Source of the DNA: Kofleriaceae bacterium | GTDB taxonomy: Bacteria > Myxococcota_A > Polyangia > Haliangiales > Haliangiaceae | Direction: 5' to 3' | Assembly (NCBI GenBank): GCA_041389925.1 | Contig: JAWKQX010000006.1 | Span: forward strand, 407,837 to 471,836 | DNA length: 64,000 nt | In this document: positions 1 to 64,000 of the stretch, one piece after another | Position numbering within the stretch: the stretch's first letter is position 1 | Layout: each line of letters starts with the position of its first letter | Translations under genes and position numbers: made by a program | Notes under the pieces: model-generated | Database searches by the model: none | The model's input: only the letters and a program-made list of their open reading frames with translations | Told to the model about the DNA's origin: nothing

Positions 1-4
1 GAGC

Positions 5-2308
5 TTGTCGAAGCGATCGAATCGCGCGCGTGGGTCTGGGTCGGGGCTGGTGTTCCTGTCCGCGGCCCTCTTCTTGTCGGCCTGCCTCGACGCGGATGAG
101 CGCGCGGACACGTTCCTCGAGCCGTCGCCGCCGGAGCCCGCGGAGGCCCCGACCGCCGGGGACGGCGCCGCGGTGGAGGCGCCCACGCCCGACGAGGCGG
201 TGCCCGAGGAGGATCAGCATGAAGAGGCGCCGCCCGCGCCGAGCAAGCTCGCGCCGGGGCCGGTGTCCAAGGAGGAGCTGGCGCCGCAGGATGACTGCAA
301 GGCGGGGCAGCGCTGCGAGGGGGCCACCCCGTCGGCGATGCCGTCCTTGCAGAACCTGGTGGGCAGCGGGCGTCGCGGGCGCGGCGCCAATAGCCAGCTC
401 GCGGTGCCGCACAACATCACCCTCGCCGACGTCGACGCCGACGGCGTCACCGACTTCGTGCAGACCGCGCAGAACCGCTTGTTCGTCAGCCACACGGACT
501 TCGACAAGACGGGCGTCCTCCACCTCTATCTGCGGCGATCGATCAAGCGCGTCTTGACCGGCGACTTTCACGGCGATGGCTACGATCAGACCTGCGTGAT
601 CCAGGATGACAACGCGCTCGCGTGCTACGGCATCAGCACCGACAAGCGCGCGCTGTGGTGGTGGTTCACGCAGGGCTCGTTCATCGGCGACAACGACGAC
701 TTCATCGTCGGCGACTTCACCGGCGACGGCCGCGACGACGTGCTGGTCTACCCCCGCGGCGGCGGCGCGTGGCGCATGTACTCGATCCCGGGGAGCTACT
801 TCTTCTCGCCGACCGCGCAGTTCGCGCCCGGCAACCTCGGCACCGCCGCCGCCGGCCTGCAGGTGCGCGCCGGCGACTTCAACGCGGACGGCCGCGATGA
901 CCTCGCGCTGATCAATAGCTGGGGCCAGTTCCTCAAGTACTCCTCGGTGTGGACCGGGACGGAGCACACCTTCTGGTGGTCGTTCACCACCAACACCGGC
1001 ATCGCGGGGACCAACGACCAGGTCACCATCGCGCGCGTGGACGACGACAACGACGACGACGTCGTGCTGCACGACCGGGTCACCGGGGCGACGCGCTTCC
1101 GCAAGATGGAGTGGCAGAGCGGCGCGCTGCCGGCGATCACCAACGTGTCGACGGGGCAGATCAGCACCAGCGGCAACTCGCTGCTGTTCTGGGCGGCGAT
1201 GCACCCGGTGACGACCGAGCCGGGCGCGGCGCGCCGCGACGACGCGATGGTCTACGAGCTGTCGTGGAACGGCTTCGTGCGCAGCGACGCGCGCTGGAGC
1301 GGCACGCAGCACACCTACTGGTGGGCGTACACCCAGTACGCGCCGAACAACCACACGGGATGGCCGTCGCTGATCGCGCGCCCGTGGCTCCTGCTCAAGT
1401 GCAAGTTCTCCGACATCGCGACCACCCCGGCGACGAACCAGTTCTATCGCGATCTGGTGTTCGGACCGTGGGGCCTCGCGCACTACTGGATGGACGCCTC
1501 GTATGGTGCCTGGGACGCCTACGGCAGCACGGTGAAGGACACCTGGTACGGCATGAGCGTGACCAACGCCACCTGGACCAACACGCTCTCGCGCTGGGAT
1601 CGGGCGGGCGCCTGCATCAACGCGTACGGCGGCTCCACCGCGGGGTTCGTCAACACCATCAGCCTGGTCAACGGCGAGGGTGACGCCGGCAACGCCGGTG
1701 GGCGCGTCCTGATGACGCCGAACTCCTCGAACAGCACGTTCCTCGCTCACGAGACTGGCCATACCTTCGGGTACGAGCACTCGTGGGACGACAGCGGCCG
1801 TCAAGCGGCGACCTGGTCGGGGCCTGGCGAGTACTGGGATCACTGGGACATCATGAGCGCGATGAACGTCTACGGGTTCACCAGCCCGCTCGGCGTGAGC
1901 GCCGGCCCCGGGCTCAACGCGCCGTACGCGAACAAGATGTCCTTCATCCCCGCCCATCGCCGGGTGCAGCTCAACCAGGGCACGACCGCGCAGAGCACGC
2001 GCCTCAACCTGGCGGCGGTCGGCCGCCCCGAGGCCAACGGATCGCTGTACGTGCGTATCGGTGCGAACAACGCCGATCACTACACGCTGGAGTTCCGCAT
2101 GAAGAGCGCCTGGGATCAGGGGATCCCCAGGGACACGGTGTTGCTCCATCGCGTGCTCAACGGGCGCTCCTACTTGATCACCGGTGGTGGCGTCGAGCGC
2201 TTGCCGGGCTCGAGCGCCTGGTTCTGGGGCGGGACGAGGTGGGTCTCCGTGGTGGTCAACGGCTTCTCGACGGCGCGCTCCACCGCCGACGTCACGATCA
2301 ACTACTGA
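5..2308 (+). CDS. Secreted FG-GAP-repeat lipoprotein with C-terminal metzincin-like zinc metalloprotease domain
   Basis: N-terminal hydrophobic segment ending in lipobox-like LSAC. Repeated FG-GAP-like motifs (GDFTGDGRDDVLVY, GDFNADGRDDLALI, DVDADGVTDFV). Four repeated W-W containing units. Near the C-terminus HETGHTFGYEHSWDD matches the metzincin HExxHxxGxxH zinc site. Start may lie upstream of the window edge (TTG at 5). Confidence 0.65.
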   Translation: MSKRSNRARGSGSGLVFLSAALFLSACLDADERADTFLEPSPPEPAEAPTAGDGAAVEAPTPDEAVPEEDQHEEAPPAPSKLAPGPVSKEELAPQDDCKAGQRCEGATPSAMPSLQNLVGSGRRGRGANSQLAVPHNITLADVDADGVTDFVQTAQNRLFVSHTDFDKTGVLHLYLRRSIKRVLTGDFHGDGYDQTCVIQDDNALACYGISTDKRALWWWFTQGSFIGDNDDFIVGDFTGDGRDDVLVYPRGGGAWRMYSIPGSYFFSPTAQFAPGNLGTAAAGLQVRAGDFNADGRDDLALINSWGQFLKYSSVWTGTEHTFWWSFTTNTGIAGTNDQVTIARVDDDNDDDVVLHDRVTGATRFRKMEWQSGALPAITNVSTGQISTSGNSLLFWAAMHPVTTEPGAARRDDAMVYELSWNGFVRSDARWSGTQHTYWWAYTQYAPNNHTGWPSLIARPWLLLKCKFSDIATTPATNQFYRDLVFGPWGLAHYWMDASYGAWDAYGSTVKDTWYGMSVTNATWTNTLSRWDRAGACINAYGGSTAGFVNTISLVNGEGDAGNAGGRVLMTPNSSNSTFLAHETGHTFGYEHSWDDSGRQAATWSGPGEYWDHWDIMSAMNVYGFTSPLGVSAGPGLNAPYANKMSFIPAHRRVQLNQGTTAQSTRLNLAAVGRPEANGSLYVRIGANNADHYTLEFRMKSAWDQGIPRDTVLLHRVLNGRSYLITGGGVERLPGSSAWFWGGTRWVSVVVNGFSTARSTADVTINY

Positions 2309-2548
2309 GCGTCGTCCGCGCGCCGTACCTCCAGCGCGCATGGAGGGAACAACGCGTCCCGCGAGCGTCACTCGCGGGGCGCGTTGGCGCGTCGCGACGT
2401 CGGGGGTGAGTCGCGCATGACACGGAAGAAGTACGCGGTCACCTTCTCGCACTTGTCGCCTGTTTTTTGCGCGCGTCGAGCTTTTCTCTGGCTGGGGTCC
2501 CCTCAGGCCAACTACGGTCGAGTCAGCTGAGGTTGGAGGGAGGCTGCG

Positions 2549-5179
2549 ATGCGAGAGTTGGGAGACCGTTCGCTCGGGATGAGCGACGCGACCCGGTTGC
2601 AGGAAGAGCGAGCGGAGCGCGCGTCCCATGGTCCCCCAGGGATGACGCTCGAACGAGATCACGGCGATCTGCACGCGCACGTCCCCGGCGCACGCGCCTC
2701 TCGCGCCGACCGGGAGCCGCCACCAGCGGATCGACGGAGACCTCGAGGGAGCGCGCCGTCCGCCGCGGTCTCATACGCGAGCCTCTTCGAGCACGCCCCG
2801 ATCGGGTACTGCGCGATCGACGCCGCGGGCGTGATCGTGGCCGCCAACCTCGCGGCGGCGACCACGCTCGGCGCGCCACAACGCGAGCTGCCCTCACACC
2901 GGTTCGTCGACCTCCTCTTCGAGGACGACCACGAACGCTTCCTCACGTTGTGCGAGGAGGCGCGGCGTCTCCGGCGCCCGAGCTCCGAAGATCTGCGCGT
3001 GCGGCACCCGGCGAGCCCGATCTGCTGGATCTCGGTCACGGCCGCGGCCGCTCCGGGCGACGGCGCGGCGGCCGTGCTGCTCACCCTCTGCGACGTCACC
3101 GAGCGCCGTACCGCGGACGTGAAGCGCGCCAACGAGCACCGCATGCTCGAGCTGGTCGCGCAAGGGGGGGAGCTCGACCACGTGCTCTACAACCTCGTCC
3201 TCGTGTACGAGTCGCTGCTGCCCGGCATGCGAGGCTCGGTGTTGCTGCTCGATGCGAGCGGCCGTCGCCTCCATCACGCCTGCGCGCCGCGGTTGCCCCC
3301 GAGCTACCGCGACGCGGTCAACGGCACCGAGATCGGTCCCTCGGTGGGCTCCTGCGGCACCGCGGTGTACACGCAGCAACCGGCGCTGGTCTCGGACATC
3401 GCGCGCGACCCCCGCTGGCGTGGGTTTCAGGACCTCGCGCTCAACCACGGGCTGCGCGCGTGCTGGTCGGTGCCGATCCACGGCTCCGCGGGGCGCGTGC
3501 TGGGCGCGTTCGCGTTCTATCACGACGTCCCGCGCGTCGCGGGATCGTCCGACGTGGCCGTGCTGAAGCGCGCGGCGCACCTGGCGGGGCTGGCGATCGA
3601 GCGCCAGCTCGTGGAGAACGCGCTGCGCGAGCGCGAGCGCGAGCTGGACGACGCCGAGGAGGTCGCGCACCTGGGCCACTGGTCCTGGGACGTCGCGAAC
3701 AATCGCGTCACGTGGTCGGCGGAGGTGCGCCGCATCTGGCAGCGCGACCCCGAGGAGTTCGGGTGCGACTACCCCACGCTGCTGGCCCGCACCATCCACC
3801 CCGAGGACCTGCCGCGCGTCCTGGCGGTCAGCGCCGCCGTGCAGGGCGGGCCCATCCCGAGCCCGCTGGAGGCGCGGGTGATCCGGCCCGACGGCACGGA
3901 GCGCGTGGTCTGGGTGATCGCCGGCAAGCGGATCCTCGATGCGTCCGGTGGGCTGCGCATCACGGGGATCGTGCAGGACATCACCGAGCGCAAGCAGGCG
4001 GAGCGCGAGCGCGCCGAGCTCCACGCGCGGCTGGTGCAATCGCAGAAGCTGGAGTCCATCGGGCGGCTCGCCGGTGGGGTCGCCCACGACTTCAACAACT
4101 CCCTCGGCGTCATCCTTGGACACGTGCAGCTCGCCCTGCGGAACCTCGATCCCGAGGAGCCGCTGCACGCCGACCTGCTGGAGATCCACCGCTCGGCGGT
4201 CCGCTCGGCGGACCTGACCCGGCAGCTCCTCGCGTGCGCGCGCAAGCAGACGGTGGTCCCGAAGGTGCTCGATACCGTCGTCGCGATCGAGGGGGTGGTG
4301 TCGCTGCTGCGGCGGGTGATCGGCGAGAACATCACGCTCTCGTGGGTGCCGGCGCGGGACACGTGGCCGGTGAAGATGGATCCGTCGCAGCTCGATCAGC
4401 TCCTCACCAACCTGTGCATCAACGCGCGCGACGCGATCGGCGACGTCGGCGTGATCTTCGTCGAGACGTCGAACTGCACGATCGACGCCGCGTACTGTGA
4501 GTCGCGCCCGAGCGCCGCGCCCGGGGACTACGTTCGCCTGGAGGTCGGCGACACCGGGTGCGGGATGGACGCGGCGACGCTGGGCCAGGTGTTCGAGCCG
4601 TTCTTCACGACGAAGGGGGTCGGCGAGGGCACCGGGCTCGGGCTGGCCACCGTGTACGGAGCGGTGGTGCAGAACGGCGGCTTCATCGAGGTGTCGAGCG
4701 AGCTGGGCCGCGGCACGGTGTTCCAGGTCCACCTGCCGAGGCACGTGGGCGCCGGCGCGGCGGCGGCGCCCTCGCCACGCTCTTCCTCCACGCGCGCGGC
4801 GGACGCGGCGCTGCGCCAGAAGCGGATCCTCCTGGTCGAGGACGAGCCCGGGATCCTCAAGTTCACGAAGAAGCGGCTGGAGGCGCGCGGCTACGCCGTG
4901 GTGAGCGCGAGCAACCCGAGACAAGCGCTCAGCGTGCTCGACGAAGGCGTGGGCGAGCTCGATCTGCTGCTGACGGACGTCATCATGCCCGAGATGAACG
5001 GCCAGGCGCTGGCGCACCTGATGGTGGAGCGCTTCCCGAACATCAAGTGCGTGTTCATGTCCGGCTACCCGGCGAACGTGATCGCGAACCAAGGCGTGGT
5101 GAACGCGAACGTCTCGTTCCTGGAGAAGCCGTTCTCGATCGAGGAGCTCATGGCCGCGGTCGAGGGCGCGCTCGCCTGA
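2549..5179 (+). CDS. Hybrid sensor histidine kinase / response regulator (PAS-GAF-PAS-HisKA-HATPase-REC)
   Basis: PAS-like region (FEHAPIGYCAIDAAGVIV) and GAF-like region. HisKA H-box (AGGVAHDFNNSLGVILGH). HATPase G-boxes (DTGCGMD, GTGLGLATVYG). C-terminal receiver (ILLVEDEPGI ... LLLTDVIMPEMNG). GGAGGGA Shine-Dalgarno about 7 nt upstream of the ATG. N-terminal start choice uncertain. Confidence 0.8.
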   Translation: MRELGDRSLGMSDATRLQEERAERASHGPPGMTLERDHGDLHAHVPGARASRADREPPPADRRRPRGSAPSAAVSYASLFEHAPIGYCAIDAAGVIVAANLAAATTLGAPQRELPSHRFVDLLFEDDHERFLTLCEEARRLRRPSSEDLRVRHPASPICWISVTAAAAPGDGAAAVLLTLCDVTERRTADVKRANEHRMLELVAQGGELDHVLYNLVLVYESLLPGMRGSVLLLDASGRRLHHACAPRLPPSYRDAVNGTEIGPSVGSCGTAVYTQQPALVSDIARDPRWRGFQDLALNHGLRACWSVPIHGSAGRVLGAFAFYHDVPRVAGSSDVAVLKRAAHLAGLAIERQLVENALRERERELDDAEEVAHLGHWSWDVANNRVTWSAEVRRIWQRDPEEFGCDYPTLLARTIHPEDLPRVLAVSAAVQGGPIPSPLEARVIRPDGTERVVWVIAGKRILDASGGLRITGIVQDITERKQAERERAELHARLVQSQKLESIGRLAGGVAHDFNNSLGVILGHVQLALRNLDPEEPLHADLLEIHRSAVRSADLTRQLLACARKQTVVPKVLDTVVAIEGVVSLLRRVIGENITLSWVPARDTWPVKMDPSQLDQLLTNLCINARDAIGDVGVIFVETSNCTIDAAYCESRPSAAPGDYVRLEVGDTGCGMDAATLGQVFEPFFTTKGVGEGTGLGLATVYGAVVQNGGFIEVSSELGRGTVFQVHLPRHVGAGAAAAPSPRSSSTRAADAALRQKRILLVEDEPGILKFTKKRLEARGYAVVSASNPRQALSVLDEGVGELDLLLTDVIMPEMNGQALAHLMVERFPNIKCVFMSGYPANVIANQGVVNANVSFLEKPFSIEELMAAVEGALA

Positions 5180-5191
5180 GGTCGCGCGCGC

Positions 5192-5773
5192 TCAGGTCTG
5201 CTGCGGTTCCCACAGCGGCTCGGGCTCGCCGTCCTTGAGCGCGGCCCAGCGGCCCCAGACGAACAGCGCGTCGGAGAGCCGGTTGAGGTAGTGAACGGCG
5301 ATCGGATCGACGGCCGCCGCGCCGGCCTCGGCGGCGAACGCCACGACGACGCGCTCGCAGCGGCGACAGATCGTGCGCGCCAGGTGAAAGTGCGCCGACG
5401 CCCAGCCGCCGCCGGGGAGCACGAACGAGCGCAGCGGCGCGAGGTCGCCGTTGACCGCGTCGATGTCGGCCTCCAGCGCGGTGACGTGGCGCGCCTCGAG
5501 CTGGGGCAGCCTGGCGCGCGTCTCGGCGTCCTCGGTGGCCAAGAGCGCGCCCAGGTTGAACAGCTCGTGCTGTACGCGATGGACGATCGGCAAGAGGTGG
5601 GGACCCGCGGCCGAGGCGCCGAGCGCCGTGCGCACGAGCCCGAGCGCGGCGTTCAGCTCGTCGACCGTCCCGTAGCACTCGAGCCGCGGCGACGCCTTGG
5701 AGACGCGCTCGCCGCCGATGAGCGACGTCTGGCCGGCATCCCCGCCACGCGTGTAGACCTTGTCGATGCGCAC
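5192..5773 (-). CDS. ATP:cob(I)alamin adenosyltransferase, PduO-type
   Basis: N-terminus [26 protein letters not shown] is the PduO/MMAB signature (xIYTKTGDxGxTSL). About 190 aa. GTG start overlaps the bioB stop by 1 nt. Confidence 0.8.
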
Positions 5774-6843
5774 TACGCCCCATCCACCACGGGCAGGAGG
5801 CCGTCGCGTCGGCGCGCCGGCGCCAGGTGCGCGACCGCGTCGGGATCGGCGGGGATCTCCTCACCCGAGGCCAGCTCCAGCGTGAAGCCCGCGTCGCGGA
5901 TCATCTGGTGATCGGCGTGCGGCGTGGCGCCGCCGGTGGTGAGGTAGCCCTGCGTGAAGATGGAGTTCGCCGGGTAGAGCGCCAGGGGTTGCAGCGCGCG
6001 CAACGTCAGCTCGCGGCCGCCCGCGACGCGCAGGTCGGTGCGCGGATGCACCAGGCGGAACATGCACAGCGCGCGCAGGGCGAAGCCCGGTTCGACGAGC
6101 GGGCGCCCCTCCATCGGGGTGCCGGGGCGCGCGTCGAGGAAGTTGACCGGCACCGAGTCGACGTCGAGGTCGCGCAGCGAGAACGCCAGGTCGATGAGAT
6201 CGTCGTCGTCCTCGCCGAGGCCGACGATGCCGCCGACGCAGGTGTCCATGCCGGCGCGCTTGGCGAGCTGCACGGTGGCGACGCGCTCGGCCCACGAGTG
6301 GGTGGAGACGATCTTGCCGAAGTGGCGCTCGCTGGTCTCCAGGTTGTGGTTGAACCGGTCGACGCCGGACTCGGCGAGGCGGCGCGCCTTCGCCTCGGTG
6401 AGCAGGCCCAGCGAGGCGCATAGCTCCAGGTTCAGCTCGGCCTTGATCTGCCGGGCCGCCTCGCAGATGGTGTCGAGGTCGCGCTGCGACGGCCCGGTCG
6501 TGGCGGTCACCATGCAGAAGCGCTTGGCGCGCGCGGCGTGGGCGCGGCGGGCGCCATCGACGAGCTCGTCGACGGTCTGCATCGGCGCCTCGCCGCCGGG
6601 GCTCTGGTACTTGCTGGACTGCGAGCAGAAGCCGCAGTCCTCCGGGCACGCGCCGAGCTTGGCGTTCTGCAGCACGTGCAACGAGACCCGCAGGCCCCAG
6701 TGAGCGCGCCGGACGCGGAAGGCCGCGTCCACGACCGCCAGCGTGTCCTCGACGGGGGCGTGCAAGATGGCCTTGGCCTCGGTTCGCGCGAGGGGCTGAC
6801 CGGCGAGGGCCTTGTCGGCGAGCGCCGACCACATCATCGACAT
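5773..6843 (-). CDS. bioB: Biotin synthase (radical SAM)
   Basis: [16 protein letters not shown] matches the BioB CxxxCxxC radical-SAM cluster region. RFCM, NHNLETS and [10 protein letters not shown] blocks are collinear with E. coli BioB. Confidence 0.85.
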
Positions 6844-6939
6844 GCCGCGGAACCTAGCCGCTTCGCGGGTCGGCGTCTAGCCCCGACGGTGCACCGAGCA
6901 TGGCGCGTCACCGGACTTCCGCCCGGCGTCCTCCTTGCG

Positions 6940-7344
6940 TCAGCGCGCGGGCGGCTCCTCGGGCACGGTCACCGTGACCGGGTAGGTGCGCACGATGCGG
7001 TCGAGCGCGGCGGTCAGCCGGCCCTCCAGGCGAAATGGACCGGAGCCGTCGAACTCCACCGGCACCTCGACGACCACCGCCGCGCCCGCGGCGACGTCGC
7101 GCGAGAGCAACACCTCTCCGCGCGTGGAGTGCTCCGCGCCCGCGAAGGTGTAGGCGAGGCGCTGGAGGCGGATGGAGCGGCGCTCCGGGTTGGTGACCTG
7201 GACGAGCAGCACCGGGCGGCCGACGGTCTCGACGGCGACCACGCTCAGGGCCGGCCGCTGCTGCGCGGCGCACCCCGAGGCCATCACGGCGAGGAGGAGC
7301 CCGAACAACACGGAAGACCTGAGGGACGCGCGGCGAGCTGACAT
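6940..7344 (-). CDS. Small lipoprotein, hypothetical
   Basis: Internal Met gives a classic lipoprotein signal MSARRASLRSSVLFGLLLAVMASGC. GAAGGGG RBS-like sequence upstream of that ATG. No recognisable domain. Longer ORF start at 7485 judged less likely. Confidence 0.45.
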   Translation of the reverse strand: MSARRASLRSSVLFGLLLAVMASGCAAQQRPALSVVAVETVGRPVLLVQVTNPERRSIRLQRLAYTFAGAEHSTRGEVLLSRDVAAGAAVVVEVPVEFDGSGPFRLEGRLTAALDRIVRTYPVTVTVPEEPPAR

Positions 7345-7562
7345 GACGGCCCCTTCTATTGCGGATTTCATGCCGAAGTGCAACTCCTCGGACATGAGAT
7401 GTAACTTATTGAAATGGTGTCCTCCATGCCCGATGCGCGGACGCGTTGGAGTAGCTCCGTTCACACCTTGAAGCTTTCCCGTCACACGGCGGCCGACAGG
7501 GGTGTCGTAGATCTCGCCAGCTCGCGATCTCGCGCCGCCGGAGTTCAGCTACGCTAGCGCTC

Positions 7563-8036
7563 GTGAAGATCGAAAAAGGGCGACGCGTTCGACTCAAGGT
7601 CGAGCTCACCGCTGGTGATGACGTCATCGAGAAGAGCGTGGTCGAGTTCATCCACGGCGGCGGCACGATGCTGCCGGGTCTCGAGGCCTTGCTCGTGGGG
7701 CTCGAGCCCGGCGCCAAGCGCGACGGCGTGCTGCCGGCCAAGGAGGCGTTCGGCAACCCGGCGATGCACCCGGTGAAGGCCATCCCGCGCGCCGAGTTCC
7801 CCGCGGACGCCGATCTCAAGCCCGGTCTGCGCTTCGCCGCCAAGGGCGCGGACAACGGCCTCGACGTCGTGCTGGAGATCGTGAAGGTCACCGGCGAGAC
7901 CGTCGAGACGCGGCTCGTCCACCCTCTCGCAGAGAAAGACCTGGCGTACAAGCTGGAGGTCGTGCAGGTCACCGACCCACGGCCCCCGCCGATGCCGGCA
8001 GCGGCGCTCGGCCTGGAGGAGGCGGACGACAGCTAA
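7563..8036 (+). CDS. FKBP-type peptidyl-prolyl cis-trans isomerase (SlyD-like)
   Basis: [25 protein letters not shown] ... [22 protein letters not shown] ... [17 protein letters not shown] is collinear with SlyD/FkpB FKBP and IF domains. GTG start. Confidence 0.75.
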
Positions 8037-8045
8037 GGAGCGCTC

Positions 8046-8813
8046 GTGGAGGCGATGATCTACGCGCACCGCGGCGCGCCCGCGGAGCTCCCCGAGAACA
8101 CGCTGGCGTCGTTTCAGCGCGCCGTGGAGCTCGGGGTCGATGCGCTCGAGCTCGATGTCCACACCACGCGCGACGGCGTCGTGGTGGTGAGCCACGATCC
8201 CGACGCGCGGCGCATGGCGGGCGTCGACGTGCGCTGGCTCGAGGTGTCGCTCGCGGAGGCGCGGCGCCTCGATCTGGGACGCGGGTTCGTGGGCCCGACG
8301 GGGGAGCGTCCCTTCGCGGGGCGCGGGATCACGATCCCGACCTTCGAGGAGGTGCTCGTGGAGTTTCCCGCGATGCGGCTCAACGTGGACCTCAAGCAGG
8401 CGTCGCCGCCGCTGGTCGAGCCGGTGCTCGAGCTCCTGCGCAGGCTCCGCGCCGAGGAGCGCGTGACGCTCGCCAGCTTTCGCGCACGGACGATGTATGA
8501 AGTCCGCCGGCGAGGGTACCGCGGGCCGACGGCGCTCGCGCAGGCGGAGGTCGTCGCGTTGCTCGCGTGCCCGCGCCGCCTCTGGCGCGCCGCGCCGCTG
8601 CGCGGGCAGGCCGTCCAGATCCCGGTGGCGGCGGGGCGCATCCGCCTGGATCGCCCAGCGTTCATCTCCAAGTGCCACGATCTGGGCCTGCGAGTCGACT
8701 ACTGGACCATCGATGATCCGGAGGAGGCCAAGGAGCTGCTGCGGCGCGGCGCCGATGGCATCATGACCGATGATCCCGCGCGCATGGTCGCCGCGCTGCG
8801 TCCCCGCGCCTGA
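8046..8813 (+). CDS. Glycerophosphodiester phosphodiesterase (GDPD family)
   Basis: MIYAHRGAPAELPENTLASFQRAVELGVDALELDVHTTRDGVVVVSHD is the canonical GDPD N-terminal motif (HRG ... E.D.H ... DG ... H.D). Confidence 0.8.
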   Translation: MEAMIYAHRGAPAELPENTLASFQRAVELGVDALELDVHTTRDGVVVVSHDPDARRMAGVDVRWLEVSLAEARRLDLGRGFVGPTGERPFAGRGITIPTFEEVLVEFPAMRLNVDLKQASPPLVEPVLELLRRLRAEERVTLASFRARTMYEVRRRGYRGPTALAQAEVVALLACPRRLWRAAPLRGQAVQIPVAAGRIRLDRPAFISKCHDLGLRVDYWTIDDPEEAKELLRRGADGIMTDDPARMVAALRPRA

Positions 8814-8931
8814 CTCCGACGGGGCTACGCCGAGCATCGCGAGTGTGGTGGCTCACGTCCGGCGACGTAGGCTGCGATTGACGCAAGATATCGCGAGCGC
8901 TCCGGAGCAAAGTAGGCGATGCTGTAGCGAC

Positions 8932-9504
8932 GTGCTGGAGACGAGTATCGCACCGGGGCTTCTCTTGGCGATGCCGCAGCTCCACGACCCCAACTTCTCG
9001 CACGCCGTCGTGTTGATGATCGAGCACGGCGAGGAAGGGTCGTTCGGCCTGGTCGTCAACCAGCCAAGCGCGATCAAGGCGACCGAGCTCCTGCACAGCC
9101 TGGACATGTCCTGGGGCGGCGACGACTCGGCGGTGGTGTGGTCCGGCGGGCCGGTCAGCCCGAGCACCGGGTGGGTGCTGCACCAGCCCCTTGACGTGCT
9201 GGACATGCGGCCTCGCCGGGGCAGCGGCACCATCGACGTCGCGCCGGGGATCGCGCTGACCACCTCGCCGGACCGCCTGCGCACGATCGCCACCGCCCCG
9301 CCGGGGCGCGTGCGCCTGCTCCTGGGGTACTCGGGCTGGGCGCCGGGCCAGCTCGCCGATGAGATGTCGCGCGGCGCGTGGCTGCACGCCGCGGCCGACC
9401 CCTCCCTGATCTTCGACTCGCCCGCGCCGGAGCTGTGGAGCCGCGCGATCCGCTCGCTGGGCATCTTGCCCGAGTCGCTGATCCAGGGCCGCGGCACGAA
9501 CTGA
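8932..9504 (+). CDS. YqgE/AlgH family protein (UPF0301)
   Basis: [37 protein letters not shown] matches the YqgE/AlgH N-terminal consensus. GTG start at 8932 chosen because the upstream part of ORF 8770..9504 overlaps the GDPD gene and has no homology. Confidence 0.65.
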
Positions 9505-9585
9505 GCGCGCCCCGCGCCGCGAACGGCGAAGGAACCCGCGCTCCGGGCGCCGGCTTGCGGTACGTTCGTCGCCGGGGGCAACCAT

Positions 9586-10434
9586 ATGGATCGCGTCGTA
9601 CTCCTGCGCAACATCCCGTTGTTCGAGTCTCTCGAGGAAGAGGACCTCGCGGCGCTGGTCACCCGGCTGCGCGAGGAGCGCTTCCGCGCCGGCGAGACCG
9701 TGTTCGCGCAAGGCGACGAGGGCGACTCGATGTACCTCATCGAGGAGGGCGCGATCGACATCGTCGCGGGCTCGGGCAAGCAGCGGGTCACGCTGGCGAG
9801 CCTGTTCATGCAGCAGTACTTCGGGGAGCTGTCGCTGCTCGACGGCGCGCCTCGCTCTGCGATGGCGGTGGCCGCGCGCGACACCGTGCTGCTCGCGCTG
9901 GAGCGCGACGACTTCGTCGACTTCGTCAAGCGGCGGCCGGAGGCGGCGCTGTCGATCATGCACGAGATCGGCGAGCGCATTCGCGCCACCAACGAGCTGA
10001 TGACGCGGACGGTGTCGCGCAACGTCTTCGAGGAGGAGGAGGGCAAGCTCTCGCTCGGGGCCAAGGTGGCGGACAAGGTCGCGGCGTTCGGCGGGTCGTG
10101 GCCGTTCATCTTCCTCTTCGCGGGGTTCATGACCCTGTGGATGCTGTGGAACTCGGTGACCGGCGAGCTGGCGTTCGATCCGCTGCCGTTCATGTTCCTG
10201 AACCTCTTCCTCTCCACGATCGCCGCGCTGCAGGCGCCCGTCATCATGATGAGCCAGAACCGGCAGTCGGCGAAGGACAAGGCGCTGGCGGTCAACAACT
10301 TCCAGGTGAACCTCAAGAACGAGGTCTCCATCGACAAGATCGTGCGCGGCCAGGCCGAGCTGGCGCAGCGCCTCACCGCGCTGGAGCAGCGCCTCGCGGA
10401 CGGCAAGCACCCGCGGGCGACGTCTACGTCGTAG
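9586..10434 (+). CDS. Cyclic-nucleotide-binding domain protein with C-terminal DUF1003-like membrane domain
   Basis: CAP-family cNMP-binding fold (NIPLFESL ... [18 protein letters not shown]). Followed by two hydrophobic helices ([17 protein letters not shown] ; [14 protein letters not shown]) and a conserved QNRQ block typical of DUF1003. Confidence 0.7.
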
Positions 10435-11167
10435 CCTCGTGGCCGTGGAGCTGGAGATCGGCCCACAGCGGGAGGTGGTCGCTGGCGCGGCGGGCGAGCT
10501 GGGTCTCGGCGCGCGCGAGGTGGGTGACCTCGACGGTGCCGCGCACGTAGAGGCCGTCCAGCGCGCGCATCGGCGCCCACGCGGGGAAGGTCCTGGGCGC
10601 CCGGTTGGGCCCACGGAAGCCGGCGGGCTCCATGAGCTTCCACAGGCCGCCGTACACGTCGTTCAGATCGCCGCCGACGAGGATGGGCGTGTCGTGGTGG
10701 AGGTTGGCGAAGGGGTGACACTCCAGGAACTTGCGGAGCTGGATCTTGCGCTCGAACTCGGCGAGGCCGAGGTGCAGGTTGAAGATGTGCATCGCGCGGT
10801 CCAGGTGGTCGTGCCGGACGCGCAGCGCCGCGTGGAGCACGCTGCGGCGCTTCTTGAGGCGGATGGACAGATCGATGTTGGAGGTCTCGGTGATCGGGAA
10901 CCGGCTCAGGATCGCGTTGCCGTACTCGCCGCCGCCGCGCACGGTGACGTTGCCGAACCAGGTGCGGTGGTGCAGGCCGGTGAGCTCCGCGAGGCGATCG
11001 ACCTGACGATCTCCGTTGGAGCGGCGGGCGCCGTCATCCACCTCCTGGAGCAGCACGATGTCCGGCTCCAGCGCGCTGAGCGCGGCGGCGGTGCGTTGCG
11101 GATCGTACCGGCGGTCGAGGCCGCCGATGCACTTGTGGATGTTGTAGGTGACGACGCGGACCTTCAA
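10424..11167 (-). CDS. Endonuclease/exonuclease/phosphatase (EEP) family protein
   Basis: [21 protein letters not shown] ... DIVLLQEVD ... [10 protein letters not shown] ... HLDLG is typical EEP. True start uncertain: no ATG; TTG at 11167 chosen. The ORF extends to 11317. Confidence 0.6.
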
Positions 11168-11308
11168 TCGACCCAGGGTAGCGTGGATGCCGGGGCCCGC
11201 GGGCACGGATGTTCGTGCCGATGCGGGGTTTTGGCCGGGGGGCAGGTGGACGGACCGGCGCGCCCATTTGGCGCGCGCGGCGGCCGGGCGTCTGGTAGGG
11301 TCCGCGCC

Positions 11309-11983
11309 ATGGCTCACTCAGGCGACTCCGCCAACTCGATCACCAAGCGCGCGACCGCGCGCCTGTTCGCGGCGCTCAACCGCGCCGATGAGCTCGGCGG
11401 CGAGCTGCGCGACTACCTGCAAGAGAAGGTGCTGGTGGATCCCCGCTATGTCTCGGCGCGCCGGCGCGTCGCGGAGCTTTTCGGGAAGTCCTACGAGTCG
11501 AGGCAGGAGACCACCGAGCGTGCCACCGCGGAGGCTACCGCCCGCGCCGCTGCCGCGGCGCCCACACCGGCACCGGTGAAGAAGGACGACCAGGCGCTTG
11601 GTAACCCCGAGATCCAGGCGCAGCTCTACGGCAAGAAGAGCTGTCCGTGGTCGGGGCGCGCGATCACGCTCCTGGAGCGCCACAAGGTGGACTTCGACTT
11701 CGTCGATCTCGAGGAGCCGGAGCACGAGGCGCTCGCGCTGCGCCTGGTCAACGACACGCGCCAGCACACTGTGCCGTATGTGTACCTGCGCGGGCAGTTC
11801 ATCGGCGGCTTCAACGCCCTCTCCGAGATCGAGCGGCTGGGGCAGCTCGAGTACGCGCTGATGAGCGCCGGGGAGCGCGCCGCGGCGCCGGCGCACCTGC
11901 GCGTGGAGATCGCCGCGCGGCCCAACACGGACGAGGAAGTGCCGGCGGACGCCGAGGTCCGCGCCGACGACGACGCGGGCTGA
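11309..11983 (+). CDS. Glutaredoxin-domain protein with N-terminal extension (CPWS active site)
   Basis: C-terminal half [31 protein letters not shown] ... [31 protein letters not shown] is collinear with glutaredoxins (CPYC replaced by CPWS). About 120-aa N-terminal region of unknown function. ATG at 11309; the upstream part of ORF 10439..11983 is antisense artefact. Confidence 0.65.
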
Positions 11984-12073
11984 GCGAGCGCGGCGCGACG
12001 TCAGCGCGGCCGGCGAGGCCCCGACGACGGCGACCTGTGCGGGGCGCGGCCCGATGGGTCGCCCCGGCCGGGG

Positions 12074-12799
12074 CTAGGGGCTCGCGCGTCCGTGCATGCT
12101 CACGTTGGTGGTGAGCTTGCCGGAGGGGACCGAGCCGAGGAAGTCCACCACCAGGTTCGCCGCCACGATGAGGTTGAACGGCACCTGGGCGTCGCTGAGG
12201 CGCCGGCGCAGGAGCTCCTTGCCGTCGGGCGTGAAGCGCAGGCTTCGCTCGCTGAACTCGCTCTCCGGGGGCACCGAGGGGATCGTGCCGATCTTCACGA
12301 CGCCGTCGCTGCCCGGGCCCATCACCGTCGAAGGAGCGGCGTACAGGGAGAGCGCGGGCGTGGCGACGCTGAGCTGGTTGGCGGTGATCTCGTAGGTGAC
12401 GTCCTCGAGGTCGACCGACAGCATGGCGTCGTCGCTCAACGTGGTCAGCTCCGGCACATCGGCGAGCAGGTTGATCGAGCGCCACAGCTCGATCTTGAGC
12501 ACGAGCTCGCACCTGCCGCTCTCCAGGCCGCAGCTCGCGGTGCAGATGGCCGCCTTGCATGCGTTGAAGGCAGTGACGGCCGAAGCGCACGGGTCCGGGA
12601 TCGGTCCCGGGGTGCAGGCCTGATCCAGGAGCTTGGCCGCGGCGGCCGCGTCGACGTTCCAGGCGGTCGCGTCGATCGCGAACTGCTTGTCTAGCGCGCG
12701 CAGGTCAACGCGGGGGCCATCGGACTCCACCAGGCCACAGGCGCCTGTGGCCACGAGCCAGACCAACGCCAGCCAGGCGTAGCGGTACCTCATCCTCAT
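12074..12799 (-). CDS. Lipoprotein, hypothetical (Cys-rich secreted)
   Basis: Signal peptide plus lipobox MRMRYRYAWLALVWLVATGAC. Several paired cysteines. No recognisable catalytic motif. Confidence 0.5.
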   Translation of the reverse strand: MRMRYRYAWLALVWLVATGACGLVESDGPRVDLRALDKQFAIDATAWNVDAAAAAKLLDQACTPGPIPDPCASAVTAFNACKAAICTASCGLESGRCELVLKIELWRSINLLADVPELTTLSDDAMLSVDLEDVTYEITANQLSVATPALSLYAAPSTVMGPGSDGVVKIGTIPSVPPESEFSERSLRFTPDGKELLRRRLSDAQVPFNLIVAANLVVDFLGSVPSGKLTTNVSMHGRASP

Positions 12800-12918
12800 A
12801 GTCTTTCGCGCGTCCTCGAGAAGCTAGGCCTCTACCGTAGCATCGTTGCCCGGGCTCGGGCGCCCTTTCTCCCGTGACGCGAGTAACAACTTGTCGTAAC
12901 TGCTTATTTTTCTGGGGA

Positions 12919-13872
<954 letters not shown>

Positions 13873-13884
13873 GGCGGCTCGCGA

Positions 13885-15102
13885 TCAAGGTGGGGAGCGC
13901 GGCGGCGCCTTGAAGCGCTGCTCGGGCCCGCCCGGGGTGTAGAACTGGAGGGCGCGCACCGGCGCCGTGGACGTGAACGCATGCGGGACGCTGGCGGGGA
14001 GCTGCAGCACGGACGTCGGCGTCACCGCGACCGGCACGCCCCCGACGGTCAGCGCGCCGGCGCCCTCGAGGACATAGAGCAGCTCGGTCTCGCGCTCGTG
14101 CTGGTGCGAGGGCACCGCGGCGCCGGCGGGCAAGGTGAGCCGCGACGCGGACAGCTCCGGGTGCCCGGTGCGGGGCGGGTCGAGGTAGATCGTGACGCCG
14201 CGGCTGGTCGCGGTGGCGTCGGCGGTGCGGACGACGATCGGCCGCTGCGCGGCGGTCGGCGCCGGCGCACCGGCGGGCAGCAGCGGCGTGGGCAGCGTGC
14301 CCTGGCGCGCGATGCGCTCCTCGCCGCCCGGGGTCAGGACCAGGACCGCGCGCAGCGGCGCGGTGGTCGCGGTCAGCCCGCGCACCCCGCCCGCCGGCAC
14401 GAGCACCATGTCGCCGGCTTCGAGCCGCTGCGGCGCGCCGTGGCCGTCGGTGAGGAGCGCCGGCGTGAGCAGCGCCCAGGCCTCGGCGCGGGTGGCGCGG
14501 CGCAGCTGGGTGCTCGCGCCGGCGGCGAGCTCCACCTCGAGCATCGAGGCGGCGTCGTTGCCGGTGTTCTGCTCATCTAGCAGGACGGCCACGCGGAGCT
14601 GCGGGGCGGGGCCTTGTCCCAGCGATGGGACCAAGCGCCGATCGATGACGCTCTGCCCCGACGGGGCGCGGAACGCGAAGGGCAGGCGGATGGTCTGACC
14701 GCGGAGGGGCGCGGCCCAGCCGTACCCGGCCAGGAGCGCGCGCATGCACGTGAGCAGGCGCGCGTCGCGGGTGTTGTCCCTGGCGACGGTCACGGTCGCG
14801 CCCGCGGCGCCGATGTCGATGTCGAAGGCCTGCTCGCCGGCGAGCTGGTAGCCGTCGACGGCCGCCGCGGACGCCCAGCAGAGCTGCGCGCCCTCGTCGA
14901 GCTCGTTCATCGCGTGCTGGATGGCGGCGAGGCGCTCCTCCTGCTGCTCCTGCTCGCTCGCGGCGGGGGCGGGCGCGGCGGCGGCGCGCGCCGGGGCGGG
15001 CGGGCGTGGCCCGGCCGGCGCGGAGCAGGCCAGCGCGGCGGCGAGGCCGAGCGCGAGCGCGGCGGCGCCGCTCGGGCCACCCGCGGTGCGCGAGCCGCGC
15101 AT
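13885..15102 (-). CDS. Lipoprotein with tandem cupin-like domains, hypothetical
   Basis: Signal plus lipobox LALGLAAALAC; Ala/Pro-rich linker. Two regions with cupin-like strand patterns (GDMVLVPAGGVRGL ; ELLYVLEGAGALTVGG ... LQLPASVPHAF). Stop overlaps the start region of the MeaB gene; its own start abuts the B12-domain gene. Confidence 0.45.
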   Translation of the reverse strand: MRGSRTAGGPSGAAALALGLAAALACSAPAGPRPPAPARAAAAPAPAASEQEQQEERLAAIQHAMNELDEGAQLCWASAAAVDGYQLAGEQAFDIDIGAAGATVTVARDNTRDARLLTCMRALLAGYGWAAPLRGQTIRLPFAFRAPSGQSVIDRRLVPSLGQGPAPQLRVAVLLDEQNTGNDAASMLEVELAAGASTQLRRATRAEAWALLTPALLTDGHGAPQRLEAGDMVLVPAGGVRGLTATTAPLRAVLVLTPGGEERIARQGTLPTPLLPAGAPAPTAAQRPIVVRTADATATSRGVTIYLDPPRTGHPELSASRLTLPAGAAVPSHQHERETELLYVLEGAGALTVGGVPVAVTPTSVLQLPASVPHAFTSTAPVRALQFYTPGGPEQRFKAPPRSPP

Positions 15103-15515
15103 CAGCCCACCTTGGGGCGGACGCTGCCCTCGACCCAGTCGATGATCTCCTGCGTGCTGGCGCCGGGCGTGAAGATCTTGGCCACGCCGAGCTCGGCGAG
15201 CTTGGCGATGTCCTCCTTGGGCACGATGCCGCCGCCGAACACCATCAGGTCGCCGGCGCCGCGCTGCTTGAGCGCGTCCATCACCGCCGGGAACAGCGTC
15301 ATGTGCGCGCCCGACATGATCGACAGGCCGACGGCGTCGACGGCCTCCTGCACGGCGGCGGCGGCGATCATCTCGGGCGTCTGGTGCAGCCCGGTGTACA
15401 CGACCTCGTACCCGGCGTCGGCCAGCGCCCGCGCGACGACCTTGGCCCCGCGATCGTGGCCATCGAGGCCAGGCTTGGCCACCAGGATGCGGAGCTTGCG
15501 AGGAGAGTCAGCCAT
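15102..15515 (-). CDS. Stand-alone cobalamin (B12)-binding domain protein, mutase small subunit (IcmB/MCM C-terminal domain-like)
   Basis: KLRILVAKPGLDGHDRGAKVVARALADAGYEVVY ... GLSIMSGAHM ... DLMVFGGGIVP carries the DxHxxG B12-binding motif of methylmalonyl/isobutyryl-CoA mutase C-terminal domains. ATG at 15515. The remainder of the 634-aa ORF 15102..17006 is off-frame artefact. Confidence 0.8.
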   Translation of the reverse strand: MADSPRKLRILVAKPGLDGHDRGAKVVARALADAGYEVVYTGLHQTPEMIAAAAVQEAVDAVGLSIMSGAHMTLFPAVMDALKQRGAGDLMVFGGGIVPKEDIAKLAELGVAKIFTPGASTQEIIDWVEGSVRPKVG

Positions 15516-15523
15516 AGCTGCAG

Positions 15524-16669
15524 TTATTGTGCGCGAAGCAGGTTGCGCGCAATCACGATGCGCTGGATCTCGCTGGTCCCCTCGTAGATTCGGGTCACGC
15601 GGACGTCGCGGCAGGCCCGCTCGATGGGGAAGTCCCGGGTGTAGCCGTAGCCGCCGTGGACCTGCAGCGCGATGTCGCAGATGAGGCCGGCCTTCTCGGT
15701 GGCGAACAGCTTGGCCATCGACGCCGCCTGGGAGAACGGCTGGCCGCGCTCCTTGAGGTCGGCCGCCCGCAGCGTCAGCAGCGTCGCCGCGTCGAGCCAG
15801 GTGGCCGCGTCGGCGAGCATGTTGCCGATGGCCTGGTGCTTGAGGATCGGTACGTCGAACTGCGTGCGCTCGCTCGCGTAGCGGATCGCCGCGACCAGCG
15901 CGCCGCGGGCGATGCCGAGCGCCTGCGAGGCGATGCCGATGCGCCCGCCGTCGAGCGCCATCATGGCCAGCGCGAAGCCGCGGCCGGGCGCGCTCAGCAT
16001 CGCGTCCTCGCCGACCTCCACGCCGTCGAGGACGAGCTGGGCGGTGGTGGAGCCGTGCAGCCCCATCTTCTCCTCCAGCCGGCTCACGGTGATGCCCGGG
16101 GAGCTGCCGGGCACGAGGAACGCGCTGATGCCCTTGTGGCCCGCGGCGGGATCGGTCACCGCCCAGACGATCAGCAGCCCCGCGCGATCGCCGCTGGTGA
16201 TCCACTGCTTGGTGCCGGAGATCCGCCACCCGGTGGCGGTCTGCTCGGCGCGGGTGCGCATCGCCGCCGGGTCGGAGCCCGCCTGCGGCTCGGAGAGCGC
16301 GAACGCGCCACACACCAGCTCGCCGGAGACCAGCGGCGGCACCCAGCGGCGGGCCTGCTCCGCGGTGGCGTTCTTGGAGACCAGCTCGGCGACCATGTTG
16401 GTCACGGACACGGCCACCGCCACGGACGCGTCGGCGCGGGCGAGCTCCTGCATCGCCAGGGAGTACGCGATCGCGCCGGCCCCGGCGCCGCCGAGCGCCT
16501 CGTCCACCGCCACGCCGAGGAGGCCGAGGTCCGCCAGGGCGCGCAGCTCGGCGAGCGGGAACTCCCCGGTCGCGTCGCGTCGCGCCGCGTGGGGCGTCAG
16601 GAGGCGCTCGGCCGCGTCGCGCGCGGTCCGCTGCACCATGAGCTGCTCTTCCGTGAGTTCCAGGTCCAT
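15524..16669 (-). CDS. Acyl-CoA dehydrogenase
   Basis: Full-length ACAD collinearity: LTEEQ ... GAFALSEPQAGSD ... GTKQWITSG ... HGGYGYTRDFPIERACRDVRVTRIYEGTSEIQR. Confidence 0.9.
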   Translation of the reverse strand: MDLELTEEQLMVQRTARDAAERLLTPHAARRDATGEFPLAELRALADLGLLGVAVDEALGGAGAGAIAYSLAMQELARADASVAVAVSVTNMVAELVSKNATAEQARRWVPPLVSGELVCGAFALSEPQAGSDPAAMRTRAEQTATGWRISGTKQWITSGDRAGLLIVWAVTDPAAGHKGISAFLVPGSSPGITVSRLEEKMGLHGSTTAQLVLDGVEVGEDAMLSAPGRGFALAMMALDGGRIGIASQALGIARGALVAAIRYASERTQFDVPILKHQAIGNMLADAATWLDAATLLTLRAADLKERGQPFSQAASMAKLFATEKAGLICDIALQVHGGYGYTRDFPIERACRDVRVTRIYEGTSEIQRIVIARNLLRAQ

Positions 16670-16684
16670 CGCGTCCTTCTCCAG

Positions 16685-17566
16685 TTACGGCGCGCCACGG
16701 TAGCGCACCGCCATCTTGGCGATGCTGCCGCGCGGATCGGGGAGCTGCCAGGCGAGGATGATGCGCTGCGCGCACTCCGCCCAGCCCGCGGAGAACCCGC
16801 GGGGGTCCGGGGTGGCGAAGCCCACCGACCGAGGCTGACCGCGCTCGCCGACGTACAGCGTGATCACGACATGTCGCGGATCTTCCAGCGGGACGGCGGG
16901 CAGCGGCGGGGGCGCCGCGGGCGGGGCCTTGGCGGCGCGGCCGGCCTTGGCGCCGCGGGGCGTCGGCTTGGCCGCCGGCACGACTTCCACGGGGGGCGCG
17001 CTGCACTCGGCGAGCTGCGCGAGCTGCTCACCGACGGCGGCCTCGGCGCGCGGCTCGTCCCAGGGGACCGCCGCGCCGGTCGCGGAGAACTCCAGCGGGA
17101 CGGCGAAGTCGGTCGCGCCGCCGCGGGGCGCCGGGAACGTCATCCGGTGCGCGATGTCCAGCAGGCACTCCTCCACCGGCCACGCGCCCAGGTCGCTCTC
17201 GGCGATGTAGACCTCGCGGATGGCGCCGTCGGCGTCGAGGTGCCACTTCATCGACACGCGGCCGCCGAGCCAGCGGCGGGCGCCGACGCGCTGGATGTAG
17301 CAGCCGGACAGCTCGTGGCTGTGCGGCTCCACCGCCTTGCGGACCTGCTCGGGCTCGAGCACCCCGTGGCTGGTGCGCAGCTCCACGCCGTCCTCGTCCT
17401 CGTCCTGATCGGCGGAGAACGTGCGGTACCGGCTGGGGCCCTCGACGGGCGCGGGCGGAGGCGCCGCGCTGCCGCAGCCGGCGGCGAGGCAGCCGATCGC
17501 CACCAGGCGCGCGCGCCCACCGTCGCGCCGTCGGGCTCGTTCCCCGAGACCCGCCCCGCCCGCCAT
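16685..17566 (-). CDS. AgmX/PglI (TonB-C-like) domain lipoprotein, hypothetical
   Basis: Start at internal Met gives signal plus lipobox MAGGAGLGERARRRDGGRARLVAIGCLAAGC. C-terminal region resembles TonB-C/AgmX-PglI domains. Ala/Pro/Lys-rich linker. ATG overlaps the TAA of the upstream gene (TAATG). Confidence 0.5.
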   Translation of the reverse strand: MAGGAGLGERARRRDGGRARLVAIGCLAAGCGSAAPPPAPVEGPSRYRTFSADQDEDEDGVELRTSHGVLEPEQVRKAVEPHSHELSGCYIQRVGARRWLGGRVSMKWHLDADGAIREVYIAESDLGAWPVEECLLDIAHRMTFPAPRGGATDFAVPLEFSATGAAVPWDEPRAEAAVGEQLAQLAECSAPPVEVVPAAKPTPRGAKAGRAAKAPPAAPPPLPAVPLEDPRHVVITLYVGERGQPRSVGFATPDPRGFSAGWAECAQRIILAWQLPDPRGSIAKMAVRYRGAP

Positions 17567-18063
17567 TACATCGCCTCGAAGCCGTAGGTGTAGGACCAAG
17601 GGAGGTCGTTGGGCAGCGTCGGGAACTCGATCTCACCGACGCGCTCGATCACGCACGTGGACACCATCTCCGACTTGAGCGAAGCCTTGATCACCTTGAT
17701 GTCGCGGGCGTGACCCGACGCGCTGATCACGAAGCCCAGCGTGATGCGACCGCGCGCGTTCTTGGGCAGCTCGCCGGCCTCGACGGCGGGCGTCAGGCAG
17801 CGCGCGACCGAGTGACGCTTGCGATCGAGCGCGTGGCGGATCTCGTCCATCGCGTCGTTGGAGATGACCGAGGTTCCGTCATCATGCGCCGGGCCAGGCT
17901 CGGCCGGCTCGGCGACCGGCTCGGCGGCGCGCTTGTCCCCGCTGCCGCCGCAGCCGAGGGCCCCGAGGATGGAGCAGAGGGAGCAGAGGGAGAGGACCGC
18001 CGCGAGCGTCGCGCCGCGGGCGGGCGAGGGGCTCGGGACGGTGCGGGGCGCGGCGTGGGTCAT
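17566..18063 (-). CDS. AgmX/PglI (TonB-C-like) domain lipoprotein, hypothetical (paralogue of downstream gene)
   Basis: Signal plus lipobox LSLCSLCSILGALGC. C-terminal 90 aa (HALDRKRHSVARCL ... ARDIKVIKASLKSEMVSTCVIERVGEIEFP) has a TonB-C-like pattern related to the adjacent gene. Confidence 0.5.
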   Translation of the reverse strand: MTHAAPRTVPSPSPARGATLAAVLSLCSLCSILGALGCGGSGDKRAAEPVAEPAEPGPAHDDGTSVISNDAMDEIRHALDRKRHSVARCLTPAVEAGELPKNARGRITLGFVISASGHARDIKVIKASLKSEMVSTCVIERVGEIEFPTLPNDLPWSYTYGFEAM

Positions 18064-18093
18064 GGAGGTCTCCAGGGAGGAGGCTAGCGATCT

Positions 18094-19239
<1,146 letters not shown>

Positions 19240-19247
19240 GGCGGACC

Positions 19248-20045
19248 TCAGCGACCCTGGAAGTTGGGTTCGCGACGGGGTTTGGACAGGAAGGCCGACA
19301 TACCCTCGCGCTGATCGGCGGTCGAGAACAGGAGACCGAAGGTGGTCTGCTCCAGCGCCAGGGCGTGCTCGAGCGTGGTCGACTGGCCGCGGTGGACGAG
19401 GCGCTTGACCTCGGCGACGGCGAGCGGGCCGTTGCCGGCGATCTTGCCGGCGACGGCCAGCACGCGCTCGCGGAGCTGCTCGTGGGGGACGACGGCCTCG
19501 CAGAGGCCCAGGCGCAGGGCCTCGGCGGCGTCGATCAGCTCGCCGGTCATGCACAGCTCCTTGGCCTTCGCCACGCCCACGCGGCGCGCGAGCCGCTGCG
19601 TACCGCCGAAGCCGGGGATGACGCCGAGCGTGACCTCGGGCTGGCCGAACTTGGCGCGGTCCGACGCGTAGATGAAGTCGCAGGCCATGGCCAGCTCGCA
19701 GCCGCCGCCGAGCGCGAAGCCGTTGACCATCGCGATCCACGGCTTGGTCGAGGTCTCGATCGCCTCGCCGACGGCGCCGCCCATCTCGGCGAACGCCGCC
19801 GCGGTGATGGAGGTCATCTCCACCATCTCGGCGATGTCCGCGCCGGCCACGAAGGCCTTGTCGCCCGCGCCGGTGAGGACGACGACGCGGACGTCCTGGG
19901 CGACCTCCAGCTCGCCGGCGCACGCGGACAGCTCGGAGAGCACCTTGCTGGATAGCGCGTTGCGCGCGGCCTCGCGCGCGATGGTGACGACGGCGACCGC
20001 GCCCTCGGTGGTCACCTTCAGGGTCTCGTAGGCGGAGCTCTCCAT
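19248..20045 (-). CDS. Enoyl-CoA hydratase (crotonase family)
   Basis: VAVVTIAREAARNALSSKVLSEL ... VVVLTGAGDKAFVAGADIAEM ... PWIAMVNGFALGGGCELAMACD crotonase-fold motifs. Confidence 0.9.
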   Translation of the reverse strand: MESSAYETLKVTTEGAVAVVTIAREAARNALSSKVLSELSACAGELEVAQDVRVVVLTGAGDKAFVAGADIAEMVEMTSITAAAFAEMGGAVGEAIETSTKPWIAMVNGFALGGGCELAMACDFIYASDRAKFGQPEVTLGVIPGFGGTQRLARRVGVAKAKELCMTGELIDAAEALRLGLCEAVVPHEQLRERVLAVAGKIAGNGPLAVAEVKRLVHRGQSTTLEHALALEQTTFGLLFSTADQREGMSAFLSKPRREPNFQGR

Positions 20046-20089
20046 GGCTTGGTCCTCGGTGGTTGCGTTGGCGCCAGGCGCCAGCGGCG

Positions 20090-20968
20090 TCAGGCCTTCT
20101 TCTGGCCCTGGCTGTCGTACTCGTAGAAGCCTCGGCCGACCTTGCGGCCCAGCCAGCCCGCCGCGACGTACTGCCGCAAGAGCGGGCAGGGGCGGTACTT
20201 GTCATCCCCGAGCTCGCGCTGGAGGACCTCCGCGATGGCCAGGCAGGTGTCCAGGCCGATGAGGTCGCCCAGCTCGAGCGGGCCCATCGGGTGGTTGAGC
20301 CCAAGGCGCACGCCGGTGTCGATGTCCTTGGCGCTGCCGAGGCCCTCGTAGAGGCCGTAGCAGGCCTCGTTGAGCAGCGGGATGAGCATGCGATTGACGA
20401 TGAAGCCGGGGATGTCGCGCGCGCCGATGGTCTCCTTGCCGAGCCGGCGCGCGAGCGCCGTGGTGGTCTCGACGGTGGCGTCGCTGGTGGGCAGGCCGCG
20501 CACGATCTCCACCAGCTTCATCAGCGGGACCGGGTTCATGAAGTGCATGCCGATCACCCGATCCGGGCGGCCGGAGGCGGCGCCGATCTTGGTGATCGAG
20601 ATCGACGACGTGTTGGACGCGAGGATCGCGTCGTCGCGGCAGATCGTCCCCAGGTTCTTGAACAGCTCGAGCTTGAGCGCCTCCTTCTCGGGCGCCGCCT
20701 CGACGACGAAGTCGCACGTGCCGAGGTCGCTCAGGCTCCCGCCCGGCGCCAGGCGCGCCATGAGCTGATCGCGCGCGCCGGCCTCCAGCTTGCCCTTCTC
20801 GACGAGCCGGTCCACCTGCTTGCGGATCTTGCCGACCGCGGCCTCGGCGAAGTCCTTCGCCGCGTCGACGATGGTCACCGCGATGCCGGCCTGCGCCGCG
20901 ATCTGCGCGATGCCCTGGCCCATCTGGCCGCCGCCGATGACGCCGAGGGTCTCGATCTGCGCGGCCAC
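20090..20968 (-). CDS. hbd: 3-hydroxyacyl-CoA (3-hydroxybutyryl-CoA) dehydrogenase
   Basis: LGVIGGGQMGQGIAQIAAQAG Rossmann motif ... NTSSISIT ... GMHFMNPVPLMKLVEIVRG ... GFIVNRML is typical Hbd/FadB C-terminal-type 3-HCDH. Confidence 0.9.
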   Translation of the reverse strand: MAAQIETLGVIGGGQMGQGIAQIAAQAGIAVTIVDAAKDFAEAAVGKIRKQVDRLVEKGKLEAGARDQLMARLAPGGSLSDLGTCDFVVEAAPEKEALKLELFKNLGTICRDDAILASNTSSISITKIGAASGRPDRVIGMHFMNPVPLMKLVEIVRGLPTSDATVETTTALARRLGKETIGARDIPGFIVNRMLIPLLNEACYGLYEGLGSAKDIDTGVRLGLNHPMGPLELGDLIGLDTCLAIAEVLQRELGDDKYRPCPLLRQYVAAGWLGRKVGRGFYEYDSQGQKKA

Positions 20969-20969
20969 G

Positions 20970-22142
20970 TCAGCGCTCCACGCAGAGCGCGATGCCCTCG
21001 CCGCCGCCGATGCACAGCGACGCGCCGCCGGTCTTGGCGCCGCGGTGAGCCATGGCGGAGAGCAGGGTCACCAGGATGCGCGCGCCGGAGGCGCCGATGG
21101 GGTGACCCAGCGCGACCGCGCCGCCCCACACATTGACGCGCGCGGGATCCAGGCCCAGGAGCTGGTTGTTCGCCACCGAGACCACGGAGAACGCCTCGTT
21201 GATCTCCCAGAGGTCGACGGCCTTGGGATCCCAGCCGATCTTCTTGCACGCGTTGGTGATCGCCACGGCGGGGGCGGTGGTGAACCACTCCGGGGCCTGC
21301 GCGTGGTAGCCCCAGCTCCGGATCCGGGCGAGGACGTTGGCGCCGCGCTTCTTGGCCTCGTCGGCGGACATCAGCACCAGGGCGGCGCCGCCGTCATTGA
21401 TGGACGAGGCGTTGCCCGCGGTGACCGTGCCGTCCTTCTGAAAGGCGGTGCGCAGCGCGGGCAGCTTGTCGATGTTGCCGCGGCCCGGCTCTTCATCGGT
21501 GTCGATCTTCACCTCACCGCCGCGGCTGGCGACGGCGACGGGGACGATCTCGGCCTTGAACAGGCCCTCTTGCTGCGCGGCCAGCGCGCGCCGGTAGCTC
21601 TCCGCGGCGTGCTCGTCCTGCGCGGCGCGGGAGATCGTGCGATCCTTGGCGCACAGCTCGGCGCAGTTGCCCATGTGCTGGTTGTTGTAGACGTCCCACA
21701 GCCCGTCGTGGACCATCGAATCCACGGTGTCGAGGGCGCCCATCTTGACGCCGCCGCGCACGCCACGGAGAAGATGCGGCGCGTTGGACATGGACTCCAT
21801 GCCGCCAGCGACCGCGATCTCGACTTCCCCCAGCGCGATGGCGCGGGCGCTCTGCACGACCGCCTCGAGGCCCGAGCCGCACACCTTGTTGATGGTGACG
21901 CAGGGGACCGAGGTCGGCAGGCCCGCGCCGAGCGCGGCCTGCCGGGCCGGAGCCTGCCCGGCGCCCGCGGGCAGCACCATGCCCATCGTGCACGCTCCGA
22001 CGTCCGTTGGGGCGACCTTGGCGCGCTCCAGCGCGGCCTGGATCGCGGCCTGTCCGAGCTTGGGTCCGCTGATCGGCGCGAGCGCGCCCAGGAAGCTCCC
22101 GATGGCGGTTCGAGCGGCTCCGACGATGACAACTTCACGCAT
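20970..22142 (-). CDS. Acetyl-CoA C-acetyltransferase (thiolase II)
   Basis: MREVVIVGAARTAIGSFLG ... NKVCGSGL ... NASSINDGGAALVLMS ... GHPIGASGARILVTLL ... CIGGGEG(I)ALC carries the catalytic thiolase motifs. Confidence 0.9.
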   Translation of the reverse strand: MREVVIVGAARTAIGSFLGALAPISGPKLGQAAIQAALERAKVAPTDVGACTMGMVLPAGAGQAPARQAALGAGLPTSVPCVTINKVCGSGLEAVVQSARAIALGEVEIAVAGGMESMSNAPHLLRGVRGGVKMGALDTVDSMVHDGLWDVYNNQHMGNCAELCAKDRTISRAAQDEHAAESYRRALAAQQEGLFKAEIVPVAVASRGGEVKIDTDEEPGRGNIDKLPALRTAFQKDGTVTAGNASSINDGGAALVLMSADEAKKRGANVLARIRSWGYHAQAPEWFTTAPAVAITNACKKIGWDPKAVDLWEINEAFSVVSVANNQLLGLDPARVNVWGGAVALGHPIGASGARILVTLLSAMAHRGAKTGGASLCIGGGEGIALCVER

Positions 22143-22571
22143 GTTCGTTCTCCCCTCGAGGTGGCCTGATTTGTCGACGAGCAGGGGAGGGATAGCCCAC
22201 GGTGAGGCGGTGCGTCAAGCGGCGCCGGGGCGCCGTCGGGACGAGCCTTGAGCGCGCGTCCCTGAGGAAGTCTGCGATCAGGAAACGTACTGCAGATCGC
22301 GCCGGCACGAACGTGAGTACGCAAACACCAGGTTGCGGTGGGGCCGCGAGGCCCCGCAACCCACAAGCTGCAGACCTACAAGGGAGGATGGGAGGTCTGT
22401 AGCGCGGCTCGCGCTCGAGCCTACATCGTTGGATCTCCGAGAACTCGCATTATCGGCGGCCTACGAGCGATGGCGGGATCGCGCTGAGCGCCGGTGGAGC
22501 TGGGCACGAAAAATGAATAAAGGGCGGCCAACGATTCGGTCCCTACTCACTCTCTGCTGGAAGGTTGATCC

Positions 22572-24821
22572 ATGAAGATTCGCTCTCGCTCCGCGGTCGC
22601 GCTCGCTGCCGCCGCGCTGGCTCCGCTCTCGCTGGTTGCGTGTTTCCCCGACGCCACCGAGAAGAACGAAGAACCCGACTCCAAGCTAGTGAAGGTCGCG
22701 AAGCCGGTCGAGGGCGAGTACATCGTCGTCTTCAAGGCTCCGGCCGGTTCGCGCGCGATGGCGCCGGTGGAGGTGCTCGCCGCCTCGGAGCAGCTCCTCG
22801 CGCCGCTCGGCCGCAAGCCGGAGCACCAGTTCACCGCGGCCCTCCAGGGCTTCTCGGTGGCCAACCTGACCGAGCAGGAGGCCAAGGAGCTGGCGGCGGA
22901 TGAGCGCGTCGAGTACGTGCAGGAGAACGGCGTGGTGTCGATCGACGCCACCCAGACCAACCCGCCGAGCTGGGGCCTCGATCGCATCGATCAGCTCGCC
23001 CTGCCGCTCAACAACGCGTACACCTACAATGCGGACGGCACCGGCGTCACCGCGTTCATCATCGACACCGGCATCCGCGCGACGCACACCAACTTCGGTG
23101 GCCGCGTCGGCACCGGCTTCACGTCGATCAACGACGGCCAGGGCACCAACGACTGCCAGGGCCACGGCACGCACGTCTCGGGCACCGTCGGCAGCGCCAC
23201 CTATGGCGTCGCCAAGAACGTCACGCTCATCCCGGTGCGCGTGCTCAACTGCCAGGGCAGCGGCACCGACGCGGGCGTGATCGCCGGCGTCGACTGGGTC
23301 GCCGCCAACCACAGCGGCCCGTCGGTGGCCAACATGAGCCTCGGCGGCGGCGCGTCGCCCTCGCTCGACGCCTCGATCCGCAACCTCGTCAACGCGGGCG
23401 TGACCACGGTCGTCGCCGCCGGCAACGAGACGCAGAACGCCTGCAACGTCTCGCCGGCGCGCGAGCCGCTCGCCATCACGGTTGGCTCGTCGACCCAGAC
23501 CGACGCGCGCTCGAGCTTCTCGAACTTCGGCACCTGCGTCGACATCTTCGGCCCGGGCTCCAGCATCCTGTCCACCTCCAACGGCAGCAACACCGCGACG
23601 GCGACCCTGTCCGGTACGTCGATGGCGAGCCCGCACGTCGCGGGCGGCGCGGCGCTCTACCTGTCGGCCAACCCGACGGCGACGCCGGCGCAGGTGGTGG
23701 CCGCGCTGACCGCGAACGCGTCCTCGGGCCGCCTCTCCGGCGTCAACGGCTCGCCGAACCTGCTGCTCAACATCAGCTTCATCGGCGGCGGCGGCGGCAA
23801 CGTGCCGCCGACCGTGTCGATCACCGCGCCGGCCGCCGGCGCGACGGTCAGCGGCACGGTGACCGTGTCGGCCACCGCCGCGGACTCGGACGGCACCGTC
23901 GCGAGCGTGCGCTTCAACCTGCCGGACGGCAGCACGGTCGTCGACAGCACCGCCCCGTACTCCACCACGTGGAACTCCACCACCGTGGCCAATGGCGCGG
24001 CGACCATCAGCGTGACCGCGACCGACAACGCCGGCGCCACCGCGACGGCCACCCGCAGCGTCACCGTCTCCAACGGCGGCGGCGGCGACTGCATCAACGG
24101 CACGTTCAACGCGACCGACGTGCCCCAGGCGATCCCGGACAACAACGCGACCGGCATCACGTCGTCGCTGGCGGTCACCGGCAACGGCAACGTCGGCAGC
24201 CTCGCGCTCTCGCTCAACATCACCCACACCTGGCGCGGCGACCTGGTCGTGACCCTGACCTCGCCCACCGGCACGGTGTTCACCGTGAGCAACCGCGCGG
24301 GTGGCTCGGCGGACAACCTGATCCTCACCGACTCGGTGATCACCACGTTCGCCGGTCAGCCCGCCGCGGGCACCTGGCTCCTCAAGGTCCAGGACCGCGC
24401 CGGTGCCGACGTCGGCAACCTCAACTCGTGGTCGCTGCGCATCGTCGGTGACTGCGGCGGCGGCGGCGGCGGCGCCTGGTCGGGCTCGGCGAACCCGAAC
24501 CTGCCCACCGTCGACAATGGCCAGGTTTGCAGCACGCTCAACGTGACCGCGACCGGCGGCATGGCGTCCGACGCCAAGCTCAACATCTCGGGCACGCACG
24601 ACTACCGCTCGATCCTGCGCGCGACGCTGGAGCACAACGGCACCACGGTGACGGCGTTCCCGACGCGCACCTTCCCCAACGGGGCGGGCACGTTCGCCTT
24701 CACCGACCGCGTGATCGCGGGCCTCAGCGGCGACGCGGCCGGCGCGTGGACGCTGTGCCTCGTCGACACCGACGGCTTCGGCGACACCGGCGTCTTGTCG
24801 AGCTGGTCGGTGCACAACTAG
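22572..24821 (+). CDS. Secreted subtilisin-like serine protease (peptidase S8) with Ig-like and two proprotein-convertase P-domains
   Basis: Signal peptide with lipobox-like LVAC. Inhibitor_I9-like propeptide. Catalytic triad D (FIIDTGI), H (HGTHVSGT), S (GTSMASPHVAG). Two P-domain-like segments (HTWRGDLVVTLTSPTG ; GTHDYRSILRATLEH). GGAAGG RBS. Confidence 0.85.
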   Translation: MKIRSRSAVALAAAALAPLSLVACFPDATEKNEEPDSKLVKVAKPVEGEYIVVFKAPAGSRAMAPVEVLAASEQLLAPLGRKPEHQFTAALQGFSVANLTEQEAKELAADERVEYVQENGVVSIDATQTNPPSWGLDRIDQLALPLNNAYTYNADGTGVTAFIIDTGIRATHTNFGGRVGTGFTSINDGQGTNDCQGHGTHVSGTVGSATYGVAKNVTLIPVRVLNCQGSGTDAGVIAGVDWVAANHSGPSVANMSLGGGASPSLDASIRNLVNAGVTTVVAAGNETQNACNVSPAREPLAITVGSSTQTDARSSFSNFGTCVDIFGPGSSILSTSNGSNTATATLSGTSMASPHVAGGAALYLSANPTATPAQVVAALTANASSGRLSGVNGSPNLLLNISFIGGGGGNVPPTVSITAPAAGATVSGTVTVSATAADSDGTVASVRFNLPDGSTVVDSTAPYSTTWNSTTVANGAATISVTATDNAGATATATRSVTVSNGGGGDCINGTFNATDVPQAIPDNNATGITSSLAVTGNGNVGSLALSLNITHTWRGDLVVTLTSPTGTVFTVSNRAGGSADNLILTDSVITTFAGQPAAGTWLLKVQDRAGADVGNLNSWSLRIVGDCGGGGGGAWSGSANPNLPTVDNGQVCSTLNVTATGGMASDAKLNISGTHDYRSILRATLEHNGTTVTAFPTRTFPNGAGTFAFTDRVIAGLSGDAAGAWTLCLVDTDGFGDTGVLSSWSVHN

Positions 24822-24867
24822 TCAGCTCCGCGCTACCGGCGGGGCGACCCGCCGCGAGACGTAGCTA

Positions 24868-24910
24868 GCGGCCGCGGCCACCGAGAGGTGCCGCGGCCGT
24901 CTTCGTTTTC
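24868..24910 (+). terminator. Putative rho-independent terminator after the S8 protease gene
   Basis: 10-bp GC stem (CGGCCGCGGC ... GCCGCGGCCG) with about 11-nt loop, followed by TCTTCGTTTTC. Lies 47 bp after the stop at 24821. Confidence 0.4.
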
Positions 24911-25116
24911 GGGCCGCCGTCGCGCCGTCGAGGTCGGTCGTGGCTCCGACGTCGGAGGTCACGGCTGACGGGATTCATCTCCAGATGGAGTGAGTGTATC
25001 TCGATTGGCGCCGATTGTTGGGAGAGTGCCGAGGTCGCATCCTGAACGCGAAAACGCACAGGAGACGAACCGTGAACCTCGACCTCGAAGCCCCAAGAAC
25101 CGCAACCACGAAGAAG

Positions 25117-26106
25117 ATGAGGCTGTTCTCCCTCGGGCTCGCGCTGCTCGGCGCGTGCACGAGCGCGGACAAGCCGACCGACGCGTGCGACCCGCGCGAC
25201 GCCGAGGGGCGCGCCGTCTCGAGCGCGGACCCGTTCGCGCGCCACAAGGTGTCGGTCGGCGATGACCCGCAGGAGTTCATCTCCTACATCGACGAAGGCG
25301 CCGGCGACCCCGTGATCTTCCTCCACGGCGCGCCGACGTCGAGCTACCTCTGGCGCAACATCATCCCGGACGTCGCCCGCACGCACCGCGCGATCGCGAT
25401 CGATCTGGTCGGCTACGGCGACTCCGGGACGCCCGCCGCGTCGGAGTTTCGGTACGTCGATCACGTGCGCTGGGTGACGCGCTTCGTCGAGGCGCTGGGG
25501 CTGCAGAACGTGACCTTCGTCGTCCACGACATCGGCTCGATCCCGGGGTTCGCGTACGCCGCGAGCCACCCGGACAACGTCCACGCGCTGGTGCACCTGG
25601 AGTCCCTGTACTTCCCGATCCCCGATGAGAACCTCCTTCCCCCGGAGGCGCGCTTCATCCGCTCGGCGGACGGTCAGCGCGCGATCGCCGAGGACAACTG
25701 GTTCATCGAGACGATGATGCCGGGGTTCATCGAGCGCACCTGGTGCGCCGAGGAGCGCGCGCACTACGATCGCCCGTGGCGCGACCCGGCGCGGCGGCGC
25801 GTGCTGCAGCGGGTCCCGCTGGACCTGCCCATCGGCGGCACGCCGGCGGATAGCCAGCAGATCTTCGAGCGCTTCGGCGCCTACCTGATGACGTCGGACG
25901 TGCCGAAGCTGCTGATCTACGCCGAGCCCGGCGTGCTGGTGCAGGACACCGCGCCGCCCGGGTTCCCCGCTTCCATCCGCCAGATCGTCTCCGGCTTCCC
26001 GAACACGACGACGGTCAGCGTCGGTCACGCGCTCCACTTCCTGCAGGAAGATCACCCCAGGGCGGTCGCCGCGGCGATCGTGGCGTTCCTGGCAAGCCAC
26101 CCATAA
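25117..26106 (+). CDS. Haloalkane dehalogenase-like alpha/beta hydrolase, lipoprotein
   Basis: Signal plus lipobox MRLFSLGLALLGAC. PVIFLHGAPTSSYLWRNIIP ... DLVGYGDS ... FVVHDIGSIPGF (nucleophile elbow with Asp) ... VGHALHFLQED resembles DhaA/DhlA-type dehalogenases. ATG at 25117 chosen within ORF 24994..26106. Confidence 0.75.
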   Translation: MRLFSLGLALLGACTSADKPTDACDPRDAEGRAVSSADPFARHKVSVGDDPQEFISYIDEGAGDPVIFLHGAPTSSYLWRNIIPDVARTHRAIAIDLVGYGDSGTPAASEFRYVDHVRWVTRFVEALGLQNVTFVVHDIGSIPGFAYAASHPDNVHALVHLESLYFPIPDENLLPPEARFIRSADGQRAIAEDNWFIETMMPGFIERTWCAEERAHYDRPWRDPARRRVLQRVPLDLPIGGTPADSQQIFERFGAYLMTSDVPKLLIYAEPGVLVQDTAPPGFPASIRQIVSGFPNTTTVSVGHALHFLQEDHPRAVAAAIVAFLASHP

Positions 26107-26210
26107 GCGGGCGCGCCGCCGTCGCGGCGCGACGCACCCAACGAACCGCGCCTCGACGCCGCTGCGGCCGAGCGGCGCCGTGAACCGGTCAAACACGAAA
26201 GAGGACTGTC

Positions 26211-26954
26211 ATGAAGTACGAAGGCAAGGTTGTCTTGATCACGGGCGGTAGCACGGGGATCGGTCGCGCCATCGCGGCGCGCTTCGCCGACGAGGGCGCC
26301 CAGGTCACGATCACGGCGCGCAACGAAGCCGATCTGCGAGAGGCCGCGCGCGGGCGCGAGCGCATCCGCTACCTCGTCGCGGACGTCTCCAGGTCGAGCG
26401 AGGTCGCGCGTGTCGTCGAGGAGCTCGGCGGCCGCTACGGCCGGCTGGACGTGCTGTGCAACAACGCGGGGATCGCGCGGATGGTCCCCATCGAGCGGTC
26501 CTCGGTGGAGCTCCTCGACGAGACCTTCGCGGTCAACGTGCGCGGCGCGTTCGAGCTGACCCAGCGTGCCCTCCCGCTGCTGGAGGCGGCGAAGGGCAGC
26601 GTGATCAACCTCGGGACGTCCATCACCAACGCCGCGGTGCCGATGCTCGCGGCGTACGCGGCGAGCAAGGCGGCGCTCGCGTCGCTCACCCGCTCCTGGG
26701 CGAAGGCGCTGGCGCCGCGGGGCATCCGGGTCAACCTCGTGCACCCGGGGCCGACGGAGACCCCGATCTTCGGCAAGTTCGGGTTGCCGCCGGAGCAGCT
26801 CCAGGCGATGGCCGGCGCCTTCGTGCAGGAGGTGCCGCTTGGCCGCTTCGGCCAGCCCGCGGACGTCGCCGCCGTCGTGGCCTTCCTCGCGTCCGCGGAG
26901 GCGAGCTTCGTGACGGGCGCGGAGTACGCCGTGGGCGGCGGCCACGGCCTCTGA
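26211..26954 (+). CDS. SDR family short-chain dehydrogenase/reductase
   Basis: TGGSTGIGRAIA Rossmann motif, NNAG, catalytic YAASKAAL. Confidence 0.85.
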   Translation: MKYEGKVVLITGGSTGIGRAIAARFADEGAQVTITARNEADLREAARGRERIRYLVADVSRSSEVARVVEELGGRYGRLDVLCNNAGIARMVPIERSSVELLDETFAVNVRGAFELTQRALPLLEAAKGSVINLGTSITNAAVPMLAAYAASKAALASLTRSWAKALAPRGIRVNLVHPGPTETPIFGKFGLPPEQLQAMAGAFVQEVPLGRFGQPADVAAVVAFLASAEASFVTGAEYAVGGGHGL

Positions 26955-27027
26955 CGAGCGCCAGGGACGTCGCGGCCGCCCGCCGCCTCGCTCGCGGGCG
27001 GCGCGGCCCGCTGGTACGTTCTGGCGC

Positions 27028-27927
27028 ATGAACGTCCCGACGATTCGCCTGGGTGATCTCGAGGTGCGACGGCTCGGCTTCGGCGCGATGCGCCTGCCCG
27101 GCAAGGACGTGTGGGGGCCGCCGGAGGATCCGGCCGCCGCGCGCGCGGTGCTCCGGCGCGCCGTCGAGCTGGGCATCAACTTCATCGACTCGTCCTGGTA
27201 CTACGGGCCGCATGTCGCCAACACGTTGATCGCCGAGACGCTCTATCCGTACCCCAAGGACCTGGTGATCGCGTCCAAGCTGGGCGGCCGCCGCACGCCG
27301 GATCGCGGCTGGGCGCCGTTCGCGCGCCCCGAGGAGCTGCGCCAGGGCTGCGAGCACGATCTGCGCGAGCTGCGGCGCGACGTGCTCGACGTCGTCCACT
27401 TCCGCTACATCGGCGCGCCGGGGACGGCGCCATTCCTCGAGTCCCTCGAGGCGATGATCGAGCTGAAGCGCGAGGGCAAGATCCGTCACCTCGCGCTGTC
27501 GAACGTCAACGTCGCACAGCTCGAGCAGGCGCTGCAGAAGACGCCGATCGTCGCGGTGCAGAACCTCTACAACCTCGGCGGCGGGGCGAGCCAGCTCGCC
27601 CGCGCCACCCACGCGGTGGTGGACGACCCGGAGGCCGTCCTGGCGGCGTGCGAGGCGCGCGGGCTCGCCTACCTGCCGTTCTTTCCGCTCGGCGCGGGCG
27701 CGCTGGCGGCGCCGACCGCGGCGGTCACCGCGGCGGCCGCGCGGCGCCAGGCGTCGCCCGCGCAGATCGCGATCGCGTGGCTGCTCGCGCGCTCGCCGGC
27801 GATCCTGCCGATCCCGGGCACCAGCAAGGTTGCCCACCTGGAGGAGAACTGGCGCGCGCGCGAGCTCGAGCTGTCCGCCGACGAGGTCGAGGCGATCGCC
27901 CGCGAGGCCCGCGCGCAGGCTGGGTGA
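27028..27927 (+). CDS. Aldo/keto reductase
   Basis: LGFGAMRL ... GINFIDSSWYYG ... VIASKLG ... IRHLALSNV ... LAWLLARSPAILPIPGTSKVAHLEEN are typical AKR motifs. Confidence 0.85.
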   Translation: MNVPTIRLGDLEVRRLGFGAMRLPGKDVWGPPEDPAAARAVLRRAVELGINFIDSSWYYGPHVANTLIAETLYPYPKDLVIASKLGGRRTPDRGWAPFARPEELRQGCEHDLRELRRDVLDVVHFRYIGAPGTAPFLESLEAMIELKREGKIRHLALSNVNVAQLEQALQKTPIVAVQNLYNLGGGASQLARATHAVVDDPEAVLAACEARGLAYLPFFPLGAGALAAPTAAVTAAAARRQASPAQIAIAWLLARSPAILPIPGTSKVAHLEENWRARELELSADEVEAIAREARAQAG

Positions 27928-28122
27928 TCTCGGCGCGCGGCCGAGGCGACGCGGCTCGTCGCCGTGGGGGCGCCGCGCGTCCGCCTTCGCGGGCCCGCGC
28001 GCCTCGAACCCGAAAAGCGAGACGCCGGCCCCGAAGAGGCCGGCGGTCGGTGAAGGCAGCGGTCCGTGGGACCTCACGCCCTCGGGCGCCTCGCTACGTC
28101 GCGAGGCGCCGGGCTCCGTGGC

Positions 28123-31100
28123 TCAGTGGCTGTCGTCGTCGCGATCGTGGCCGGCGCGCAGCGGGATCAGCTTGGCTTCCTTGCTGCCGCTGCGGTTGTC
28201 CGGCGTGACGATCATGTGGCCGAGGGCCGGCGTGAGGGCCTGCTCCTCGGTGTTGAGCGCGACGGGGACGAACGCGACCTCGCCCGGGGCCACGGCGATG
28301 AAGTCGCCCTGGGACACCGCGCTGGAGTACGCGTTGAAGCCGGCGAAGCCGTCGGTCTCGTCGGTGTCGGCGCTGTTGAGGTCGAACGTCGCGACCGAGT
28401 AGTCGAACCGCGGGTTCTCCGGGGTCAGGCCGAGCTGCGACGAGTCGACCGGCAGGAGCATCGTGCTGCCGTTGGTCGGCGCGTAGGCCAGGTAGAACAC
28501 GCTGATGCCACCGGTGGACAGGTCCAGCACGGCGCTGGCGATCTGGCCGCTGAAGCCGGCGCCCTGGAGCAGGCCGAGATCGACGCCGATCACGATGTAG
28601 TCCGGCACGCCGTCGCGGTTGGTGTCGACGGGGATGTCGAACTCCATCAGCGCCGGGGTCGACCAGGAGCGGTGCGTGTTGACGGCGAACACGAGGAGCT
28701 GCGAGCCGCCGTTGTCGAACGCCTGCACGCCCGCGGCGCGGATGTCGACGTAACCCTGGTTATCGTTGAGGTCGCTGTGGCCCCAGGCGTAGAAGTCCGC
28801 GGTGCCGGTCAGCTCGCTGTCCTCGTTGCTGACGCGCGCGAACGCCTGCGTCCAGCGCGAGCCGAGGCGCGGCGCCACGTTCGCGTTGACGTTGGCCTGC
28901 GGGCGGAGCACGGCGTAGTACGGCACCGTCAAGGCGGCGTCGCCGTTCTGACCCGCAGCCGGGGTGAGCACCACGACGCCCGCGGCCTCGCGGAACGCGT
29001 TGGAGTCGCCCGAGGTGGCGGTGTCGATGGAGATCGTCACGTTGACCGAGAACGTGTTGTTCGCGGGGACGGTGATCGAGCTCGGGCTCAGGGTGACCTG
29101 GTGCGGCGAGCCCTGCGGGCGCGCGGCGGCGAGGTTGAAGGTGATCGCGGAGTTGCCGCGGTTGCGCACGCGGATGGTCTTGGTGCGCAGGTAGTCCGCC
29201 TTCTGCTCCAGCACGCCGAGGCTGAGGTGGATCTCCTCGGAGTCGGCCCAGGCGAACGCCTGCGTGCGGACGGCCGCGAGGGCGTTGACCACGCCGGCGC
29301 CGGCGCGGCGCGTCGGGTAGTTCACGACGCCCGCCGGGTCCGAGGTGTTGACGATGGCGTTCTTGATCTGACCGGCGCTCCACCGCGGGTGCGCCTGGCG
29401 CACGAGGGCCGCGAGGCCGGCGGTGTGCGGGGCCGCCATCGACGTGCCGGAGAACACCACGCCGCCGCTGCCCGAGCCGACCGCGGCCGACTGGATGGAG
29501 ACGCCCGGCGCGGTCACGTCAGGCTTGAGGTGACCGTCGACGAGACGGGGCCCAAGCGACGAGAAGCTCGCCAGCGTGTTGAAGCCGGGGTTGTTGATGA
29601 CCGACGACGCGATCGCGAGCTGCTGGCCATCGAGGGTCTTGAGCAGCGCCTCGTTGCCGAGGTTGGTGCCGAAGAACGGGATGGTGACGGTGTAGAACTC
29701 GCCGTCGTCGGGGTTCTGGGTGATCGGGCCCTCGAACGGCGGCAGCGCGTTGGCGGTGTTGACCATCAGCACGGCGGCGGCGCCGGCCTTCTGGCCGTGA
29801 ATCGCGCGGGCAACGCGCGCGCAGGAGCCGCGCTTGGTCACCACCAGCTTGCCGGCGACGTCGGCCGGGTAGTCCGCCGGGGAGCAGCCGAGCTTGAGGT
29901 TGCCGGCGGCGTCGAGCAGCAGCTTGACCTCGAGCGACGCGTGGTTGACCGCGGCGCCGTTGGCGTTCAGCGCGGTCATCGGCGCGGCGCCGGTCGCCGT
30001 CAGCGACACGGCGGGGAACGACGGGGTCGGGTCCTGCGCGGCGACCGAGATCGCGCGCGAGGCGGACGCCGGCGAGCCGGTGATGTACGAGACGGCGCCG
30101 CTGTTGCCCGCGGAGGCGACGACGACGATGCCGGCGCGGACGGCGTTGTCCGTGGCGACCGCCGACGGATCATCGGACTCGCCGAACGACGAGCCGAGCG
30201 ACATGTTCACGACGTCCATGTCATGGGCGACGGCCCAGTCGAGCGCGTCGACGACGAGGTTCGTCGAGCCGCTGCAGCCGAAGACGCGCAACGCATAGAG
30301 CTCGGCCTTCGGGGCGACGCCCGGACCGACGATGAAGGAGTTGCCGGCGTAGGTGTCCGCGTCGTACGGGCCCGCGAACCGGCTGCCGTCGGCGAGGACG
30401 CCGAAGCCGCCGACGGTGCCGGCGACGTGGGTGCCATGACCACCGCAGTCGAGCGGGTTTCCGTCGGGCTGCGGGGAGCTGTTCGGGTTGTTGGCGTCGT
30501 AGTCGTCGCCGGCGAAGTCGTAGCCGCCCTTGACCTTGGCCGCGCCCGGGCCGAACAGCGCGGGATCCGCGGGGTCGGCGCTCGCCGCGAACGCGGCGTT
30601 GAAGGCCTCCGGGGTGCCCGGACCGCCGAAGTCGGCGTGGGTGTAGTCGATGCCGGAGTCGATGATGGCGACCTTGATGCCCTCGCCGTGGAAGCCGTCG
30701 ACGCCGGCGAACGGCGCCCAGGCGCCCGGCGCGCCGATGCGCTTGGCGCCGTTGACGTTGTTGGGCAAGAAGACCTGCGGGCGGTGGATGCGCACCACGC
30801 CGGGCAGGTTGCGGAGCGCGGCGATCTGCGAGGAGGAGATCTCGACGCGCAGGCCGTTGTAGGCGTCGCGGTAGCGCGCGTTGACGGTGCCGCCGAGCGA
30901 GCGGACGCTGCTCTCGACGATCGCCTGCTCCGACGCGATGCGGCTCCGCGTCAGCGCCTTGTCCGAGGCGCTCAGCGCGGTGCCGGCGTCCGCCTGGACG
31001 CGCGCGACCGGCGCGCTCGCGAGCTCGACGATGAACGTCTCGATCCGAGCGCCCTGAGAGCGTGGGGTGAACGACGAGTTGCCCGACGTGAAGTTGGCCT

Positions 31101-31227
31101 TCTCGAACCGAGCCATCGAGCCCGCGCGATCGGTCTTGGGCTGGTTCACCGTTTGCGATCCGTCTTGGTCCTGACAGCCGACGGCGAGTAGCAACGGAAC
31201 TGCAAGTAACGCCCTCTGGTGCTTCAT
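28123..31227 (-). CDS. Large secreted subtilisin-like serine protease (peptidase S8) lipoprotein with PA-like insert and C-terminal beta-rich domains
   Basis: MKHQRALLAVPLLLAVGC signal/lipobox. Propeptide. Catalytic D (VAIIDSGID), H (GHGTHVAGTVGG), S (GTSMAAPHTAGLAAL). PA-domain-like insert. About 400-aa C-terminal extension. ATG at 31227 preceded by GGAGGA RBS; upstream ATG at 31242 also possible. Confidence 0.85.
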   Translation of the reverse strand: MKHQRALLAVPLLLAVGCQDQDGSQTVNQPKTDRAGSMARFEKANFTSGNSSFTPRSQGARIETFIVELASAPVARVQADAGTALSASDKALTRSRIASEQAIVESSVRSLGGTVNARYRDAYNGLRVEISSSQIAALRNLPGVVRIHRPQVFLPNNVNGAKRIGAPGAWAPFAGVDGFHGEGIKVAIIDSGIDYTHADFGGPGTPEAFNAAFAASADPADPALFGPGAAKVKGGYDFAGDDYDANNPNSSPQPDGNPLDCGGHGTHVAGTVGGFGVLADGSRFAGPYDADTYAGNSFIVGPGVAPKAELYALRVFGCSGSTNLVVDALDWAVAHDMDVVNMSLGSSFGESDDPSAVATDNAVRAGIVVVASAGNSGAVSYITGSPASASRAISVAAQDPTPSFPAVSLTATGAAPMTALNANGAAVNHASLEVKLLLDAAGNLKLGCSPADYPADVAGKLVVTKRGSCARVARAIHGQKAGAAAVLMVNTANALPPFEGPITQNPDDGEFYTVTIPFFGTNLGNEALLKTLDGQQLAIASSVINNPGFNTLASFSSLGPRLVDGHLKPDVTAPGVSIQSAAVGSGSGGVVFSGTSMAAPHTAGLAALVRQAHPRWSAGQIKNAIVNTSDPAGVVNYPTRRAGAGVVNALAAVRTQAFAWADSEEIHLSLGVLEQKADYLRTKTIRVRNRGNSAITFNLAAARPQGSPHQVTLSPSSITVPANNTFSVNVTISIDTATSGDSNAFREAAGVVVLTPAAGQNGDAALTVPYYAVLRPQANVNANVAPRLGSRWTQAFARVSNEDSELTGTADFYAWGHSDLNDNQGYVDIRAAGVQAFDNGGSQLLVFAVNTHRSWSTPALMEFDIPVDTNRDGVPDYIVIGVDLGLLQGAGFSGQIASAVLDLSTGGISVFYLAYAPTNGSTMLLPVDSSQLGLTPENPRFDYSVATFDLNSADTDETDGFAGFNAYSSAVSQGDFIAVAPGEVAFVPVALNTEEQALTPALGHMIVTPDNRSGSKEAKLIPLRAGHDRDDDSH

Positions 31228-31242
31228 CTTCTGATCCTCCAA

Positions 31243-31470
31243 ATTTCGTTAGATTGGCTCACAAAATCTGGAGTGAGTTCAACGGAAATGTGTCCACTGT
31301 AGGCGCAATTGTGCTGGTGTAAATGGATGTAGGCTTACTATATCGGGGCAAAAATACGCTAGAACTACAAAGATCACGGTCCTGACGGCCTCCCAGGGGC
31401 CGATTCGATCGCCCTTGACATTTTGGCACTGTTGTCGGTTGACGAGGGACGCAGTGGTCGAACGTAGGGC
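31243..31470 (-). promoter_or_regulatory. AT-rich intergenic island, probable promoter region of the large S8 protease gene
   Basis: About 230 bp at about 45% GC in a 70% GC context, immediately upstream of the minus-strand S8 gene. Contains TTGAAC and TTGACA-like hexamers. No confident -35/-10 pair assigned. Confidence 0.35.
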
Positions 31471-31580
31471 TGAACCAGGCTCATGACGCGCCTTGACGCC
31501 TTGGCGCTTGGCGCAGTGCGTCTTCTATAAGAGGAGGCTCGCGGTCGGCTCGGGCGAGCGAGCGCTCCGGCGAGACCCTG

Positions 31581-34500
31581 TCAGTCGAACATGATCACGC
31601 CCGCGGCCCAGGCGCGGCCGCGGGCCAGGTAGCGCTCGCGGAGGGCCGCGAGCGCGGCCGCAGGGGCTTCGCCGGCGCGCAGGCGCTGGTGGAGCTCGGC
31701 GAAGAACGCCGTGGCCTCCTCGTCGGGGATCTCCACGGTGGGAGCGATCACGGAGCGGGCGCCCGCGTCGAGGAAGGCGTCCGGGAGGCTCCAGCGGCGG
31801 TGCTCGTACGGCACGGTCGCGCCAGCGCGGCAGGCGGCCAGCACGATGGTGGGCGCGCCGCGGAGCTGGGCAGCGCGCACCTGCGTCGCGGTGAGGGCCC
31901 AGCTTTGGTCCGCGCCGGGCGACAAGGCGAGGAACGACGCGTCGGCGAGGCCGATGTCGACCTGGCCGTGGACGTGGAGCTCCGCGTAGGTCGCGGTCTG
32001 GAGCGCGGCGAGCACCCGGCTCGGCGTGGCCTCGGCGCCGCGGAGCTCGAGGCCGGTGGGGTGCGCGGCCATCGGGGCGAGGGCGGGGAGGCCGACCGAC
32101 GCGGGCGGGAGGGCGTCGCCGACGAACACCTCCTGCGTCGGCTGCGCGGCCGCGGCGGGGGCCGCGGGCGCGCGGCGCTGGCCCCAGAACGCCCAGGGGA
32201 GCTCGGGAGGCAGCAGATCCGCGCGACCGTGGAGCGGCGGGCGAGCGAGCACCGAGATGCGCGGGCAGCCGCGCAGGGCCGCGCGCAGCGCGTCCGGGAC
32301 CAGCCGCGCCCCGGACCACTGTGGCGGGGTCTCGACCCGAGCGCGCGCGCCGGTGGCCGCGCCGTGGGCATCGAGCGCCACCGCCGTGCCGCGCGTGTCG
32401 TCCAGGCTGACGACGAGCGCGCAGGTCTGCGGCGGCGGCGCGCCGAGCTCCTCGGCGGCGAGCGCGACGGCCTCGGTCCACGCGCCGCGGCGGGCCGCGT
32501 CGTCGATGATCGACTGGTAGATCCAGGCGCGGAACGCGAGGCTGGTCTCGTCGCTGCCGGTCAACGTCGGCAAGAGCTCGCGCAGCTTCGCCGTGGCGCC
32601 GGGGTCGTCGTCGAGCTGCAGGCGCGCCTCGGCGATGGCCGCGAGCCGATCAAGCTCGGGGTCTGCGGCGGCGTGGGCGGCGGCGAGCCAGGTCTGCGCG
32701 CGTGCGCGATCCTCGGCGCGCCCGGTCATCCTCGCCAGGTCGACCAGCGCACTCAGCTCTAGCGGGGCGGGCGGTTGGTCGCAGGCGTCGGCCGGGGCGA
32801 GCACCACGCCGCGCAGGCTGGCGGTGCGGTACACCGCGATGAGGAGCTGTCCGATGGTGATGAAGCGGGTCACGCTGCAGCTGCGGTCGCCGATCCTCAA
32901 GATCGCTTCCTGGAACGTCGCCGAGGCGAGGGCGAAGCGGCCGCGGCCGCGGCGGAGCTCCGCGAGCTGGGACACCATCTCATCCTCGACGGAGGTCGCG
33001 CCGGAGTCTCGGTACAGGGTCAGCGCCAGCTCCGCGTAGGTCTCGGCCTCGCGGTAGCGCGTCTGCGCTTCGTAGAGGCGCTTGAGCTCGACGGCCAGGC
33101 CGGCGCACCGGTGGCCCCAGCGGACGCGGTCGCAGGTCGCGAGCGCCGAGCGCAGCATCTCCTCGGCTTGGTCTCGGGCGTCGGCGGCGACGAGCTCCGA
33201 GCTGCGCAGCACCGGCAGGTACAGCTTGAACCAGGGGTCCTCGGTGGCCTCGAGCATCGCGGCGAGCTCGCCGCGGCGCTCGCCGGGGTGGAGGGCGCGG
33301 GCGTAGAAGAGGGCGCCGAGCCGCAGATCGCCGAACCGCGCGCGAGAACGATCCAGGCGATCCAGCAGCACAAGCGGCGACTCGGATGCGGTGCCGGTGG
33401 CGAGCGCTCGGTACGCCGCGGCGAGGGGCGCGCGGAGCGCGAAGTCGCTGGCCGCGACCTCGTCGACCGCGCGGCGCGCGTCGCCGCGGCCCACGGCGGC
33501 GTCGAGCGCCTCGGCGAGCGGCGCCAGCGCCCGCGCCTGCGCGCGCGTCATGGCCGAGCGGAGCGCGTCGTGGAAGTACAGGCGGCTGAGGCCGGGCCGC
33601 GACGCGGCGTCGGCGGCGGTCAGCGGCGGCCCACCTTCCACCATCGCGCGCGCCGCCGACGCGAACGCCGCGGCCGCGCGCGCGCGCTCGTCCATCGTCG
33701 CGCGCAGCGCCGCGGCCTTGGCGCGCGCCTCGTCCGCCCAGCCCGGCTCGCCGCGCCGGATGATCTCGTCGAGCGCGGCCGCGGCGGCGAGCGGCAGGCC
33801 GAGCTCGCGCAGCGCGAGGGCCCGGTTCCAGTGGGCGGGCGCCAGCGCGGGCTCCGCGGCGAGGGCGCGATCGGCGGCCTCGAGCGCCTCCTCGGCGCGT
33901 CCGGCGAGCAGCTCCGCGGCGGCGAGGTCGGCGTCGCGCGGCGCCGTCGGGGGCAGCGCGGTGAGCGCGGCGAGCGCCTTGGTCGGCTCGCCGGTGAGCG
34001 CCAGCGCGGTGGCCAGCGCGGCGCGGTCGCCGCGCCGCTCGAGCCCGGCGAGCGCCTCCAGCGTGAACGACTCGCGCCCCGCCTCGCCGCGGGCTACCGC
34101 GTACGGCCGGAAGCCGTCGAAGGGCGGCGTCGTGAAGCGCACCTCGACGCCGCGCTGCTCCGCCAGCGCCAGCGCCGGCGCGGCGGGCGTCTTCGGTGCG
34201 ACCACGCAGCGCGTGATCAGCACGGCGGCCGCGGTCAGCGTGAGCGCCAGCGCGGCCGACAGCGCGGCGCGGCGGGCGCGCAGGTGTCGTCCTCGCTCGA
34301 GGGGGATCGGCTCCGCGGCGGCGGGCGCGGGGCCCCGGGCGACGCCAGGTGATGAGCCTGCGTTCGGCGCGGCGGACTCGCGGGCGGCGGCAGGCGACGA
34401 CTCGCTGGCCGACGCGGCGACCTCGCGAACGGGCGCCGGCGACGAGCTCGCCTCTGGCGCGAGCTGGGGCGCGGCGGCCTGCCGCTGCGGGTGACGGAGC

Positions 34501-34649
34501 GCGACCTCGAGGCCGACGAGATCTCCCAGCTCTTCCTGGCACTGCGCGCACGACGCGAGGTGCTCGAGCGCCGCGGCGTGCTCGGCTTCCTCGAGCTCAC
34601 CGTCGAAGTAGCGGGAGGTCAGGGCGTGCAGATCGACCGGGTCACTCAT
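31581..34649 (-). CDS. Anti-sigma factor (zf-HC2) - TM - TPR repeats - CHAT domain (caspase-like protease) fusion protein
   Basis: N-terminus HAAALEHLASCAQCQEEL is the ZAS/zf-HC2 anti-sigma motif. Single TM helix ALSAALALTLTAAAVLI. Long Ala/Leu-rich TPR-like region. C-terminal CHAT with putative catalytic His (AELHVHGQVD) and Cys (TIVLAACRAG). ATG at 34649 overlaps the stop of the upstream ECF sigma gene (ATGAGTGA). About 1022 aa. Confidence 0.75.
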   Translation of the reverse strand: MSDPVDLHALTSRYFDGELEEAEHAAALEHLASCAQCQEELGDLVGLEVALRHPQRQAAAPQLAPEASSSPAPVREVAASASESSPAAARESAAPNAGSSPGVARGPAPAAAEPIPLERGRHLRARRAALSAALALTLTAAAVLITRCVVAPKTPAAPALALAEQRGVEVRFTTPPFDGFRPYAVARGEAGRESFTLEALAGLERRGDRAALATALALTGEPTKALAALTALPPTAPRDADLAAAELLAGRAEEALEAADRALAAEPALAPAHWNRALALRELGLPLAAAAALDEIIRRGEPGWADEARAKAAALRATMDERARAAAAFASAARAMVEGGPPLTAADAASRPGLSRLYFHDALRSAMTRAQARALAPLAEALDAAVGRGDARRAVDEVAASDFALRAPLAAAYRALATGTASESPLVLLDRLDRSRARFGDLRLGALFYARALHPGERRGELAAMLEATEDPWFKLYLPVLRSSELVAADARDQAEEMLRSALATCDRVRWGHRCAGLAVELKRLYEAQTRYREAETYAELALTLYRDSGATSVEDEMVSQLAELRRGRGRFALASATFQEAILRIGDRSCSVTRFITIGQLLIAVYRTASLRGVVLAPADACDQPPAPLELSALVDLARMTGRAEDRARAQTWLAAAHAAADPELDRLAAIAEARLQLDDDPGATAKLRELLPTLTGSDETSLAFRAWIYQSIIDDAARRGAWTEAVALAAEELGAPPPQTCALVVSLDDTRGTAVALDAHGAATGARARVETPPQWSGARLVPDALRAALRGCPRISVLARPPLHGRADLLPPELPWAFWGQRRAPAAPAAAAQPTQEVFVGDALPPASVGLPALAPMAAHPTGLELRGAEATPSRVLAALQTATYAELHVHGQVDIGLADASFLALSPGADQSWALTATQVRAAQLRGAPTIVLAACRAGATVPYEHRRWSLPDAFLDAGARSVIAPTVEIPDEEATAFFAELHQRLRAGEAPAAALAALRERYLARGRAWAAGVIMFD

Positions 34650-35208
34650 CGCTCGATCCTCCCAGCAGCGCGCGTAGCCGCCGGCGCGCCCGCAGCACCC
34701 GCGTGCCCACGGTGGCGACCGGGACGTCGAGCGCCTGCGAGATCTCCTTGTAGCTCTGCCGCTGAAACTCGAAGCGCTCGAACGCCTCTTTGAGCTCGTC
34801 GGGCAGCTTGGCGACGGCGTCGCGCACCTGGCTGGTGGACAGCTCCTCCCACCATGATCGCTGCTCTGGCGGCGGCGCGGAGAGCGCGACGTCATCCACG
34901 TCGACGCGCGTCGGCGCCGCGGTGTGCGCCCGTACGCGATCGACGAACAGGTTGCGCATCACGCGGGCCATCCACGCCGCGTGGTTGATGTCGGCGGGGA
35001 GGCGATCGAAGTTCGTCACCGCCTTGAGCAGGACGTCTTGCACCAGATCCTCCGCGTCGAAGGTCCCGCGGCACAGCTTGCGCGCGAGGCCGCGCAGAAA
35101 GGCCTGGTGCTCTACCATGAGCGCCTCGAGGCGTCGCTGGGCTGCATCATCGTCTGGATCGACGGAAGGCGACGCCCCTTGTTCCCCGGAAGATTGCAGG
35201 TGCCCCAT
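34642..35208 (-). CDS. ECF (sigma-70 family, group 4) RNA polymerase sigma factor
   Basis: Region 2 (FDAEDLVQDVLLKAVTNFDRL ... AWMARVMRNLFVDRVR) and region 4 HTH (SYKEISQALDVPVATVGTRVLRARRRLRALL). Start at Met giving about 188 aa; longer ORF extends to 35325. Confidence 0.8.
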   Translation of the reverse strand: MGHLQSSGEQGASPSVDPDDDAAQRRLEALMVEHQAFLRGLARKLCRGTFDAEDLVQDVLLKAVTNFDRLPADINHAAWMARVMRNLFVDRVRAHTAAPTRVDVDDVALSAPPPEQRSWWEELSTSQVRDAVAKLPDELKEAFERFEFQRQSYKEISQALDVPVATVGTRVLRARRRLRALLGGSSDE

Positions 35209-35297
35209 GGTGAACCAGACGCGGTGAATATACGGGCAATCCTCCATTCTTGGCCACCCGCGAGGACGCACGAGGTCGGCGTGGAGCGACGCTTGCG

Positions 35298-35321
35298 CCG
35301 CCTCGGGCTCGATCCGCGGGA
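35298..35321 (+). promoter_or_regulatory. Candidate ECF-type promoter (GGAAC-N15-CGTC) upstream of divergent lipoprotein gene
   Basis: GGGAACaaggactggtatctaCGTCA on the plus strand about 80 bp upstream of the ATG at 35401. Resembles ECF -35 GGAAC / -10 CGTC architecture. Lies in the intergenic region divergent from the ECF sigma gene. Confidence 0.3.
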
Positions 35322-35400
35322 ACAAGGACTGGTATCTACGTCATCCAAGGGACCCACGATCGGCTGGTCGTGGCCTTCTCGCTTGCCTGGAGATCATTCG

Positions 35401-35901
35401 ATGAAGCGCTCTGTTCTCGTCGCTGTGCTCACGTTCTTCCTCGCCGCTTGCCCCGCGGCGACGCCGCGCCCCATCTCGCTGAGGCTCAAGGCACCGCCGC
35501 CCACACCGCAGCGCTGGAGCGGCGAGGTGCGCGAGGCTCGCGGCGAGGGCATGGTGTGGGTGATGTCGCCCTTCGACGAGGCGGGCGAGCGGTGGATCCT
35601 CTCGCTCGTCAACGTGCGGCAGCAGGTCATCGAGGCGACGTACATCGTTCCGAACGCGGAGCGGTTCCACGCCATCGAGGCGACCTCGGGCGGTGGCGGT
35701 GGGATCTCCACCGGGATCGAGTGGGTGATCATCGGCAGCGTGCGGCCAGGGCCCCGGCCCGGGCCGATCGGCGACCCGGACCCCTTCCTGTCGCGGGAGC
35801 ACCTCAACGTCGCGGCGAACGCGCTGGCGCCGCTCAAGGCCAAGATCCTCGATGAGACGCCGACCCGAGGCGCGGCGTCGCGCGACGAGCAGGCGCGCTG
35901 A
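35401..35901 (+). CDS. Lipoprotein, hypothetical
   Basis: MKRSVLVAVLTFFLAAC signal/lipobox. 166 aa. No known domain. Gly-rich GGGGGISTGIEW segment. Confidence 0.5.
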   Translation: MKRSVLVAVLTFFLAACPAATPRPISLRLKAPPPTPQRWSGEVREARGEGMVWVMSPFDEAGERWILSLVNVRQQVIEATYIVPNAERFHAIEATSGGGGGISTGIEWVIIGSVRPGPRPGPIGDPDPFLSREHLNVAANALAPLKAKILDETPTRGAASRDEQAR

Positions 35902-35991
35902 ACAGCAGGCGCGACGAGCAGGCGCGCTGAGCAGGCGCGCCGATGATGCACGCACGCTCGATGCGCTCACCCGCGGCGCACCGGCGCCGCG

Positions 35992-36993
35992 CTACTTGGG
36001 CAGGAACGCGGAGCCCAGGCGCATGTCGATGGTGAGGTCCTCGGTGCCTTGCTTGAGGCGCACCTTCGTGGAGACGGTGCTCGTCAGCTTGGGGTACAGC
36101 GCGCCGGGCGCGAAGACCGCGTCGACGTGTCCGCTGCCGGAGATCTCCGAGACCTCCACGCCTTGCAGCGTCTGGTTGGCGCCCGTCACCTTGGTCTCGC
36201 CGGAGATGGTCGCACCGTCCTTGTTGCGCGAGACCAGCTTGTACGTGGTGACGTGGGTCGTGGCGATGCCGTTGATCTCGCTCTCCTCGGTCACCTCCCA
36301 GCGCGCCCCGACGCCGACGGGCACGGCGGGCAGCGGGACCCAGGTGGGCAGCATGAGCTTGAGCGACTCCAGCGCGCCGGCGGTGGTGTGCTCGGGCTTC
36401 TCGATGCGATAGGTGGTCTCGCCGACGCCGCCCGCCGCCGTCACCGTGCCGTCCACGGTCATCCCTAGCAGCGAGGAGATCTGCGTCTTGAGCGCGGCCG
36501 GCGGGATGCTCTGGTTGGCGCGATCGCGCGCGTCCACGGCGTCGATGACGGTGTGGTAGGTGGAGGCGCCATCGGCGGCGACCGCGGTGGCCTCCCCCGT
36601 GCCGCTGAGCACGACCGTCGGCATCGTCACGGTCTGGGGCTGCTGGCCGACCGGCGCCTGCTCGATGGTCGCGTCCATGATCAGCTCGACCTGCTGCTTG
36701 CTTGAGGCCGTGGGCGCGACGCGCAGCGGTGCGCGTGCGCCCTTGCCCGGCGAGAGGAGCTTGACGGTGGTCTTCGGCGCCGGCAGCACCATGGTCACGG
36801 GCTCGGCCGGGGGCGGGGGCGGAGCTGGCTCGGCAGGAGGCGCCGGCTCGGTGGGAGGCGCCGGCTCGGCCTGCGGCGCGCCCGCGGCCGGGTCGAGCTT
36901 CGAGTCGGGGATGGTGTTGGAGTTCGAACCGGAGGAGCCGCCGCAGGCGACGGCACACGCCAGCAAGGCGAAGGCGACAGAGGAGCGGAGCAT
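35992..36993 (-). CDS. Lipoprotein with Pro/Ala-rich linker, hypothetical
   Basis: MLRSSVAFALLACAVAC signal/lipobox. PAPPTEPAPPAEPAPPPPPAEP linker. Beta-rich C-terminal domain ending in F. Confidence 0.5.
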   Translation of the reverse strand: MLRSSVAFALLACAVACGGSSGSNSNTIPDSKLDPAAGAPQAEPAPPTEPAPPAEPAPPPPPAEPVTMVLPAPKTTVKLLSPGKGARAPLRVAPTASSKQQVELIMDATIEQAPVGQQPQTVTMPTVVLSGTGEATAVAADGASTYHTVIDAVDARDRANQSIPPAALKTQISSLLGMTVDGTVTAAGGVGETTYRIEKPEHTTAGALESLKLMLPTWVPLPAVPVGVGARWEVTEESEINGIATTHVTTYKLVSRNKDGATISGETKVTGANQTLQGVEVSEISGSGHVDAVFAPGALYPKLTSTVSTKVRLKQGTEDLTIDMRLGSAFLPK

Positions 36994-37138
36994 CTTGGCG
37001 GGTAGCCTACCCTGAAACCACGACGCCGTCCTCGCGCCGCGGCGGCTCACGGCGGAGGCCGCCGCCCGCCGAGGCGAGGCCGGACGTCCGCGCTGGCCTC
37101 CGGTCGCGCGGCGGGCGTTCGCGCGCGTCTACTCGCGT

Positions 37139-38227
37139 CTACGCGACGAGATCCTTCCAGCGCCGCAGGTACTCGATGAACTGCGGCGACACCGCGCGCG
37201 CCTCAAGCTCGGCGGCGGACATCGGTGGTCGGCGAGGCTGGTAGCCGGCGGCCTTGGCCTCGTCCGGCCAGTCGGGGTTGAGGATGGCGGCGCGCCCGAG
37301 CGCGACCATGTCCGCGCCGCGCTCGAGCGCGAGCTCGGCCTCGGCGGGCGACCAGATCGCGCCCGCCGTGACGATCGCGATCTCCGCGGGCAGCGCGGCG
37401 CGCAGGGCGGTCAGCGGGTGCTCGGCGGGCCGCTTCACCGTGGGCGCGTCCGCGTTCCACAGCGACGCGTGCAGGTAGTCCGCGCCGTCGTCGACGAGCT
37501 GCCGGGCGACCTCCAGCGACTCGTCCAGATCGAGGCCCTTGGTCGCGCTGAAGTCCTCCAGCGAGAGCCGCACCCCGACGAGGAAGCCGGCGGAGACCCG
37601 CGCGCGGACGGCGCGCGTCACCTCGCGCAGGAGGCGCGCGCGACCGGCCAGCGCGCCGCCCCAGCCGTCGCTCCGCTGGTTCATCGACGAGGAGAGGAAC
37701 TGCGTCAGCAGGTAGCCGTGGGCGCCGTGCAGCTCCACGCCCTGGAAGCCGGCGCGCTCGGCGCGCGCCGCGGCCGCCGCGAACTGCTCGATCACGCGCG
37801 CGAGATCCTCCTCGGTGGCGGGGCGCGGCACCTCGGCGCCGGGCGCGTCATCTTGGTAGGCGCTGGCGCTCCAGGGCTGGTGGCCGCTGTGCGCGCGCTT
37901 GGCGCGCATCCCGCCGTGGAAGAGCTGCACCAGGCCAAGGCCGCCGCGCGCGCGCAGCCGGGTCGCCAGCTCGGTGAGCCCGGGGAGCTGCGCGTCCTCG
38001 GAGATGCCCAGCTCCCCGGCCCACGCCTTGCCGTCCTGCGCGACGTAGGCGGCACACGTGATGATGGCGCCGAAGCCTCCGTCGACGCGGCGGGCCAGCC
38101 ACGCGAGCTCGACGGGGCCGAGCTCGCCGGTCGGCAGGCTCTGGCCGTTGGTCATCGGGGCCAGGGCGATCCGGTTGGGCGCGGTGACGCCGTTGCGGAA
38201 GGTGAGAGGGGTATGGAGCTTGGTCAT
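37139..38227 (-). CDS. NADH:flavin oxidoreductase / Old Yellow Enzyme family alkene reductase
   Basis: MTKLHTPLTFRNGVTAPNRIALAPMT ... ITCAAYV ... QLFHGG ... GFQGVELHGAHGYLLTQFLSSSMNQRSDGWGG is typical OYE. ATG at 38227. The upstream part of ORF 37139..39334 is off-frame. Confidence 0.8.
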   Translation of the reverse strand: MTKLHTPLTFRNGVTAPNRIALAPMTNGQSLPTGELGPVELAWLARRVDGGFGAIITCAAYVAQDGKAWAGELGISEDAQLPGLTELATRLRARGGLGLVQLFHGGMRAKRAHSGHQPWSASAYQDDAPGAEVPRPATEEDLARVIEQFAAAAARAERAGFQGVELHGAHGYLLTQFLSSSMNQRSDGWGGALAGRARLLREVTRAVRARVSAGFLVGVRLSLEDFSATKGLDLDESLEVARQLVDDGADYLHASLWNADAPTVKRPAEHPLTALRAALPAEIAIVTAGAIWSPAEAELALERGADMVALGRAAILNPDWPDEAKAAGYQPRRPPMSAAELEARAVSPQFIEYLRRWKDLVA

Positions 38228-38323
38228 CGCTGTGGGAGGAAGGTAGCGCACCCGCTCCCACGCGCCACCCGCGGCGCCGTCGCGCCGTCGCGTCGTCGCG
38301 CGAAGCCTGATACGCTCCGAGGC

Positions 38324-39313
38324 ATGCGCCGGCACCTTGTCGCTCTCGCGTTGGCAACCGCCGCCGTGGTCTCCTCGGACGCTCGCGCCGACGTCAACGA
38401 TCTCGTGCTCTCGCGGCTCGCGCGCCGGGTGGAGCAAGGGGGCATGGTCACCGCGGTGATCCCGCAGAGCCGTGACCTGCGCGCGCTCGCCTCGCAGCTC
38501 GGCGTGGTGCTCGCGCCGCACCTGCTGACGCCAGCGGACACGCTCGGCTTCGGCGGCGTGCAGTTCTCCGTGGACCTCAGCACGACGCAGGTCGACCGCG
38601 ACGCGGCGTACTGGCGCGCCGCCGAGGGCAGCCCCGATCCCGACGGCACCGGCGGCGGCAAGCACACCGCCGGCTACCTCTCCACGATCGGGTTCTTCGC
38701 GCGCAAGGGCATGTGGTTCCCGGCGCCGGCGATGGAGCTGGGCGGCGGCGCGGTGCACCTCAAGGACTCGAACATGTGGGCGGGGCAGCTCTACGCCAAG
38801 CTCGCGCTGCAGGAGGGCTATCACGACTACCCGCTGCCCAGCCTGGCGCTGCGCGGCGCGGTGTCGCGCTTGATGACCCAGCGCGAGCTCGATCTCACGG
38901 TCATCTCGCTCGACGCATCCCTCTCCAAGCACATCGGCATCCTGGGGACGTGGAACCTCAACCCGTACGCCGGCTGGAACACCCTGCTCATCATCCCGCG
39001 CAGCGAGGTCATCGATCCGACGCCCGAGATTGATCCGCTCGAGCCGGGGATGCCCAACGATCGCGCGCTCAACTTCGTCTTCAAGGATCAGGACCCGATC
39101 TTGCGGCACCGCGTGTTCCTGGGCGCCAAGGCGCAGTTCGGGGCGGTGATGATCACCGTCGAAGGGCAGCTCGCGCTCGCCGGCACCTCGGTCGATGATC
39201 GAGGGGGCACCAGCGCGAAGTGTGAGGCGGTCTCGCAGACCGAGCAGTGTGACGCGCAGGACTCCGCGGCGAAGCAGCAGAGCTTGACGATCTCCGCCGG
39301 GCTCGAGTTCTAG
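38324..39313 (+). CDS. Secreted hypothetical protein, possible outer-membrane beta-barrel
   Basis: Signal peptide MRRHLVALALATAAVVSSDARA. Alternating amphipathic pattern. Terminal ... SLTISAGLEF with C-terminal Phe is typical of OMP beta-barrels. No catalytic motif. Confidence 0.5.
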   Translation: MRRHLVALALATAAVVSSDARADVNDLVLSRLARRVEQGGMVTAVIPQSRDLRALASQLGVVLAPHLLTPADTLGFGGVQFSVDLSTTQVDRDAAYWRAAEGSPDPDGTGGGKHTAGYLSTIGFFARKGMWFPAPAMELGGGAVHLKDSNMWAGQLYAKLALQEGYHDYPLPSLALRGAVSRLMTQRELDLTVISLDASLSKHIGILGTWNLNPYAGWNTLLIIPRSEVIDPTPEIDPLEPGMPNDRALNFVFKDQDPILRHRVFLGAKAQFGAVMITVEGQLALAGTSVDDRGGTSAKCEAVSQTEQCDAQDSAAKQQSLTISAGLEF

Positions 39314-39466
39314 GAGCCCGCCCGGCTCGCGCACCGCGACGACGTGCGAGCTCGGCGCGGAGGCGGAGATCCTCTGCGGGGCCGGTCTCAGCGACGAGGC
39401 ACGGTGCGAGTTTCTCCGCGAGCGAAGCCGCTATAACCATCGCGCGGTACGGCCGAGTCAACGAGC

Positions 39467-42400
39467 GTGCTGCCTCGTCGACTCCCCTCACATCCTCTCC
39501 TCGTAGGTGCTCTCTTCCTCGCCGTCGCCGCGTGCGGAGGCGGCGGCGATCCCGACCAGCCGAGCGTCGTCGAGCAGGCGGTGTGGAGCAACGGCGACTT
39601 CGAGAGCGACCCCATCGGCACCACGCCGCCGACCGGGTGGACGCTCACCTCGAACCTCCACCCCGGGATCACCGACACGCGACCGTCGCCGCAGACCTTC
39701 TCCAGCCTCAACCTCGCGGCGGGTGGAACGCTGATGACCGCGGTCGTCGGTGGCGCGCCGGAGTCGCAGCTCGATCTCGATCTGCTCACCAACGGCGTGC
39801 TGCGCTTCCCCAAGTACGGGCAGCGCGCGACGAGGGTCAACTCCAACGCGGCGAACGCGGGCACCTCGCGCAACGTCAACACGCTCAAGCAGACCATGAC
39901 GGTGAGCCTGGGCGACGTCGATCCCGTCGACAACAAGGTCCACGTGCGCTTCGCGGTGGCCCCGGTGCTGGAGAACCCCGGCCACTCGTACACGTCGCAG
40001 CCGTACTACTTCGTCCGGCTGCAGAACCTGACGAAGGGCCTCACCGTCTACCAGGACTTCAACGCCAGCGGGCAGCCTGGCGTGCCGTGGCAGAACTTCA
40101 CGGACACGAGCGGGCAGGCGGCGCAGTTCACCAACTGGCAGCTCGTCGACGTCTCCCCGGGGGACACCCAGCTCGCGGTGGGGGACCAGGTGGAGCTGAT
40201 GGTCATCGCCGCGGGCTGCTCCGCCGGGGGTCACTGGGGGCACGTCTACGTCGACGCGGTGGGCTCCGGCGTACCGGGCCTGTACTCGTGGGCGACCGGC
40301 CCGCAGCTCGCCAACGCGGGCTCCACGATCACCTACACGCTCAACTACAAGAACGGCGGCACCACCACGACCAACGGCACCCGGCTCGACTTCGTCACAC
40401 CGCCGGACACGACGTTCCAGTCGGTGAGCCTCGGCGCCGCGTGCACCACGCCCGCCGTGGGCGCCACCGGCACGGTGAGCTGCCCGATCGGCACGCTCGC
40501 CAACGGCTCGACGGGCTCCTTCCAGGTCACCGTGAACATCCCGCCGGCGACGCCGAACGGTACCGTCATCCTCAACGGCAACTACTCCATCTACGCCACC
40601 GGCATCTCGGCGCTGATCGGACCCAAGGTCTTCACCACCGTCACCAACTCGGTGTCGTACGCCGACCTCGGCGTGACGATCAGCGACGGCGTCGCGGCGA
40701 TCGCGTGGGGTCAGCCCACCACGTACACCATCGACGTGACCAACGACGGTCCGGTGGCGGCGCCGGTGGCCACGGTGACCGACACCATGCCGGCGCAGCT
40801 CACCGGCGTGACCTGGACGTGCGCGGCCAGCGGCGGCGGCACGTGCACCGCGTCGGGGAGCGGCAACATCAATGACGCGGTGTCGCTGCCGGTCGGCGCG
40901 CACCTCGTCTACACCGTGTCGGCGGCGATCATCGCCGGCTCGGGGAGCGGCCAGGTGATCAACACCGTCACGGTCGCCACCGGCGGCGGGGTCACCGATC
41001 CCGACACCACGAACAACACCGCGCTCGACACCGACGCGATCGGCACGCTGCGCACGCTGACCTTGACCAAGCTGGGGACGGTCTCGGGCGGCCTGGTCAG
41101 CTCGGTGCCGACCTCGATCTCGTGCGGCACCGGCTGCGCCAGCGACAGCGGCCAGTTCCTCGACGGCTCGCAGGTGGTCCTCACCGCGGCGCCGGTGGTG
41201 GGCGCGACCTTCACCGGCTGGGGTGGGGCCTGCTCCGGCACCGCGACGAGCTGCACCGTGACGATGACCGGCGACCAGAGCGTGACGGCGTCCTTCACCG
41301 GCGCGCCCGCGGCGATCAGCGTGGTCGGCGGCGGAGCGCAGAGCACGACGATCAACACCGCCTTCGCCTCGCCGCTGCAGGTCCTGGTGACGGACGCCGG
41401 GGGCATCCCGGTGCCCGGCGCCGCGGTCGCCTTCGCCGCGCCGGGCAGCGGCGCCTCGGCGACCTTGAGCGCGACCACCGCGACCACCAACGCCGCCGGT
41501 CTCGCCAGCGTCACCGCGACGGCGAACGGCACCGCCGGGACCTACTCGGTCACCGCCACGGTCAGCGGCGTGCCCCCGGCCTCGTTCTCGCTGAGCAACG
41601 TCGGCATCCCGACCTCGATCAGCGTGGTCAGCGGCAGCGGCCAGAGCGCCACGGTGAACACCGCCTTCGCGGCGCAGCTCGTCGCGGTGGTCCGAGACGC
41701 GGCGAGCCAGCCCGTCCCCGGGATCACCGTCACCTTCACCCCGCCGGCCAGCGGCGCCGGGGCGACGCTGAGCGCGGCGACCGCGGTCACCAACGCCAGC
41801 GGCCAGGTGAGCCTCAACGCGACCGCGAACACCGTCGCGGGCTCCTACGCGGTGACCGCCTCGGTCGTCGGCGTGGTGACGCCGGCGAGCTTCGCGCTCA
41901 CCAACACGGCCGGCGCGCCCGCGACGTTGACGTTGCTCGGCGCGACGACGCGCTCGGCGACGGTCGACGCGTCGCTGGGGACCTTCACCGCCCAGGTGAC
42001 CGATGCGTTCGGCAACCCGGTGTCGGGCGTCACCTTGACCTTCAGCGCGCCCGGCAGCGGCGCGACCGCGCTGCTCAGCAGCGGCACCTCCGTGACCAAC
42101 GCGAGCGGCCAGGCCAGCATCACCGCCACCGCGGGCGCCGTCGCCGGCTCGTACGCCCTCATCGTGAGCGGCACGGGCCTCGCCTCGCAGAGCTTCGCGC
42201 TCACCAACACCGCGGGCGCGCCGGCGTCGCTGGCCATCGTCAGCGGCGACAACCAGCAGGCCACCGTCGACGGCGCGTTCGCGCCGCTCGTCGTCGTGGT
42301 GCGCGACGGCCACGGGAACCCGGTGCCCGGCGCCACCGTGAGCTACGCGGCGCCTGGCGCCGGCGCCACCGCGGTCGTCACGCCGTCCGCGATCACCGAC

Positions 42401-45400
42401 GCCGCGGGGCAAGCGAGCGCCGCCGCGACGGCGGGCGCGATCGCCGGGGCGTTCGCCGTCACCGCCTCGGTCACCGGCGTCACGCCGGTGTCGTTCGCGC
42501 TGGAGAACCTCGCCGGCGCGCCGGCCGCGATCTCGATCGCCTCCGGCTCTCCGCAGACCACCGCGGTGACGACCGCCTTCTCCGCGCCGCTGGTGATCCG
42601 CGTCGTCGATGTGCACGGCAACGCCGTGCCGGGCGCCGCCGTGACGTTCACGCCGCCGGGCAGCGGCGCCTCCGCGAGCCTCAGCGCCACCACGGTGAGC
42701 ACCGACGCCAGCGGCCTCGCGCAGAGCGACGCCACCGCCAACACGGTCGCCGGCAGCTACGCGGTCACCGCCTCGGTCGCCGGCGTGGCCACCCCCGCGA
42801 GCTTCGCGCTCACCAACACCGCGGGTCCGGCGACCACGCTGACCCTGCTGGCGCCGACCTCGCGCACCTCGGTGGTCACCGGCTCGCTCGGCACGCTCAC
42901 CGCGCAGCTCCGCGATGCGTTCGGCAACCCGGTGCCCGGCGCGACGGTGTCGTTCAGCGCGCCGGCGTCCGGCGCCACCGCGACGCTCAGCGCCGGCTCC
43001 GCCACGACCAACGCGAGCGGCCAGGCCAGCATCACCGCGACCGCGGGCACCATCGCCGGCGCGTTCGCGATCACCGTGAGCGCCACCGGCACCGTCTCGC
43101 AGACCTTCCTGATCACGACGACGCCCGGCGCGCCCGCATCGCTGTCGATCGTCAGCGGCGATCCGCAGAGCGCGGTGGTCGACGCCGCGTTCGCGCCGCT
43201 CGTCGTGGCGGTGCATGACGCCCACGGCAACGTGGTGCCGGGGGCGACCGTGACCTTCACCGCGCCCGGCGCCGGCGCCACGGCGAGCGTCGACGGCAGC
43301 GCGGACACCGACGGCCTGGGCGTGGCGACCGCCGCGGCCACCGCGGGCACCGTCGCCGGCAGCTACACGGTGGTCGCGTCGCTCGGCGCGCTCGCGCCGG
43401 TCTCCTTCACCTTGCAGAACCTGCCCGGCGCGCCGGCCTCGCTCGCGCTCGTCGGTGGCGGCGATCAGAGCGCCGTGGTCACCACGCCGTTCGGCTCCCC
43501 GATCGCGGTGCGCGTGCTCGACGCGCACGGCAACCCGGTGCCCGGCGCGACCGTCACCTTCACCCCGCCGGGCGCCGGCGCCTCCGCGACCCTCAGCGCG
43601 TCGGTCGTGACCAGCGACGCCAGCGGCGTCGCGCAGATCAGCGCGACCGCCAACACGGTGGCCGGCGCGTACGCGGTCGGCGTCGCCGTCGCCGGCGTGG
43701 CGACCCCGGTGAGCGTGGCGCTCACCAACACCCCGGGCGCGCCGGCGTCGATCAGCGTGACCTCCGGCGGCGCGCAGAGCACCGTCATCGAGACCGCGTT
43801 CCCGCTCCCGCTCGGGGTGATCGTCCAGGACGCGCATGGCAACCCGGTGCCCGGCGCGACCGTCTCGTTCTCCGCGCCGGCCAGCGGCGCCACCGCGGCG
43901 CTGTCCACCTCGACGCTCACCACCGACGGCGGCGGCCTCGCGCAGAGCTCCGCTACCGCGAACTCGATCTCGGGCAGCTACCTGATCACGGCCGCGGTCG
44001 CGGGCGTCGTCACCTCGGCGCAGTTCAGCCTGCGCAACACCGCGGGCGTCGCGGCGACCATCGACATCGTCTCGGGCGGCGCGCAGGAGACCGTGGTCGC
44101 CACGCCGTTCCCGCAGCCGCTCGTCGTCCTGCTGCGCGACGCCTCGGGGAACCCGGTGCCGGGCGTCTCGGTGCGCTTCGCCGCGCCGCCGAGCTCGCCG
44201 AGCGCCGCGCTCTCCGCGGAGGTCGCGCTGAGCGATGACGCCGGCCTCGCGACCATCACCGCGACCGCGGACCCGCGGGCGGGCAGCTACGACGTCACCG
44301 CCGAGCTGCGGCCCGGCGTGACCGCGACCTTCTTCCTGCGCAACCTGCCCGGCGCGCCCGCGCAGCTCCGCGTCGGCGCGGCCAGCTCGCCGCAGTCCGC
44401 CACCGTGCTGACCGACTTCGTCGAGACCTTGCTGGTGCGCGTCGAGGACGCGTTCGGCAACCCGGTGCCGGGCGTGACCGTCAGCTACCAGGCGCCCGGC
44501 GCCGGCGCGACCGCGACCCTGACCTCCTCGACCGCCGTCAGCGACACGTTCGGCGAGTGCGAGGTCGGGGCCACCGCGGGTGCGGTGACCGGCCTCTACC
44601 TGGTGACCGCGACGGTGTCCGGCGTCGCCGACGCGGCCGTCTTCGCGCTCACCAACCTCGCCGGCGCCCCGACCTCCGTGGTCGCGGAGGCCGGCGCGGC
44701 GCAGGCGACCGAGGTGGACACCGACTTCGCCGAGCCGCTCACCGTGCGCGTGCTCGACGCGCTCGGCAACCCGGTGCCGTCCGCGGTGGTCAGCTTCGCG
44801 GCGGCCGCCACGCCGGCGACCGCGGCCCTGTCGGCGTCGTCGGTGGCCACCGACGGCGAAGGCCTCGCCTCGGTGATCGCCCACGCGAGCACCGTGACCG
44901 GCAGCCACGTCGCGACCGCGGTCGTCGACGGCGCCGCCACCCCGGTGATCTTCTCGCTCACCAACACGCCCGGCGCGCCGGACTCGGTCACCGTCGGCGC
45001 GGTGGCCTCGCCGCAGCAGGCGGAGGTGACCACCGCGTACCCGCACGACCTGCTGGTGCGCGTCGCCGACCGCTTCGGCAACGCGATCCCCGGCGTCGAG
45101 GTCACCTACGCGGCTCCGGACAGCGGCGCCACCGGCGTCCTGTCGTCGACCACCTCCACCAGCGATGACGCCGGGCTCGCGTCCGTCGGGATCGTCGCGG
45201 GGACGCAGGCCGGCCCGTTCACGGTGACGGCCTCGGTCGCCGGCGTGCTCCTCTCGGCGCAGTTCCAGCTCACCAACCTCGCCGGCGCGGCGCACACGCT
45301 GTCGCTGGTCTCCGGCGACGGTCAGGTGACCACCGTCGACACGGCGTTCGCGGAGCTGCTCCTGGTGCGCGTGACCGACATCTTCGGCAACCCGGTGGCG

Positions 45401-47545
45401 GACGAGCAGGTCACCTTCACCGCCGAGGGCAGCTCGGCCACCGCCAGCCTGGGCACGCTCAGCGTGGCCACCGACGCGCAGGGCCTGGCGAGCACCTCGG
45501 CGACGGCCAACACCGTCTCCGGCAGCTACCTGGTCCGCGCCACCTCGGCGCAGGGTGCCACGCCGGTGGCGTTCACGCTGCGCAACGCCGCGGACGTGCC
45601 CGCGACGATCATCGTCGCCCCCGCCGCTACGCCGCAGAGCGCCGAGGTGCTGCACGCGTACACCGCGCCCCTGGAGGTGACCGTCCTGGATCGCTTCGGC
45701 AACCCGGTGCCCGGCGCGGTCGTGACCTACACGAGCGCAACGGGCCCCGGCGCCTCGCTGTCCGCCGCGCAGGTGACCACCGATGGCACCGGCGCCGCCC
45801 AGGTGCTCGCCATCGCCGACGAGGTCGCGGGCGCGTATCAGGTCCAGGCCACCGTGGACGGCGTCGCCACCCCGGCGACGTTCGAGCTGACCAACACCGC
45901 GTCCGCGCCCGGCCGCGTCGTCGTCGCGCGCGGCGACGGCCAGAGCGCGATGGCGCTGGTCGCGTACGCCGAGCCGCTGGTGTTCCTCGTGCTCGACGGC
46001 TTCGGCAACCCGGTGCCGGGCGTCAGCCTGAGCGTCACGATGCCGAGCGACGGTCCGCGCGCCGCGCTGACCACGCAGGTGATCGGCTCCGACGCGGCCG
46101 GCGAGGTCGGCCTGCAGCTCCAGGCCGCCGATGAGCTCGGCACGTTCCAGATCTCCGCGACCGCTCCCGGCGTGGCCGTGGCCGCGACCGCGTCGCTGTC
46201 GGTGACGCCGATCCCGACCGAGGTGACCGCCAGCGCGCCAAAGAGCGTCGCGGTGGACCAGCCGGCGCAGGTCACCATCGAGGTGTCGGCCCCCGTCGGT
46301 ACGCCCGCGGGTGAGCTCGAGATCGTGGTCGACGGCGGAGCCGCGGTGGTGTCCGCGACCCTGAAGGGAGGCCGCGTCGTCGCCCCGGTGCCGCTGAGCG
46401 TGACCGGCGCGCACACGCTCGCCGTGCGCTACCCGGCGCAGGGGCCGTTCGAGGCCAGCGAGACCGCGGCGTTCACCATCGACGCGACCGGCGACTCGGG
46501 CACGCTCTCGGGCTCCGGCGGCTGCGATAGCGGCGGCGGCGGCTCGCTCGCGCTCGGCCTGCTCGTGCTCGCGTTCGCGGGGGCTCGTCGGCGGCGCGCC
46601 GGGGCCGCCGCCTCAGCGCTCGCGCTCGCGCTCGTCGCGTGGGCCGGCTCGCCGGCGCGCGCGCAGGAAGACACCACGCGCTCGATCAACCGCTTCCACG
46701 CCGCCTCCGCCGAGAGCGACTGGTTCGCGCTCGACTCGCTGGCGTTCGACGGCGCGCTCGACGTCGCCTTCGCGCAGACCTGGGACTACGCGCACCGCCC
46801 GCTGGTGGTGTACGACGCCGACGGCACCGCCCGCGCCGCGGTGATCCGCAACGCCTTCGTCGCGCACACCGGCGCGAGCGTGACCCTCCGCGAGCGCTTC
46901 CGCCTCTCCACGTCCGTGCCGATGGCGGTGTTCCAGAACGGCGATGACGGGACCTTCAACGGCGAGCCCCTCGCCGGTCCGAAGTTCGCCTTCGGCGACA
47001 TGCTGCTCGCCGGTGACGTGCGCGTGCTCGGCGCCGCCGGCGCCCCGCTCCGCGCCGCGGTCGGCCTGCGGGTGAGCTTGCCCACCGGCTCGCGGACGCA
47101 CTACATGAGCGACAGCAAGTTCGCGCTGGAGCCGCGCGGCATGATCGCCGGCAGCCGCGGCGCGCTCGAGTACGCCGCGGAGCTCAGCCTGGCGCTGCGC
47201 AGCGAGACCTCGTTCGCCGGGGAGCCCTTCGGCAGCGAGCTCCGCTACGGGGCGAGCTGCGGGGCGCGGCTCCTGGAGCGCCGGCTCCTGATCGGCCCTG
47301 AGCTCAGCGGCGCGCTCCCGCTCACCAGCGGCAGCGCCACCGGCCACCCGACGGAGCTCGGCGTGGGCGCTCACTACGCGGTGGCGCCGGACGTGCTGCT
47401 CGGCGCGGGGCTGTCCGCGGGTCTGGTCAACGCCGTCGGCACGCCCGATCAGCGCCTCTTCCTCTCGGTCTCGTGGTCGCCGACCGCGGTCGCGGCGCGG
47501 CGGCGCGCGTCCACCGACGCCATCGACGCCGTCGCCCGTCGCTGA
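39467..47545 (+). CDS. Giant cell-surface lipoprotein adhesin: N-terminal domain, 2x DUF11, InlB B-repeat, about 16 Big_1 (bacterial Ig-like) repeats, MYXO-CTERM-like motif, then C-terminal beta-barrel-like domain
   Basis: GTG start. Lipobox LFLAVAAC. DUF11-like segments (GSTITYTLNYKNGG ... ; QPTTYTIDVTNDGPVAA ... DPDTTNNTALD). InlB-B-like segment (TLTKLGTVSGGLVSS ... CTVTMTGDQSVTASFT). About 99-aa repeats with consensus TNTAGAPASLxIVSGDxQSAxVxTAFAxPLVVxVxDAxGNPVPGAxVTFxAPxSGAxAxLSxxxxxTxAxGxAxxxATANTVAGSYxVTASVxGVxTPxxFxLTN. GCDSGGGGSLALGLLVLAFAGARRRR at 46511..46600. About 315 further residues in frame. Confidence 0.8.
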   Translation: MLPRRLPSHPLLVGALFLAVAACGGGGDPDQPSVVEQAVWSNGDFESDPIGTTPPTGWTLTSNLHPGITDTRPSPQTFSSLNLAAGGTLMTAVVGGAPESQLDLDLLTNGVLRFPKYGQRATRVNSNAANAGTSRNVNTLKQTMTVSLGDVDPVDNKVHVRFAVAPVLENPGHSYTSQPYYFVRLQNLTKGLTVYQDFNASGQPGVPWQNFTDTSGQAAQFTNWQLVDVSPGDTQLAVGDQVELMVIAAGCSAGGHWGHVYVDAVGSGVPGLYSWATGPQLANAGSTITYTLNYKNGGTTTTNGTRLDFVTPPDTTFQSVSLGAACTTPAVGATGTVSCPIGTLANGSTGSFQVTVNIPPATPNGTVILNGNYSIYATGISALIGPKVFTTVTNSVSYADLGVTISDGVAAIAWGQPTTYTIDVTNDGPVAAPVATVTDTMPAQLTGVTWTCAASGGGTCTASGSGNINDAVSLPVGAHLVYTVSAAIIAGSGSGQVINTVTVATGGGVTDPDTTNNTALDTDAIGTLRTLTLTKLGTVSGGLVSSVPTSISCGTGCASDSGQFLDGSQVVLTAAPVVGATFTGWGGACSGTATSCTVTMTGDQSVTASFTGAPAAISVVGGGAQSTTINTAFASPLQVLVTDAGGIPVPGAAVAFAAPGSGASATLSATTATTNAAGLASVTATANGTAGTYSVTATVSGVPPASFSLSNVGIPTSISVVSGSGQSATVNTAFAAQLVAVVRDAASQPVPGITVTFTPPASGAGATLSAATAVTNASGQVSLNATANTVAGSYAVTASVVGVVTPASFALTNTAGAPATLTLLGATTRSATVDASLGTFTAQVTDAFGNPVSGVTLTFSAPGSGATALLSSGTSVTNASGQASITATAGAVAGSYALIVSGTGLASQSFALTNTAGAPASLAIVSGDNQQATVDGAFAPLVVVVRDGHGNPVPGATVSYAAPGAGATAVVTPSAITDAAGQASAAATAGAIAGAFAVTASVTGVTPVSFALENLAGAPAAISIASGSPQTTAVTTAFSAPLVIRVVDVHGNAVPGAAVTFTPPGSGASASLSATTVSTDASGLAQSDATANTVAGSYAVTASVAGVATPASFALTNTAGPATTLTLLAPTSRTSVVTGSLGTLTAQLRDAFGNPVPGATVSFSAPASGATATLSAGSATTNASGQASITATAGTIAGAFAITVSATGTVSQTFLITTTPGAPASLSIVSGDPQSAVVDAAFAPLVVAVHDAHGNVVPGATVTFTAPGAGATASVDGSADTDGLGVATAAATAGTVAGSYTVVASLGALAPVSFTLQNLPGAPASLALVGGGDQSAVVTTPFGSPIAVRVLDAHGNPVPGATVTFTPPGAGASATLSASVVTSDASGVAQISATANTVAGAYAVGVAVAGVATPVSVALTNTPGAPASISVTSGGAQSTVIETAFPLPLGVIVQDAHGNPVPGATVSFSAPASGATAALSTSTLTTDGGGLAQSSATANSISGSYLITAAVAGVVTSAQFSLRNTAGVAATIDIVSGGAQETVVATPFPQPLVVLLRDASGNPVPGVSVRFAAPPSSPSAALSAEVALSDDAGLATITATADPRAGSYDVTAELRPGVTATFFLRNLPGAPAQLRVGAASSPQSATVLTDFVETLLVRVEDAFGNPVPGVTVSYQAPGAGATATLTSSTAVSDTFGECEVGATAGAVTGLYLVTATVSGVADAAVFALTNLAGAPTSVVAEAGAAQATEVDTDFAEPLTVRVLDALGNPVPSAVVSFAAAATPATAALSASSVATDGEGLASVIAHASTVTGSHVATAVVDGAATPVIFSLTNTPGAPDSVTVGAVASPQQAEVTTAYPHDLLVRVADRFGNAIPGVEVTYAAPDSGATGVLSSTTSTSDDAGLASVGIVAGTQAGPFTVTASVAGVLLSAQFQLTNLAGAAHTLSLVSGDGQVTTVDTAFAELLLVRVTDIFGNPVADEQVTFTAEGSSATASLGTLSVATDAQGLASTSATANTVSGSYLVRATSAQGATPVAFTLRNAADVPATIIVAPAATPQSAEVLHAYTAPLEVTVLDRFGNPVPGAVVTYTSATGPGASLSAAQVTTDGTGAAQVLAIADEVAGAYQVQATVDGVATPATFELTNTASAPGRVVVARGDGQSAMALVAYAEPLVFLVLDGFGNPVPGVSLSVTMPSDGPRAALTTQVIGSDAAGEVGLQLQAADELGTFQISATAPGVAVAATASLSVTPIPTEVTASAPKSVAVDQPAQVTIEVSAPVGTPAGELEIVVDGGAAVVSATLKGGRVVAPVPLSVTGAHTLAVRYPAQGPFEASETAAFTIDATGDSGTLSGSGGCDSGGGGSLALGLLVLAFAGARRRRAGAAASALALALVAWAGSPARAQEDTTRSINRFHAASAESDWFALDSLAFDGALDVAFAQTWDYAHRPLVVYDADGTARAAVIRNAFVAHTGASVTLRERFRLSTSVPMAVFQNGDDGTFNGEPLAGPKFAFGDMLLAGDVRVLGAAGAPLRAAVGLRVSLPTGSRTHYMSDSKFALEPRGMIAGSRGALEYAAELSLALRSETSFAGEPFGSELRYGASCGARLLERRLLIGPELSGALPLTSGSATGHPTELGVGAHYAVAPDVLLGAGLSAGLVNAVGTPDQRLFLSVSWSPTAVAARRRASTDAIDAVARR
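41290..46200 (+). repeat. Tandem array of about 16 near-identical about 297-bp coding repeats (Big_1 units) inside the giant adhesin gene
   Basis: DNA-level recurrence of blocks such as caccaacaccgcgggcgcgccggcgtcgct ... cggcaacccggtgcccggcgcgac ... at about 297-bp period. Protein-level repeat consensus as given for the adhesin. Confidence 0.7.
46511..46600 (+). other. MYXO-CTERM-like sorting motif (Gly-Cys, Gly-rich, hydrophobic helix, RRRR) located internally in the adhesin ORF
   Basis: SGSGGCDSGGGGSLALGLLVLAFAGARRRR fits the tripartite MYXO-CTERM architecture. It is not at the C-terminus. An in-frame GTG at 46565 followed by RRRRAGAAASALALALVAWAGSPARA/QE would make a canonical Sec signal peptide. 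Confidence 0.5.
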
Positions 47546-47611
47546 TCGGGCCGCCCTGCACTTCGATCTGGATCGCGTCGCGCGCTGTGATAGATCTGAA
47601 GGAACGCTCGC

Positions 47612-48481
47612 GTGTCGTCTGGTGGGCGGGAACGAGAGGATCTCAGCGTGTCTCACGAACAAGGTCGGGCGCAGGGCAGCTTCGCCGCGGTGGTGCTCAT
47701 CGCGGGGCTCGGGATCTCGGGCGCGCGCGCCGCGCCCGCGCCGCGCGACGTCGAGAACCCGTTTCCGCTCACCAACTCCACGCCGGTGTCCCGCGAGCGC
47801 AGCGAGCCGCCCGCGGAGCCGGAGGTCTACGAGGTGGAGGTCCAGGACACCGAGCGGAGGGACGAGTTCGGCGAAGCGCCGCCCGTCGCCGAGGCTCCTC
47901 GGCGCCGGAGCCGGCTGCAGGACTACCAGCCGCCGCCGCCGGAGCCGCTCGTGCGGATCACCGCCTCTGGCGGGTACGATGACGGCGCGGCGCCGATCGT
48001 CCAGGTGCGCTATGACGACGGCACCGAGGAGATGCTCCACGCCAACCGCGGGCCATACGTCGCTGCGGGGGTCGCGGTCAACGCGCTCACCCTCGGCGAC
48101 TTGCGCGTCGGCGCCCACGGCGCCGCGTCGCTGAAGTGGGCCCAGCTTCGCGCCGAGGGCGGCTCGGTCACCTACACCGCGGCTTCGCTCGAGGCCAAGG
48201 CGCGCGCGGAGCTGCGCTACCTGCGCCTCGCGTGCGGTATGACGTACACCGTGGCCTCGTCGATCTCCGGCACTGGAACGCTGCACGAGCTCAACGCCGA
48301 TCTCGAGCGCTCGCTCGGCCTGGTCGGCGAGCTCGGGCTGGTCTCAAACGCCCTGGTCAACGGGGGCCGTACGCGCCTCACCGGAGGCGTCCGCTTCATC
48401 AAGCAAGACCTGACGGATCGCGCGACCGGTGCGACGGTCTCCGCGAACTCGATGGGCTTCTTCGGCGGCGTCGAGTACTGA
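47612..48481 (+). CDS. Secreted hypothetical protein, beta-rich
   Basis: Internal signal-like segment FAAVVLIAGLGISGARAAPA. Pro/Glu-rich spacer. Beta-strand-patterned C-terminal domain ending FFGGVEY. Start uncertain. Confidence 0.4.
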   Translation: MSSGGREREDLSVSHEQGRAQGSFAAVVLIAGLGISGARAAPAPRDVENPFPLTNSTPVSRERSEPPAEPEVYEVEVQDTERRDEFGEAPPVAEAPRRRSRLQDYQPPPPEPLVRITASGGYDDGAAPIVQVRYDDGTEEMLHANRGPYVAAGVAVNALTLGDLRVGAHGAASLKWAQLRAEGGSVTYTAASLEAKARAELRYLRLACGMTYTVASSISGTGTLHELNADLERSLGLVGELGLVSNALVNGGRTRLTGGVRFIKQDLTDRATGATVSANSMGFFGGVEY

Positions 48482-48662
48482 TCTTACGCAGGCTCACCTG
48501 GGTTGCCTCGCCGCGCTTCGCCTGATGCGCCTGATGCGTGTGACGCGCGTGATGCGCGAGCCTTCGCTGCGTACTCGTCTAGGGCGTCCGGGACCGGCCT
48601 CCGCCGCGCCTTGGCCTCGCGCGCCAGGCTGTGCGGGGGCGGGTCGAGCGGGGGCCGCGCGC

Positions 48663-50804
48663 TCAGCGGAGCTGCGCGGGCGACGTGACCGGCGTGGCGC
48701 TGGCCTGCTCGCCCGCCGACGCCTCGGCCTTGGAGGGGCGCTTCGGGGTGGCGTCCTCGCGCTCCTCGTCGCGCTCCTCGTCGCGCTCCTCGCGCGCCGC
48801 ATCGTCTTCCGCGTCGGGGGCGACCTCCACCTTCTCGGCGTCGCGGCCGACGCGCCCGGTGACGCCGCGCGCCTTGTCGTGGCTCACCTTACCGCGCCGG
48901 GCCTTGGGCATCTGCTTCCACTGCGCCGCCGCGCGCTCCGTGCGCGTGCGGTCCACGACGCGGTACACCACGATCGCCTCGCCGGGCTTGAGCACCGTCT
49001 TGGGCGAGAGGTGGTTCACGCGCGCCAGGTCGGACGGCTTGAGCCCGAACTTCTTGCCGATCGCCTCGAAGGACTCCTCTTTGTCGGCGACGTAGCGGAC
49101 GCGCTCACGCCCCACGCGGTGCTCGAGCAGGTCCAGGTGCTCCGGCGAGCCGCGGGTGACGATGGTGAGCTTGTCGTCCTCGAGGAACGTCACGTTGGCG
49201 GGCGGCTTTTGGGCCTTGGGCAGCCACACCGCCAGCACCATCCGCGGGTGCAGGTTGGCCTCCCGGTCGAGCCCGTTCCAGCGCGCGAGCTCGGCCGGCT
49301 TGACGTCCAGCGCCTTGGCGATGCCCCAGAGCGTGTCGCCGATGATCACGCGGTAGAAGCGCCGCACGCGGCCGGGCACGCGCGCCGCGGCGTCGGGCAG
49401 GGCGACCACGAGCGACTCGCCGGCCTGCTGGTCCACGCCGGACTCGTGGAGGTCGGCGCGCGCCGCCGTGCGGTTCTGCGCCCGCTGCGCCGCGGACACG
49501 CGCGGCACCACCAGCACCGTGCCGCCTCCCATCTCCGAGTCATCCTTGATCTCGTTGAGCTCGCGCAGCCGGCGGCGCGAGATCCCGAACGTCTTCGCCA
49601 CGTCCTCGAAGCGCTCGCCGTAGGCGACGACGTACGCGTCGTAGCCGTCCCACTCGCTCTGCAGATCGGCGAGCCGCTTGGCGAACGTCGCCTTGGCGCC
49701 GCGCGGCACGCGGACGACGTAGTTCTTGACGTCTGGCGGGGTGCGGCTGCGGCGGAGCTGCGGGTTGAGCCGCTTGACGCGCTCCGAGGTGGTGCCGGCC
49801 GCCTTGGCCACCGTCGAGAGCTGCACGGAGACCGGCACCGTCACCTCGTCCCACACCTCCGGGGCGTCGGCCTTGACGTCGGCGAAGCCGAACAGCTCCA
49901 GGTTGTGCCCCACGATCGCCACCGCGAGCGCCTTGGGCACGTACAACGTCGCTCCCCACGCCAGCGCGTTCTCGTACAGGCAGAGCTGCCAGTAGTCGTT
50001 GGTGTTGTAGCGCGCGATCGATCGCAAGATCGCGCCGTAGCCCGCGTTGTACGCGGCCATCGCCAGGTGCCAGTCGCCGAAGCGCTGGTAGAGATCCTTC
50101 CAGTAGTCGATGGCGGCGATCGTCGAGCGCAGCGGATCGCGGCGCTCGTCGACCCAGCGGTTCTGCGTCAGCCCGTAGATCCGCCCGCCCGCCGGCATGA
50201 ACTGCCACAGCCCGGCGGCGCCTACCGACGACGAGTCTCCCGGATCGAACGACGACTCGATCATCGCGACGTAGAGCAGATCGAGCGGCAGCCCCGCCGC
50301 CTGGAGCCGGTCGAGGATGAAGTCCTTGTAGCGCCCTTGCGCCTCCAGCCAGCCCCTCATGATGTTGCGGCCGCGGCGATCGTTCTTGTAGAACTCCAGG
50401 TACTCGATCAGCCGAGGCGTCCACCGCACCGGCAGATCCGGCAGCTCGGCGTCGTCGAGCCACGCCAGGTCGGCGCGGAGGTCGCTGGGCTTGCGCACCT
50501 CCCCGCCGGCCATCGGCTCCAGCGAGCTGCGCGCCTCGCCGTCCCGCCAGGGAGTCCCGCGCGTGGGGGGAAACAGCTCCAGCTCGAGGAGGCGGAGCTG
50601 CTGGTGCGGCGGCACGCAGTCCTGCCCGAGCGGGCAGCCGCGGACCGCGCGCCGGCCGTCGGCCGCCTGCTCGAGCTCCACGCGCGCCGGCGCGAGGGGC
50701 GGCTGCGTCTGTACGCCGGGGTGGCGCTGCGCGACCGCGTTCGGGAGCCACGCGCCCAGGCACAGGGCGCACACCAAGCATCGGAGCCACATGCCCCAGA
50801 CCAT
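48663..50804 (-). CDS. Membrane-bound lytic murein transglycosylase D-like (SLT domain plus LysM repeats)
   Basis: Signal peptide. SLT catalytic region (VAMIESSFDPGDSSSVGAAGLWQFMPAGG ... AYNAGYGAI). Three or more LysM-like repeats (YVVAYGERFEDVAKTFGISRRRLRELN ; YRVIIGDTLWGIAKALDVKPAELARWN ; YVADKEESFEAIGKKFGLKPSDLARVN). Charged Glu/Asp-rich C-terminus. Confidence 0.8.
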   Translation of the reverse strand: MVWGMWLRCLVCALCLGAWLPNAVAQRHPGVQTQPPLAPARVELEQAADGRRAVRGCPLGQDCVPPHQQLRLLELELFPPTRGTPWRDGEARSSLEPMAGGEVRKPSDLRADLAWLDDAELPDLPVRWTPRLIEYLEFYKNDRRGRNIMRGWLEAQGRYKDFILDRLQAAGLPLDLLYVAMIESSFDPGDSSSVGAAGLWQFMPAGGRIYGLTQNRWVDERRDPLRSTIAAIDYWKDLYQRFGDWHLAMAAYNAGYGAILRSIARYNTNDYWQLCLYENALAWGATLYVPKALAVAIVGHNLELFGFADVKADAPEVWDEVTVPVSVQLSTVAKAAGTTSERVKRLNPQLRRSRTPPDVKNYVVRVPRGAKATFAKRLADLQSEWDGYDAYVVAYGERFEDVAKTFGISRRRLRELNEIKDDSEMGGGTVLVVPRVSAAQRAQNRTAARADLHESGVDQQAGESLVVALPDAAARVPGRVRRFYRVIIGDTLWGIAKALDVKPAELARWNGLDREANLHPRMVLAVWLPKAQKPPANVTFLEDDKLTIVTRGSPEHLDLLEHRVGRERVRYVADKEESFEAIGKKFGLKPSDLARVNHLSPKTVLKPGEAIVVYRVVDRTRTERAAAQWKQMPKARRGKVSHDKARGVTGRVGRDAEKVEVAPDAEDDAAREERDEERDEEREDATPKRPSKAEASAGEQASATPVTSPAQLR

Positions 50805-50971
50805 AGGCAGATCGGCCGTCTCGCTCCAACTTTTCCCCGTCCGGCCGCGCCGGCGTGGCCCGCCGCGAACCGTGCGTACCTACGGGCTCCCCGGACGGAA
50901 CTGCCGCTTGCTTGCTGCCGCCTGGCGGCAATGGTGCTACATTCCAGGCCTTTCAAGTACAGGAGCCCTAC

Positions 50972-51226
50972 ATGCCTGGCATGGGCGAACTTCTCATTAT
51001 TCTGGTCATCGTGATGCTGATTTTCGGAGCGGGGAAGCTTCCCGCGATCGGCGACTCGCTTGGCCGCAGCATCAAGAACTTCAAGCGCGCCACCGCGGGC
51101 GAGGACGAGATCGAGGTGAAGAAGAAGGCCGAGCTCACCAGCAAGCGAGCCGCCGAGCTCGAGGCTGGCGAGGAGGCCGAGGACGCGGAGATCGTGCAGA
51201 AGCGCAAGGTCAAGAAAGAGGCGTAG
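50972..51226 (+). CDS. tatA: Twin-arginine translocase subunit TatA
   Basis: [40 protein letters not shown] is the TatA/E TM helix plus amphipathic helix signature. AGGAG RBS 6 nt upstream of the ATG. Charged Lys/Glu-rich tail. Confidence 0.85.
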
Positions 51227-52013
51227 CCGCCGCGCGACGGCGGAGCAGCTCCTGCGCGTGCGCTCGCAGCGCCGGCGGGAGGCTGGTCAGGCCGCTCAGC
51301 TCCCGCAGATCCAGTGACGTGAGCGTCGTGGCGATGCGGATCGCCGCGGCCAACGGGGTCGCGGGGTTGAGCACGAGCGCTCGCTTCACCGCGTACCGGG
51401 CGGACCACGTCGGGTGATGCGCGATGATCGCGAGCGCCTCGGGCAGCGCCAGCCGGTTGGCGGCGATGGAGACGATGTCCGGCTCGGTGACGTGCGGGTT
51501 CGACAGGAGGATGGTGATCACCGCCGGGTGAGGATCCTTGATGATCAGCGCGAGCCGGTCCCTGCGGTGGGTGCGGGCTAGCGACTTGCGCTCGCCCAGG
51601 GTGAGCGGGCGGCTCCGCCGCTCCAGCGCGCGCTCTGGAGCCTTCTGCTTCGCCACCTGACGCGGGTCGGCGGTCATGGGCGACTCGCGGAAGAAGAGCC
51701 GGGCGATCTCCAGGTGCCCCAGCGCCACCGCGGCCTCGTAGATGCGCTGACGCACAGCGTAAGAGAGCTGCTCAGCGCCCGCAGCGTGCGTGATGGTTTC
51801 ACGCACTTTTGCTGTATCTGCGGAGGGTTGCGCGTGCGCGATGTCGAGGAGCTGCGCGAGGGTAGCCACCCAGTGGGAAGGATCTCCCTCACCAAGGTGC
51901 TCAACCAGGGCGAGCGTGCGCATCCTCACCTCCGGGAGGGCGACCAGCCGCTGGACCAGGCGCTGAAGGTCGGGGCCCACGCCGCACATTCTGCCATCTG
52001 ACACCATTGCCAT
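51210..52013 (-). CDS. Hypothetical protein (alpha-helical, conserved-looking)
   Basis: 267-aa ORF with coding-like composition, no recognisable motifs. 3' end overlaps the tatA 3' end convergently. Confidence 0.4.
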
Positions 52014-52094
52014 CCATCGATGGTTGCCGGCTTGCCGCGCTGCGTGATAGTTCTGAATTCATTGAATCCCGAGGAACCACAGGTGGAGCACTCC

Positions 52095-52670
52095 ATGGCC
52101 GAAGCTCGGATCATCAAACGCTACGCCAACCGCAAGCTGTACGACACCGAGCATAGCCGGTACGTCACGCTTGAACAGATCTCGGAGATGATCCGCAACG
52201 GCGACGATGTGAAGATCGTCGACAACAAGAGCAAAGAGGATCTCACCTCGGTGACCTTGGCGCAGATCATCTTCGAGGAAGAGAAGAAGCGCAGCTTCAT
52301 GCCGCTCGGGACGATGCGCAACATCATCCAGAACGGCGGCGAGTGGCTCGCCGAGGCGCAGCGCCGGGTGCAGAGCATCCTGCCCGGCAAGCGCCGCGAG
52401 GAGAAGCCGCTGGAGGAGGAGCCGGCGCCGGGCGACACCAGCGAGGCGGCCGAGGCTGTGCACAAGCGCCGCAGCGTCGCCGCGCTGCGCGAGTGGGCGA
52501 TGTCATCGCGGCAGGCGCTCGACGAGTGGCAGCGCAAGGTCGACGAGAAGATCCGCAACGCCATCGGCGGCATCTCCCCGTTCTCTGGGGTCAACCGAGA
52601 CGTCAAGGCGCTCTCGGACCGCATCGCCGAGCTCGAGGCCAAGCTGGCCGAGCTCGAAGCCGAGGAGTAG
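52095..52670 (+). CDS. phaR: Polyhydroxyalkanoate synthesis repressor PhaR
   Basis: MAEARIIKRYANRKLYDTEHSRYVTLEQISEMIRNGDDVKIVDNKSKEDLTSVTLAQIIFEEE matches the PhaR N-terminal DNA-binding domain consensus (IKKYPNRRLYDTE ... ). Coiled-coil C-terminus. ATG at 52095 within ORF 52020..52670. Confidence 0.8.
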   Translation: MAEARIIKRYANRKLYDTEHSRYVTLEQISEMIRNGDDVKIVDNKSKEDLTSVTLAQIIFEEEKKRSFMPLGTMRNIIQNGGEWLAEAQRRVQSILPGKRREEKPLEEEPAPGDTSEAAEAVHKRRSVAALREWAMSSRQALDEWQRKVDEKIRNAIGGISPFSGVNRDVKALSDRIAELEAKLAELEAEE

Positions 52671-52939
52671 CCGTCGCCGACGGCTGAGGTCGCGCCGCGC
52701 GCCATCGGGCGTCGACCTGCGCGATCCGCGCTCACCGCGACCGTCGGCCTGGGGCCGTGGTCGGCGCGTGCGCAGGAGCCACCGGTGGTCGCGGCACGAG
52801 CGGCCTTGCGGCGCACCGCGCTGGCCGTCGGAGGCGGCAAGTCGCACGCGACGCAGCGGCTGTGCGAGCGCTCCAGCTCGACGGCGCGCTCGACGACGAG
52901 CGGGCGCGCTCGGCGGCGCGGGTACGAGCGGGCGGCGTG

Positions 52940-55756
52940 CTAGCGGGCGCGCGGCGCGCCGTACACGCCGTCGAGCGTGACGCGCTTGCCGTCGCGCAGC
53001 ACCGTGATCTTCACCTTCTCGCCCGGGTGGGCCATGCCGAGCACGGCCATCATCTCGGTGAGGCTGCGGATCTCGTTCGCGTCGAGGCCGACCAGGATGT
53101 CGCCCGCGAGCACACCGGCCTTCGCGGCGGCGCCGCCGGGCACGACGTCGGACACCTTGACGCCCGGCGGGCGCGACGGATCGTCGTCGTACGCCGGGAT
53201 GGTGCCGAGCGAGGCGCCGCCGCGGGGCCGCGACGTGTCCGGCGGCGGCGCGGCCGACTTCACGTAGGTCAGCGGCTCGGCGCGCGTCGCCAGCGTGAGC
53301 GCGAGCGACCCGACGAGCGCGGCGGTCTGCGCGCCGCCGGCGGCGTTGATCGTCGGCGCGTCGTCGGAGGACTTGTGGTAGTCGGCGTGCGCGCCGGTGA
53401 AGAAGTGCAGGACCGGGGCGCCGCCCATGTAGAACGCCATGTGATCGCTCGGCCCGTAGCCCGAGCCGGACATCGCGCACAGGAGCTTGGCCGCGGCGCA
53501 CGCCGGCTCGACGAGCTGCCGCCACTCCTTGGCGGACTCGATGCCGAGCACCTGGAGCTGGTTGAGCCGCATGCGCCCCACCATGTCCATGTTGAGCATC
53601 GCGAAGACCGGCTCCTTGAGCGGCGACTGCTTGACGAAGTGCGACGAGCCAAGGATGCCCATCTCCTCGCCGGAGAAGGCGACGAAGACGACGTCGCGGG
53701 TCAGCTCGCCGCGCCGCGCGGCGAGCTGACGGGCGGCCTCGAGGAGCGCCGCCACGCCGGAGGCGTTATCGTCGGCGCCGTTGTGGATGCCCGGCTTGGC
53801 GTCGAGCGAGCCGGTGCCCGGGCCGCCCTGGCCGAGGTGATCGAGGTGCGCGCCGATCACCACCGGGCCGCCGGCCTTCGCGCCGGGCGCGGCGAGGACG
53901 CCGACGACGTTCTCCGTGCCGACGCGGATCGGCGTGAGCTCCACGCTCAGCTCCACGCGGTGCGCGCCGGGCTTGCGCAGCGCGGCCGCCGCGGCGCGGC
54001 TCACCACGACGATCGGGATGCCGACGTTGCCGCCGCCCGCGGTGGTCAGCGCCGGCAGCGGCTGCTCCTTCGACGCGGGGTCGCCGTCGTCGACGATCAA
54101 GAGGGCCGCGGCGCCCTTGAGCGCGGCCAGGCCGGCCTTGGCGCGGACGTCATCGCCCGCCGCCGCGTCGATGCCGCCGCCGGCCTTGGGCGAGAACCGG
54201 TGCGCCAGCACGATCTTGCCCTTGACGTTCTTGCCACGGTAGTCGTCGCGCTTGGCGGCGGCGTTGACCGAGCCCCAGCCGGCGACGATCACCGGTCCGG
54301 CGACCTTCTTGCTGCCCGACAGCGACGCCGGCGTGAACTGGTCCGCGGGCACCTCCACGCCATCGATCTTCAGCGCGGTCGCCGCGCCGCGGCGCTGGCC
54401 CACGGTGACCTCGAACGGTTGCCGGAAGCTCGCGGCCGCGCCGGCCGCGCCGGGGACGCCCGGCGCCACCCCGGCCTCGCGGAGCTGCTGCTCAACCCAG
54501 TCCTGCGCGTCGCGCAGCCCCTTGGTGCCGAGGCCCCGCCCCTCGCGCGCGTCGTCGGCGAGCCAGGTGACGTCGTTGCGAAAGCGGTCGGCGGCGCTCG
54601 GCGCCGCGGCGGGCGGCGGCGTGCGCACCCAGTCCACCACGAAGACGTTGGTGTCCCGCGGGCCCGCCGGTGCGCCGTTGACGCGGTAGACCTCGCGGCC
54701 GTCCGGCTGCTTGATCACGTCGCGGCGGTTCGACGAGAACGCCAGCTTGCTGCCGTCGGGTGAGAACATCGGGAACCCGTCGAAGCCCTCGGAGTAGGTG
54801 ATGCGCTCGAGCCCGGTGCCGTCGCGGCCGATCGAGAAGATGTCGAACTCGGGGCCGCGCGGGTTCAGGTGGTTGGAGGAGAACAGCACGCGGTCACTCT
54901 TGGGGTCGAAGAACGGTGCGAAGTTGGCGCCGCCGAGGTAGGTGATCTGGCGCGCGTCGCTGCCGTCGGCCTTGGCGACGTAGATCTCGAGCTTGCTCGG
55001 CCGCACCAGGTTCTCCTTGAGCAGGCGCTGGTAGTCCTCGAGTTCGGCGCCGGTGGGTCGCGACGAGCGCCACACGATGTACTGGCAGTCCGCGGAGTAG
55101 AACGCGCCGCCGTCATACCCTGGGGTATGGGTGAGGCGCTTGACGTTCTTGCCGTCGGCGTCCATCCGGTATAGCTCCAGGTCACCGTCGCGCGTGGACG
55201 TGAAGATGATGCTGCCGTCGACGCCGCACACGGTGGCCTCGGCGTCGTAGCCCGGCGTGTCGGTCAGCCGCACCGGGTTCTTGCCGTCGGGGTCCGCGCG
55301 GTAGAGGTCGTAGTCGAACAGGCCCCAGAAGTAGCCCTTGGACATGTCCGGCGGGGTCGGGCAGGCGGCGCCCTTCTCGTGCGTCGACGCGTAGACGACG
55401 CCGCGATCGCCCTGCGTGTAGTACGCGCAGGTGGTGCGGCCGGTGCCGCTCGACAGGAGCGTCGCCTCACCGCCGGTGGCCGGCATCGACATGATCTGAT
55501 CGCACTGGAACGGCGCGCGGTTGGACTGGAAGATCAGCCGGTCGCCGGAGAAGGACCAGTACGCCTCGGCGTTGTCGGCGCCGAAGGTGAGCTGGCGGGC
55601 GTTGGCCAGGTGCACCTCGCGGGGGTCGAGCACGCGCGAGGCGTCGGCGTCGGGCGGGGCCGGATCCGTGGGCGGGCGGACGGCGTTGGGCGACGAGCTA
55701 CACGCCGCGACGCCGATGAGCGCCGCGGCCAGGAGGACAGCGAGACGGGGAGCCAT
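52940..55756 (-). CDS. Multidomain lipoprotein: TolB-like PD40 beta-propeller, PA domain, M28 family zinc aminopeptidase, C-terminal PDZ
   Basis: MAPRLAVLLAAALIGVAAC lipobox. Repeated PD40-type motifs (YRADPDGKNPVRLTDTPGYD ; YRMDADGKNVKRLTHTPGYD ; DIFSIGRDGTGLERITYSEGFD). M28 motifs (IGAHLDHLGQ ... ADDNASGVAALLE ... FSGEEMGILGS ... DH). C-terminal PDZ (GVKVSDVVPGGAAAKAGVLAGDILVGLD). ATG at 55756. The rest of ORF 52940..57748 is off-frame. Confidence 0.8.
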   Translation of the reverse strand: MAPRLAVLLAAALIGVAACSSSPNAVRPPTDPAPPDADASRVLDPREVHLANARQLTFGADNAEAYWSFSGDRLIFQSNRAPFQCDQIMSMPATGGEATLLSSGTGRTTCAYYTQGDRGVVYASTHEKGAACPTPPDMSKGYFWGLFDYDLYRADPDGKNPVRLTDTPGYDAEATVCGVDGSIIFTSTRDGDLELYRMDADGKNVKRLTHTPGYDGGAFYSADCQYIVWRSSRPTGAELEDYQRLLKENLVRPSKLEIYVAKADGSDARQITYLGGANFAPFFDPKSDRVLFSSNHLNPRGPEFDIFSIGRDGTGLERITYSEGFDGFPMFSPDGSKLAFSSNRRDVIKQPDGREVYRVNGAPAGPRDTNVFVVDWVRTPPPAAAPSAADRFRNDVTWLADDAREGRGLGTKGLRDAQDWVEQQLREAGVAPGVPGAAGAAASFRQPFEVTVGQRRGAATALKIDGVEVPADQFTPASLSGSKKVAGPVIVAGWGSVNAAAKRDDYRGKNVKGKIVLAHRFSPKAGGGIDAAAGDDVRAKAGLAALKGAAALLIVDDGDPASKEQPLPALTTAGGGNVGIPIVVVSRAAAAALRKPGAHRVELSVELTPIRVGTENVVGVLAAPGAKAGGPVVIGAHLDHLGQGGPGTGSLDAKPGIHNGADDNASGVAALLEAARQLAARRGELTRDVVFVAFSGEEMGILGSSHFVKQSPLKEPVFAMLNMDMVGRMRLNQLQVLGIESAKEWRQLVEPACAAAKLLCAMSGSGYGPSDHMAFYMGGAPVLHFFTGAHADYHKSSDDAPTINAAGGAQTAALVGSLALTLATRAEPLTYVKSAAPPPDTSRPRGGASLGTIPAYDDDPSRPPGVKVSDVVPGGAAAKAGVLAGDILVGLDANEIRSLTEMMAVLGMAHPGEKVKITVLRDGKRVTLDGVYGAPRAR

Positions 55757-55873
55757 GGCGGCAGGGTACACGAATCCGCCGCGCTGACGACCGCGCGAGG
55801 TCCCGGCGACTTGGCGCTGACTTCTAGCGAGGCGCGTCTTGCTCAACCTGTCTGACAGTGGCAAGAGTCCTGG

Positions 55874-57061
55874 ATGCTCTCGGTCCAGGACGCCATCGCC
55901 AAGATCGCCGCGGCGGTGCGGCCGCTGCCCGACGAGCCCGTCGCCTTGACCGAGGCGGCGGGGCGCGCGCTGGCCGAGCCGATCCACGCGCCGCGCCCGC
56001 TGCCGGGCTTTGACAACTCGGCGATGGACGGGTACGCCGCGCGCAGCGCCGAGCTGCCCGCGACGCTCCCCGTCGCGGGGGTCGCCGCCGCGGGAGCGCC
56101 GCCGCTCGCCGAGCCGGCGCCGGGCGCCGCGGTGCGCATCTTCACGGGCGCGTACCTGCCGCCGGGGCTCGACGCGGTGGTGCTCCAGGAGGACGCCGTC
56201 CGCGACGGCGATCGCGTCACGCTGCCCGCCGCGGCGCCGGGCGCGAACGTGCGCCGGCGCGGCGAGGACGTGGAGGCCGGCGCGCTCGCGCTCGCCGCGG
56301 GCACGCGGCTGGGGCCCGGGGAGCTCGGCCTGCTCGCCGCGCTCGGCGTGGCGGAGCTCCGCGTGCGCCGGCGCCCCCGGGTCGCGATCCTGGCCACCGG
56401 CGACGAGCTGGTCGACGTCCGCGCGCCGCTGGGGCCCGGCCAGCTCGTGGACTCGTCGCGCTACGCGCTGATGTGCGCGGTGCAGGAGCTCGGCGGCGAG
56501 CCGACCTACCTGGGCATCGTCCCCGACGACCGGCGGGCCACCGCGCGCGCCATCGCGACCGCGCTGGCGTACGACGTGGTGCTCACCACCGGCGGCGTCT
56601 CCGTCGGAGATCGCGACTTCGTCAAGGACGCGCTCGCCGACGCCGGCGTGGCGCTGGAGCTGTGGAAGGTGGCGATGAAGCCCGGCAAGCCGCTGGCCTT
56701 CGGGCGCGGCGCGAGCGCGCTGGTGTTCGGCCTGCCCGGCAACCCGGTGTCGTCGATGGTCTCGTTCGAGCTGTTCGTGCGCCCGGCGCTGCGCGCGCTG
56801 CAGGGGCTCGCCGGGCCCGCGCGGCCCCGTGCCCCGGTCGGCCTCGTCGGCGGCTACCGCAAGCCCGCGGGGCGGGCGCACTACCTGCGCGCCCACGTCG
56901 AGCGACGCGGCGACCGCCTCCTCGCCACGCCGCACCCCAAGCAGGGCTCCGCGATGCTGACGTCCCTCGTCGGCATCAACGCACTGGTAGAGATCGAGGC
57001 GGCCGTTTCCGAGGTGGCGCCCGACGAGGTCGTGACGGCGCTGCTGCTGGAGGCGGTGTGA
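55874..57061 (+). CDS. moeA: Molybdopterin molybdenumtransferase MoeA
   Basis: PLPGFDNSAMDGYA ... RIFTGAYLPPGLDAVV ... VLTTGGVSVGDRDFVK ... PGKPLAFG ... GLPGNPVSS are canonical MoeA motifs. Confidence 0.85.
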   Translation: MLSVQDAIAKIAAAVRPLPDEPVALTEAAGRALAEPIHAPRPLPGFDNSAMDGYAARSAELPATLPVAGVAAAGAPPLAEPAPGAAVRIFTGAYLPPGLDAVVLQEDAVRDGDRVTLPAAAPGANVRRRGEDVEAGALALAAGTRLGPGELGLLAALGVAELRVRRRPRVAILATGDELVDVRAPLGPGQLVDSSRYALMCAVQELGGEPTYLGIVPDDRRATARAIATALAYDVVLTTGGVSVGDRDFVKDALADAGVALELWKVAMKPGKPLAFGRGASALVFGLPGNPVSSMVSFELFVRPALRALQGLAGPARPRAPVGLVGGYRKPAGRAHYLRAHVERRGDRLLATPHPKQGSAMLTSLVGINALVEIEAAVSEVAPDEVVTALLLEAV

Positions 57062-57227
57062 GCCCGCGGCGCCTCGTCGCGGGGGAGCGCGCGCCGGGCG
57101 CGCCCACGACGGCGCTGCTCCCAGCAAGCGAGGCGAGTTCGCCTCACCTTCTCGATCGCGCGCGGGCGGAGCGCGCGCCGAGGGCGCCCCGCGCGGCGCC
57201 AACGACTGCCCCGCGCGTGGAGCCTCG

Positions 57228-58181
57228 ATGACCCCCAAGACGACCCTCACGATCACCGACGCGCAGGCCGGGCGCATCGATCGCGCGCTCGCCCTCGCCT
57301 TCCCCGCGGTCGGCCGGCGCCGCCTCGCGGAGTTGTTCGCGCAGGGCGCCGTCCGCGTGGGCGGGCGAGTCGCGCGCAAGGGCGATCGCGTCGGCGCAGG
57401 CGCCGTGGTGGAGCTGGCGAGCGTCCCGGTCGGCCGCGCCGAAGAGCGCCCCGTGCCCGACGAGGCCGCGGCCGCGCGCCTGCAGATCTTGCTGGAGCGG
57501 CCGGAGCTGGTCGCGGTGTGCAAGCCCGCGCCCATGCCATCGCAGCCGCTGCGCGCCGGCGAGCTCGGCAGCGTCGCCTCCGGCCTGGCCTTCCTGTACC
57601 CAGAGTGCGCCGCGCTCGGCGACGATCCGCGCGACGGCGGCGTGGCGCACCGGCTCGACATCGGCACCACCGGCGTCTTGCTCGCGGCGCGCACCGCCGC
57701 GATGTTCCGCGCGCTGCGCGAGGCCTTCTCGGCCGGCCAGGTCGACAAGCGCTACCTCGCGATCACCTGCGGCCGGCCGCTGGCGTCGTCGTGTAGCGCG
57801 TCGCTGTCGCAGCGCGGCCGGCGCGTGGTGGTCGACGAGCAGGAGGGCCTCGGCGCGCACACCGACGTCGAGGTCCTCGCCACCAGCGGCGGCCTCTCCC
57901 TGGTGCGCTGCGCGGCGCAGACCGGGCGGATGCACCAGGTGCGCGCGCACCTCGCCGTGTTGCGCGCGCCGATCCTCGGCGACGCGCTCTACGGAGCGCC
58001 GGAGGTGTCGACGCTGGAGCGCGGCGCCGCGCTCGCGGCCGCGCTGCCCGCCGGCCGCTTCGTGCTGCACGCGGAGTCCGTCGGGTTGCGCCTGGGGCGG
58101 GAGGCGCTGACGGTGACCGCGCCGCTGCCGCCGGAGACGCTGGCCGTGCTGGCCGCGGCGGAGCTGCCGCCGCCAGGGTGA
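57228..58181 (+). CDS. RluA-family 23S rRNA pseudouridine synthase (S4 domain plus catalytic domain)
   Basis: S4-like N-terminus (GRIDRALALAF ... RRRLAELFAQGAVRVGGRV). Catalytic HRLDIGTTGVLLAA with conserved Asp ... GRMHQVRAHLA ... PILGDALYG. Confidence 0.8.
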   Translation: MTPKTTLTITDAQAGRIDRALALAFPAVGRRRLAELFAQGAVRVGGRVARKGDRVGAGAVVELASVPVGRAEERPVPDEAAAARLQILLERPELVAVCKPAPMPSQPLRAGELGSVASGLAFLYPECAALGDDPRDGGVAHRLDIGTTGVLLAARTAAMFRALREAFSAGQVDKRYLAITCGRPLASSCSASLSQRGRRVVVDEQEGLGAHTDVEVLATSGGLSLVRCAAQTGRMHQVRAHLAVLRAPILGDALYGAPEVSTLERGAALAAALPAGRFVLHAESVGLRLGREALTVTAPLPPETLAVLAAAELPPPG

Positions 58182-58362
58182 GCGCGGGCCGGCGGGCAGG
58201 GCGTCGTGGTCGCGGAGCTCGCGAGGCCGGCGCCGACGCGTCGAGCGGTGGGCCGACCGTGCTCGTGAGGTCGCCGCGCAGCGTGATGGACGAGCCTCAC
58301 GCCGAAGGTCCGGCAGGAGGCGCGCACCTGCGCGCGCAGGCCGCCCCGCAGCGTGGTGCCGC

Positions 58363-59088
58363 CTAGCGTGGCAGCAAGAGCCCCAGGTGCACCGTGGGAA
58401 ACACCACCCAGGCGCTCCGCTGGAAGGTGCGCCCGCCGACGTCGATGTCGACCTCGCCGCCGCGGTAGGCCACGCCGATCCACGGTGCGACGTAGAGGTC
58501 GTGCGTCAGGCGCAGCCGCCAGCCCGCGCGCACGCCGGTGAGCCACGACGTGGCCCGGGCGCTGGTCGAGCGCTCGAGGTCGACGACGTCGTCGATCGCG
58601 ACGGCCGCCTCGACGCCGGCGAACGGACCCAGGCCGTCGGCGCGGGCCGCCCAGTCCAGCTTGACGCCCCAGCCGTGGAACTGATCGCGAAAGCCGTCCT
58701 GTCCGTGCATGAACTGCGGCACGGTCGCGGCGAAGACGCCGAGATCGGCGCGCAGGTGTCCGCGCCGCAGTCCGACGTGCAGCGACGAACCCTCCAGCAG
58801 GTACGCGATGGGATCGAGCTCGAGGTCCAGCGCCACGTGCGGGGAGCGAGCTGACGCGGTGGCCTGGGCGGGTGCGGCCGTCGGCGCGGCGCCGTGGGCT
58901 TCGGCCGGAGCGTTGGCCGCCGGGGCGCCGGCCTGGGCGACGGCCGTCTGGGCTTCGGCCGGTGCGCCGTGGGCTTCGGCCGGTGCGTCGGACGGGGCGA
59001 CGGCGGGTGCGCCGAACGCCGCCCGCTCGGGGAACACGGCGGAGGCGAGGACGACGAAGCAGAGGGAGAGCGCGGTTGGAGCGGACAT
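58363..59088 (-). CDS. Secreted Ala/Pro-rich repeat protein with beta-rich C-terminal domain, hypothetical
   Basis: Signal peptide MSAPTALSLCFVVLASAVF. Degenerate repeats APAEAHGAPAEAQ / NAPAEAHGAAPTAAPAQ encoded by short tandem DNA repeats (gccgtgggcttcggccgg x3). C-terminal domain with W/Y/F-rich strands. Confidence 0.45.
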   Translation of the reverse strand: MSAPTALSLCFVVLASAVFPERAAFGAPAVAPSDAPAEAHGAPAEAQTAVAQAGAPAANAPAEAHGAAPTAAPAQATASARSPHVALDLELDPIAYLLEGSSLHVGLRRGHLRADLGVFAATVPQFMHGQDGFRDQFHGWGVKLDWAARADGLGPFAGVEAAVAIDDVVDLERSTSARATSWLTGVRAGWRLRLTHDLYVAPWIGVAYRGGEVDIDVGGRTFQRSAWVVFPTVHLGLLLPR

Positions 59089-59170
59089 GCCCTCACCCTA
59101 CGTATTCGAGAATGAATGAAAAAGTGCGCTTTATGCATGGTACATATCCGTCAATGAATAGGTCGCGTCG

Positions 59171-60061
59171 ATGATGACCTGGGAGGCCGCCCGGGTGCTC
59201 CTCGCGGTGGCGCGCGGCGGCTCGATGGTGCGCGCGGCGCGCAGCCTGGAGCGGAGCCAGCCGTCGGTGAGCCGGGTGATCGCCGAGCTCGAACGAACGC
59301 TCGGCCAGCCGGTGTTCGCTCGCCACGCGCGCGGCGTGCGGCCCACCGCCCTGGGCGCGCTGCTCGTCGAGGCGGCCGAGCGCGTCGACTCCGCCATGCA
59401 GGGCTTCGAGCGGGCGGCGCGCGGCGCCGGCGCGGCGCGCGGCACGGTGCGCGTCGCCGCGTCGGAGTTCATCGGGACCGAGGTGATCGTGCCGCGCCTG
59501 CACGAGCTCCGCGACGCGTTTCCGGGCCTGGCGGTCGAGCTGGTGCTCGACAATCGCGCGAGCGACCTGACGCGCGGCGAGGCCGACGTCGCGGTGCGGA
59601 TGTTCCGGCCCGGACAGCCCGAGCTCATCACCCGCCGCGTGGCACGCCTCGAGCTTGCGCTCTACGCGTCGGCGGACTACCTGCAGCGCCGCGGCGCGCC
59701 GCGCACCATCGAGGAGCTGCTCCAGCACGATCTCATTGGCTTCGATCCGCGCGGCGCCTTCGCCGTCGGCTTCACGCGCATCGACGCGCGGCTGGCCCCG
59801 GAGGTGTTCTCGCTGCGCAGCGACTCGCTCACCGTCCACCTCGTCGCGGCGCGCCACGGCGCCGGGATCGCCGTGCTTCAGCGCCAGCTCGCGTGGCGCT
59901 ACCCGGAGCTGCGCGAGCTCGAGACGTCGCTCCAGGTGCCTCCGCTGGAGGTGTGGCTCGCGACGCACCGCGAGCTCCGTCGCAGCAAGGTCGTGCGCGT
60001 CGCCTCCGAGTGGCTCGATGCGATCCTGCGCGAGTACAGCGAGGCGAAGCCCGCCGCGTGA
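59171..60061 (+). CDS. LysR-family transcriptional regulator
   Basis: N-terminal wHTH (EAARVLLAVARGGSMVRAARSLERSQPSVSRVIAELERTLGQPVFARHARGVRPT) and LysR substrate-binding domain pattern. Divergent AT-rich upstream region 59089..59170. Confidence 0.85.
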   Translation: MMTWEAARVLLAVARGGSMVRAARSLERSQPSVSRVIAELERTLGQPVFARHARGVRPTALGALLVEAAERVDSAMQGFERAARGAGAARGTVRVAASEFIGTEVIVPRLHELRDAFPGLAVELVLDNRASDLTRGEADVAVRMFRPGQPELITRRVARLELALYASADYLQRRGAPRTIEELLQHDLIGFDPRGAFAVGFTRIDARLAPEVFSLRSDSLTVHLVAARHGAGIAVLQRQLAWRYPELRELETSLQVPPLEVWLATHRELRRSKVVRVASEWLDAILREYSEAKPAA

Positions 60062-60178
60062 CGAGCGACCCGGCGACGTCCGAGCCCGCCGGCATCGCGC
60101 CATCGTCGCCGCCGAGCGGTGCGCGCACGTCGTCGTAGGGGCGCCTCCGTCGCGGCGCGCTTCGAACGTGCGGCGCCG

Positions 60179-62497
60179 CTATGGCTTGGCCATGTCGCAC
60201 GCCTCGAGCAGGCAGAGCATGCGGCCGACCCGCAGGCGCTCGCCGCGATCGGGCTGCAGCTCGACGAGGTCGCCGACGGTCCGCCGGCCGTCGAGGAAGT
60301 CGAACAGCTCCAGCAGGCCCTTGACCTCGAAGCGCTCGGGGCCCAGGCGTCGCTGCTTGACCGAGCGCAGCCTCGCGCCGCTGTTGCGCGCGAGCCAGGC
60401 GTCGACGACGTCATCGGGCAGTGCCATCGCGCCCGCGCCGAGGATCTCGAAGGCGTTGAAGTCCAGCGGGAACGCCTCGCGCGCGTTCTCGCGGTTGGCG
60501 TACCAGGCGAACGTGCCCTTGTTCCAGGTGCACACGTCGATGAGCTTGGTGCGCACCTGCCGCGTCAGGTGGCGGAACACCTCCAGCGGCTTGAGCAGCC
60601 CGAGCCCGACGAGCGTGTCGCCGAGGCGCCCGCCGTAGTGCGGCATCATCGCGAGGGCCATGGCGAGCTCGCCGTCGGAGAGGACGTTCTTCGACACGAG
60701 GTAGCTGCCGAAAAGCTCGCTCGCGACGTTGGAGGAGACATACTCCGGCTGCCCGTCCCGGACGTAGACCTCCTTCTTGATGCCGCCGACGGACACCACC
60801 AGGAGCCCCGTCGAGCGCGCCAGCATCAGGCGAAAGAGCACGCGCAGCGGCGAGATCACCGAGAAGTCGCCGGAGTCGTCCGGATGCTCGGGGATGTCGC
60901 TGAGCGCCGGCGGGGGAGGCGGCTCTTGCGTGGCGACCTCGGCGGGCGACGGCATCGCCGGCTCGGGCGAGCGTCGCCGGGGGAGCACCGTCAGTCCGTC
61001 GAAGTCCCGGCTGGACGGATCCGGCTCCATCGGGACGATCGCGCCCATCGCGGCGGCGATCGAGGGGTACGAGGTGTCGGTCGCGGTCGCGGTCGCGCCC
61101 CGCGGCTGGGCCGAGTCGGCGGGGGGCGGCGCGGCGCTGGCGCGCGGCGGGATGGTGCGCGTGGGGAGCTGCGCGTTGCGGTGGCCGGTCTCGCGCGCCG
61201 TCGGTCGTGCCGCACGCGGCAGCGCCGCTGCCGGCGTCGGAGTCGCGCGCGGCGGCGGCGCCGAGGCGCTCACCGCTCGGGCGCGCGGGGCCTCCGCCGC
61301 GTCCTCGACGCGCCGTGGCCGGCCGGCGGTCGCCGGCGGTGGTGGCTCGGGCTGCGCGCGGACGCCTCGCGACTCCTCGTAGCTCACCGACACCACCGGC
61401 ATGCTGTCGCCGACGTCGAGCGAGATCGGGATGCCGTCCGCCTGCGCGGCGGCGCGCGCCTCGGGAGGCCGATCGACGATCATCGCCGGGCCGGAGCTGT
61501 CGTCTTCGGCCCTGGCCCCGGCCGACGCGTCCACGTGGGCGCTCTCGGGAGGGCGCGGCGTGGCCCACTCGCGGACCTCATTGACGAAGTCGCCCACCGT
61601 CTTGGCGCTGACGCGGTGTCGGTGCTCGAAGAGCCACTCCGAGATCGCGTCGCGGAAGCCGGCCGCGGTCGGCCAGCGCTCGTCCGGGTTCTTGCGCAGG
61701 GCGCGCCGCACCAGCTCGAGGACGCTGGGATCGAGATCCGCGCCGTACTTCTCCAGCCGCGTGAGCTTGGCGTCGCGCACCATCAGCAGGACGTCGAGCT
61801 CGTTGGCGGCGGCGAACAGCCGCCGACCGGTGAGCAGCTCCGCGAAGACGACGCCCACGGAGAACAGATCCGAGCGATGATCGAGCGGCTGCTCGACGAC
61901 CTGCTCCGGCGACATGTAGCCGTACTTGCCCTTGAGCGTTCCGGACTTGGTCTTGTGTGAGCGCTGCGGATCGGCCGCCCGCGCGATGCCGAAGTCCACC
62001 AGCTTGATGTCGCCGCGCAGCGAGAGGAGGACGTTCGATGGGGAGATGTCGCGGTGGACGATCCCCAGCGACTCGCCATGGTCATCGGAGATGTTGTGCG
62101 CGTAGTCGAGCGCGTCGAGCACCTCGTGGCAGATCCACGCCGCCAGCGCCGGATCGATGCGCCGCCGCCGCTGCGCGCACTCGCGCAGCAGCGCGAGCAC
62201 GTCGATACCCTCGACGTACTCCATCGCGATGAAGAGCATGTCGCCCTCGCGCGCGAGCTCGAAGGTCTGCGCGATCTTGGGATGGACGAGGCGGGCGGTC
62301 AGCTTCGCCTCGTCGACGAACATCGCGTTGTAGGTCGGATCCGCGTTGAGGTGCGGCAACAGCCGCTTGATCACCACCTTCTTGGCGAACCCATGCTCGC
62401 CGGGCGCGGCGGCCAGGAACAGCTCCGCCATGCCGCCGACGGCCAACCGCTCGACCAACTGGTAACGTCCAAACTGGATGGGAAACGATTCAACCAC
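60179..62497 (-). CDS. Hanks-type serine/threonine protein kinase with C-terminal DUF4388-like domain
   Basis: Kinase subdomains: GxGxxA (VGGMAELF), VVIKRL, HRDISPSNVLL, DFGIA, SPEQ. Long Pro/Ala-rich linker. C-terminal 250 aa resemble the DUF4388 domain common in myxobacteria. N-terminal codons unusually AT-rich. Confidence 0.85.
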   Translation of the reverse strand: MVESFPIQFGRYQLVERLAVGGMAELFLAAAPGEHGFAKKVVIKRLLPHLNADPTYNAMFVDEAKLTARLVHPKIAQTFELAREGDMLFIAMEYVEGIDVLALLRECAQRRRRIDPALAAWICHEVLDALDYAHNISDDHGESLGIVHRDISPSNVLLSLRGDIKLVDFGIARAADPQRSHKTKSGTLKGKYGYMSPEQVVEQPLDHRSDLFSVGVVFAELLTGRRLFAAANELDVLLMVRDAKLTRLEKYGADLDPSVLELVRRALRKNPDERWPTAAGFRDAISEWLFEHRHRVSAKTVGDFVNEVREWATPRPPESAHVDASAGARAEDDSSGPAMIVDRPPEARAAAQADGIPISLDVGDSMPVVSVSYEESRGVRAQPEPPPPATAGRPRRVEDAAEAPRARAVSASAPPPRATPTPAAALPRAARPTARETGHRNAQLPTRTIPPRASAAPPPADSAQPRGATATATDTSYPSIAAAMGAIVPMEPDPSSRDFDGLTVLPRRRSPEPAMPSPAEVATQEPPPPPALSDIPEHPDDSGDFSVISPLRVLFRLMLARSTGLLVVSVGGIKKEVYVRDGQPEYVSSNVASELFGSYLVSKNVLSDGELAMALAMMPHYGGRLGDTLVGLGLLKPLEVFRHLTRQVRTKLIDVCTWNKGTFAWYANRENAREAFPLDFNAFEILGAGAMALPDDVVDAWLARNSGARLRSVKQRRLGPERFEVKGLLELFDFLDGRRTVGDLVELQPDRGERLRVGRMLCLLEACDMAKP

Positions 62498-62652
62498 GAG
62501 CCACGCTCAGCCTATCACAACGGTTTGGGACATCTCCTGCCACGGCCCGGCGCAGCCGCGGCCGCCTGCATTCTGACAGAATGCTGCGCGGGCTTCGCGC
62601 TCGCGCGCGGCGCTCCCGACGAGCTGCGGTGGCCACCTAGTGCACAATCCGT

Positions 62653-63486
62653 TCAGCTCCTCCGCACGAGCGCATACCCGTTGCGATCGAGGGCGCGCTC
62701 CACGGCGGCGTCGAGCCGATCGAACGGGCTGAGTCGGCAGCCCAGGCGGTTCATCGTGTCCTGGCAGGCGTCCGCGATGCTCGTCGAGGCGCCGACGAGC
62801 AGGAGCTCGATCGACGGCAAGCGCTCACGCTCCACGAACGCGGCGATGGTCTTGGGAAAAAGTTGTAGTGATGTCTCACACAATCCATTGATGTCGACGA
62901 TCAAGCAGTTGCTGCTGATCCCGATCGCCAGCATCAGTCCGCGGGAGAGAAGGGAGTCCATCGTCGAAGTGGTGGCCCCCCCCACCAAAAGAACCGCGGC
63001 GACCTTCGGCGCGAGCTGCACGACGGGCGTCCCCGACTCGAGCTGCTCGGTTGTGCGCTCCTGTAAGGACAAGATCCCAGCGGTCGCGAACGAGTCGAGC
63101 GCGACCAGGGAGAGCCACTCGAACAGCTCGCGGATCGCGGCGGCCTCCTCGTGCCCTGCGAACTCCTCTACTGCGTCGCGCAGGGCCAGCAGGAACGCCG
63201 CCACATCGAAGCCGCTCGCCGCGCTGCTCGCGAACTGGCCACCTAGGAAGGAGCACGACCGCTCCAGCTCCCGCGTGAGCACCGAGCCGGGGCGCAGCTC
63301 CTCGGCGCCGCCGCTCACCGCGATCCGGAGCCCGTCGATGAGGTTGGCGGCCTGCGCGGCGAACGTCTTGGCCTCAAGGCCGCGGCGCAGCCGAGTGGGG
63401 GAGCGCTCGAAGCGGACCATCCAGCTCTCCAGCACATCGTTGGCGTGGTCGCGCAGCGCGCGCTCGAGTCCAGGAGGGGCAGGCAC
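62653..63486 (-). CDS. RsbR-like protein: N-terminal sensor domain plus C-terminal STAS (anti-sigma-factor-antagonist-like) domain
   Basis: C-terminal TPVVQLAPKVAAVLLVGGATTSTMDSLLSRGLMLAIGISSNCLIVDINGL resembles the STAS fold with a phosphorylatable T/S. N-terminal 150 aa resemble the RsbR N-terminal non-haem globin region. GTG start. Confidence 0.55.
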   Translation of the reverse strand: MPAPPGLERALRDHANDVLESWMVRFERSPTRLRRGLEAKTFAAQAANLIDGLRIAVSGGAEELRPGSVLTRELERSCSFLGGQFASSAASGFDVAAFLLALRDAVEEFAGHEEAAAIRELFEWLSLVALDSFATAGILSLQERTTEQLESGTPVVQLAPKVAAVLLVGGATTSTMDSLLSRGLMLAIGISSNCLIVDINGLCETSLQLFPKTIAAFVERERLPSIELLLVGASTSIADACQDTMNRLGCRLSPFDRLDAAVERALDRNGYALVRRS

Positions 63487-63611
63487 GTCCCCAGGGTAGC
63501 ACCGTCGGCGACAGCCGGCGCAGAGGCGCGCGCGGCGGCGGTCGATCTCGACCGCGCGGCGATGGCGTTTGCTTGCGATGCGCGGCGGCGGCGACTACGA
63601 TGGATGCTCTC

Positions 63612-64000
63612 ATGCTCCTTTCATCCGTCGCGCGTACCGACGTCGGCCGCCGTCGGCAGATCAACGAGGACGCGTTCTTCCGCGATGACGAGATGGGGTT
63701 CTATGTCGTCGCGGACGGCGTCGGCGGTCACAACCGCGGAGAGATCGCGAGCCGCGAGGCCGTGGAGCAGCTCCGGTCGTGGGTGTTCGGCGCGTCCCGA
63801 GATCTCGACAAGCTGATCACGGACATCGGCGACGGCGAGCTCGAGAAGGTCTGGCAGGTGCGACGGCTGCTCGAGAACGGCGTGCAGTCCGCGTGCTACA
63901 TGGTGTTCGGGATGGCCCAGCTCGATCCCGAGAAGCGGGGCATGTCCACGACGCTGTCGGCGCTGCTCATCCGCGGCGGCCTGGCCTTCGCGGCGCACGT
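63612..64000 (+). CDS. PP2C-family (PPM) serine/threonine phosphatase, 5' partial (continues beyond window)
   Basis: ATG at 63612; not in the supplied ORF table because no stop lies within the window. Translation MLLSSVARTDVGRRRQINEDAFFRDDEMGFYVVADGVGGHNRGEIAS ... GMSTTLSALLI carries the PPM motifs 1-3. Confidence 0.8.
   Translation, partial: MLLSSVARTDVGRRRQINEDAFFRDDEMGFYVVADGVGGHNRGEIASREAVEQLRSWVFGASRDLDKLITDIGDGELEKVWQVRRLLENGVQSACYMVFGMAQLDPEKRGMSTTLSALLIRGGLAFAAH

Follow-up and report, generated by a model that had tools for sequence, protein, structure and literature searches.

The closest described relative of the locus analyzed in this study is the DdvS/DdvA pair of Myxococcus xanthus (MXAN_7288/7289), the genetics of which was published in 2018 (NAR; PMC6061681), followed in 2024 by the structures (Sci Adv; PMC11506125; PDB 8ROT, 8RW5 and 8RLZ). 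Many Myxococcota carry several DdvA-like pairs, of which only some adjoin defence genes (PMC11506125). In DdvA, the His/Cys dyad of the CHAT domain was found in the resting state, with the two residues 11 Å apart in an active site termed 'incomplete', the variants H862A and C907A behaved as the wild type in the absence of inducing signal, and CHAT-dependent autoproteolysis leading to release of sigma was put forward as a hypothesis (PMC11506125). DdvA without the TPR-CHAT domain is a substrate of RseP, V129-P140 is the DdvA segment that comes nearest to the dyad across the dimer, and the zinc ligands of DdvA are C6, H28, C32 and C35. Further traits taken to define DdvA-like factors are an arrow-shaped dimer, physical binding of sigma2 and sigma4, and RseP-dependent turnover.

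Craspase TPR-CHAT (Csx29) and eukaryotic separase resemble the protein described herewith in the TPR-CHAT fold and in a His/Cys dyad of the caspase type, but are cytoplasmic or nuclear monomers, carry neither a membrane anchor nor an anti-sigma domain, and are under the control of RNA-guided Cas7-11 or securin. The RseA-DegS-RseP systems and the self-cleaving RsgI and FoxR likewise employ a single-pass anti-sigma factor, of which the periplasmic domain is removed before the action of the site-2 protease; their site-1 step relies either on a distinct serine protease or on self-cleavage without an enzyme, whereas here a cysteine protease domain built into the anti-sigma factor is proposed to take this step, one protomer of a dimer acting on the other. 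At the N-terminus, a three-helix bundle with the H-x3-C-x2-C motif is shared with the class I ZAS domains of RslA (HHCC), RsiW (CHCC), RsrA and ChrR, of which the extracytoplasmic parts are small or unrelated. Compared with these class I domains, helix alpha3 of DdvA is shorter and the fourth helix is absent.

The window analyzed, i.e., the whole 64,000-nt stretch of Kofleriaceae bacterium DNA, carries the sigma and anti-sigma genes on the minus strand, with the sigma gene first and the anti-sigma gene coupled behind. The 3' end of the sigma gene overlaps the 5' end of the anti-sigma gene by 8 nt within the string ATGAGTGA, in which the sigma stop TGA occupies 34642-34644 and the anti-sigma ATG 34647-34649. 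In 62-63 of the 73 related loci that could be evaluated, the anti-sigma gene is immediately preceded by a sigma gene of the same orientation. The DdvS-like sigma gene (34642..35118, minus strand; 158 aa) encodes a protein that matched only Sigma70_r2 (E=1e-12) and Sigma70_r4_2 (E=7.5e-13) in Pfam and was therefore classified as an ECF-type (group IV) sigma factor; it also matched TIGR02937 (E=4e-23), and its best solved relatives are SigH and SigE of M. tuberculosis. The coupling of an ECF sigma factor with an anti-sigma/TM/TPR/CHAT protein that had been noticed in an initial sequence-only reading was confirmed. The length of 158-188 aa, depending on the start codon, agrees with the ECF range of about 160-200 aa. 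The start assumed in that reading, 35208 (188 aa), probably lies 90 nt upstream of the true one. An independent gene call gave a protein of 158 aa, i.e., ATG 35118, a Shine-Dalgarno sequence GAGG is located 5 nt 5' of this ATG, and GC3 is 0.63 in the 30 codons upstream of it versus 0.89 across the remaining sigma codons. In addition, an ECF-type promoter (see below) falls inside the ORF starting at 35208, and the true sigma start is therefore probably ATG 35118.

The anti-sigma gene (31581..34649, minus strand) encodes a DdvA-like transmembrane protein of 1022 aa (N-terminus MSDPVDL), for which the AF2 model reached a pLDDT of 89.3 and a pTM of 0.84; all its segments below are given on the minus strand. 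The cytoplasmic zinc-binding anti-sigma domain (aa 1-52; 34494..34649) is predicted to fold into a three-helix bundle (helices 9-15, 21-33 and 35-52, all at pLDDT >90), and its earlier assignment as zf-HC2 was recovered with a score just above the Pfam cutoff (PF13490, aa 9-38, E=1e-4, 22.7 bits vs 22.2). The predicted zinc ligands are H8, H30, C34 and C37 (HHCC), of which the last three are kept in 72 of the 74 homologues having an N-terminus; at position 8, 31 of this set have H and 26 have C. This HHCC domain is predicted to be the part that holds sigma in the cytoplasm. It is followed by a disordered linker rich in Ala, Pro and Ser (aa 53-116; 34302..34493; pLDDT <50 for aa 54-116) and then by a single TM helix, as noticed before (hydrophobic core aa 127-150; 34200..34271), where the Kyte-Doolittle profile has its sole peak above 1.4 and AF2 places a helix at 117-144. 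The stretch RGRHLRARR on the N-side of this helix obeys the positive-inside rule for an N-in/C-out orientation.

Beyond the membrane, the juxtamembrane loop V185-E193 (VARGEAGRE; 34071..34097) is by alignment the counterpart of DdvA V129-P140; the pLDDT falls to 79 in the block 181-190, R187 is at least 90% conserved, and the loop may be a site of self-cleavage. The periplasmic helical scaffold and TPR superhelix (aa 197-735; 32445..34061), assigned from AF2 secondary structure and from Foldseek matching to 8rot, includes a 34-residue helix (304-337) that resembles the 37-residue 'midrib' helix alpha12 of DdvA in both length and position. Three conserved Cys pairs in total, including 506/515 and 591/623, are confined to the periplasmic part, and the large C-terminal part probably lies outside the cytoplasm.

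The C-terminal CHAT caspase-like domain (aa 744-1022; 31584..32420), recognized before by inspection, was identified in the profile search with high significance (PF12770, aa 832-1010, E=5e-18, 66 bits vs the cutoff of 24). Its dyad, likewise proposed before, consists of H894 within HVHGQ (codon 31968-31970) and C940 within LAACRAG (codon 31830-31832). Both residues align with the catalytic H862 and C907 of DdvA, and neither varies in any of the 80 homologues, of which the most distant share 26% identity; this conservation speaks for retained catalysis. A phmmer search against DdvA chain 8rot_B gave E=4.9e-81 over 900 residues (aa 122-1021) with the dyads aligned. In the Foldseek search of the AF2 model, DdvA (8rot_A) was the best match (E=4.4e-40, TM 0.65/0.72, 915 columns, 31% identity), followed by separase and craspase TPR-CHAT (E=3e-9 to 3e-7).

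The two systems agree in phylum (Myxococcota) and in gene order, from sigma to anti-sigma within one operon. In both anti-sigma factors, a ZAS three-helix domain at the N-terminus is followed by one TM helix, and the periplasmic part proceeds from a scaffold through TPR to a CHAT domain carrying the His/Cys dyad. The ECF promoters of both systems are of the AAC...CGT type. Overall identity, however, is only about 31%. The systems further differ in the zinc site, predicted as HHCC here and CHCC in DdvA (H8/H30/C34/C37 aligning with C6/H28/C32/C35), and in the disordered linker on the cytoplasmic side, which here exceeds that of DdvA by about 58 aa (residue 122 of the query corresponds to DdvA 64 in the alignment). 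As judged from sequence and model, the periplasmic scaffold-TPR-CHAT module of about 870 residues is of the DdvA fold with a strictly conserved dyad, and the locus is a further pair of the DdvA/DdvS family that is not linked to defence. The sequence-only reading had taken the protein for an uncharacterised class of anti-sigma factor, but its architecture is the one already described for DdvA/DdvS (PMC6061681, PMC11506125).

Two ECF-type promoters were recognized in the region upstream of sigma. The putative autoregulatory promoter of the sigma/anti-sigma operon (GGAACAAGGGGCGTCGCCTTCCGTC; 35161..35185, minus strand) and the promoter facing the divergent lipoprotein gene (GGAACAAGGACTGGTATCTACGTC; 35319..35342, plus strand; 58 nt 5' of the lipoprotein ATG) have GGGAACAAGG and CGTC(A/G)ATCC in common, and follow the near-identical pattern GGGAACAAGG-N11/12-CGTC. 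The -35 element is GGAAC here, as against GTAA for DdvS. In 14 related loci, the sequence GGAA[C/G]-N15-17-CGTC was found at the equivalent sigma-side position, with differences in spacer and frame between loci, and it was also found in locus L083. In two related loci (L006 and L007) the sigma-side motif is not followed by a start codon in frame, a caveat on the assignment of this promoter to sigma. Towards the lipoprotein gene, the equivalent motif was present in 12 of 15 related loci versus 2 of 15 on the other strand.

The divergent lipoprotein gene itself (35401..35901, plus strand; 166 aa; lipobox LAAC) is called as a gene by both NCBI and Logan, and belongs to a fast-evolving family that adjoins DdvA-like pairs in the Kofleriaceae/Haliangiales clade. 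The family has no match in Pfam; its HMM scored 31.5 bits (E=2e-8) on this protein versus at most 10 bits for 2000 shuffles. Members are present in 19-21 related loci, and four independent contexts (L081-L084) show the same arrangement. The gene is absent at the Myxococcaceae DdvA-like loci, including DdvA's own, and no conserved divergent lipoprotein gene has been reported for ddvSA. As to the flanking genes proposed before as the regulon, the lipoprotein gene and its promoter proved real, and this gene is likely a member of the sigma regulon, as indicated by the near-identical promoter. The other proposed member, the S8 protease gene (28123-31227, minus strand; 1034 aa; lipobox LAVGC) located directly downstream of the anti-sigma gene, has its own sigma70-like promoter; since it is missing from all 79 related loci, the S8 protease is not supported as a conserved partner of the system.

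In the whole 64-kb window, neither CBASS nor CRISPR-Cas genes were found, in contrast to M. xanthus ddvSA, and PADLOC gave no defence match except for a generic subtilase. The DdvS-type promoter GTAA-N16-CGT had 0 matches in the window, and an adjacent CBASS/CRISPR-Cas island controlled through such promoters, as known for the DdvS/DdvA regulon, is absent; the surrounding genes are metabolic or encode secreted proteases, an adhesin and kinases. Since defence genes are absent from the 64 kb, the biological role may differ from that of DdvA/DdvS.

As a whole, the locus is best explained, with a probability of about 0.8, as a DdvS/DdvA-type pair with DdvA-like, CHAT-triggered release of sigma, which then drives its own operon and the lipoprotein gene. 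By analogy with DdvA, the bulky periplasmic module, probably a dimer, would block the site-2 protease RseP, and a periplasmic signal, probably a protein, would activate CHAT. The activated CHAT would clip the partner protomer in its juxtamembrane loop (around V185-E193 in this protein), and the remainder would be destroyed by RseP and cytoplasmic proteases, setting sigma free. As the promoter motifs suggest, free sigma would transcribe its own operon and the divergent lipoprotein gene from the two back-to-back promoters, and its output, unlike that of M. xanthus DdvS, would not include a CBASS/CRISPR island. Regulated proteolysis by CHAT had been offered in the sequence-only reading as well; it coincides with the hypothesis already published for DdvA, of which the dyad mutants are without phenotype in the absence of inducing signal.

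That observation, together with the resting state of the DdvA active site and its lack of the three-helix substrate-pocket motif of separase and craspase (PMC11506125), would also fit a CHAT domain that leaves the anti-sigma factor uncut and acts as a steric plug and sensor of a ligand, while another site-1 enzyme (a DegS/Prc-like protease or a secreted subtilase) removes the periplasmic domain ahead of RseP, in the canonical RseA-type order. The CHAT domain of the window is about as large as that of DdvA (279 aa vs 290 aa), with no large insertions in the alignment, and the lipoprotein S8 subtilase gene lies next to it on the same strand. We consider this possible but doubtful, because the dyad is invariant even among distant homologues, and the subtilase gene is neither kept in related loci nor free of a promoter of its own. 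It is unlikely that CHAT is an active protease on another periplasmic protein, either the small lipoprotein or an incoming foreign protein, and that sigma is released by substrate engagement instead of self-cleavage. Binding of partner proteins is the usual role of TPR arrays, craspase and separase cut separate substrates (PMC11506125), and the fast-evolving lipoprotein gene is kept beside the pairs with a promoter type in common; however, the lipoprotein model was uninformative (pLDDT 44.6), and the absence of the gene from Myxococcaceae loci means that it is not a general requirement.

A switch on the cytoplasmic side appears very unlikely; here sigma would be freed by oxidation of, or zinc loss from, the HHCC domain in the manner of RsrA, RshA and ChrR, and the role of the periplasmic domain would be secondary. 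The conserved H-x3-C-x2-C motif and the relationship of sigma with SigH and SigE would agree with such a switch, and a contribution of ROS was raised by the DdvA authors (PMC11506125), but redox sensing is not a function of many ZAS domains, RslA and RsiW being cited as structural ZASDs, and the strongly conserved periplasmic module of 870 residues with its invariant dyad would be left unexplained.

One speculative and rather unlikely reading is that sigma, anti-sigma and lipoprotein form a three-gene functional module in Kofleriaceae/Haliangiales. The lipoprotein would then be not just an output but a working partner (co-sensor, decoy or substrate) of the periplasmic TPR-CHAT module, its engagement or cleavage would set the switch, and its induction by the same sigma would close a feedback loop.

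Since the class is already characterised, the anti-sigma factor of this locus is not of a new kind. The locus is of value for comparison: DdvA-type sensors with an invariant dyad are also found away from phage-defence islands, and one clade keeps a constant small lipoprotein neighbour with the promoter type of the sigma. The three-gene version is simpler and, with its candidate periplasmic partner, could serve the search for the signal and substrate of the DdvA CHAT domain; if the proposal of a working partner is true, the module would be the first handle on the activator of CHAT proteases of the DdvA type, and this without any relation to CBASS/CRISPR.

The window, of which the G+C content is about 72%, carries on its minus strand the open reading frame (34649 to 31581) of a 1022-aa protein starting MSDPVDL, and on the same strand a sigma factor gene, of which the stop codon overlaps by 8 nt the start of the 1022-aa protein as predicted from the sequence, both the stop codon and the ATG lying within ATGAGTGA. 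In the database, the homologue P0001 from a metagenome-assembled genome of Kofleriaceae (Myxococcota) is 100% identical to this protein and is annotated as 'CHAT domain-containing protein'. The Pfam domains of the sigma protein are Sigma70_r2 and Sigma70_r4_2 only, and NCBIfam places it in the sigma70-ECF family (E=4e-23). The 1022-aa protein, hereafter the anti-sigma factor, was proposed to combine an N-terminal zf-HC2 domain, a single transmembrane (TM) helix and a C-terminal CHAT domain, and all three were recovered: zf-HC2 at aa 9-38 (Pfam, E=1e-4; 22.7 bits against a cutoff of 22.2), CHAT at aa 832-1010 (E=5e-18; 66 bits against a cutoff of 24), and one hydrophobic segment at aa 127-150, which comes after the basic RGRHLRARR and thus indicates an N-in/C-out topology. 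The AlphaFold2 model, for which an alignment of 80 sequences was used (mean pLDDT 89.3, pTM 0.84), shows a three-helix anti-sigma domain (aa 9-52), a disordered stretch (aa 54-116), a helix in the TM region (aa 117-144), helical repeats (aa 197-735, including a 34-residue helix at 304-337) and an alpha/beta CHAT domain (aa 744-1021). The observation of a sigma/anti-sigma-CHAT pair is confirmed far beyond chance.

The sequence-only reading took this for an uncharacterised anti-sigma class, which was wrong, because the same architecture is found in DdvA of Myxococcus xanthus, a 991-aa transmembrane anti-sigma factor with a cytoplasmic three-helix domain carrying a CHCC zinc site, one TM helix and a periplasmic scaffold-TPR-CHAT part, for which the cryo-EM structure of the full-length protein with DdvS, an arrow-shaped dimer, is available (PMC11506125). 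The window protein matches DdvA both by sequence (aa 122-1021 against chain 8rot_B, E=4.9e-81) and by fold, the best PDB match of its model being DdvA chain 8rot_A (E=4.4e-40, TM 0.65/0.72, 915 columns, 31% identity), followed by human separase and the craspase TPR-CHAT protein Csx29 (3e-9 to 3e-7). The HVHGQ and LAACRAG motifs are aligned to the H862 and C907 motifs of DdvA, respectively. All the defining features of DdvA-like anti-sigma factors that can be tested on sequence are present, but the zinc site is predicted to be HHCC instead of the CHCC of DdvA, and one functional feature of DdvA/DdvS, the control of a CBASS/CRISPR island, was not found at the window locus. PADLOC detected only generic subtilase matches in the window, and Pfam search of the neighbours gave nothing specific for defence; according to the DdvA authors, only a subset of DdvA-like pairs is located near defence systems (PMC11506125). 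No DdvS chain appeared among the PDB sequence matches of the window sigma, nor was a strict DdvA orthologue present among the related loci retrieved. Judged by homology, the window locus encodes a sigma factor and an anti-sigma factor of the DdvA/DdvS type, and the catalytic dyad is intact.

The dyad read from the sequence as caspase-like held in the alignment, in which H894 and C940 are invariant across 80 homologues, almost all from Myxococcota, with 26-62% identity. H30, C34 and C37 are kept in 72 of the 74 homologues having an N-terminus, while at the first zinc-ligand position 31 sequences have His and 26 have Cys. The Cys pairs 506/515, 591/623 and 743/795, kept in 75-79 of the 80 sequences and located solely in the extracytoplasmic part, would fit periplasmic disulfides. 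The pairing with a sigma factor is likewise conserved: a scan covering one genome per species, with an alignment of 9 sequences as query, gave 79 related loci, nearly all from Myxococcota, and in 62-63 of the 73 loci with sufficient upstream sequence the gene immediately upstream, on the same strand, encodes an ECF sigma. Most loci without the upstream sigma belong to a subgroup, including P0049 and P0054, in which the protein has no anti-sigma domain and begins at the TM helix. The gene order OYE, DUF6263, sigma, anti-sigma is common to the window and the two closest genomes, L001 and L002, each of which has a further, convergent sigma/anti-sigma-CHAT pair (L001, 7454-10940 on the plus and 18588-16242 on the minus strand; L002, 8001-10952 on the plus and 14995-11485 on the minus strand); no upstream sigma gene was detectable for the first pair of L002. 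The side-by-side arrangement of these convergent pairs suggests a recent duplication.

As to the mechanism, the suggestion made from the sequence, release of the sigma factor after proteolysis by the CHAT domain, coincides with the published hypothesis on DdvA, in which a periplasmic signal would activate the CHAT domain, the activated domain would cut the juxtamembrane loop of the other protomer, and this cleavage would license RseP. Experiments on DdvA indicated that its zinc-binding anti-sigma domain (ZASD) binds sigma2 and sigma4, and that the full-length protein is stable while the protein without the TPR-CHAT domain undergoes RseP-dependent degradation (PMC11506125). Against taking autoproteolysis as established, the dyad in the DdvA structure is in a resting geometry, its pocket being without three helices, and the dyad mutants exhibit no phenotype when the activating signal is absent (PMC11506125). 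The DdvA segment nearest to the dyad, V129-P140, is aligned to V185-E193 (VARGEAGRE) of the window protein, within which R187 is at least 90% conserved in the family and is Met in DdvA; as a counterpart proposed from alignment, V185-E193 may serve as a lead, not as evidence. The lipoprotein S8 subtilase whose gene comes immediately after the anti-sigma gene, in the same orientation (28123-31227, minus; 1034 aa; Inhibitor_I9, Peptidase_S8 with PA insert and fn3_5; lipobox LAVGC) was considered as a conserved partner or site-1 protease and rejected, since tblastn detected its homologue in 0 of the 79 related loci and a sigma70-like promoter of its own, TTTACA-16-TACAGT (31323-31296), lies in the AT-richer gap of 353 nt between the two genes. 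The sigma/anti-sigma pair does lie between an S8 protease lipoprotein gene and a divergent lipoprotein gene, and the former is a neighbour, not a component.

The divergent lipoprotein gene (35401-35901, plus; 166 aa; lipobox LAAC), a likely member of the regulon, was called by both NCBI and an independent caller, and the ECF-like promoter assigned to it is supported by comparison, the motif GGAA[C/G/T]-N15-17-CGT[A/C/T] facing the lipoprotein gene in 12 of 15 loci and occurring on the opposite strand of the same spacer in 2 of 15. The window copy of this site reads GGAACAAGGACTGGTATCTACGTC (35319-35342, plus), and a second ECF-type site, GGAACAAGGGGCGTCGCCTTCCGTC (35161-35185, minus), points into the sigma gene, with GGGAACAAGG and CGTC(A/G)ATCC common to both; the DdvS promoter pattern GTAA-N16-CGT gave 0 matches in the 64-kb window. 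The second site falls within the sigma open reading frame as originally drawn from 35208, a start that is probably too far upstream. Its motif recurs at the corresponding place in 14 related loci, with spacers of 15-17 nt and therefore in differing reading frames, and is present also in L083; the GC3 of the 30 codons upstream of M31 is 0.63 against 0.89 for the remainder of the gene, where the lowest 30-codon window is 0.83; the independent caller begins the sigma protein at M31 (158 aa); and GAGG is located 5 nt ahead of ATG 35118. From these four lines, the minus-strand site is probably the operon's own promoter and the sigma factor probably starts at ATG 35118, a reading kept short of proof because L006 and L007 have no in-frame start codon after the motif. 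A TATATTC/TAGTATC element (35226-35232, minus), about 25-30 nt upstream of ATG 35208, is conserved in L001b, L002b, L006, L007 and L055, where it occupies the equivalent position and adjoins the -35 of the divergent promoter; it may represent a sigma70 -10 or an UP-like element.

The surroundings of the pair include fatty-acid and redox enzymes, two subtilases, an SLT-LysM transglycosylase, a hybrid histidine kinase, a Ser/Thr kinase and an M28 peptidase. An intergenic GGAACAACGCGTCCCGCGAGCGTC motif (2346-2369, plus) is located about 160 nt upstream of the PAS-GAF-PAS hybrid histidine kinase gene (2531-5179), which could be a distant member of the regulon, or the motif could be a target of another ECF sigma. 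At 22266, about 300 nt upstream of the second, secreted subtilase (22569-24821, plus; 750 aa; I9, S8, Big_7, P_proprotein), there is GGAAGTCTGCGATCAGGAAACGTA, which resembles the ECF-type motif loosely. The 2692-aa giant repeat protein (39467-47545, plus), with 15 Big_1 and 8 Invasin_D3 stretches, CarboxypepD_reg and DUF11, is probably a surface adhesin, and a 1603-aa multidomain protein (52940-57751, minus) carries PD40 repeats, PA, Peptidase_M28 and PDZ. Long antisense 'shadow' open reading frames are typical of high-GC DNA, and two were rejected as genes: 35852-36412 (plus), which is antisense to the DUF6263 gene and has its 'conservation' confined to the overlapping part, and 28066-31191 (plus), with no Pfam match and the real gene on the minus strand.

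A subgroup of homologues from Myxococcaceae/Hyalangium (loci L016, L022, L024, L028, L029 and L071; proteins P0049 and P0054) starts at the TM helix, without the zf-HC2 anti-sigma domain and without an adjoining sigma gene; they represent periplasmic TPR-CHAT proteins that are anchored in the membrane and not coupled to a sigma factor. As for the lipoprotein, Pfam gave no match for it, a search of 5.8e9 proteins with its sequence alone returned nothing beyond itself, a profile search gave 10 proteins, all unannotated, and its AlphaFold2 model is uninformative (pLDDT 44.6). Positional counterparts of 137-176 aa are present in 14 related loci with just 16-24% identity to the window protein, which scores 31.5 bits (E=2e-8) against the HMM of the 14 mature counterparts made with the window protein excluded, the best of 2000 shuffles scoring 10 bits. 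By HMM search of the related loci, the family adjoins the sigma/anti-sigma pair in 19-21 loci, all from Kofleriaceae, Haliangiales or unclassified 'Myxococcales' metagenome-assembled genomes, and in 0 Myxococcaceae loci; when the search began from the lipoprotein, P0088 again had a divergent ECF sigma (178 aa) and a CHAT protein (949 aa) as its neighbours on four metagenome contigs. On these contigs, L081-L084, a 654-718-aa PF13699 (eCIS_core) protein (6517-8673, plus) follows the lipoprotein gene by 49 nt on the same strand and may belong to the regulon of the sigma factor there. The word 'lipoprotein' gave no match in either of the M. xanthus DdvS/DdvA papers (PMC6061681, PMC11506125), and a conserved lipoprotein partner with a matching promoter, not found in those two papers, is a modest but testable addition.

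Follow-up and report, generated by a model that had tools for sequence, protein, structure and literature searches.

An Ig-repeat lipoprotein and a predicted TraB-like outer-membrane barrel encoded in one open reading frame of a Kofleriaceae bacterium

Introduction

In Myxococcus xanthus, proteins with a MYXO-CTERM sorting tag need the type II secretion system (T2SS); an internal position of the tag is rare, and tags located in mid-protein stay functional (Guo, Haft and Wall, mBio 2025, PMC11980579). One protein with such a tag is MXAN_5598, in which an internal MYXO-CTERM is followed by an outer-membrane (OM) beta-barrel and OmpA. Its N-terminal part was proposed to be processed and surface anchored, and the protein was read as a fusion of TraA with a TraB-like protein, a layout that Guo, Haft and Wall describe as a proposal only, without testing (PMC11980579). 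The genes traA and traB are translationally coupled through a 4-base overlap and share the same mutant phenotype (PMC3325183), while a 1:1 stoichiometry was reported for the two proteins and an AlphaFold complex sets the proximal head of TraA on the TraB barrel (bioRxiv 10.1101/2025.04.25.650704).

Here, a 64,000-nucleotide stretch of Kofleriaceae DNA, the window, was analyzed. It encodes a fused adhesin and barrel, a layout that is already known from MXAN_5598 and has barely been studied, and of which the window protein is a further case. Compared by description, both proteins combine a large N-terminal adhesin region, an internal MYXO-CTERM and a C-terminal OM beta-barrel in one ORF. MXAN_5598 carries OmpA past its barrel, whereas only 20 aa and no OmpA follow the barrel in the window protein, the gene for which, unlike MXAN_5598, is located on a lineage-specific segment flanked by an OM protein (OMP) gene and a lytic transglycosylase gene. 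To our knowledge, TraA/TraB, a MYXO-CTERM receptor and its barrel partner, is the only studied example of a cassette that pairs a MYXO-CTERM protein with a TraB-like barrel. Like the window protein, it combines a MYXO-CTERM surface protein with an OM barrel from the NF033763 family that has a signal peptide before it. However, TraA starts with a type I signal peptide and contains a variable, PA14-like domain as well as Cys-rich repeats, whereas in the window a lipoprotein containing DUF11 and Big_1 domains is the passenger, and TraB possesses TSP3 repeats and OmpA, whereas the window barrel has neither and scores far under the TraB cut-off. Kin recognition and membrane exchange are features of TraA/TraB, and no sign of either was seen for the window protein.

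Domain architecture of the adhesin gene

The product of the adhesin ORF (Table 1) is exactly MEZ4363474.1, listed by NCBI as 'Ig-like domain-containing protein [Kofleriaceae bacterium]', and GC at third codon positions is 0.97 over the entire frame, C-terminal part included. An initial annotation of this DNA had described a 2692-aa lipoprotein with an N-terminal signal, two DUF11 domains, an InlB B-repeat, about 16 Big_1 repeats, a MYXO-CTERM-like motif and a barrel-like C-terminal domain, and all of these elements were recovered. The protein starts with VLPRRLPSHPLLVGALFLAVAAC, which reads as a lipobox with Cys as residue 23; a lipobox is also present in the fused homologues P0129, P0135, P0136, P0139 and P0164 and in the unfused partner at L017. 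Residues 1-620 show 63-79% identity across L011, L012, L014 and L016, and the N-terminal domain at about residues 37-280 gave no match in a Pfam search. Pfam assigned two stretches to DUF11 (PF01345; NCBIfam match TIGR01451) and 16 stretches to Big_1 (PF02369, E 4.7e-127), and the InlB-type model TIGR02543 of NCBIfam matches weakly. An assembly artefact is an unlikely origin for the array, as the Big_1 units have diverged in DNA, with a best identity between units of 72%. The match of the last Ig domain to Big_3_5 (PF16640) reaches 29.7 bits, under the Pfam cut-off of 35.5, and the motif RYPAQGxF/YxAS of this region is kept in fused homologues and in the L017 unfused partner. The Ig-repeat passenger comprises about 2330 aa.

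Table 1. Features of the adhesin-barrel locus, in window coordinates
Feature	Position	Strand	Basis
Lineage-specific segment (adhesin and orphan ORF) between two convergent core genes	39314..48662		synteny
Adhesin-barrel precursor ORF, 2692 aa + stop	39467..47545	+	coding frame
N-terminal lipoprotein signal peptide, lipobox VAAC, Cys23	39467..39535	+	sequence reading
Conserved N-terminal domain without family match, ~aa 37-280 (approximate boundary)	39575..40300	+	conservation
DUF11 x2, ~aa 280-519 (best stretch 400-519; first boundary approximate)	40304..41023	+	PF01345, TIGR01451
Divergent InlB B-repeat (Flg_new_2), aa 555-611	41129..41299	+	PF18998, E 1.3e-9
Big_1 (Invasin_D3-like) Ig array, ~16 domains, period ~100-103 aa	41315..46186	+	PF02369, unit-end motif spacing
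Big_3_5 Ig domain, membrane-proximal, aa 2256-2338, adjoins tag	46232..46480	+	PF16640
Internal MYXO-CTERM-type sorting tag: GTLSGSGGC(2353)DSGGGG, TM helix SLALGLLVLAFAGA, RRRR(2374-2377)	46499..46597	+	TIGR03382
Internal Sec-type signal peptide, AGAAASALALALVAWAGSPARA, predicted SPase I site ARA/QE after residue 2399	46598..46663	+	sequence reading
TraB-like 12-stranded OM beta-barrel (predicted), aa 2400-2672, ends SVSWSP	46664..47482	+	structure model, NF033763
Arg-rich helical tail, 20 aa, + stop	47483..47545	+	absent from six closest homologues
Downstream orphan ORF, 277 aa: signal peptide, Pro/Glu-rich linker, beta-rich C-terminal half	47648..48481	+	= R3B48_25090

An internal sorting tag and a second signal peptide

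The tag is the sole MYXO-CTERM motif in the window, spans aa 2345-2377 and contains a Gly-rich motif with the invariant Cys, a hydrophobic helix and an Arg cluster. The older model TIGR03382 scores 20.4 bits, over its cut-off of 15.85, and TIGR03901, the model originally suggested as a check, 15.6 bits, under its cut-off of 20. The tag is not C-terminal, with 315 residues after the RRRR cluster; an internal signal peptide follows it directly in frame and precedes the barrel, in the same position relative to it as the N-terminal signal peptides of standalone homologues. The initial annotation had missed both the internal position of the tag and the signal peptide behind it. An in-frame GTG (~46565) inside the first TM helix, without a Shine-Dalgarno sequence 5' of it, might in theory serve as an additional start, for a barrel precursor of its own. 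Genes for a myxosortase and a T2SS were not found in the 64-kb window, and the Pfam-scanned ORFs (~40 kb) contain no such protease. The succession of tag and signal peptide suggests that one ORF would give two separately exported proteins, the barrel not being covalently tethered to the passenger.

The C-terminal barrel

According to a structure model built on 4 sequences (pLDDT 65), the C-terminal module of the adhesin ORF is a real OM beta-barrel. At the sequence level it has no match in Pfam or PDB; the TraB model NF033763 matches it with E 9.9e-15 over profile positions 3-299 of 522. Since this match reaches 53.5 bits and the TraB cut-off is 700 bits, the barrel is best regarded as a paralogous relative and not as TraB itself. 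Its nearest structural matches are FapF and COG4313 (Phenol_MetA_deg, PF13557), both of them 12-stranded OM channels, and docking is therefore not the sole possible role of the barrel; unlike the window barrel, these channels are not encoded with MYXO-CTERM partners. Neither OmpA nor TSP_3 has a Pfam match in the adhesin ORF, and an OmpA module past the barrel is absent in the closest relatives as well. The Arg-rich tail occupies the spot where TSP3 and OmpA come next in TraB-type relatives, and the six closest homologues end at W-x-P without it.

The initial annotation rightly set this arrangement apart from inverse autotransporters. Intimin has an N-terminal barrel from a different family, through whose pore the passenger stays attached, whereas the window barrel is C-terminal, belongs to a TraB / Phenol_MetA_deg-like family and has a sorting tag, a predicted cytoplasmic loop and a signal peptide between itself and the passenger. 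Assignment to the inverse autotransporters (intimin/invasin, type Ve) was accordingly rejected, the barrel lying behind a TM hairpin and signal peptide and Pfam giving no match; for classical autotransporters (type Va), both a contiguous C-terminal Autotransporter beta-domain and a Pfam Autotransporter match were missing. The 'dedicated export' that had been suggested initially could, if limited to the fused barrel, take a type V-like form in which the 12 strands thread their own passenger through the outer membrane or assist it. This is decidedly unlikely: besides the lack of either Pfam barrel match, the T2SS carries MYXO-CTERM proteins to the surface (PMC11980579), in unfused versions the two parts work from separate genes, and the two membrane helices and cytoplasmic Arg cluster predicted between passenger and barrel argue against a lasting join after export.

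Fused and unfused relatives

The junction of tag, signal peptide and barrel was present in all 32 fused relatives read, although their passengers are very different (Big_1 arrays, Asp-rich repeats, Cys-rich repeats or Ig repeats). The fusion was detected in 27/153 cluster representatives and close matches, plus 3 truncated gene calls, and in 6/6 GTDB loci from Kofleriaceae, Haliangiales, Polyangiaceae and other Myxococcota assemblies. In each fused relative, GGC leads into a TM helix and an Arg-rich loop of 2-42 aa with net positive charge, behind which a second hydrophobic segment precedes the barrel; this second segment after the loop was parsed in 26/30 fused relatives and identified by eye in the rest. 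OmpA appears to follow the barrel in 14 of the 27 fused representatives, as judged from post-barrel tails of 164-332 aa, OmpA itself being confirmed by Pfam in P0139 and P0156 only.

The source of the window is a metagenome-assembled genome and the adhesin gene of relative L011 contains a frame break, which raises the question of whether two genes were joined by an error in sequencing or assembly, or in a pseudogene. Such an artefact is scarcely conceivable, as the in-frame junction is common to >30 independent sequences of 40-70% identity from several sources, codon-position GC is coding-like through the junction, and separate Logan assemblies carry an identical upstream end of the locus, in which adhesin residues 1-847 reach the contig end. 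A precursor that stays uncut, held by a two-helix hairpin in the inner membrane and by its barrel in the outer one, would be an envelope-spanning tether with a periplasmic Ig array, and would agree with a tag located away from the C-terminus, where sorting enzymes normally meet tags. It is nevertheless very unlikely: a small-x-small (SPase I-type) site lies behind the second helix in 26/30 parsed relatives, in two-gene equivalents the tag is terminal and the signal peptide N-terminal, mid-protein sorting tags stay functional per Guo et al. (PMC11980579), and the periplasm is too small for a 2300-aa fibre.

Unfused counterparts were also identified. At L017, a Big_1 lipoprotein gene with a terminal MYXO-CTERM is followed, after a 45-nt gap, by a TraB-like gene, and the same order of a MYXO-CTERM gene and a TraB-like gene occurs at L019, L020 and L021. 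Standalone TraB-like genes thus lie behind a MYXO-CTERM gene in 4/6 contexts, and no MYXO-CTERM neighbour was found for the other 2/6. The standalone proteins P0144 and P0145 match TraB at full length (E ~1e-60), with barrel, TSP3 and OmpA. It might be argued that the window barrel is an ordinary OM channel of the COG4313/FapF-like type, for instance for hydrophobic molecules, that happens to be encoded downstream of surface-protein genes and became joined to the adhesin, with neutral effect, when a stop codon was lost, adhesin and barrel not interacting. We regard this as unlikely, since fusions as well as adjacent gene pairs combine such barrels with many unrelated passengers, the entire signal peptide is kept in every fusion, and TraA function genetically needs TraB (PMC3325183).

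Genomic context and flanking genes

The gene upstream of the adhesin probably encodes an OMP, as initially annotated, its product being predicted as a 10-stranded OM barrel, and it has >900 homologues. At the orthologous Kofleriaceae loci L005, L007, L009 and L010, the order is Oxidored_FMN / upstream OMP gene / SLT-LysM / TatA / PHB_acc_N, which is also the order of the flanking genes in the window, and the adhesin is missing from all four. The distance from the OMP gene to SLT-LysM is 13-80 nt in L009 and L005, and one small gene lies between them in L007. Downstream of the adhesin, the orphan ORF (identical to R3B48_25090) has its likely start at GTG 47648, with GAGAGGA before it. It had been annotated as a secreted, beta-rich protein ending FFGGVEY, and its product does have this ending, a signal peptide and a beta-rich C-terminal half. 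The homologue search returned only the self match, and no Pfam match was obtained even at E<=10.

The initial annotation had seen in the two flanking barrel-type genes partners dedicated to exporting or anchoring the adhesin. The predicted upstream barrel and the secreted, beta-rich downstream ORF, co-directional with the adhesin and 102 nt past its stop, would suit such a three-gene system, which is extremely unlikely on comparative grounds: the upstream gene is fixed in core synteny without the adhesin, the downstream ORF matches nothing but itself and is absent from the other adhesin loci, and no co-conservation was found at eight of these. Loci L004, L011-L014, L016 and L018 contain no homologue of either flanking gene and have no neighbours in common, and L015 has no flanking-gene homologue on its 2.6-kb contig, which includes almost no flanking sequence. 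Neither flanking gene is considered to belong to the adhesin-barrel system. The idea of a dedicated anchoring arrangement falls for the flanking genes and holds for the fused barrel: homology to TraB and retention of the fusion in relatives make this barrel a probable dedicated partner of the fibre.

Proposed maturation and implications

As one gene comprises an Ig-repeat lipoprotein, an internal tag, a second signal peptide and a TraB-related barrel, we infer a fused TraA/TraB-type pair. We assign a probability of roughly 0.7 to the reading that the adhesin gene is the fused form of a cassette common in Myxococcota, a MYXO-CTERM surface protein plus a TraB-like OM barrel, and that its product is resolved and docked as follows. 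First, Sec would bring the precursor into the inner membrane with the passenger on the periplasmic side; the MYXO-CTERM helix would cross the membrane out-to-in, the Arg cluster would remain cytoplasmic and the following helix would restart export for the barrel. Next, three cuts would resolve the precursor: by LspA at Cys23, by a myxosortase (MrtX) at the tag, probably once Cys2353 is lipidated, and by signal peptidase I after Ala2399. The adhesin would then reach the surface via the T2SS, the route of M. xanthus MYXO-CTERM proteins, and BAM would put the barrel into the outer membrane. Finally, the barrel may serve as a 1:1 membrane dock for the membrane-proximal Ig domain of the adhesin, as predicted for TraA/TraB, so that one precursor, through myxosortase and signal peptidase I, would yield a stoichiometric adhesin-barrel pair. 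Since the ORF lacks a TSP3/OmpA module, it would give a pair without a link to the cell wall. With its N-terminal lipobox plus a lipid tag at the C-terminus, the fibre would be anchored at both of its ends, for which we know of no studied precedent in this pathway.

Extending this reading beyond a single locus is more tentative, and we place it at slightly less than even odds: TraB-like 12-stranded barrels may be general, dedicated OM partners of the MYXO-CTERM surface-protein class beyond TraA, and the fused genes may encode true envelope polyproteins that myxosortase and signal peptidase I convert into a fixed 1:1 pair. If true, a two-component surface organelle would arise from a single translation product, a route not demonstrated in bacteria.

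Frame assignment in a G+C-rich window

The G+C content of the window is approximately 72%, and real frames were told apart from shadow frames by codon-position G+C (see the table of features). Very long shadow ORFs arise from this high G+C content, and two of them, one antisense to the adhesin and one opposite the SLT gene, were rejected by this measure. Conservation of the sense strand also makes short antisense ORFs within the Big_1 array look 'conserved' from locus to locus. The product of the giant ORF is identical to MEZ4363474.1 (NCBI, 'Ig-like domain-containing protein'), and the proteins of the two flanking ORFs are identical to R3B48_25080 and R3B48_25090, recorded on a 543,886-bp contig in the MAG of a Kofleriaceae bacterium. 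A scan of positions 38000-49000 revealed no promoter-like sites and only three terminator-like sites, all on the minus strand, inside the adhesin ORF and at chance level.

Features of the window discussed in the text
Feature	Position	Strand	Remarks
CHAT/zf-HC2 protein	31581-35400	-	
Upstream gene	38324-39313	+	329 aa; codon-position G+C
Lineage-specific insertion	39314-48662		9.3 kb
Giant adhesin ORF	39467-47545	+	2692 aa; codon-position G+C
ORF antisense to adhesin	39488-46414	-	2308 aa; rejected, shadow frame
Arg-rich helical tail	47483-47542		20 aa
Downstream orphan ORF	47648-48481	+	277 aa; GTG start behind GAGAGGA
ORF opposite SLT gene	48429-51014	+	861 aa; rejected, shadow frame
SLT/LysM lytic transglycosylase	48663-50804	-	codon-position G+C
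M28/PD40/PDZ peptidase ORF	52940-57748	-	1602 aa
Overlapping frame 1	55856-57061	+	coding-like G+C
Overlapping frame 2	57036-58181	+	coding-like G+C

Two further observations concern more distant genes. The peptidase ORF is ~650 aa longer than its orthologues (~950 aa, in the related loci L005 and L009), and its Pfam matches begin near residue 980; since two plus-strand coding-like frames overlap its 5' part, the gene boundaries are uncertain here. The CHAT-domain protein contains an anti-sigma-type zinc finger (zf-HC2) and adjoins an ECF sigma-factor gene, a pairing that is also kept in related Kofleriaceae loci (L001, L005 and L009).

Flanking genes and the origin of the locus

The initial annotation proposed that the adhesin and two flanking barrel-type genes form one export and anchoring system. 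The upstream protein is indeed predicted to be a 10-stranded outer-membrane barrel, and the orphan ORF product, in which a signal peptide and a stretch rich in Pro and Glu precede ~170 beta-rich residues with FFGGVEY at the end, could plausibly be a small barrel. This three-gene reading is not supported, as the upstream gene belongs to a core synteny that lacks the adhesin, the orphan ORF yields only a self match among 5.8 billion clusters, and neither gene accompanies the adhesin in the other adhesin loci examined. Neither flanking protein matched any Pfam or NCBIfam model, even with the threshold relaxed to E<=10. The upstream gene has >900 homologues at 60-78% identity with two invariant cysteines (C300 and C309), holds a fixed place beside the SLT-LysM transglycosylase and TatA in Kofleriaceae (L005, L007 and L009), and looks like a core outer-membrane protein that is so far without a name. 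In the orthologous loci L005, L009/L010 (75-76% identity) and L007/L008 (63%), it is present without the adhesin, in the order Oxidored_FMN (or ECH_1), upstream gene, SLT-LysM, TatA, a ~260-aa protein, PHB_acc_N and an M28-PDZ peptidase or protein kinase. Because this core order is preserved on both sides in the window and the adhesin is absent from these loci, the interval between the two convergent core genes is a lineage-specific insertion; it contains only the adhesin and orphan ORFs, and its base composition is near that of the flanks.

The adhesin family is present in the loci L004, L011, L012, L013, L014, L016 and L018, in four of which the first 620 aa are 63-79% identical, and additionally in L015, a 2.6-kb contig with almost no flanking sequence. 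Within 10 kb, no adhesin locus has a homologue of either flanking gene or of the SLT gene, and apart from the near-identical pair L014/L016, no neighbours are common to these loci and the window or among the loci. The single same-strand ORF downstream of the adhesin in a relative, in L012, is unrelated to the orphan ORF. In L011 (1778-10834 of a MAG contig named tig000...), the N-terminal region of the adhesin occupies 1778-3664 and the stop-free barrel frame starts only at 6713, which indicates a frame break (pseudogene or sequencing error).

Domains of the adhesin and the internal tag

All adhesin elements listed in the initial annotation were recovered by Pfam, NCBIfam and sequence reading. 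These are an N-terminal lipobox with Cys23, two DUF11 repeats, one divergent InlB B-repeat (aa 555-611) and a Big_1 array of 16 stretches (E 4.7e-127) with overlapping Invasin_D3 matches, to which Pfam adds one Big_3_5 domain (aa 2256-2338) scoring slightly under the cut-off. DNA-level identity among the Ig units is <=72%, and this divergence makes a collapsed-repeat artefact unlikely. The adhesin also reaches 86.9 bits (cut-off 39.8) on TIGR04134, 'radical SAM-associated putative lipoprotein' (aa 740-797), with no single stretch passing alone; the score is probably summed Ig-repeat similarity, not true membership. For the MYXO-CTERM-like motif, the excised junction exceeds the cut-off of TIGR03382 (GC_trans_RRR / MYXO-CTERM; 20.4 versus 15.85 bits) but remains below that of TIGR03901 (15.6 versus 20).

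Residues 2345-2406 read GTLSGSGGC DSGGGG SLALGLLVLAFAGA RRRR AGAAASALALALVAWAGSPARA, followed by QEDTTRS, and thus hold a complete tag, in which a Gly-rich motif with Cys2353 precedes a helix and an Arg cluster. This tag is internal, not C-terminal, and is succeeded without stop codon or spacer by a segment that reads as a textbook Sec signal peptide, with the Arg cluster as the putative n-region, a 15-residue h-region and a predicted cleavage site between A-R-A and Q, directly after which the barrel follows. The topology read from the sequence is self-consistent, placing the passenger outside, helix 1 out-to-in, the arginines in the cytoplasm, helix 2 in-to-out and the barrel outside. A rival but unlikely reading of this arrangement is an uncut envelope tether. 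Internal MYXO-CTERM tags have been noted 'in rare cases', and for MXAN_5598 the N-terminal part was proposed to be processed and surface-anchored (PMC11980579); the words 'internal', 'fusion', 'fused', 'OmpA' and 'TraB' do not occur in Haft's in-silico myxosortase preprint.

Kinship of the barrel with TraB

The genes traA and traB, which encode a MYXO-CTERM receptor and an OmpA-domain protein, overlap by four bases and have identical mutant phenotypes (PMC3325183). TraB has been described as a signal peptide, outer-membrane barrel, TSP3 and OmpA; it co-localises 1:1 with TraA, whose membrane-proximal head is placed on top of the TraB barrel by AlphaFold, and OmpA-less TraB retains foci and adhesion with TraA while membrane exchange is lost (bioRxiv 10.1101/2025.04.25.650704). 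The window barrel matches the NCBIfam model NF033763 'outer membrane exchange protein TraB' with E 9.9e-15 over profile positions 3-299 of 522, at a score far under the 700-bit cut-off. For P0144 and P0145, two standalone homologues, the TraB match spans the full length (E ~1e-60), and both have the TraB architecture of barrel, TSP3 and OmpA. P0144 additionally passes the Pfam cut-off for Phenol_MetA_deg (COG4313 family), consistent with a fold search whose top matches include the 12-stranded outer-membrane barrels KdgM, NanC and the beta-domains of Hbp, EstA and NalP. When PDB sequences were searched with the barrel profile, no related solved structure emerged. Type V-like self-export, with the barrel exporting its own passenger, is a further rival but unlikely reading.

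The TSP3/OmpA module is absent from the window protein. A short Arg-rich helical tail follows the barrel, at the position where TSP3 and OmpA come in TraB-type relatives; the six closest homologues end exactly at W-x-P without it, and it may represent a remnant or extend a short way into the periplasm.

Recurrence of the fusion and its two-gene counterparts

A word-based search with the junction and barrel identified six relatives (49-71% identity) that share the layout where long enough, and a barrel-profile HMM search returned 2865 relatives at E<=1e-3 among 1.84 billion cluster representatives. Together with the top 147 of the latter, 153 sequences were examined. In 125 of the 153, the barrel occupies residues ~20-300 and immediately follows an ordinary signal peptide at the N-terminus; in most of these, TSP3 repeats and an OmpA domain come next. 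In 27 it is deeply embedded in proteins that reach 3239 aa, several of them truncated gene calls, and three further truncated calls keep tag remains. Every fused member read presents GGC, a helix, an R-rich loop and a second hydrophobic segment before the barrel. Using a crude parser, two hydrophobic segments split by a net-positive loop (2-42 aa; 2-10 Arg/Lys versus 0-3 Asp/Glu) were detected in 26/30 sequences, as was a small-x-small site after the second segment (26/30); the automatic parse missed 6/32 sequences through hydrophobicity thresholds, and the same features were seen there by eye. The passengers are mutually unrelated and include Big_1 arrays, Asp-rich calcium-type repeats (P0156, P0265), Cys-rich repeats (P0174, P0232), Ig-like repeats (P0266, P0267) and, as judged from its sequence, a probable Kelch/HYR protein (P0273). 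All six GTDB species-genome matches, labelled Myxococcales, Kofleriaceae, Haliangiales, Polyangiaceae (two) and Polyangiales, contain the fused ORF, with an additional OmpA domain in the three from Polyangiaceae/Polyangiales.

Since the junction is conserved across relatives, a sequencing artefact is excluded as the source of the fusion. The same conservation shows selection to keep the internal signal peptide; a neutral fusion is a less likely rival reading. One aberrant sequence, P0005 (426 aa, from a 1923-nt Logan contig), joins the first ~130 residues of the adhesin N-terminal domain in frame to the internal signal peptide and barrel, without the entire Ig array and the MYXO-CTERM tag, and may reflect a natural deletion or a chimeric assembly.

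Six standalone relatives were placed in genomic context, and four of these TraB-like genes lie directly downstream of, and on the same strand as, a gene with a canonical terminal MYXO-CTERM. In L017, a 1812-aa Big_1 lipoprotein ending in GGGGCAI...LLLVRRRRRAGRAG and a stop codon is separated from the TraB-like gene by a 45-nt gap with a ribosome-binding site. The partner is a 337-aa protein in L019 and a legume-lectin-domain protein in L020 (8-nt gap), and L021 has the same gene order. Two cases are unpaired, namely L022 and P0165, which consists of the barrel only and has a divergent gene upstream. The window gene is thus a fused form of a two-gene cassette that is widespread.

Proposed processing and implications

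The architecture, its conservation, the TraB homology of the barrel, the occurrence of both split and fused forms and the lack of a tie to neighbouring genes are established by these comparisons, and we assign the identity of the architecture a probability of roughly 0.85. The intramembrane protease myxosortase (MrtX) cuts MYXO-CTERM proteins, and their arrival at the surface requires the type II secretion system (PMC11980579). For the mechanism, we lean moderately towards processing and docking: Sec would insert the precursor so that two helices form a hairpin in the inner membrane, with cuts by LspA at the lipobox, by myxosortase at the internal tag (where Cys2353 is probably lipidated) and by signal peptidase I after Ala2399. 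The fibre would then reach the surface by the T2SS route, and the barrel would enter the outer membrane via BAM and dock the proximal Ig domain of the fibre 1:1. As the TSP3/OmpA module is missing, the adhesin-barrel pair should be mobile in the membrane, not pinned to peptidoglycan.

This kind of fusion is already known from a one-paragraph proposal on a single M. xanthus gene, from which the window locus differs in lacking the OmpA module; a literature search on MXAN_5598 found no further study of that gene. The present analysis adds that the fusion is recurrent and no one-off, that an intact internal signal peptide is always kept in the fusions, and that TraB-like barrels are frequently paired with MYXO-CTERM proteins of many types. 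For annotation, the large family of the upstream gene, probably outer-membrane proteins of Kofleriaceae, is unannotated, and giant fused genes, sometimes split or truncated by gene callers, presently carry no label beyond 'Ig-like domain-containing protein' or 'OmpA-like protein'. The fused form also offers a clean test of whether a C-terminal sorting tag works inside a polypeptide and whether a downstream signal peptide can restart export. The role of TraB beside TraA has so far only been modelled, and here the fusions serve as a natural 'Rosetta stone': a TraB-like barrel is fused to many unrelated MYXO-CTERM passengers or encoded directly after them, a distribution which argues that this barrel may be a generic dock for MYXO-CTERM surface proteins.

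Follow-up and report, generated by a model that had tools for sequence, protein, structure and literature searches.

At 39467..47545 on the forward strand of the window, the stretch of 64,000 nucleotides from a Kofleriaceae MAG that was analysed here, lies a single open reading frame that encodes a precursor of 2692 aa without an in-frame stop. The product is identical to NCBI MEZ4363474.1, which is labelled 'Ig-like domain-containing protein [Kofleriaceae bacterium]', and GC3 over the whole frame is 0.97. The precursor opens with a lipoprotein-type signal peptide and lipobox read from the sequence (LFLAVAA before Cys23, then GGGG; 39467..39535), and a lipobox is kept in the full-length orthologues. 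An all-beta 'head' domain of unassigned family follows (about aa 24-290; 39536..40336). It found no match in the Pfam search and its AF2 model is of low confidence; the domain is conserved, with 66-82% identity in L006 and L003, and is common to fused proteins with different stalks. Next come a DUF11 repeat and an InlB-B-repeat-like region (40658..41302; PF01345, PF18998 and TIGR01451) and a stalk of about 16 or more Big_1/Invasin_D3 Ig-like repeats (41303..46489), which matches PF02369 (E 5e-127 over 16 stretches), PF09134 and PF16640 in Pfam and is closed by a Big_3_5 domain (aa 2256-2338). With its head, DUF11 region, some 16 Big_1 Ig repeats and MYXO-CTERM sorting tag, this first module is a predicted giant lipoprotein-type surface adhesin.

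In the junction that follows, a Gly-Cys motif precedes a short membrane helix and RRRR; then comes a second hydrophobic segment, whose last residues ARA stand before QED, and finally a beta-barrel of 273 aa. The first three of these form an internal MYXO-CTERM-like tripartite tag (46490..46597). Within it the text SGSGGCDSGGGGSLALGLLVLAFAGARRRR spans 46508-46597; the parts of the tag are GDSGTLSGSGGC with Cys2353 (46523-46525), a Gly/Ser spacer, the helix TM1 (SLALGLLVLAFAGA, 46544-46585), which is helical in the AF2 model at aa 2360-2373 (model residues 66-79), and RRRR (46586-46597). The tag scores 20.6 to 22.4 bits against the NCBIfam MYXO-CTERM model TIGR03382 (GC_trans_RRR), above the cut-off of 15.85; against TIGR03901 it reaches 15.5 to 16 bits, below the cut-off of 20, which counts against the explanation favoured here. 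Automatic parsing recovered the same design in 27 of 30 fused relatives: a G-x-C motif, then a TM1 whose length is 13-18 aa, and a loop of net positive charge with 2-13 Arg or Lys residues and at most three acidic ones, even where the loop is as long as 21-49 aa. This conservation and the HMM matches indicate that the tag is under selection.

Right after RRRR, the sequence AGAAASALALALVAWAGSPARA followed by QED occupies 46598-46672. Its hydrophobic part can be aligned to the signal peptides found at the actual N-termini of the free-standing TraB-like proteins P0005-7, with the sites of the form AxA before Q in register. The stretch is a putative signal peptide that the barrel module has retained (46598..46663; h-region AGAAASALALALVAWAG, c-region SPARA). 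Cleavage by signal peptidase I is predicted after Ala2399, between ARA and QED, and Ala stands at -1 in all 27 parsed junctions, where the site was placed by eye. The AF2 model has a second helix here (model residues 86-99, aa 2380-2393). On these grounds the second hydrophobic segment is taken as a signal peptide.

The barrel itself covers aa 2400-2672 (46664..47482), starting at Q2400 (46664) and not at residue 2385 as previously proposed. It consists of the conserved N-terminal segment NRFHAASAESDWFALDS and 12 long strands. In the AF2 model the mean pLDDT is 84.8 and exceeds 90 across the barrel, so that the structure prediction recommended for this region gave a confidently modelled 12-stranded beta-barrel. 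Foldseek placed FapF (E 9e-12) and the COG4313 channel 4rl8 (Pput2725) at the top, with E from 9e-12 to 5e-8 and target-normalised TM of 0.61-0.71 for this group, and the barrel of the autotransporter EstA was also among the matches. The sequence matches positions 3-299 of 522 of the NCBIfam TraB model NF033763 (E 8e-15), and the barrel is homologous to the N-terminal barrel of TraB; since the score is 53.8 bits against an equivalog cut-off of 700 bits, the window protein is a distant paralogue and not TraB. PF13557 does not match it in Pfam, a sequence search of the PDB gave nothing, and precomputed PF13557 matches exist for several free-standing relatives. The frame does not end at SVSWSP, as had been thought: a C-terminal tail of 20 aa (47483-47542) and a TGA stop complete it (47483..47545). 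Among the relatives examined this tail belongs to the window protein only; the others end at the barrel or run on into TSP3 and OmpA domains.

Some 30 diverged proteins encoded in independent assemblies have the same in-frame junction; their sources are JGI, ENA, NCBI and Logan, and their annotations name Kofleriaceae, Polyangia and Myxococcaceae. The layout occurs in at least 28 cluster representatives, close orthologues share 47-71% identity with the window protein in the barrel, and unrelated passengers have repeatedly been fused to this TraB-like barrel family. Orthologous loci, which the earlier note had wanted compared, are thus fused and do not show a stop and a separate gene. No MYXO-CTERM gene precedes the free-standing relatives at the loci checked (P0006, P0024 and P0103), and therefore the TraA/TraB pair is the sole basis for deriving the fusion from an operon.

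The reading favoured here, to which we give a probability of roughly 0.7, is a genuine conserved fusion of two envelope proteins that are normally paired in the manner of TraA and TraB, with a proposed two-cut processing. The second of its modules, a TraB-like outer-membrane barrel of 12 strands, still carries a signal peptide of its own. Judged from the sequence, the N-terminal signal peptide would begin Sec export of the passenger of about 2350 aa, until the MYXO-CTERM helix (aa 2360-2373) brings transfer to a stop, with RRRR remaining on the cytoplasmic side. The hydrophobic segment at aa 2378-2394 would then re-insert in an N-in, C-out orientation, and the two segments would form a helical hairpin in the inner membrane. 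RRRR would have two roles: for the tag it is the cytoplasmic tail, for the signal peptide the n-region. Signal peptidase I would cut after ARA2399, so that the barrel reaches the periplasm and can be inserted by BAM, and a myxosortase (MrtX) would cut at the lipidated Cys2353 motif and free the adhesin for surface display; no myxosortase gene occurs within the window. One translation event would yield adhesin and barrel in a 1:1 ratio, the hairpin peptide of about 45 aa being discarded, and the pair would act like TraA/TraB, with the adhesin docked on the outer-membrane barrel. The window barrel has no OmpA cell-wall anchor. Cleavage between the modules looks necessary in the model: from the predicted cut to the first barrel strand there are only 31 residues, most of them conserved and modelled at pLDDT above 90, which leaves no linker to span the periplasm.

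The earlier note had described an internal tag followed in frame by a signal-peptide-like segment and a barrel, as the reading frame, TIGR03382 and AF2 all bear out, and had left three origins unranked. The genuine fusion with a processing site gains support from the in-frame junction of some 30 relatives and the confident barrel. A merger of an adhesin ending at RRRR with a separate barrel gene, through a lost stop or a frameshift, could be suspected in a MAG, and at a genome GC of about 72% long stop-free frames are common, as a shadow ORF of 2308 aa on an antisense frame illustrates. However, some 30 independent and diverged sequences share the junction; immediately after RRRR neither of the two other frames has a stop, as noted before; GC at third positions of this one frame stays at 0.92-1.00 over 45767-47416, junction included, and falls only past the stop; and in most relatives one Arg cluster is directly common to tag and signal peptide. 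A sequencing error is thereby effectively refuted and its probability negligible. We also regard it as unlikely that the barrel is made mainly or additionally as an ordinary secreted pre-protein of the form M-LAFAGARRRR-AGAAAS...ARA|QED, independent of the adhesin, from a nearby start or from the in-frame GTG at 46565..46567 (Val2367, inside TM1), the internal start proposed before. Each of the six DNA loci compared, window included, does have an in-frame GTG or ATG inside TM1, and the barrel can stand alone, because the barrel genes P0003, P0186 and P0180 have only a remnant or partial junction upstream and P0003, inside its contig, has no adhesin gene upstream. The candidate starts of the other five loci nevertheless lie at other positions, an SD-like GGAGG precedes only that of L003 (none lies within 18 nt upstream of GTG 46565), and GTG is simply the usual codon for Val where a membrane helix is GC-rich. 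No internal promoter emerged from a consensus scan, a result of little weight in this phylum. Internal initiation is neither needed nor supported, and it would not prevent the full-length product: a ribosome on the adhesin frame meets no stop and must therefore make the fused product as well.

The fused chain could also be read as a split autotransporter, in which the FapF-like barrel is a conduit or dedicated insertion partner for its own or a sister lipidated passenger and the fusion guarantees one pore per passenger. The top structural match, FapF, is indeed a 12-stranded barrel that secretes polypeptides, EstA is among the matches, passengers of unrelated kinds were repeatedly joined to this family, and in a published AlphaFold model the TraB barrel carries the base of TraA on its top (PMC12045341). 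Autotransporter logic, suggested before, nevertheless holds as a loose analogy only: passenger and barrel are set apart by two hydrophobic segments, by Arg residues clustered in the cytoplasm and by a site for signal peptidase, so that no covalent hairpin can thread the pore, and neither PF03797 nor PF11924 (IAT_beta) matched the window protein in Pfam. A 12-stranded barrel is also unlikely to let a folded stalk of 16 Ig domains through, MYXO-CTERM proteins are reported to use the type II secretion system (PMC11980579), and neither TraA nor TraB depends on the other to reach the outer membrane (PMC12045341). We consider this reading improbable. It is very doubtful that the tag is a relic, with signal peptidase alone cutting and a periplasmic adhesin held in the inner membrane by TM1. 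The score below the TIGR03901 cut-off and the presence of an anchor already in the N-terminal lipobox would fit such a loss. Against it, a G-G-C motif and spacer are kept across fused proteins with unrelated passengers, a conservation not expected of a relic; seven of ten junction segments pass TIGR03901; and a stalk of 16 Big_1 repeats with a head fits a surface adhesin.

The fusion of two paired envelope proteins is best placed beside known systems. TraA and TraB, the pair for outer-membrane exchange in Myxococcus xanthus, likewise combine a MYXO-CTERM surface receptor with an outer-membrane barrel partner that bears a signal peptide, and they form 1:1 complexes (PMC12045341). Their genes are translationally coupled through a 4-nt overlap (PMC3325183). 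They are, however, two polypeptides. Where the window passenger has a Big_1 stalk, TraA has Cys-rich repeats and a variable domain of the PA14-like kind, and TraB carries TSP3 and OmpA domains that the window barrel lacks. The benefit of fusing adhesin and barrel is not obvious, because TraA and TraB reach the outer membrane separately. Another close system is MXAN_5598 of Myxococcus xanthus, compared here by its published description: a large N-terminal adhesin, an internal MYXO-CTERM, a C-terminal barrel and OmpA in one reading frame (Guo, Haft and Wall, mBio 2025, PMC11980579). This protein was found in outer-membrane vesicle and membrane proteomes. In the window, the gene is not adjoined by ftsA/ftsZ, the neighbours described for MXAN_5598. 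The authors proposed an origin by gene fusion and processing of the N-terminal part, called such cases rare, against at least 28 cluster representatives with the layout here, and reported that MrtX cleavage of MYXO-CTERM is Cys-dependent; the parts of that account drawn on here do not mention a retained signal peptide or a hairpin topology (PMC11980579). The window protein differs in having neither TSP3 nor OmpA.

Other systems are more distant. Despite being the best structural likeness, the 12-stranded channels of the FapF/COG4313 (Pput2725) type share only 10-16% sequence identity with the window barrel, and neither an amyloid operon nor a hydrocarbon-uptake context is present with the window gene. 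Type V secretion also unites a repetitive passenger (Big_1/Invasin_D3, as in intimin/invasin) with a barrel of the 12-stranded class in one polypeptide. The intimin barrel is N-terminal, whereas that of the window is C-terminal, and because the tag, the Arg loop and the signal-peptidase site lie between them, passenger and barrel of the window are probably separated at the inner membrane. The precise relative of the window fusion is the TraA/TraB pair together with the MXAN_5598-type fusion, rather than the autotransporters. Internal sorting tags of the sortase and archaeosortase types are recognised elsewhere, in LPXTG proteins (Navarre and Schneewind 1994) and in the ArtA substrate HVO_0405 (Abdul Halim 2017, PMC5350275), both as cited in PMC11980579. 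These tags lie off the extreme C-terminus, as in the window, but enzymes, motifs and phyla differ. To our knowledge, none of them has a working signal peptide and another exported protein behind it. In the bunyavirus Gn-Gc and flavivirus prM-E polyproteins, a stop-transfer anchor directly precedes an internal signal sequence, and signal peptidase turns one chain into two proteins, membrane-bound or exported; these envelope polyproteins mature at the eukaryotic ER and have no homology to the window protein, so that the analogy is one of mechanism only.

TraB without its OmpA domain keeps adhesion and loses outer-membrane exchange (PMC12045341), and because of this the form found in the window, without OmpA, probably does not mediate such exchange, by analogy. 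The layout itself is conserved and fairly common among the sequences compared. One example, MXAN_5598, was already published in 2025; what the window encodes is a variant of this protein with a Big_1 stalk and no OmpA domain, from a Kofleriaceae MAG.

A single open reading frame (ORF) occupies positions 39467-47545 on the plus strand of the window, whose GC content is about 72%, and encodes 2692 aa. The product matches NCBI MEZ4363474.1 ('Ig-like domain-containing protein [Kofleriaceae bacterium]') residue for residue; that record comes from a contig of 543,886 bp in a metagenome-assembled genome (MAG), and the Kofleriaceae are part of the Myxococcota. Read in frame on the plus strand, the adhesin part ends in ...GDSGTLSGSGGC (aa 2342-2353, with the Cys2353 codon at 46523-46525), followed by a Gly/Ser spacer (aa 2354-2359, 46526-46543), the first helix of the junction, SLALGLLVLAFAGA or TM1 (aa 2360-2373, 46544-46585), and the Arg cluster RRRR (aa 2374-2377, 46586-46597). 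The same frame continues through the signal-peptide-like stretch AGAAASALALALVAWAGSPARA (aa 2378-2399, 46598-46663), a barrel running from QEDTTRSINRFHAAS... to ...SVSWSP (aa 2400-2672, 46664-47482), and a 20-aa tail closed by TGA (aa 2673-2692, 47483-47545). With 315 residues downstream of RRRR, the tag is not at the extreme C-terminus, and neither of the other two frames has a stop just past RRRR. Both observations had been made in the earlier note, which placed an internal MYXO-CTERM-like signal about 315 residues ahead of the stop, and both are borne out. GC3 in the ORF frame stays at 0.92-1.00 in each 150-nt window from 45767 to 47416, junction included, and drops only past the stop; one frame is therefore coding throughout. 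An antisense ORF of 2308 aa (39488-46414, minus strand) mirrors the adhesin gene and is regarded as a shadow ORF, a common feature of GC-rich DNA, not as a gene. The C-terminal tail is modelled as a helix and is present only in the window protein, as relatives end in ...SWSP/WTP or enter TSP3 and OmpA domains. It may be the leftover of a lost linker.

The tag itself comprises a Gly-rich motif with cysteine, SGSGGC (Cys2353), which is kept in fused relatives, and a transmembrane helix followed by RRRR, seen in the sequence, in the AF2 model and in the hydropathy parse. Its MYXO-CTERM likeness holds for one HMM but not for the other: the Cys-helix-RRRR segment scores 20.6 to 22.4 bits against TIGR03382, above the cut-off of 15.85, but 15.5 to 16 bits against TIGR03901, below the cut-off of 20. 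The latter cut-off is passed by the junction segments of 7 of 10 relatives, cut after the Arg cluster. A scan of the window found this tag alone, and no gene for the myxosortase MrtX, which cleaves MYXO-CTERM, occurs in the 64 kb.

The C-terminal domain, previously proposed to be a beta-barrel, is indeed modelled as one. The AF2 prediction for junction and barrel, built on a 49-sequence alignment, has a mean pLDDT of 84.8; its helices correspond exactly to aa 2360-2373 and 2380-2393 and are followed by 12 long strands with pLDDT >90. In a Foldseek search of the PDB the best match is the amyloid-secretion channel of Pseudomonas, FapF (E 9e-12, target-normalised TM 0.61-0.71), followed by the COG4313 channel 4rl8; the EstA and AaaA barrels are weak structural matches only. 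The barrel thus shares the 12-stranded structural class of the FapF, COG4313 and PF13557 channels, but not PF13557 sequence membership: no Pfam match was obtained at E up to 1, PF13557 included, and precomputed PF13557 matches are restricted to some free-standing relatives. A PDB sequence search with the barrel gave no matches. The last 326 aa are matched by the N-terminal half of TraB, the barrel and OmpA partner of the outer-membrane exchange receptor TraA (NF033763, positions 3-299 of 522, 53.8 bits, E 8e-15). This is far under the TraB equivalog cut-off of 700 bits, and the tested free-standing relatives score 102-238 bits. Pfam scans detected neither OmpA (PF00691) nor TSP3 (PF02412) in the window protein, whose ORF ends 20 aa past the barrel, and no OmpA in the next downstream ORF.

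The passenger starts with a lipobox, LFLAVAA|C23 GGGG (39467-39535), and one is kept in the full-length orthologues. The mature passenger could therefore be lipidated at both ends, on Cys23 and on the MYXO-CTERM Cys2353. The head domain that follows (39536-40336) is conserved (VWSNGDFE...QPYYFVRL...GGHWG.VYVD) and recurs in fused proteins whose stalks differ; no family match was obtained for it, and its all-beta AF2 model, at pLDDT 54, is too low for a fold search. After the head come a DUF11 region and about 16 Big_1/Invasin_D3 Ig-like repeats (PF02369, E 5e-127), with Big_3_5 last.

The fusion is shared by relatives. A first homology search recovered three fragments with the same fusion, P0001, P0003 and P0004, at 71%, 49% and 50% identity, and free-standing proteins with signal peptide, barrel, TSP3 and OmpA at 39% identity. 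The contigs of P0001 and P0004 carry in-frame fusions with real stops. A genome scan added four MAG loci, and the comparison with orthologous loci called for earlier accordingly gave related loci fused in frame. The orthologue at locus L006 is full-length (2550 aa), with lipobox, head, stalk, tag, signal peptide and barrel all present; those at L005 and L003 are likewise fused, the L003 loop between the hydrophobic segments being 25 aa long and Arg-rich. In L003, a long-read MAG locus (1922-10864), the head and the 3' part share a frame, and about 800 nt (5954-6740) are dense with in-frame stops, indicating either two indels in the assembly or a pseudogene. Profile and exhaustive representative searches retrieved many more relatives, and the barrel lies far from the N-terminus in 24 of the best 150 cluster representatives. 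A hydropathy parser found one junction design in 27 of 30 fused sequences: G-x-C, spacer, TM1 of 13-18 aa, a net-positive loop, a second hydrophobic segment of 10-20 aa, and the barrel. In these 27 the loop measures 2-49 aa, contains 2-13 Arg/Lys and is always net positive; with cleavage placed by eye, position -3 holds a small residue and position -1 an A, and the next residue is Q/D/E (R once). In alignment, the second hydrophobic segment falls on the genuine signal peptides at the N-terminus of the free-standing proteins, and the AxA|Q sites coincide.

Approximately 28 cluster representatives carry the fusion, with several unrelated passengers, at no fewer than six positions in a rough barrel tree built by neighbour joining. 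The window protein belongs to an OmpA-less subclade of about 14 sequences nested within a larger all-fused clade, whose other members retain OmpA (P0172, P0113, P0076, P0097, P0138, P0147). Fused proteins with other passengers sit elsewhere on the tree, among them those with Asp-rich repeats (P0064, P0104), those with Cys-rich modules (P0043, P0184, P0197 and P0107, and also P0138) and a 3422-aa protein (P0110). A Fitch count gives 8 changes, which is indicative only, the tree being rough and having no support values. From these sequences, repeated fusion or fission of the barrel with passengers is suggested. Among metagenomic relatives, P0190 has the start of the head domain joined straight to the signal-peptide h-region and barrel, with the entire stalk and tag deleted, and in P0003, P0186 and P0180 the barrel gene is preceded by no more than a remnant or part of the junction; such genes may have arisen by fission, or may reflect repeats collapsed in assembly.

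Several explanations have been considered for the junction. A missing stop codon from a sequencing error, merging two genes, was one proposal of the earlier note, and it is excluded because the in-frame junction is conserved among relatives. A nested gene initiated at GTG 46565 was another. P0003, P0186, P0180 and the deletion variant P0190 exist, and therefore the barrel can occur alone; in addition, an in-frame GTG or ATG lies within TM1 in all six DNA loci. Its position differs between loci, however, and such triplets are the Val and Met codons expected in a GC-rich helix. GGAGG, resembling a Shine-Dalgarno sequence, precedes the candidate start in L003 only, and across the six loci no internal start with a Shine-Dalgarno sequence was found at a shared position. 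A promoter and terminator scan of 46300-47800 found nothing, the consensus being uninformative for Myxococcota. The nested gene is thus not supported, and an internal start would in any case leave the fused product still made. The remaining proposal, a genuine fusion, is supported by the conserved in-frame junction and the modelled barrel.

Within the fusion, the tag could be a relic, which is unlikely because the motif is well conserved. A true autotransporter mechanism is also unlikely, because a predicted cytoplasmic loop and a cleavage site intervene between passenger and barrel and the type V HMMs give no match; the FapF-like fold makes a role in trans export formally possible. Classical type Va autotransporters combine PF03797 with a pore-spanning linker, whereas here the barrel is outside Pfam and the junction consists of TM1, RRRR and a signal peptide. 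Inverse autotransporters of the intimin/invasin type have an N-terminal IAT_beta barrel; the window protein resembles them in its Big_1/Invasin_D3 repeats, but its barrel is C-terminal and unrelated, and no PF11924 match was found.

For the genuine fusion, two-step processing would be the most likely mode of working. TM1 would act as an out-to-in stop-transfer anchor that leaves the Arg cluster in the cytoplasm, and the second segment would act as an in-to-out re-insertion signal whose signal peptidase I site would face the periplasm. The positively charged loop, as read from sequence, fits the positive-inside rule, and long loops stay strongly positive (+13/0 in P0174, +10/-2 in P0107, +7/-3 in L003). 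Between the predicted cut and the first strand lie 31 residues, mostly conserved and confidently modelled; a tethered barrel could therefore not reach the outer membrane, and cleavage seems obligatory. Lipidated passenger and barrel would both be freed from one precursor, at 1:1. Excerpts of a recent study describe the Cys-dependent removal of the MYXO-CTERM of TraA by MrtX, after which type II secretion is needed for surface display (PMC11980579). The TraA:TraB stoichiometry has been measured as 1:1 (PMC12045341), and by analogy the predicted release of passenger and barrel would match this ratio.

The same excerpts describe MXAN_5598 of Myxococcus xanthus as probably a large MYXO-CTERM adhesin fused to an outer-membrane barrel bearing an OmpA domain, liken it to TraA and TraB, which are encoded by overlapping ORFs, and suggest processing of its N-terminal part (Guo, Haft and Wall, mBio 2025, PMC11980579). 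The traA/traB overlap is 4 nt (PMC3325183). Architectures of this kind have therefore been described before; those excerpts of PMC11980579 make no mention of the retained signal peptide or of the hairpin logic. The window protein is like MXAN_5598 in having a large N-terminal adhesin, an internal MYXO-CTERM and a C-terminal outer-membrane barrel in one ORF. It differs in lacking TSP3 and OmpA, in its Big_1 stalk with lipobox, in its place in the OmpA-less subclade and in its surroundings: MXAN_5598 lies by ftsA/ftsZ in the cell-division cluster, whereas the window gene is not beside fts genes among the neighbours examined. The ftsA and ftsZ genes were also not found next to the fused genes P0113 and P0064. 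With TraB, the window protein shares a signal-peptide-like segment and an outer-membrane barrel, but not the 700-bit score, the TSP3 repeats or the C-terminal OmpA peptidoglycan-binding domain. TraB without OmpA keeps adhesion and loses exchange (PMC12045341), and we infer by analogy that the window protein is an adhesin-barrel pair, not an exchange machine. It is a variant of a recently noted, barely characterised architecture.

The identified neighbours of the gene are an SLT/LysM transglycosylase and a TatA-like ORF, the latter read from translation only. Two orphan ORFs flank it on the plus strand (about 38327-39313 and 47612-48481), with signal-peptide-like starts and aromatic C-termini (...ISAGLEF and ...FGGVEY). 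They have no Pfam or NCBIfam match, the orthologues in L003 and L006 do not have them as neighbours, and they were rejected as part of the system. On the minus strand at 52940-57751, PD40, PA, Peptidase_M28 and PDZ domains are confined to the C-terminal 620 residues of a 1603-aa ORF, which is either a very large secreted peptidase or an over-extended start. Elsewhere, the unrelated fused gene P0064 (L011/L012, 2487-9446) closely follows a YfiO (BamD-type) gene and a gene for a PQQ_2 beta-propeller, possibly BamB-like. The free-standing TraB-like genes P0006 and P0024 (L007-L009) occur in a conserved neighbourhood, with a HAMP-guanylate cyclase, a Ser/Thr kinase and a FecR-LysM protein divergent from them and a DUF11/CLIPPER protein convergent. 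As regards operon ancestry, no MYXO-CTERM genes were found upstream of the free-standing P0006, P0024 and P0103. In Labilithrix, a second TSP3-OmpA paralogue adjoins the free-standing TraB-like gene.

Public names such as 'Ig-like domain-containing protein' hide both the second module and the internal tag. The basic idea has been published already; the value for specialists lies in the breadth of the family and in a testable two-protease hairpin model. The window protein offers a natural test case of whether myxosortase can act on an internal tag, and of whether a tag helix and a signal peptide can together form a cleavable hairpin, so that a single gene product yields two envelope proteins at a fixed 1:1 ratio. 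A broader idea, which we consider improbable, is that TraB-like FapF-class barrels serve MYXO-CTERM surface proteins in general as dedicated outer-membrane partners, whether in docking or even in export, and that the fused genes are true envelope polyproteins. If so, two different proteases, myxosortase and signal peptidase I, would cleave one Sec-translocated chain at a hairpin in the inner membrane, giving a stoichiometric passenger-barrel pair. This 'split autotransporter' route would differ from both type V and type II secretion, and the repeated fusion of unrelated passengers (Big_1 stalks, Cys-rich and Asp-rich TSP-like repeats) would be Rosetta-stone evidence for the partnership.

The recurrent fusion provides evidence at the genome level of a functional partnership between MYXO-CTERM adhesins and TraB-like barrels that reaches well beyond the single TraAB exchange system. 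The OmpA-less subclade suggests that adhesin docking is separable from cell-wall anchoring, in parallel with TraB without OmpA, which supports adhesion and no exchange.
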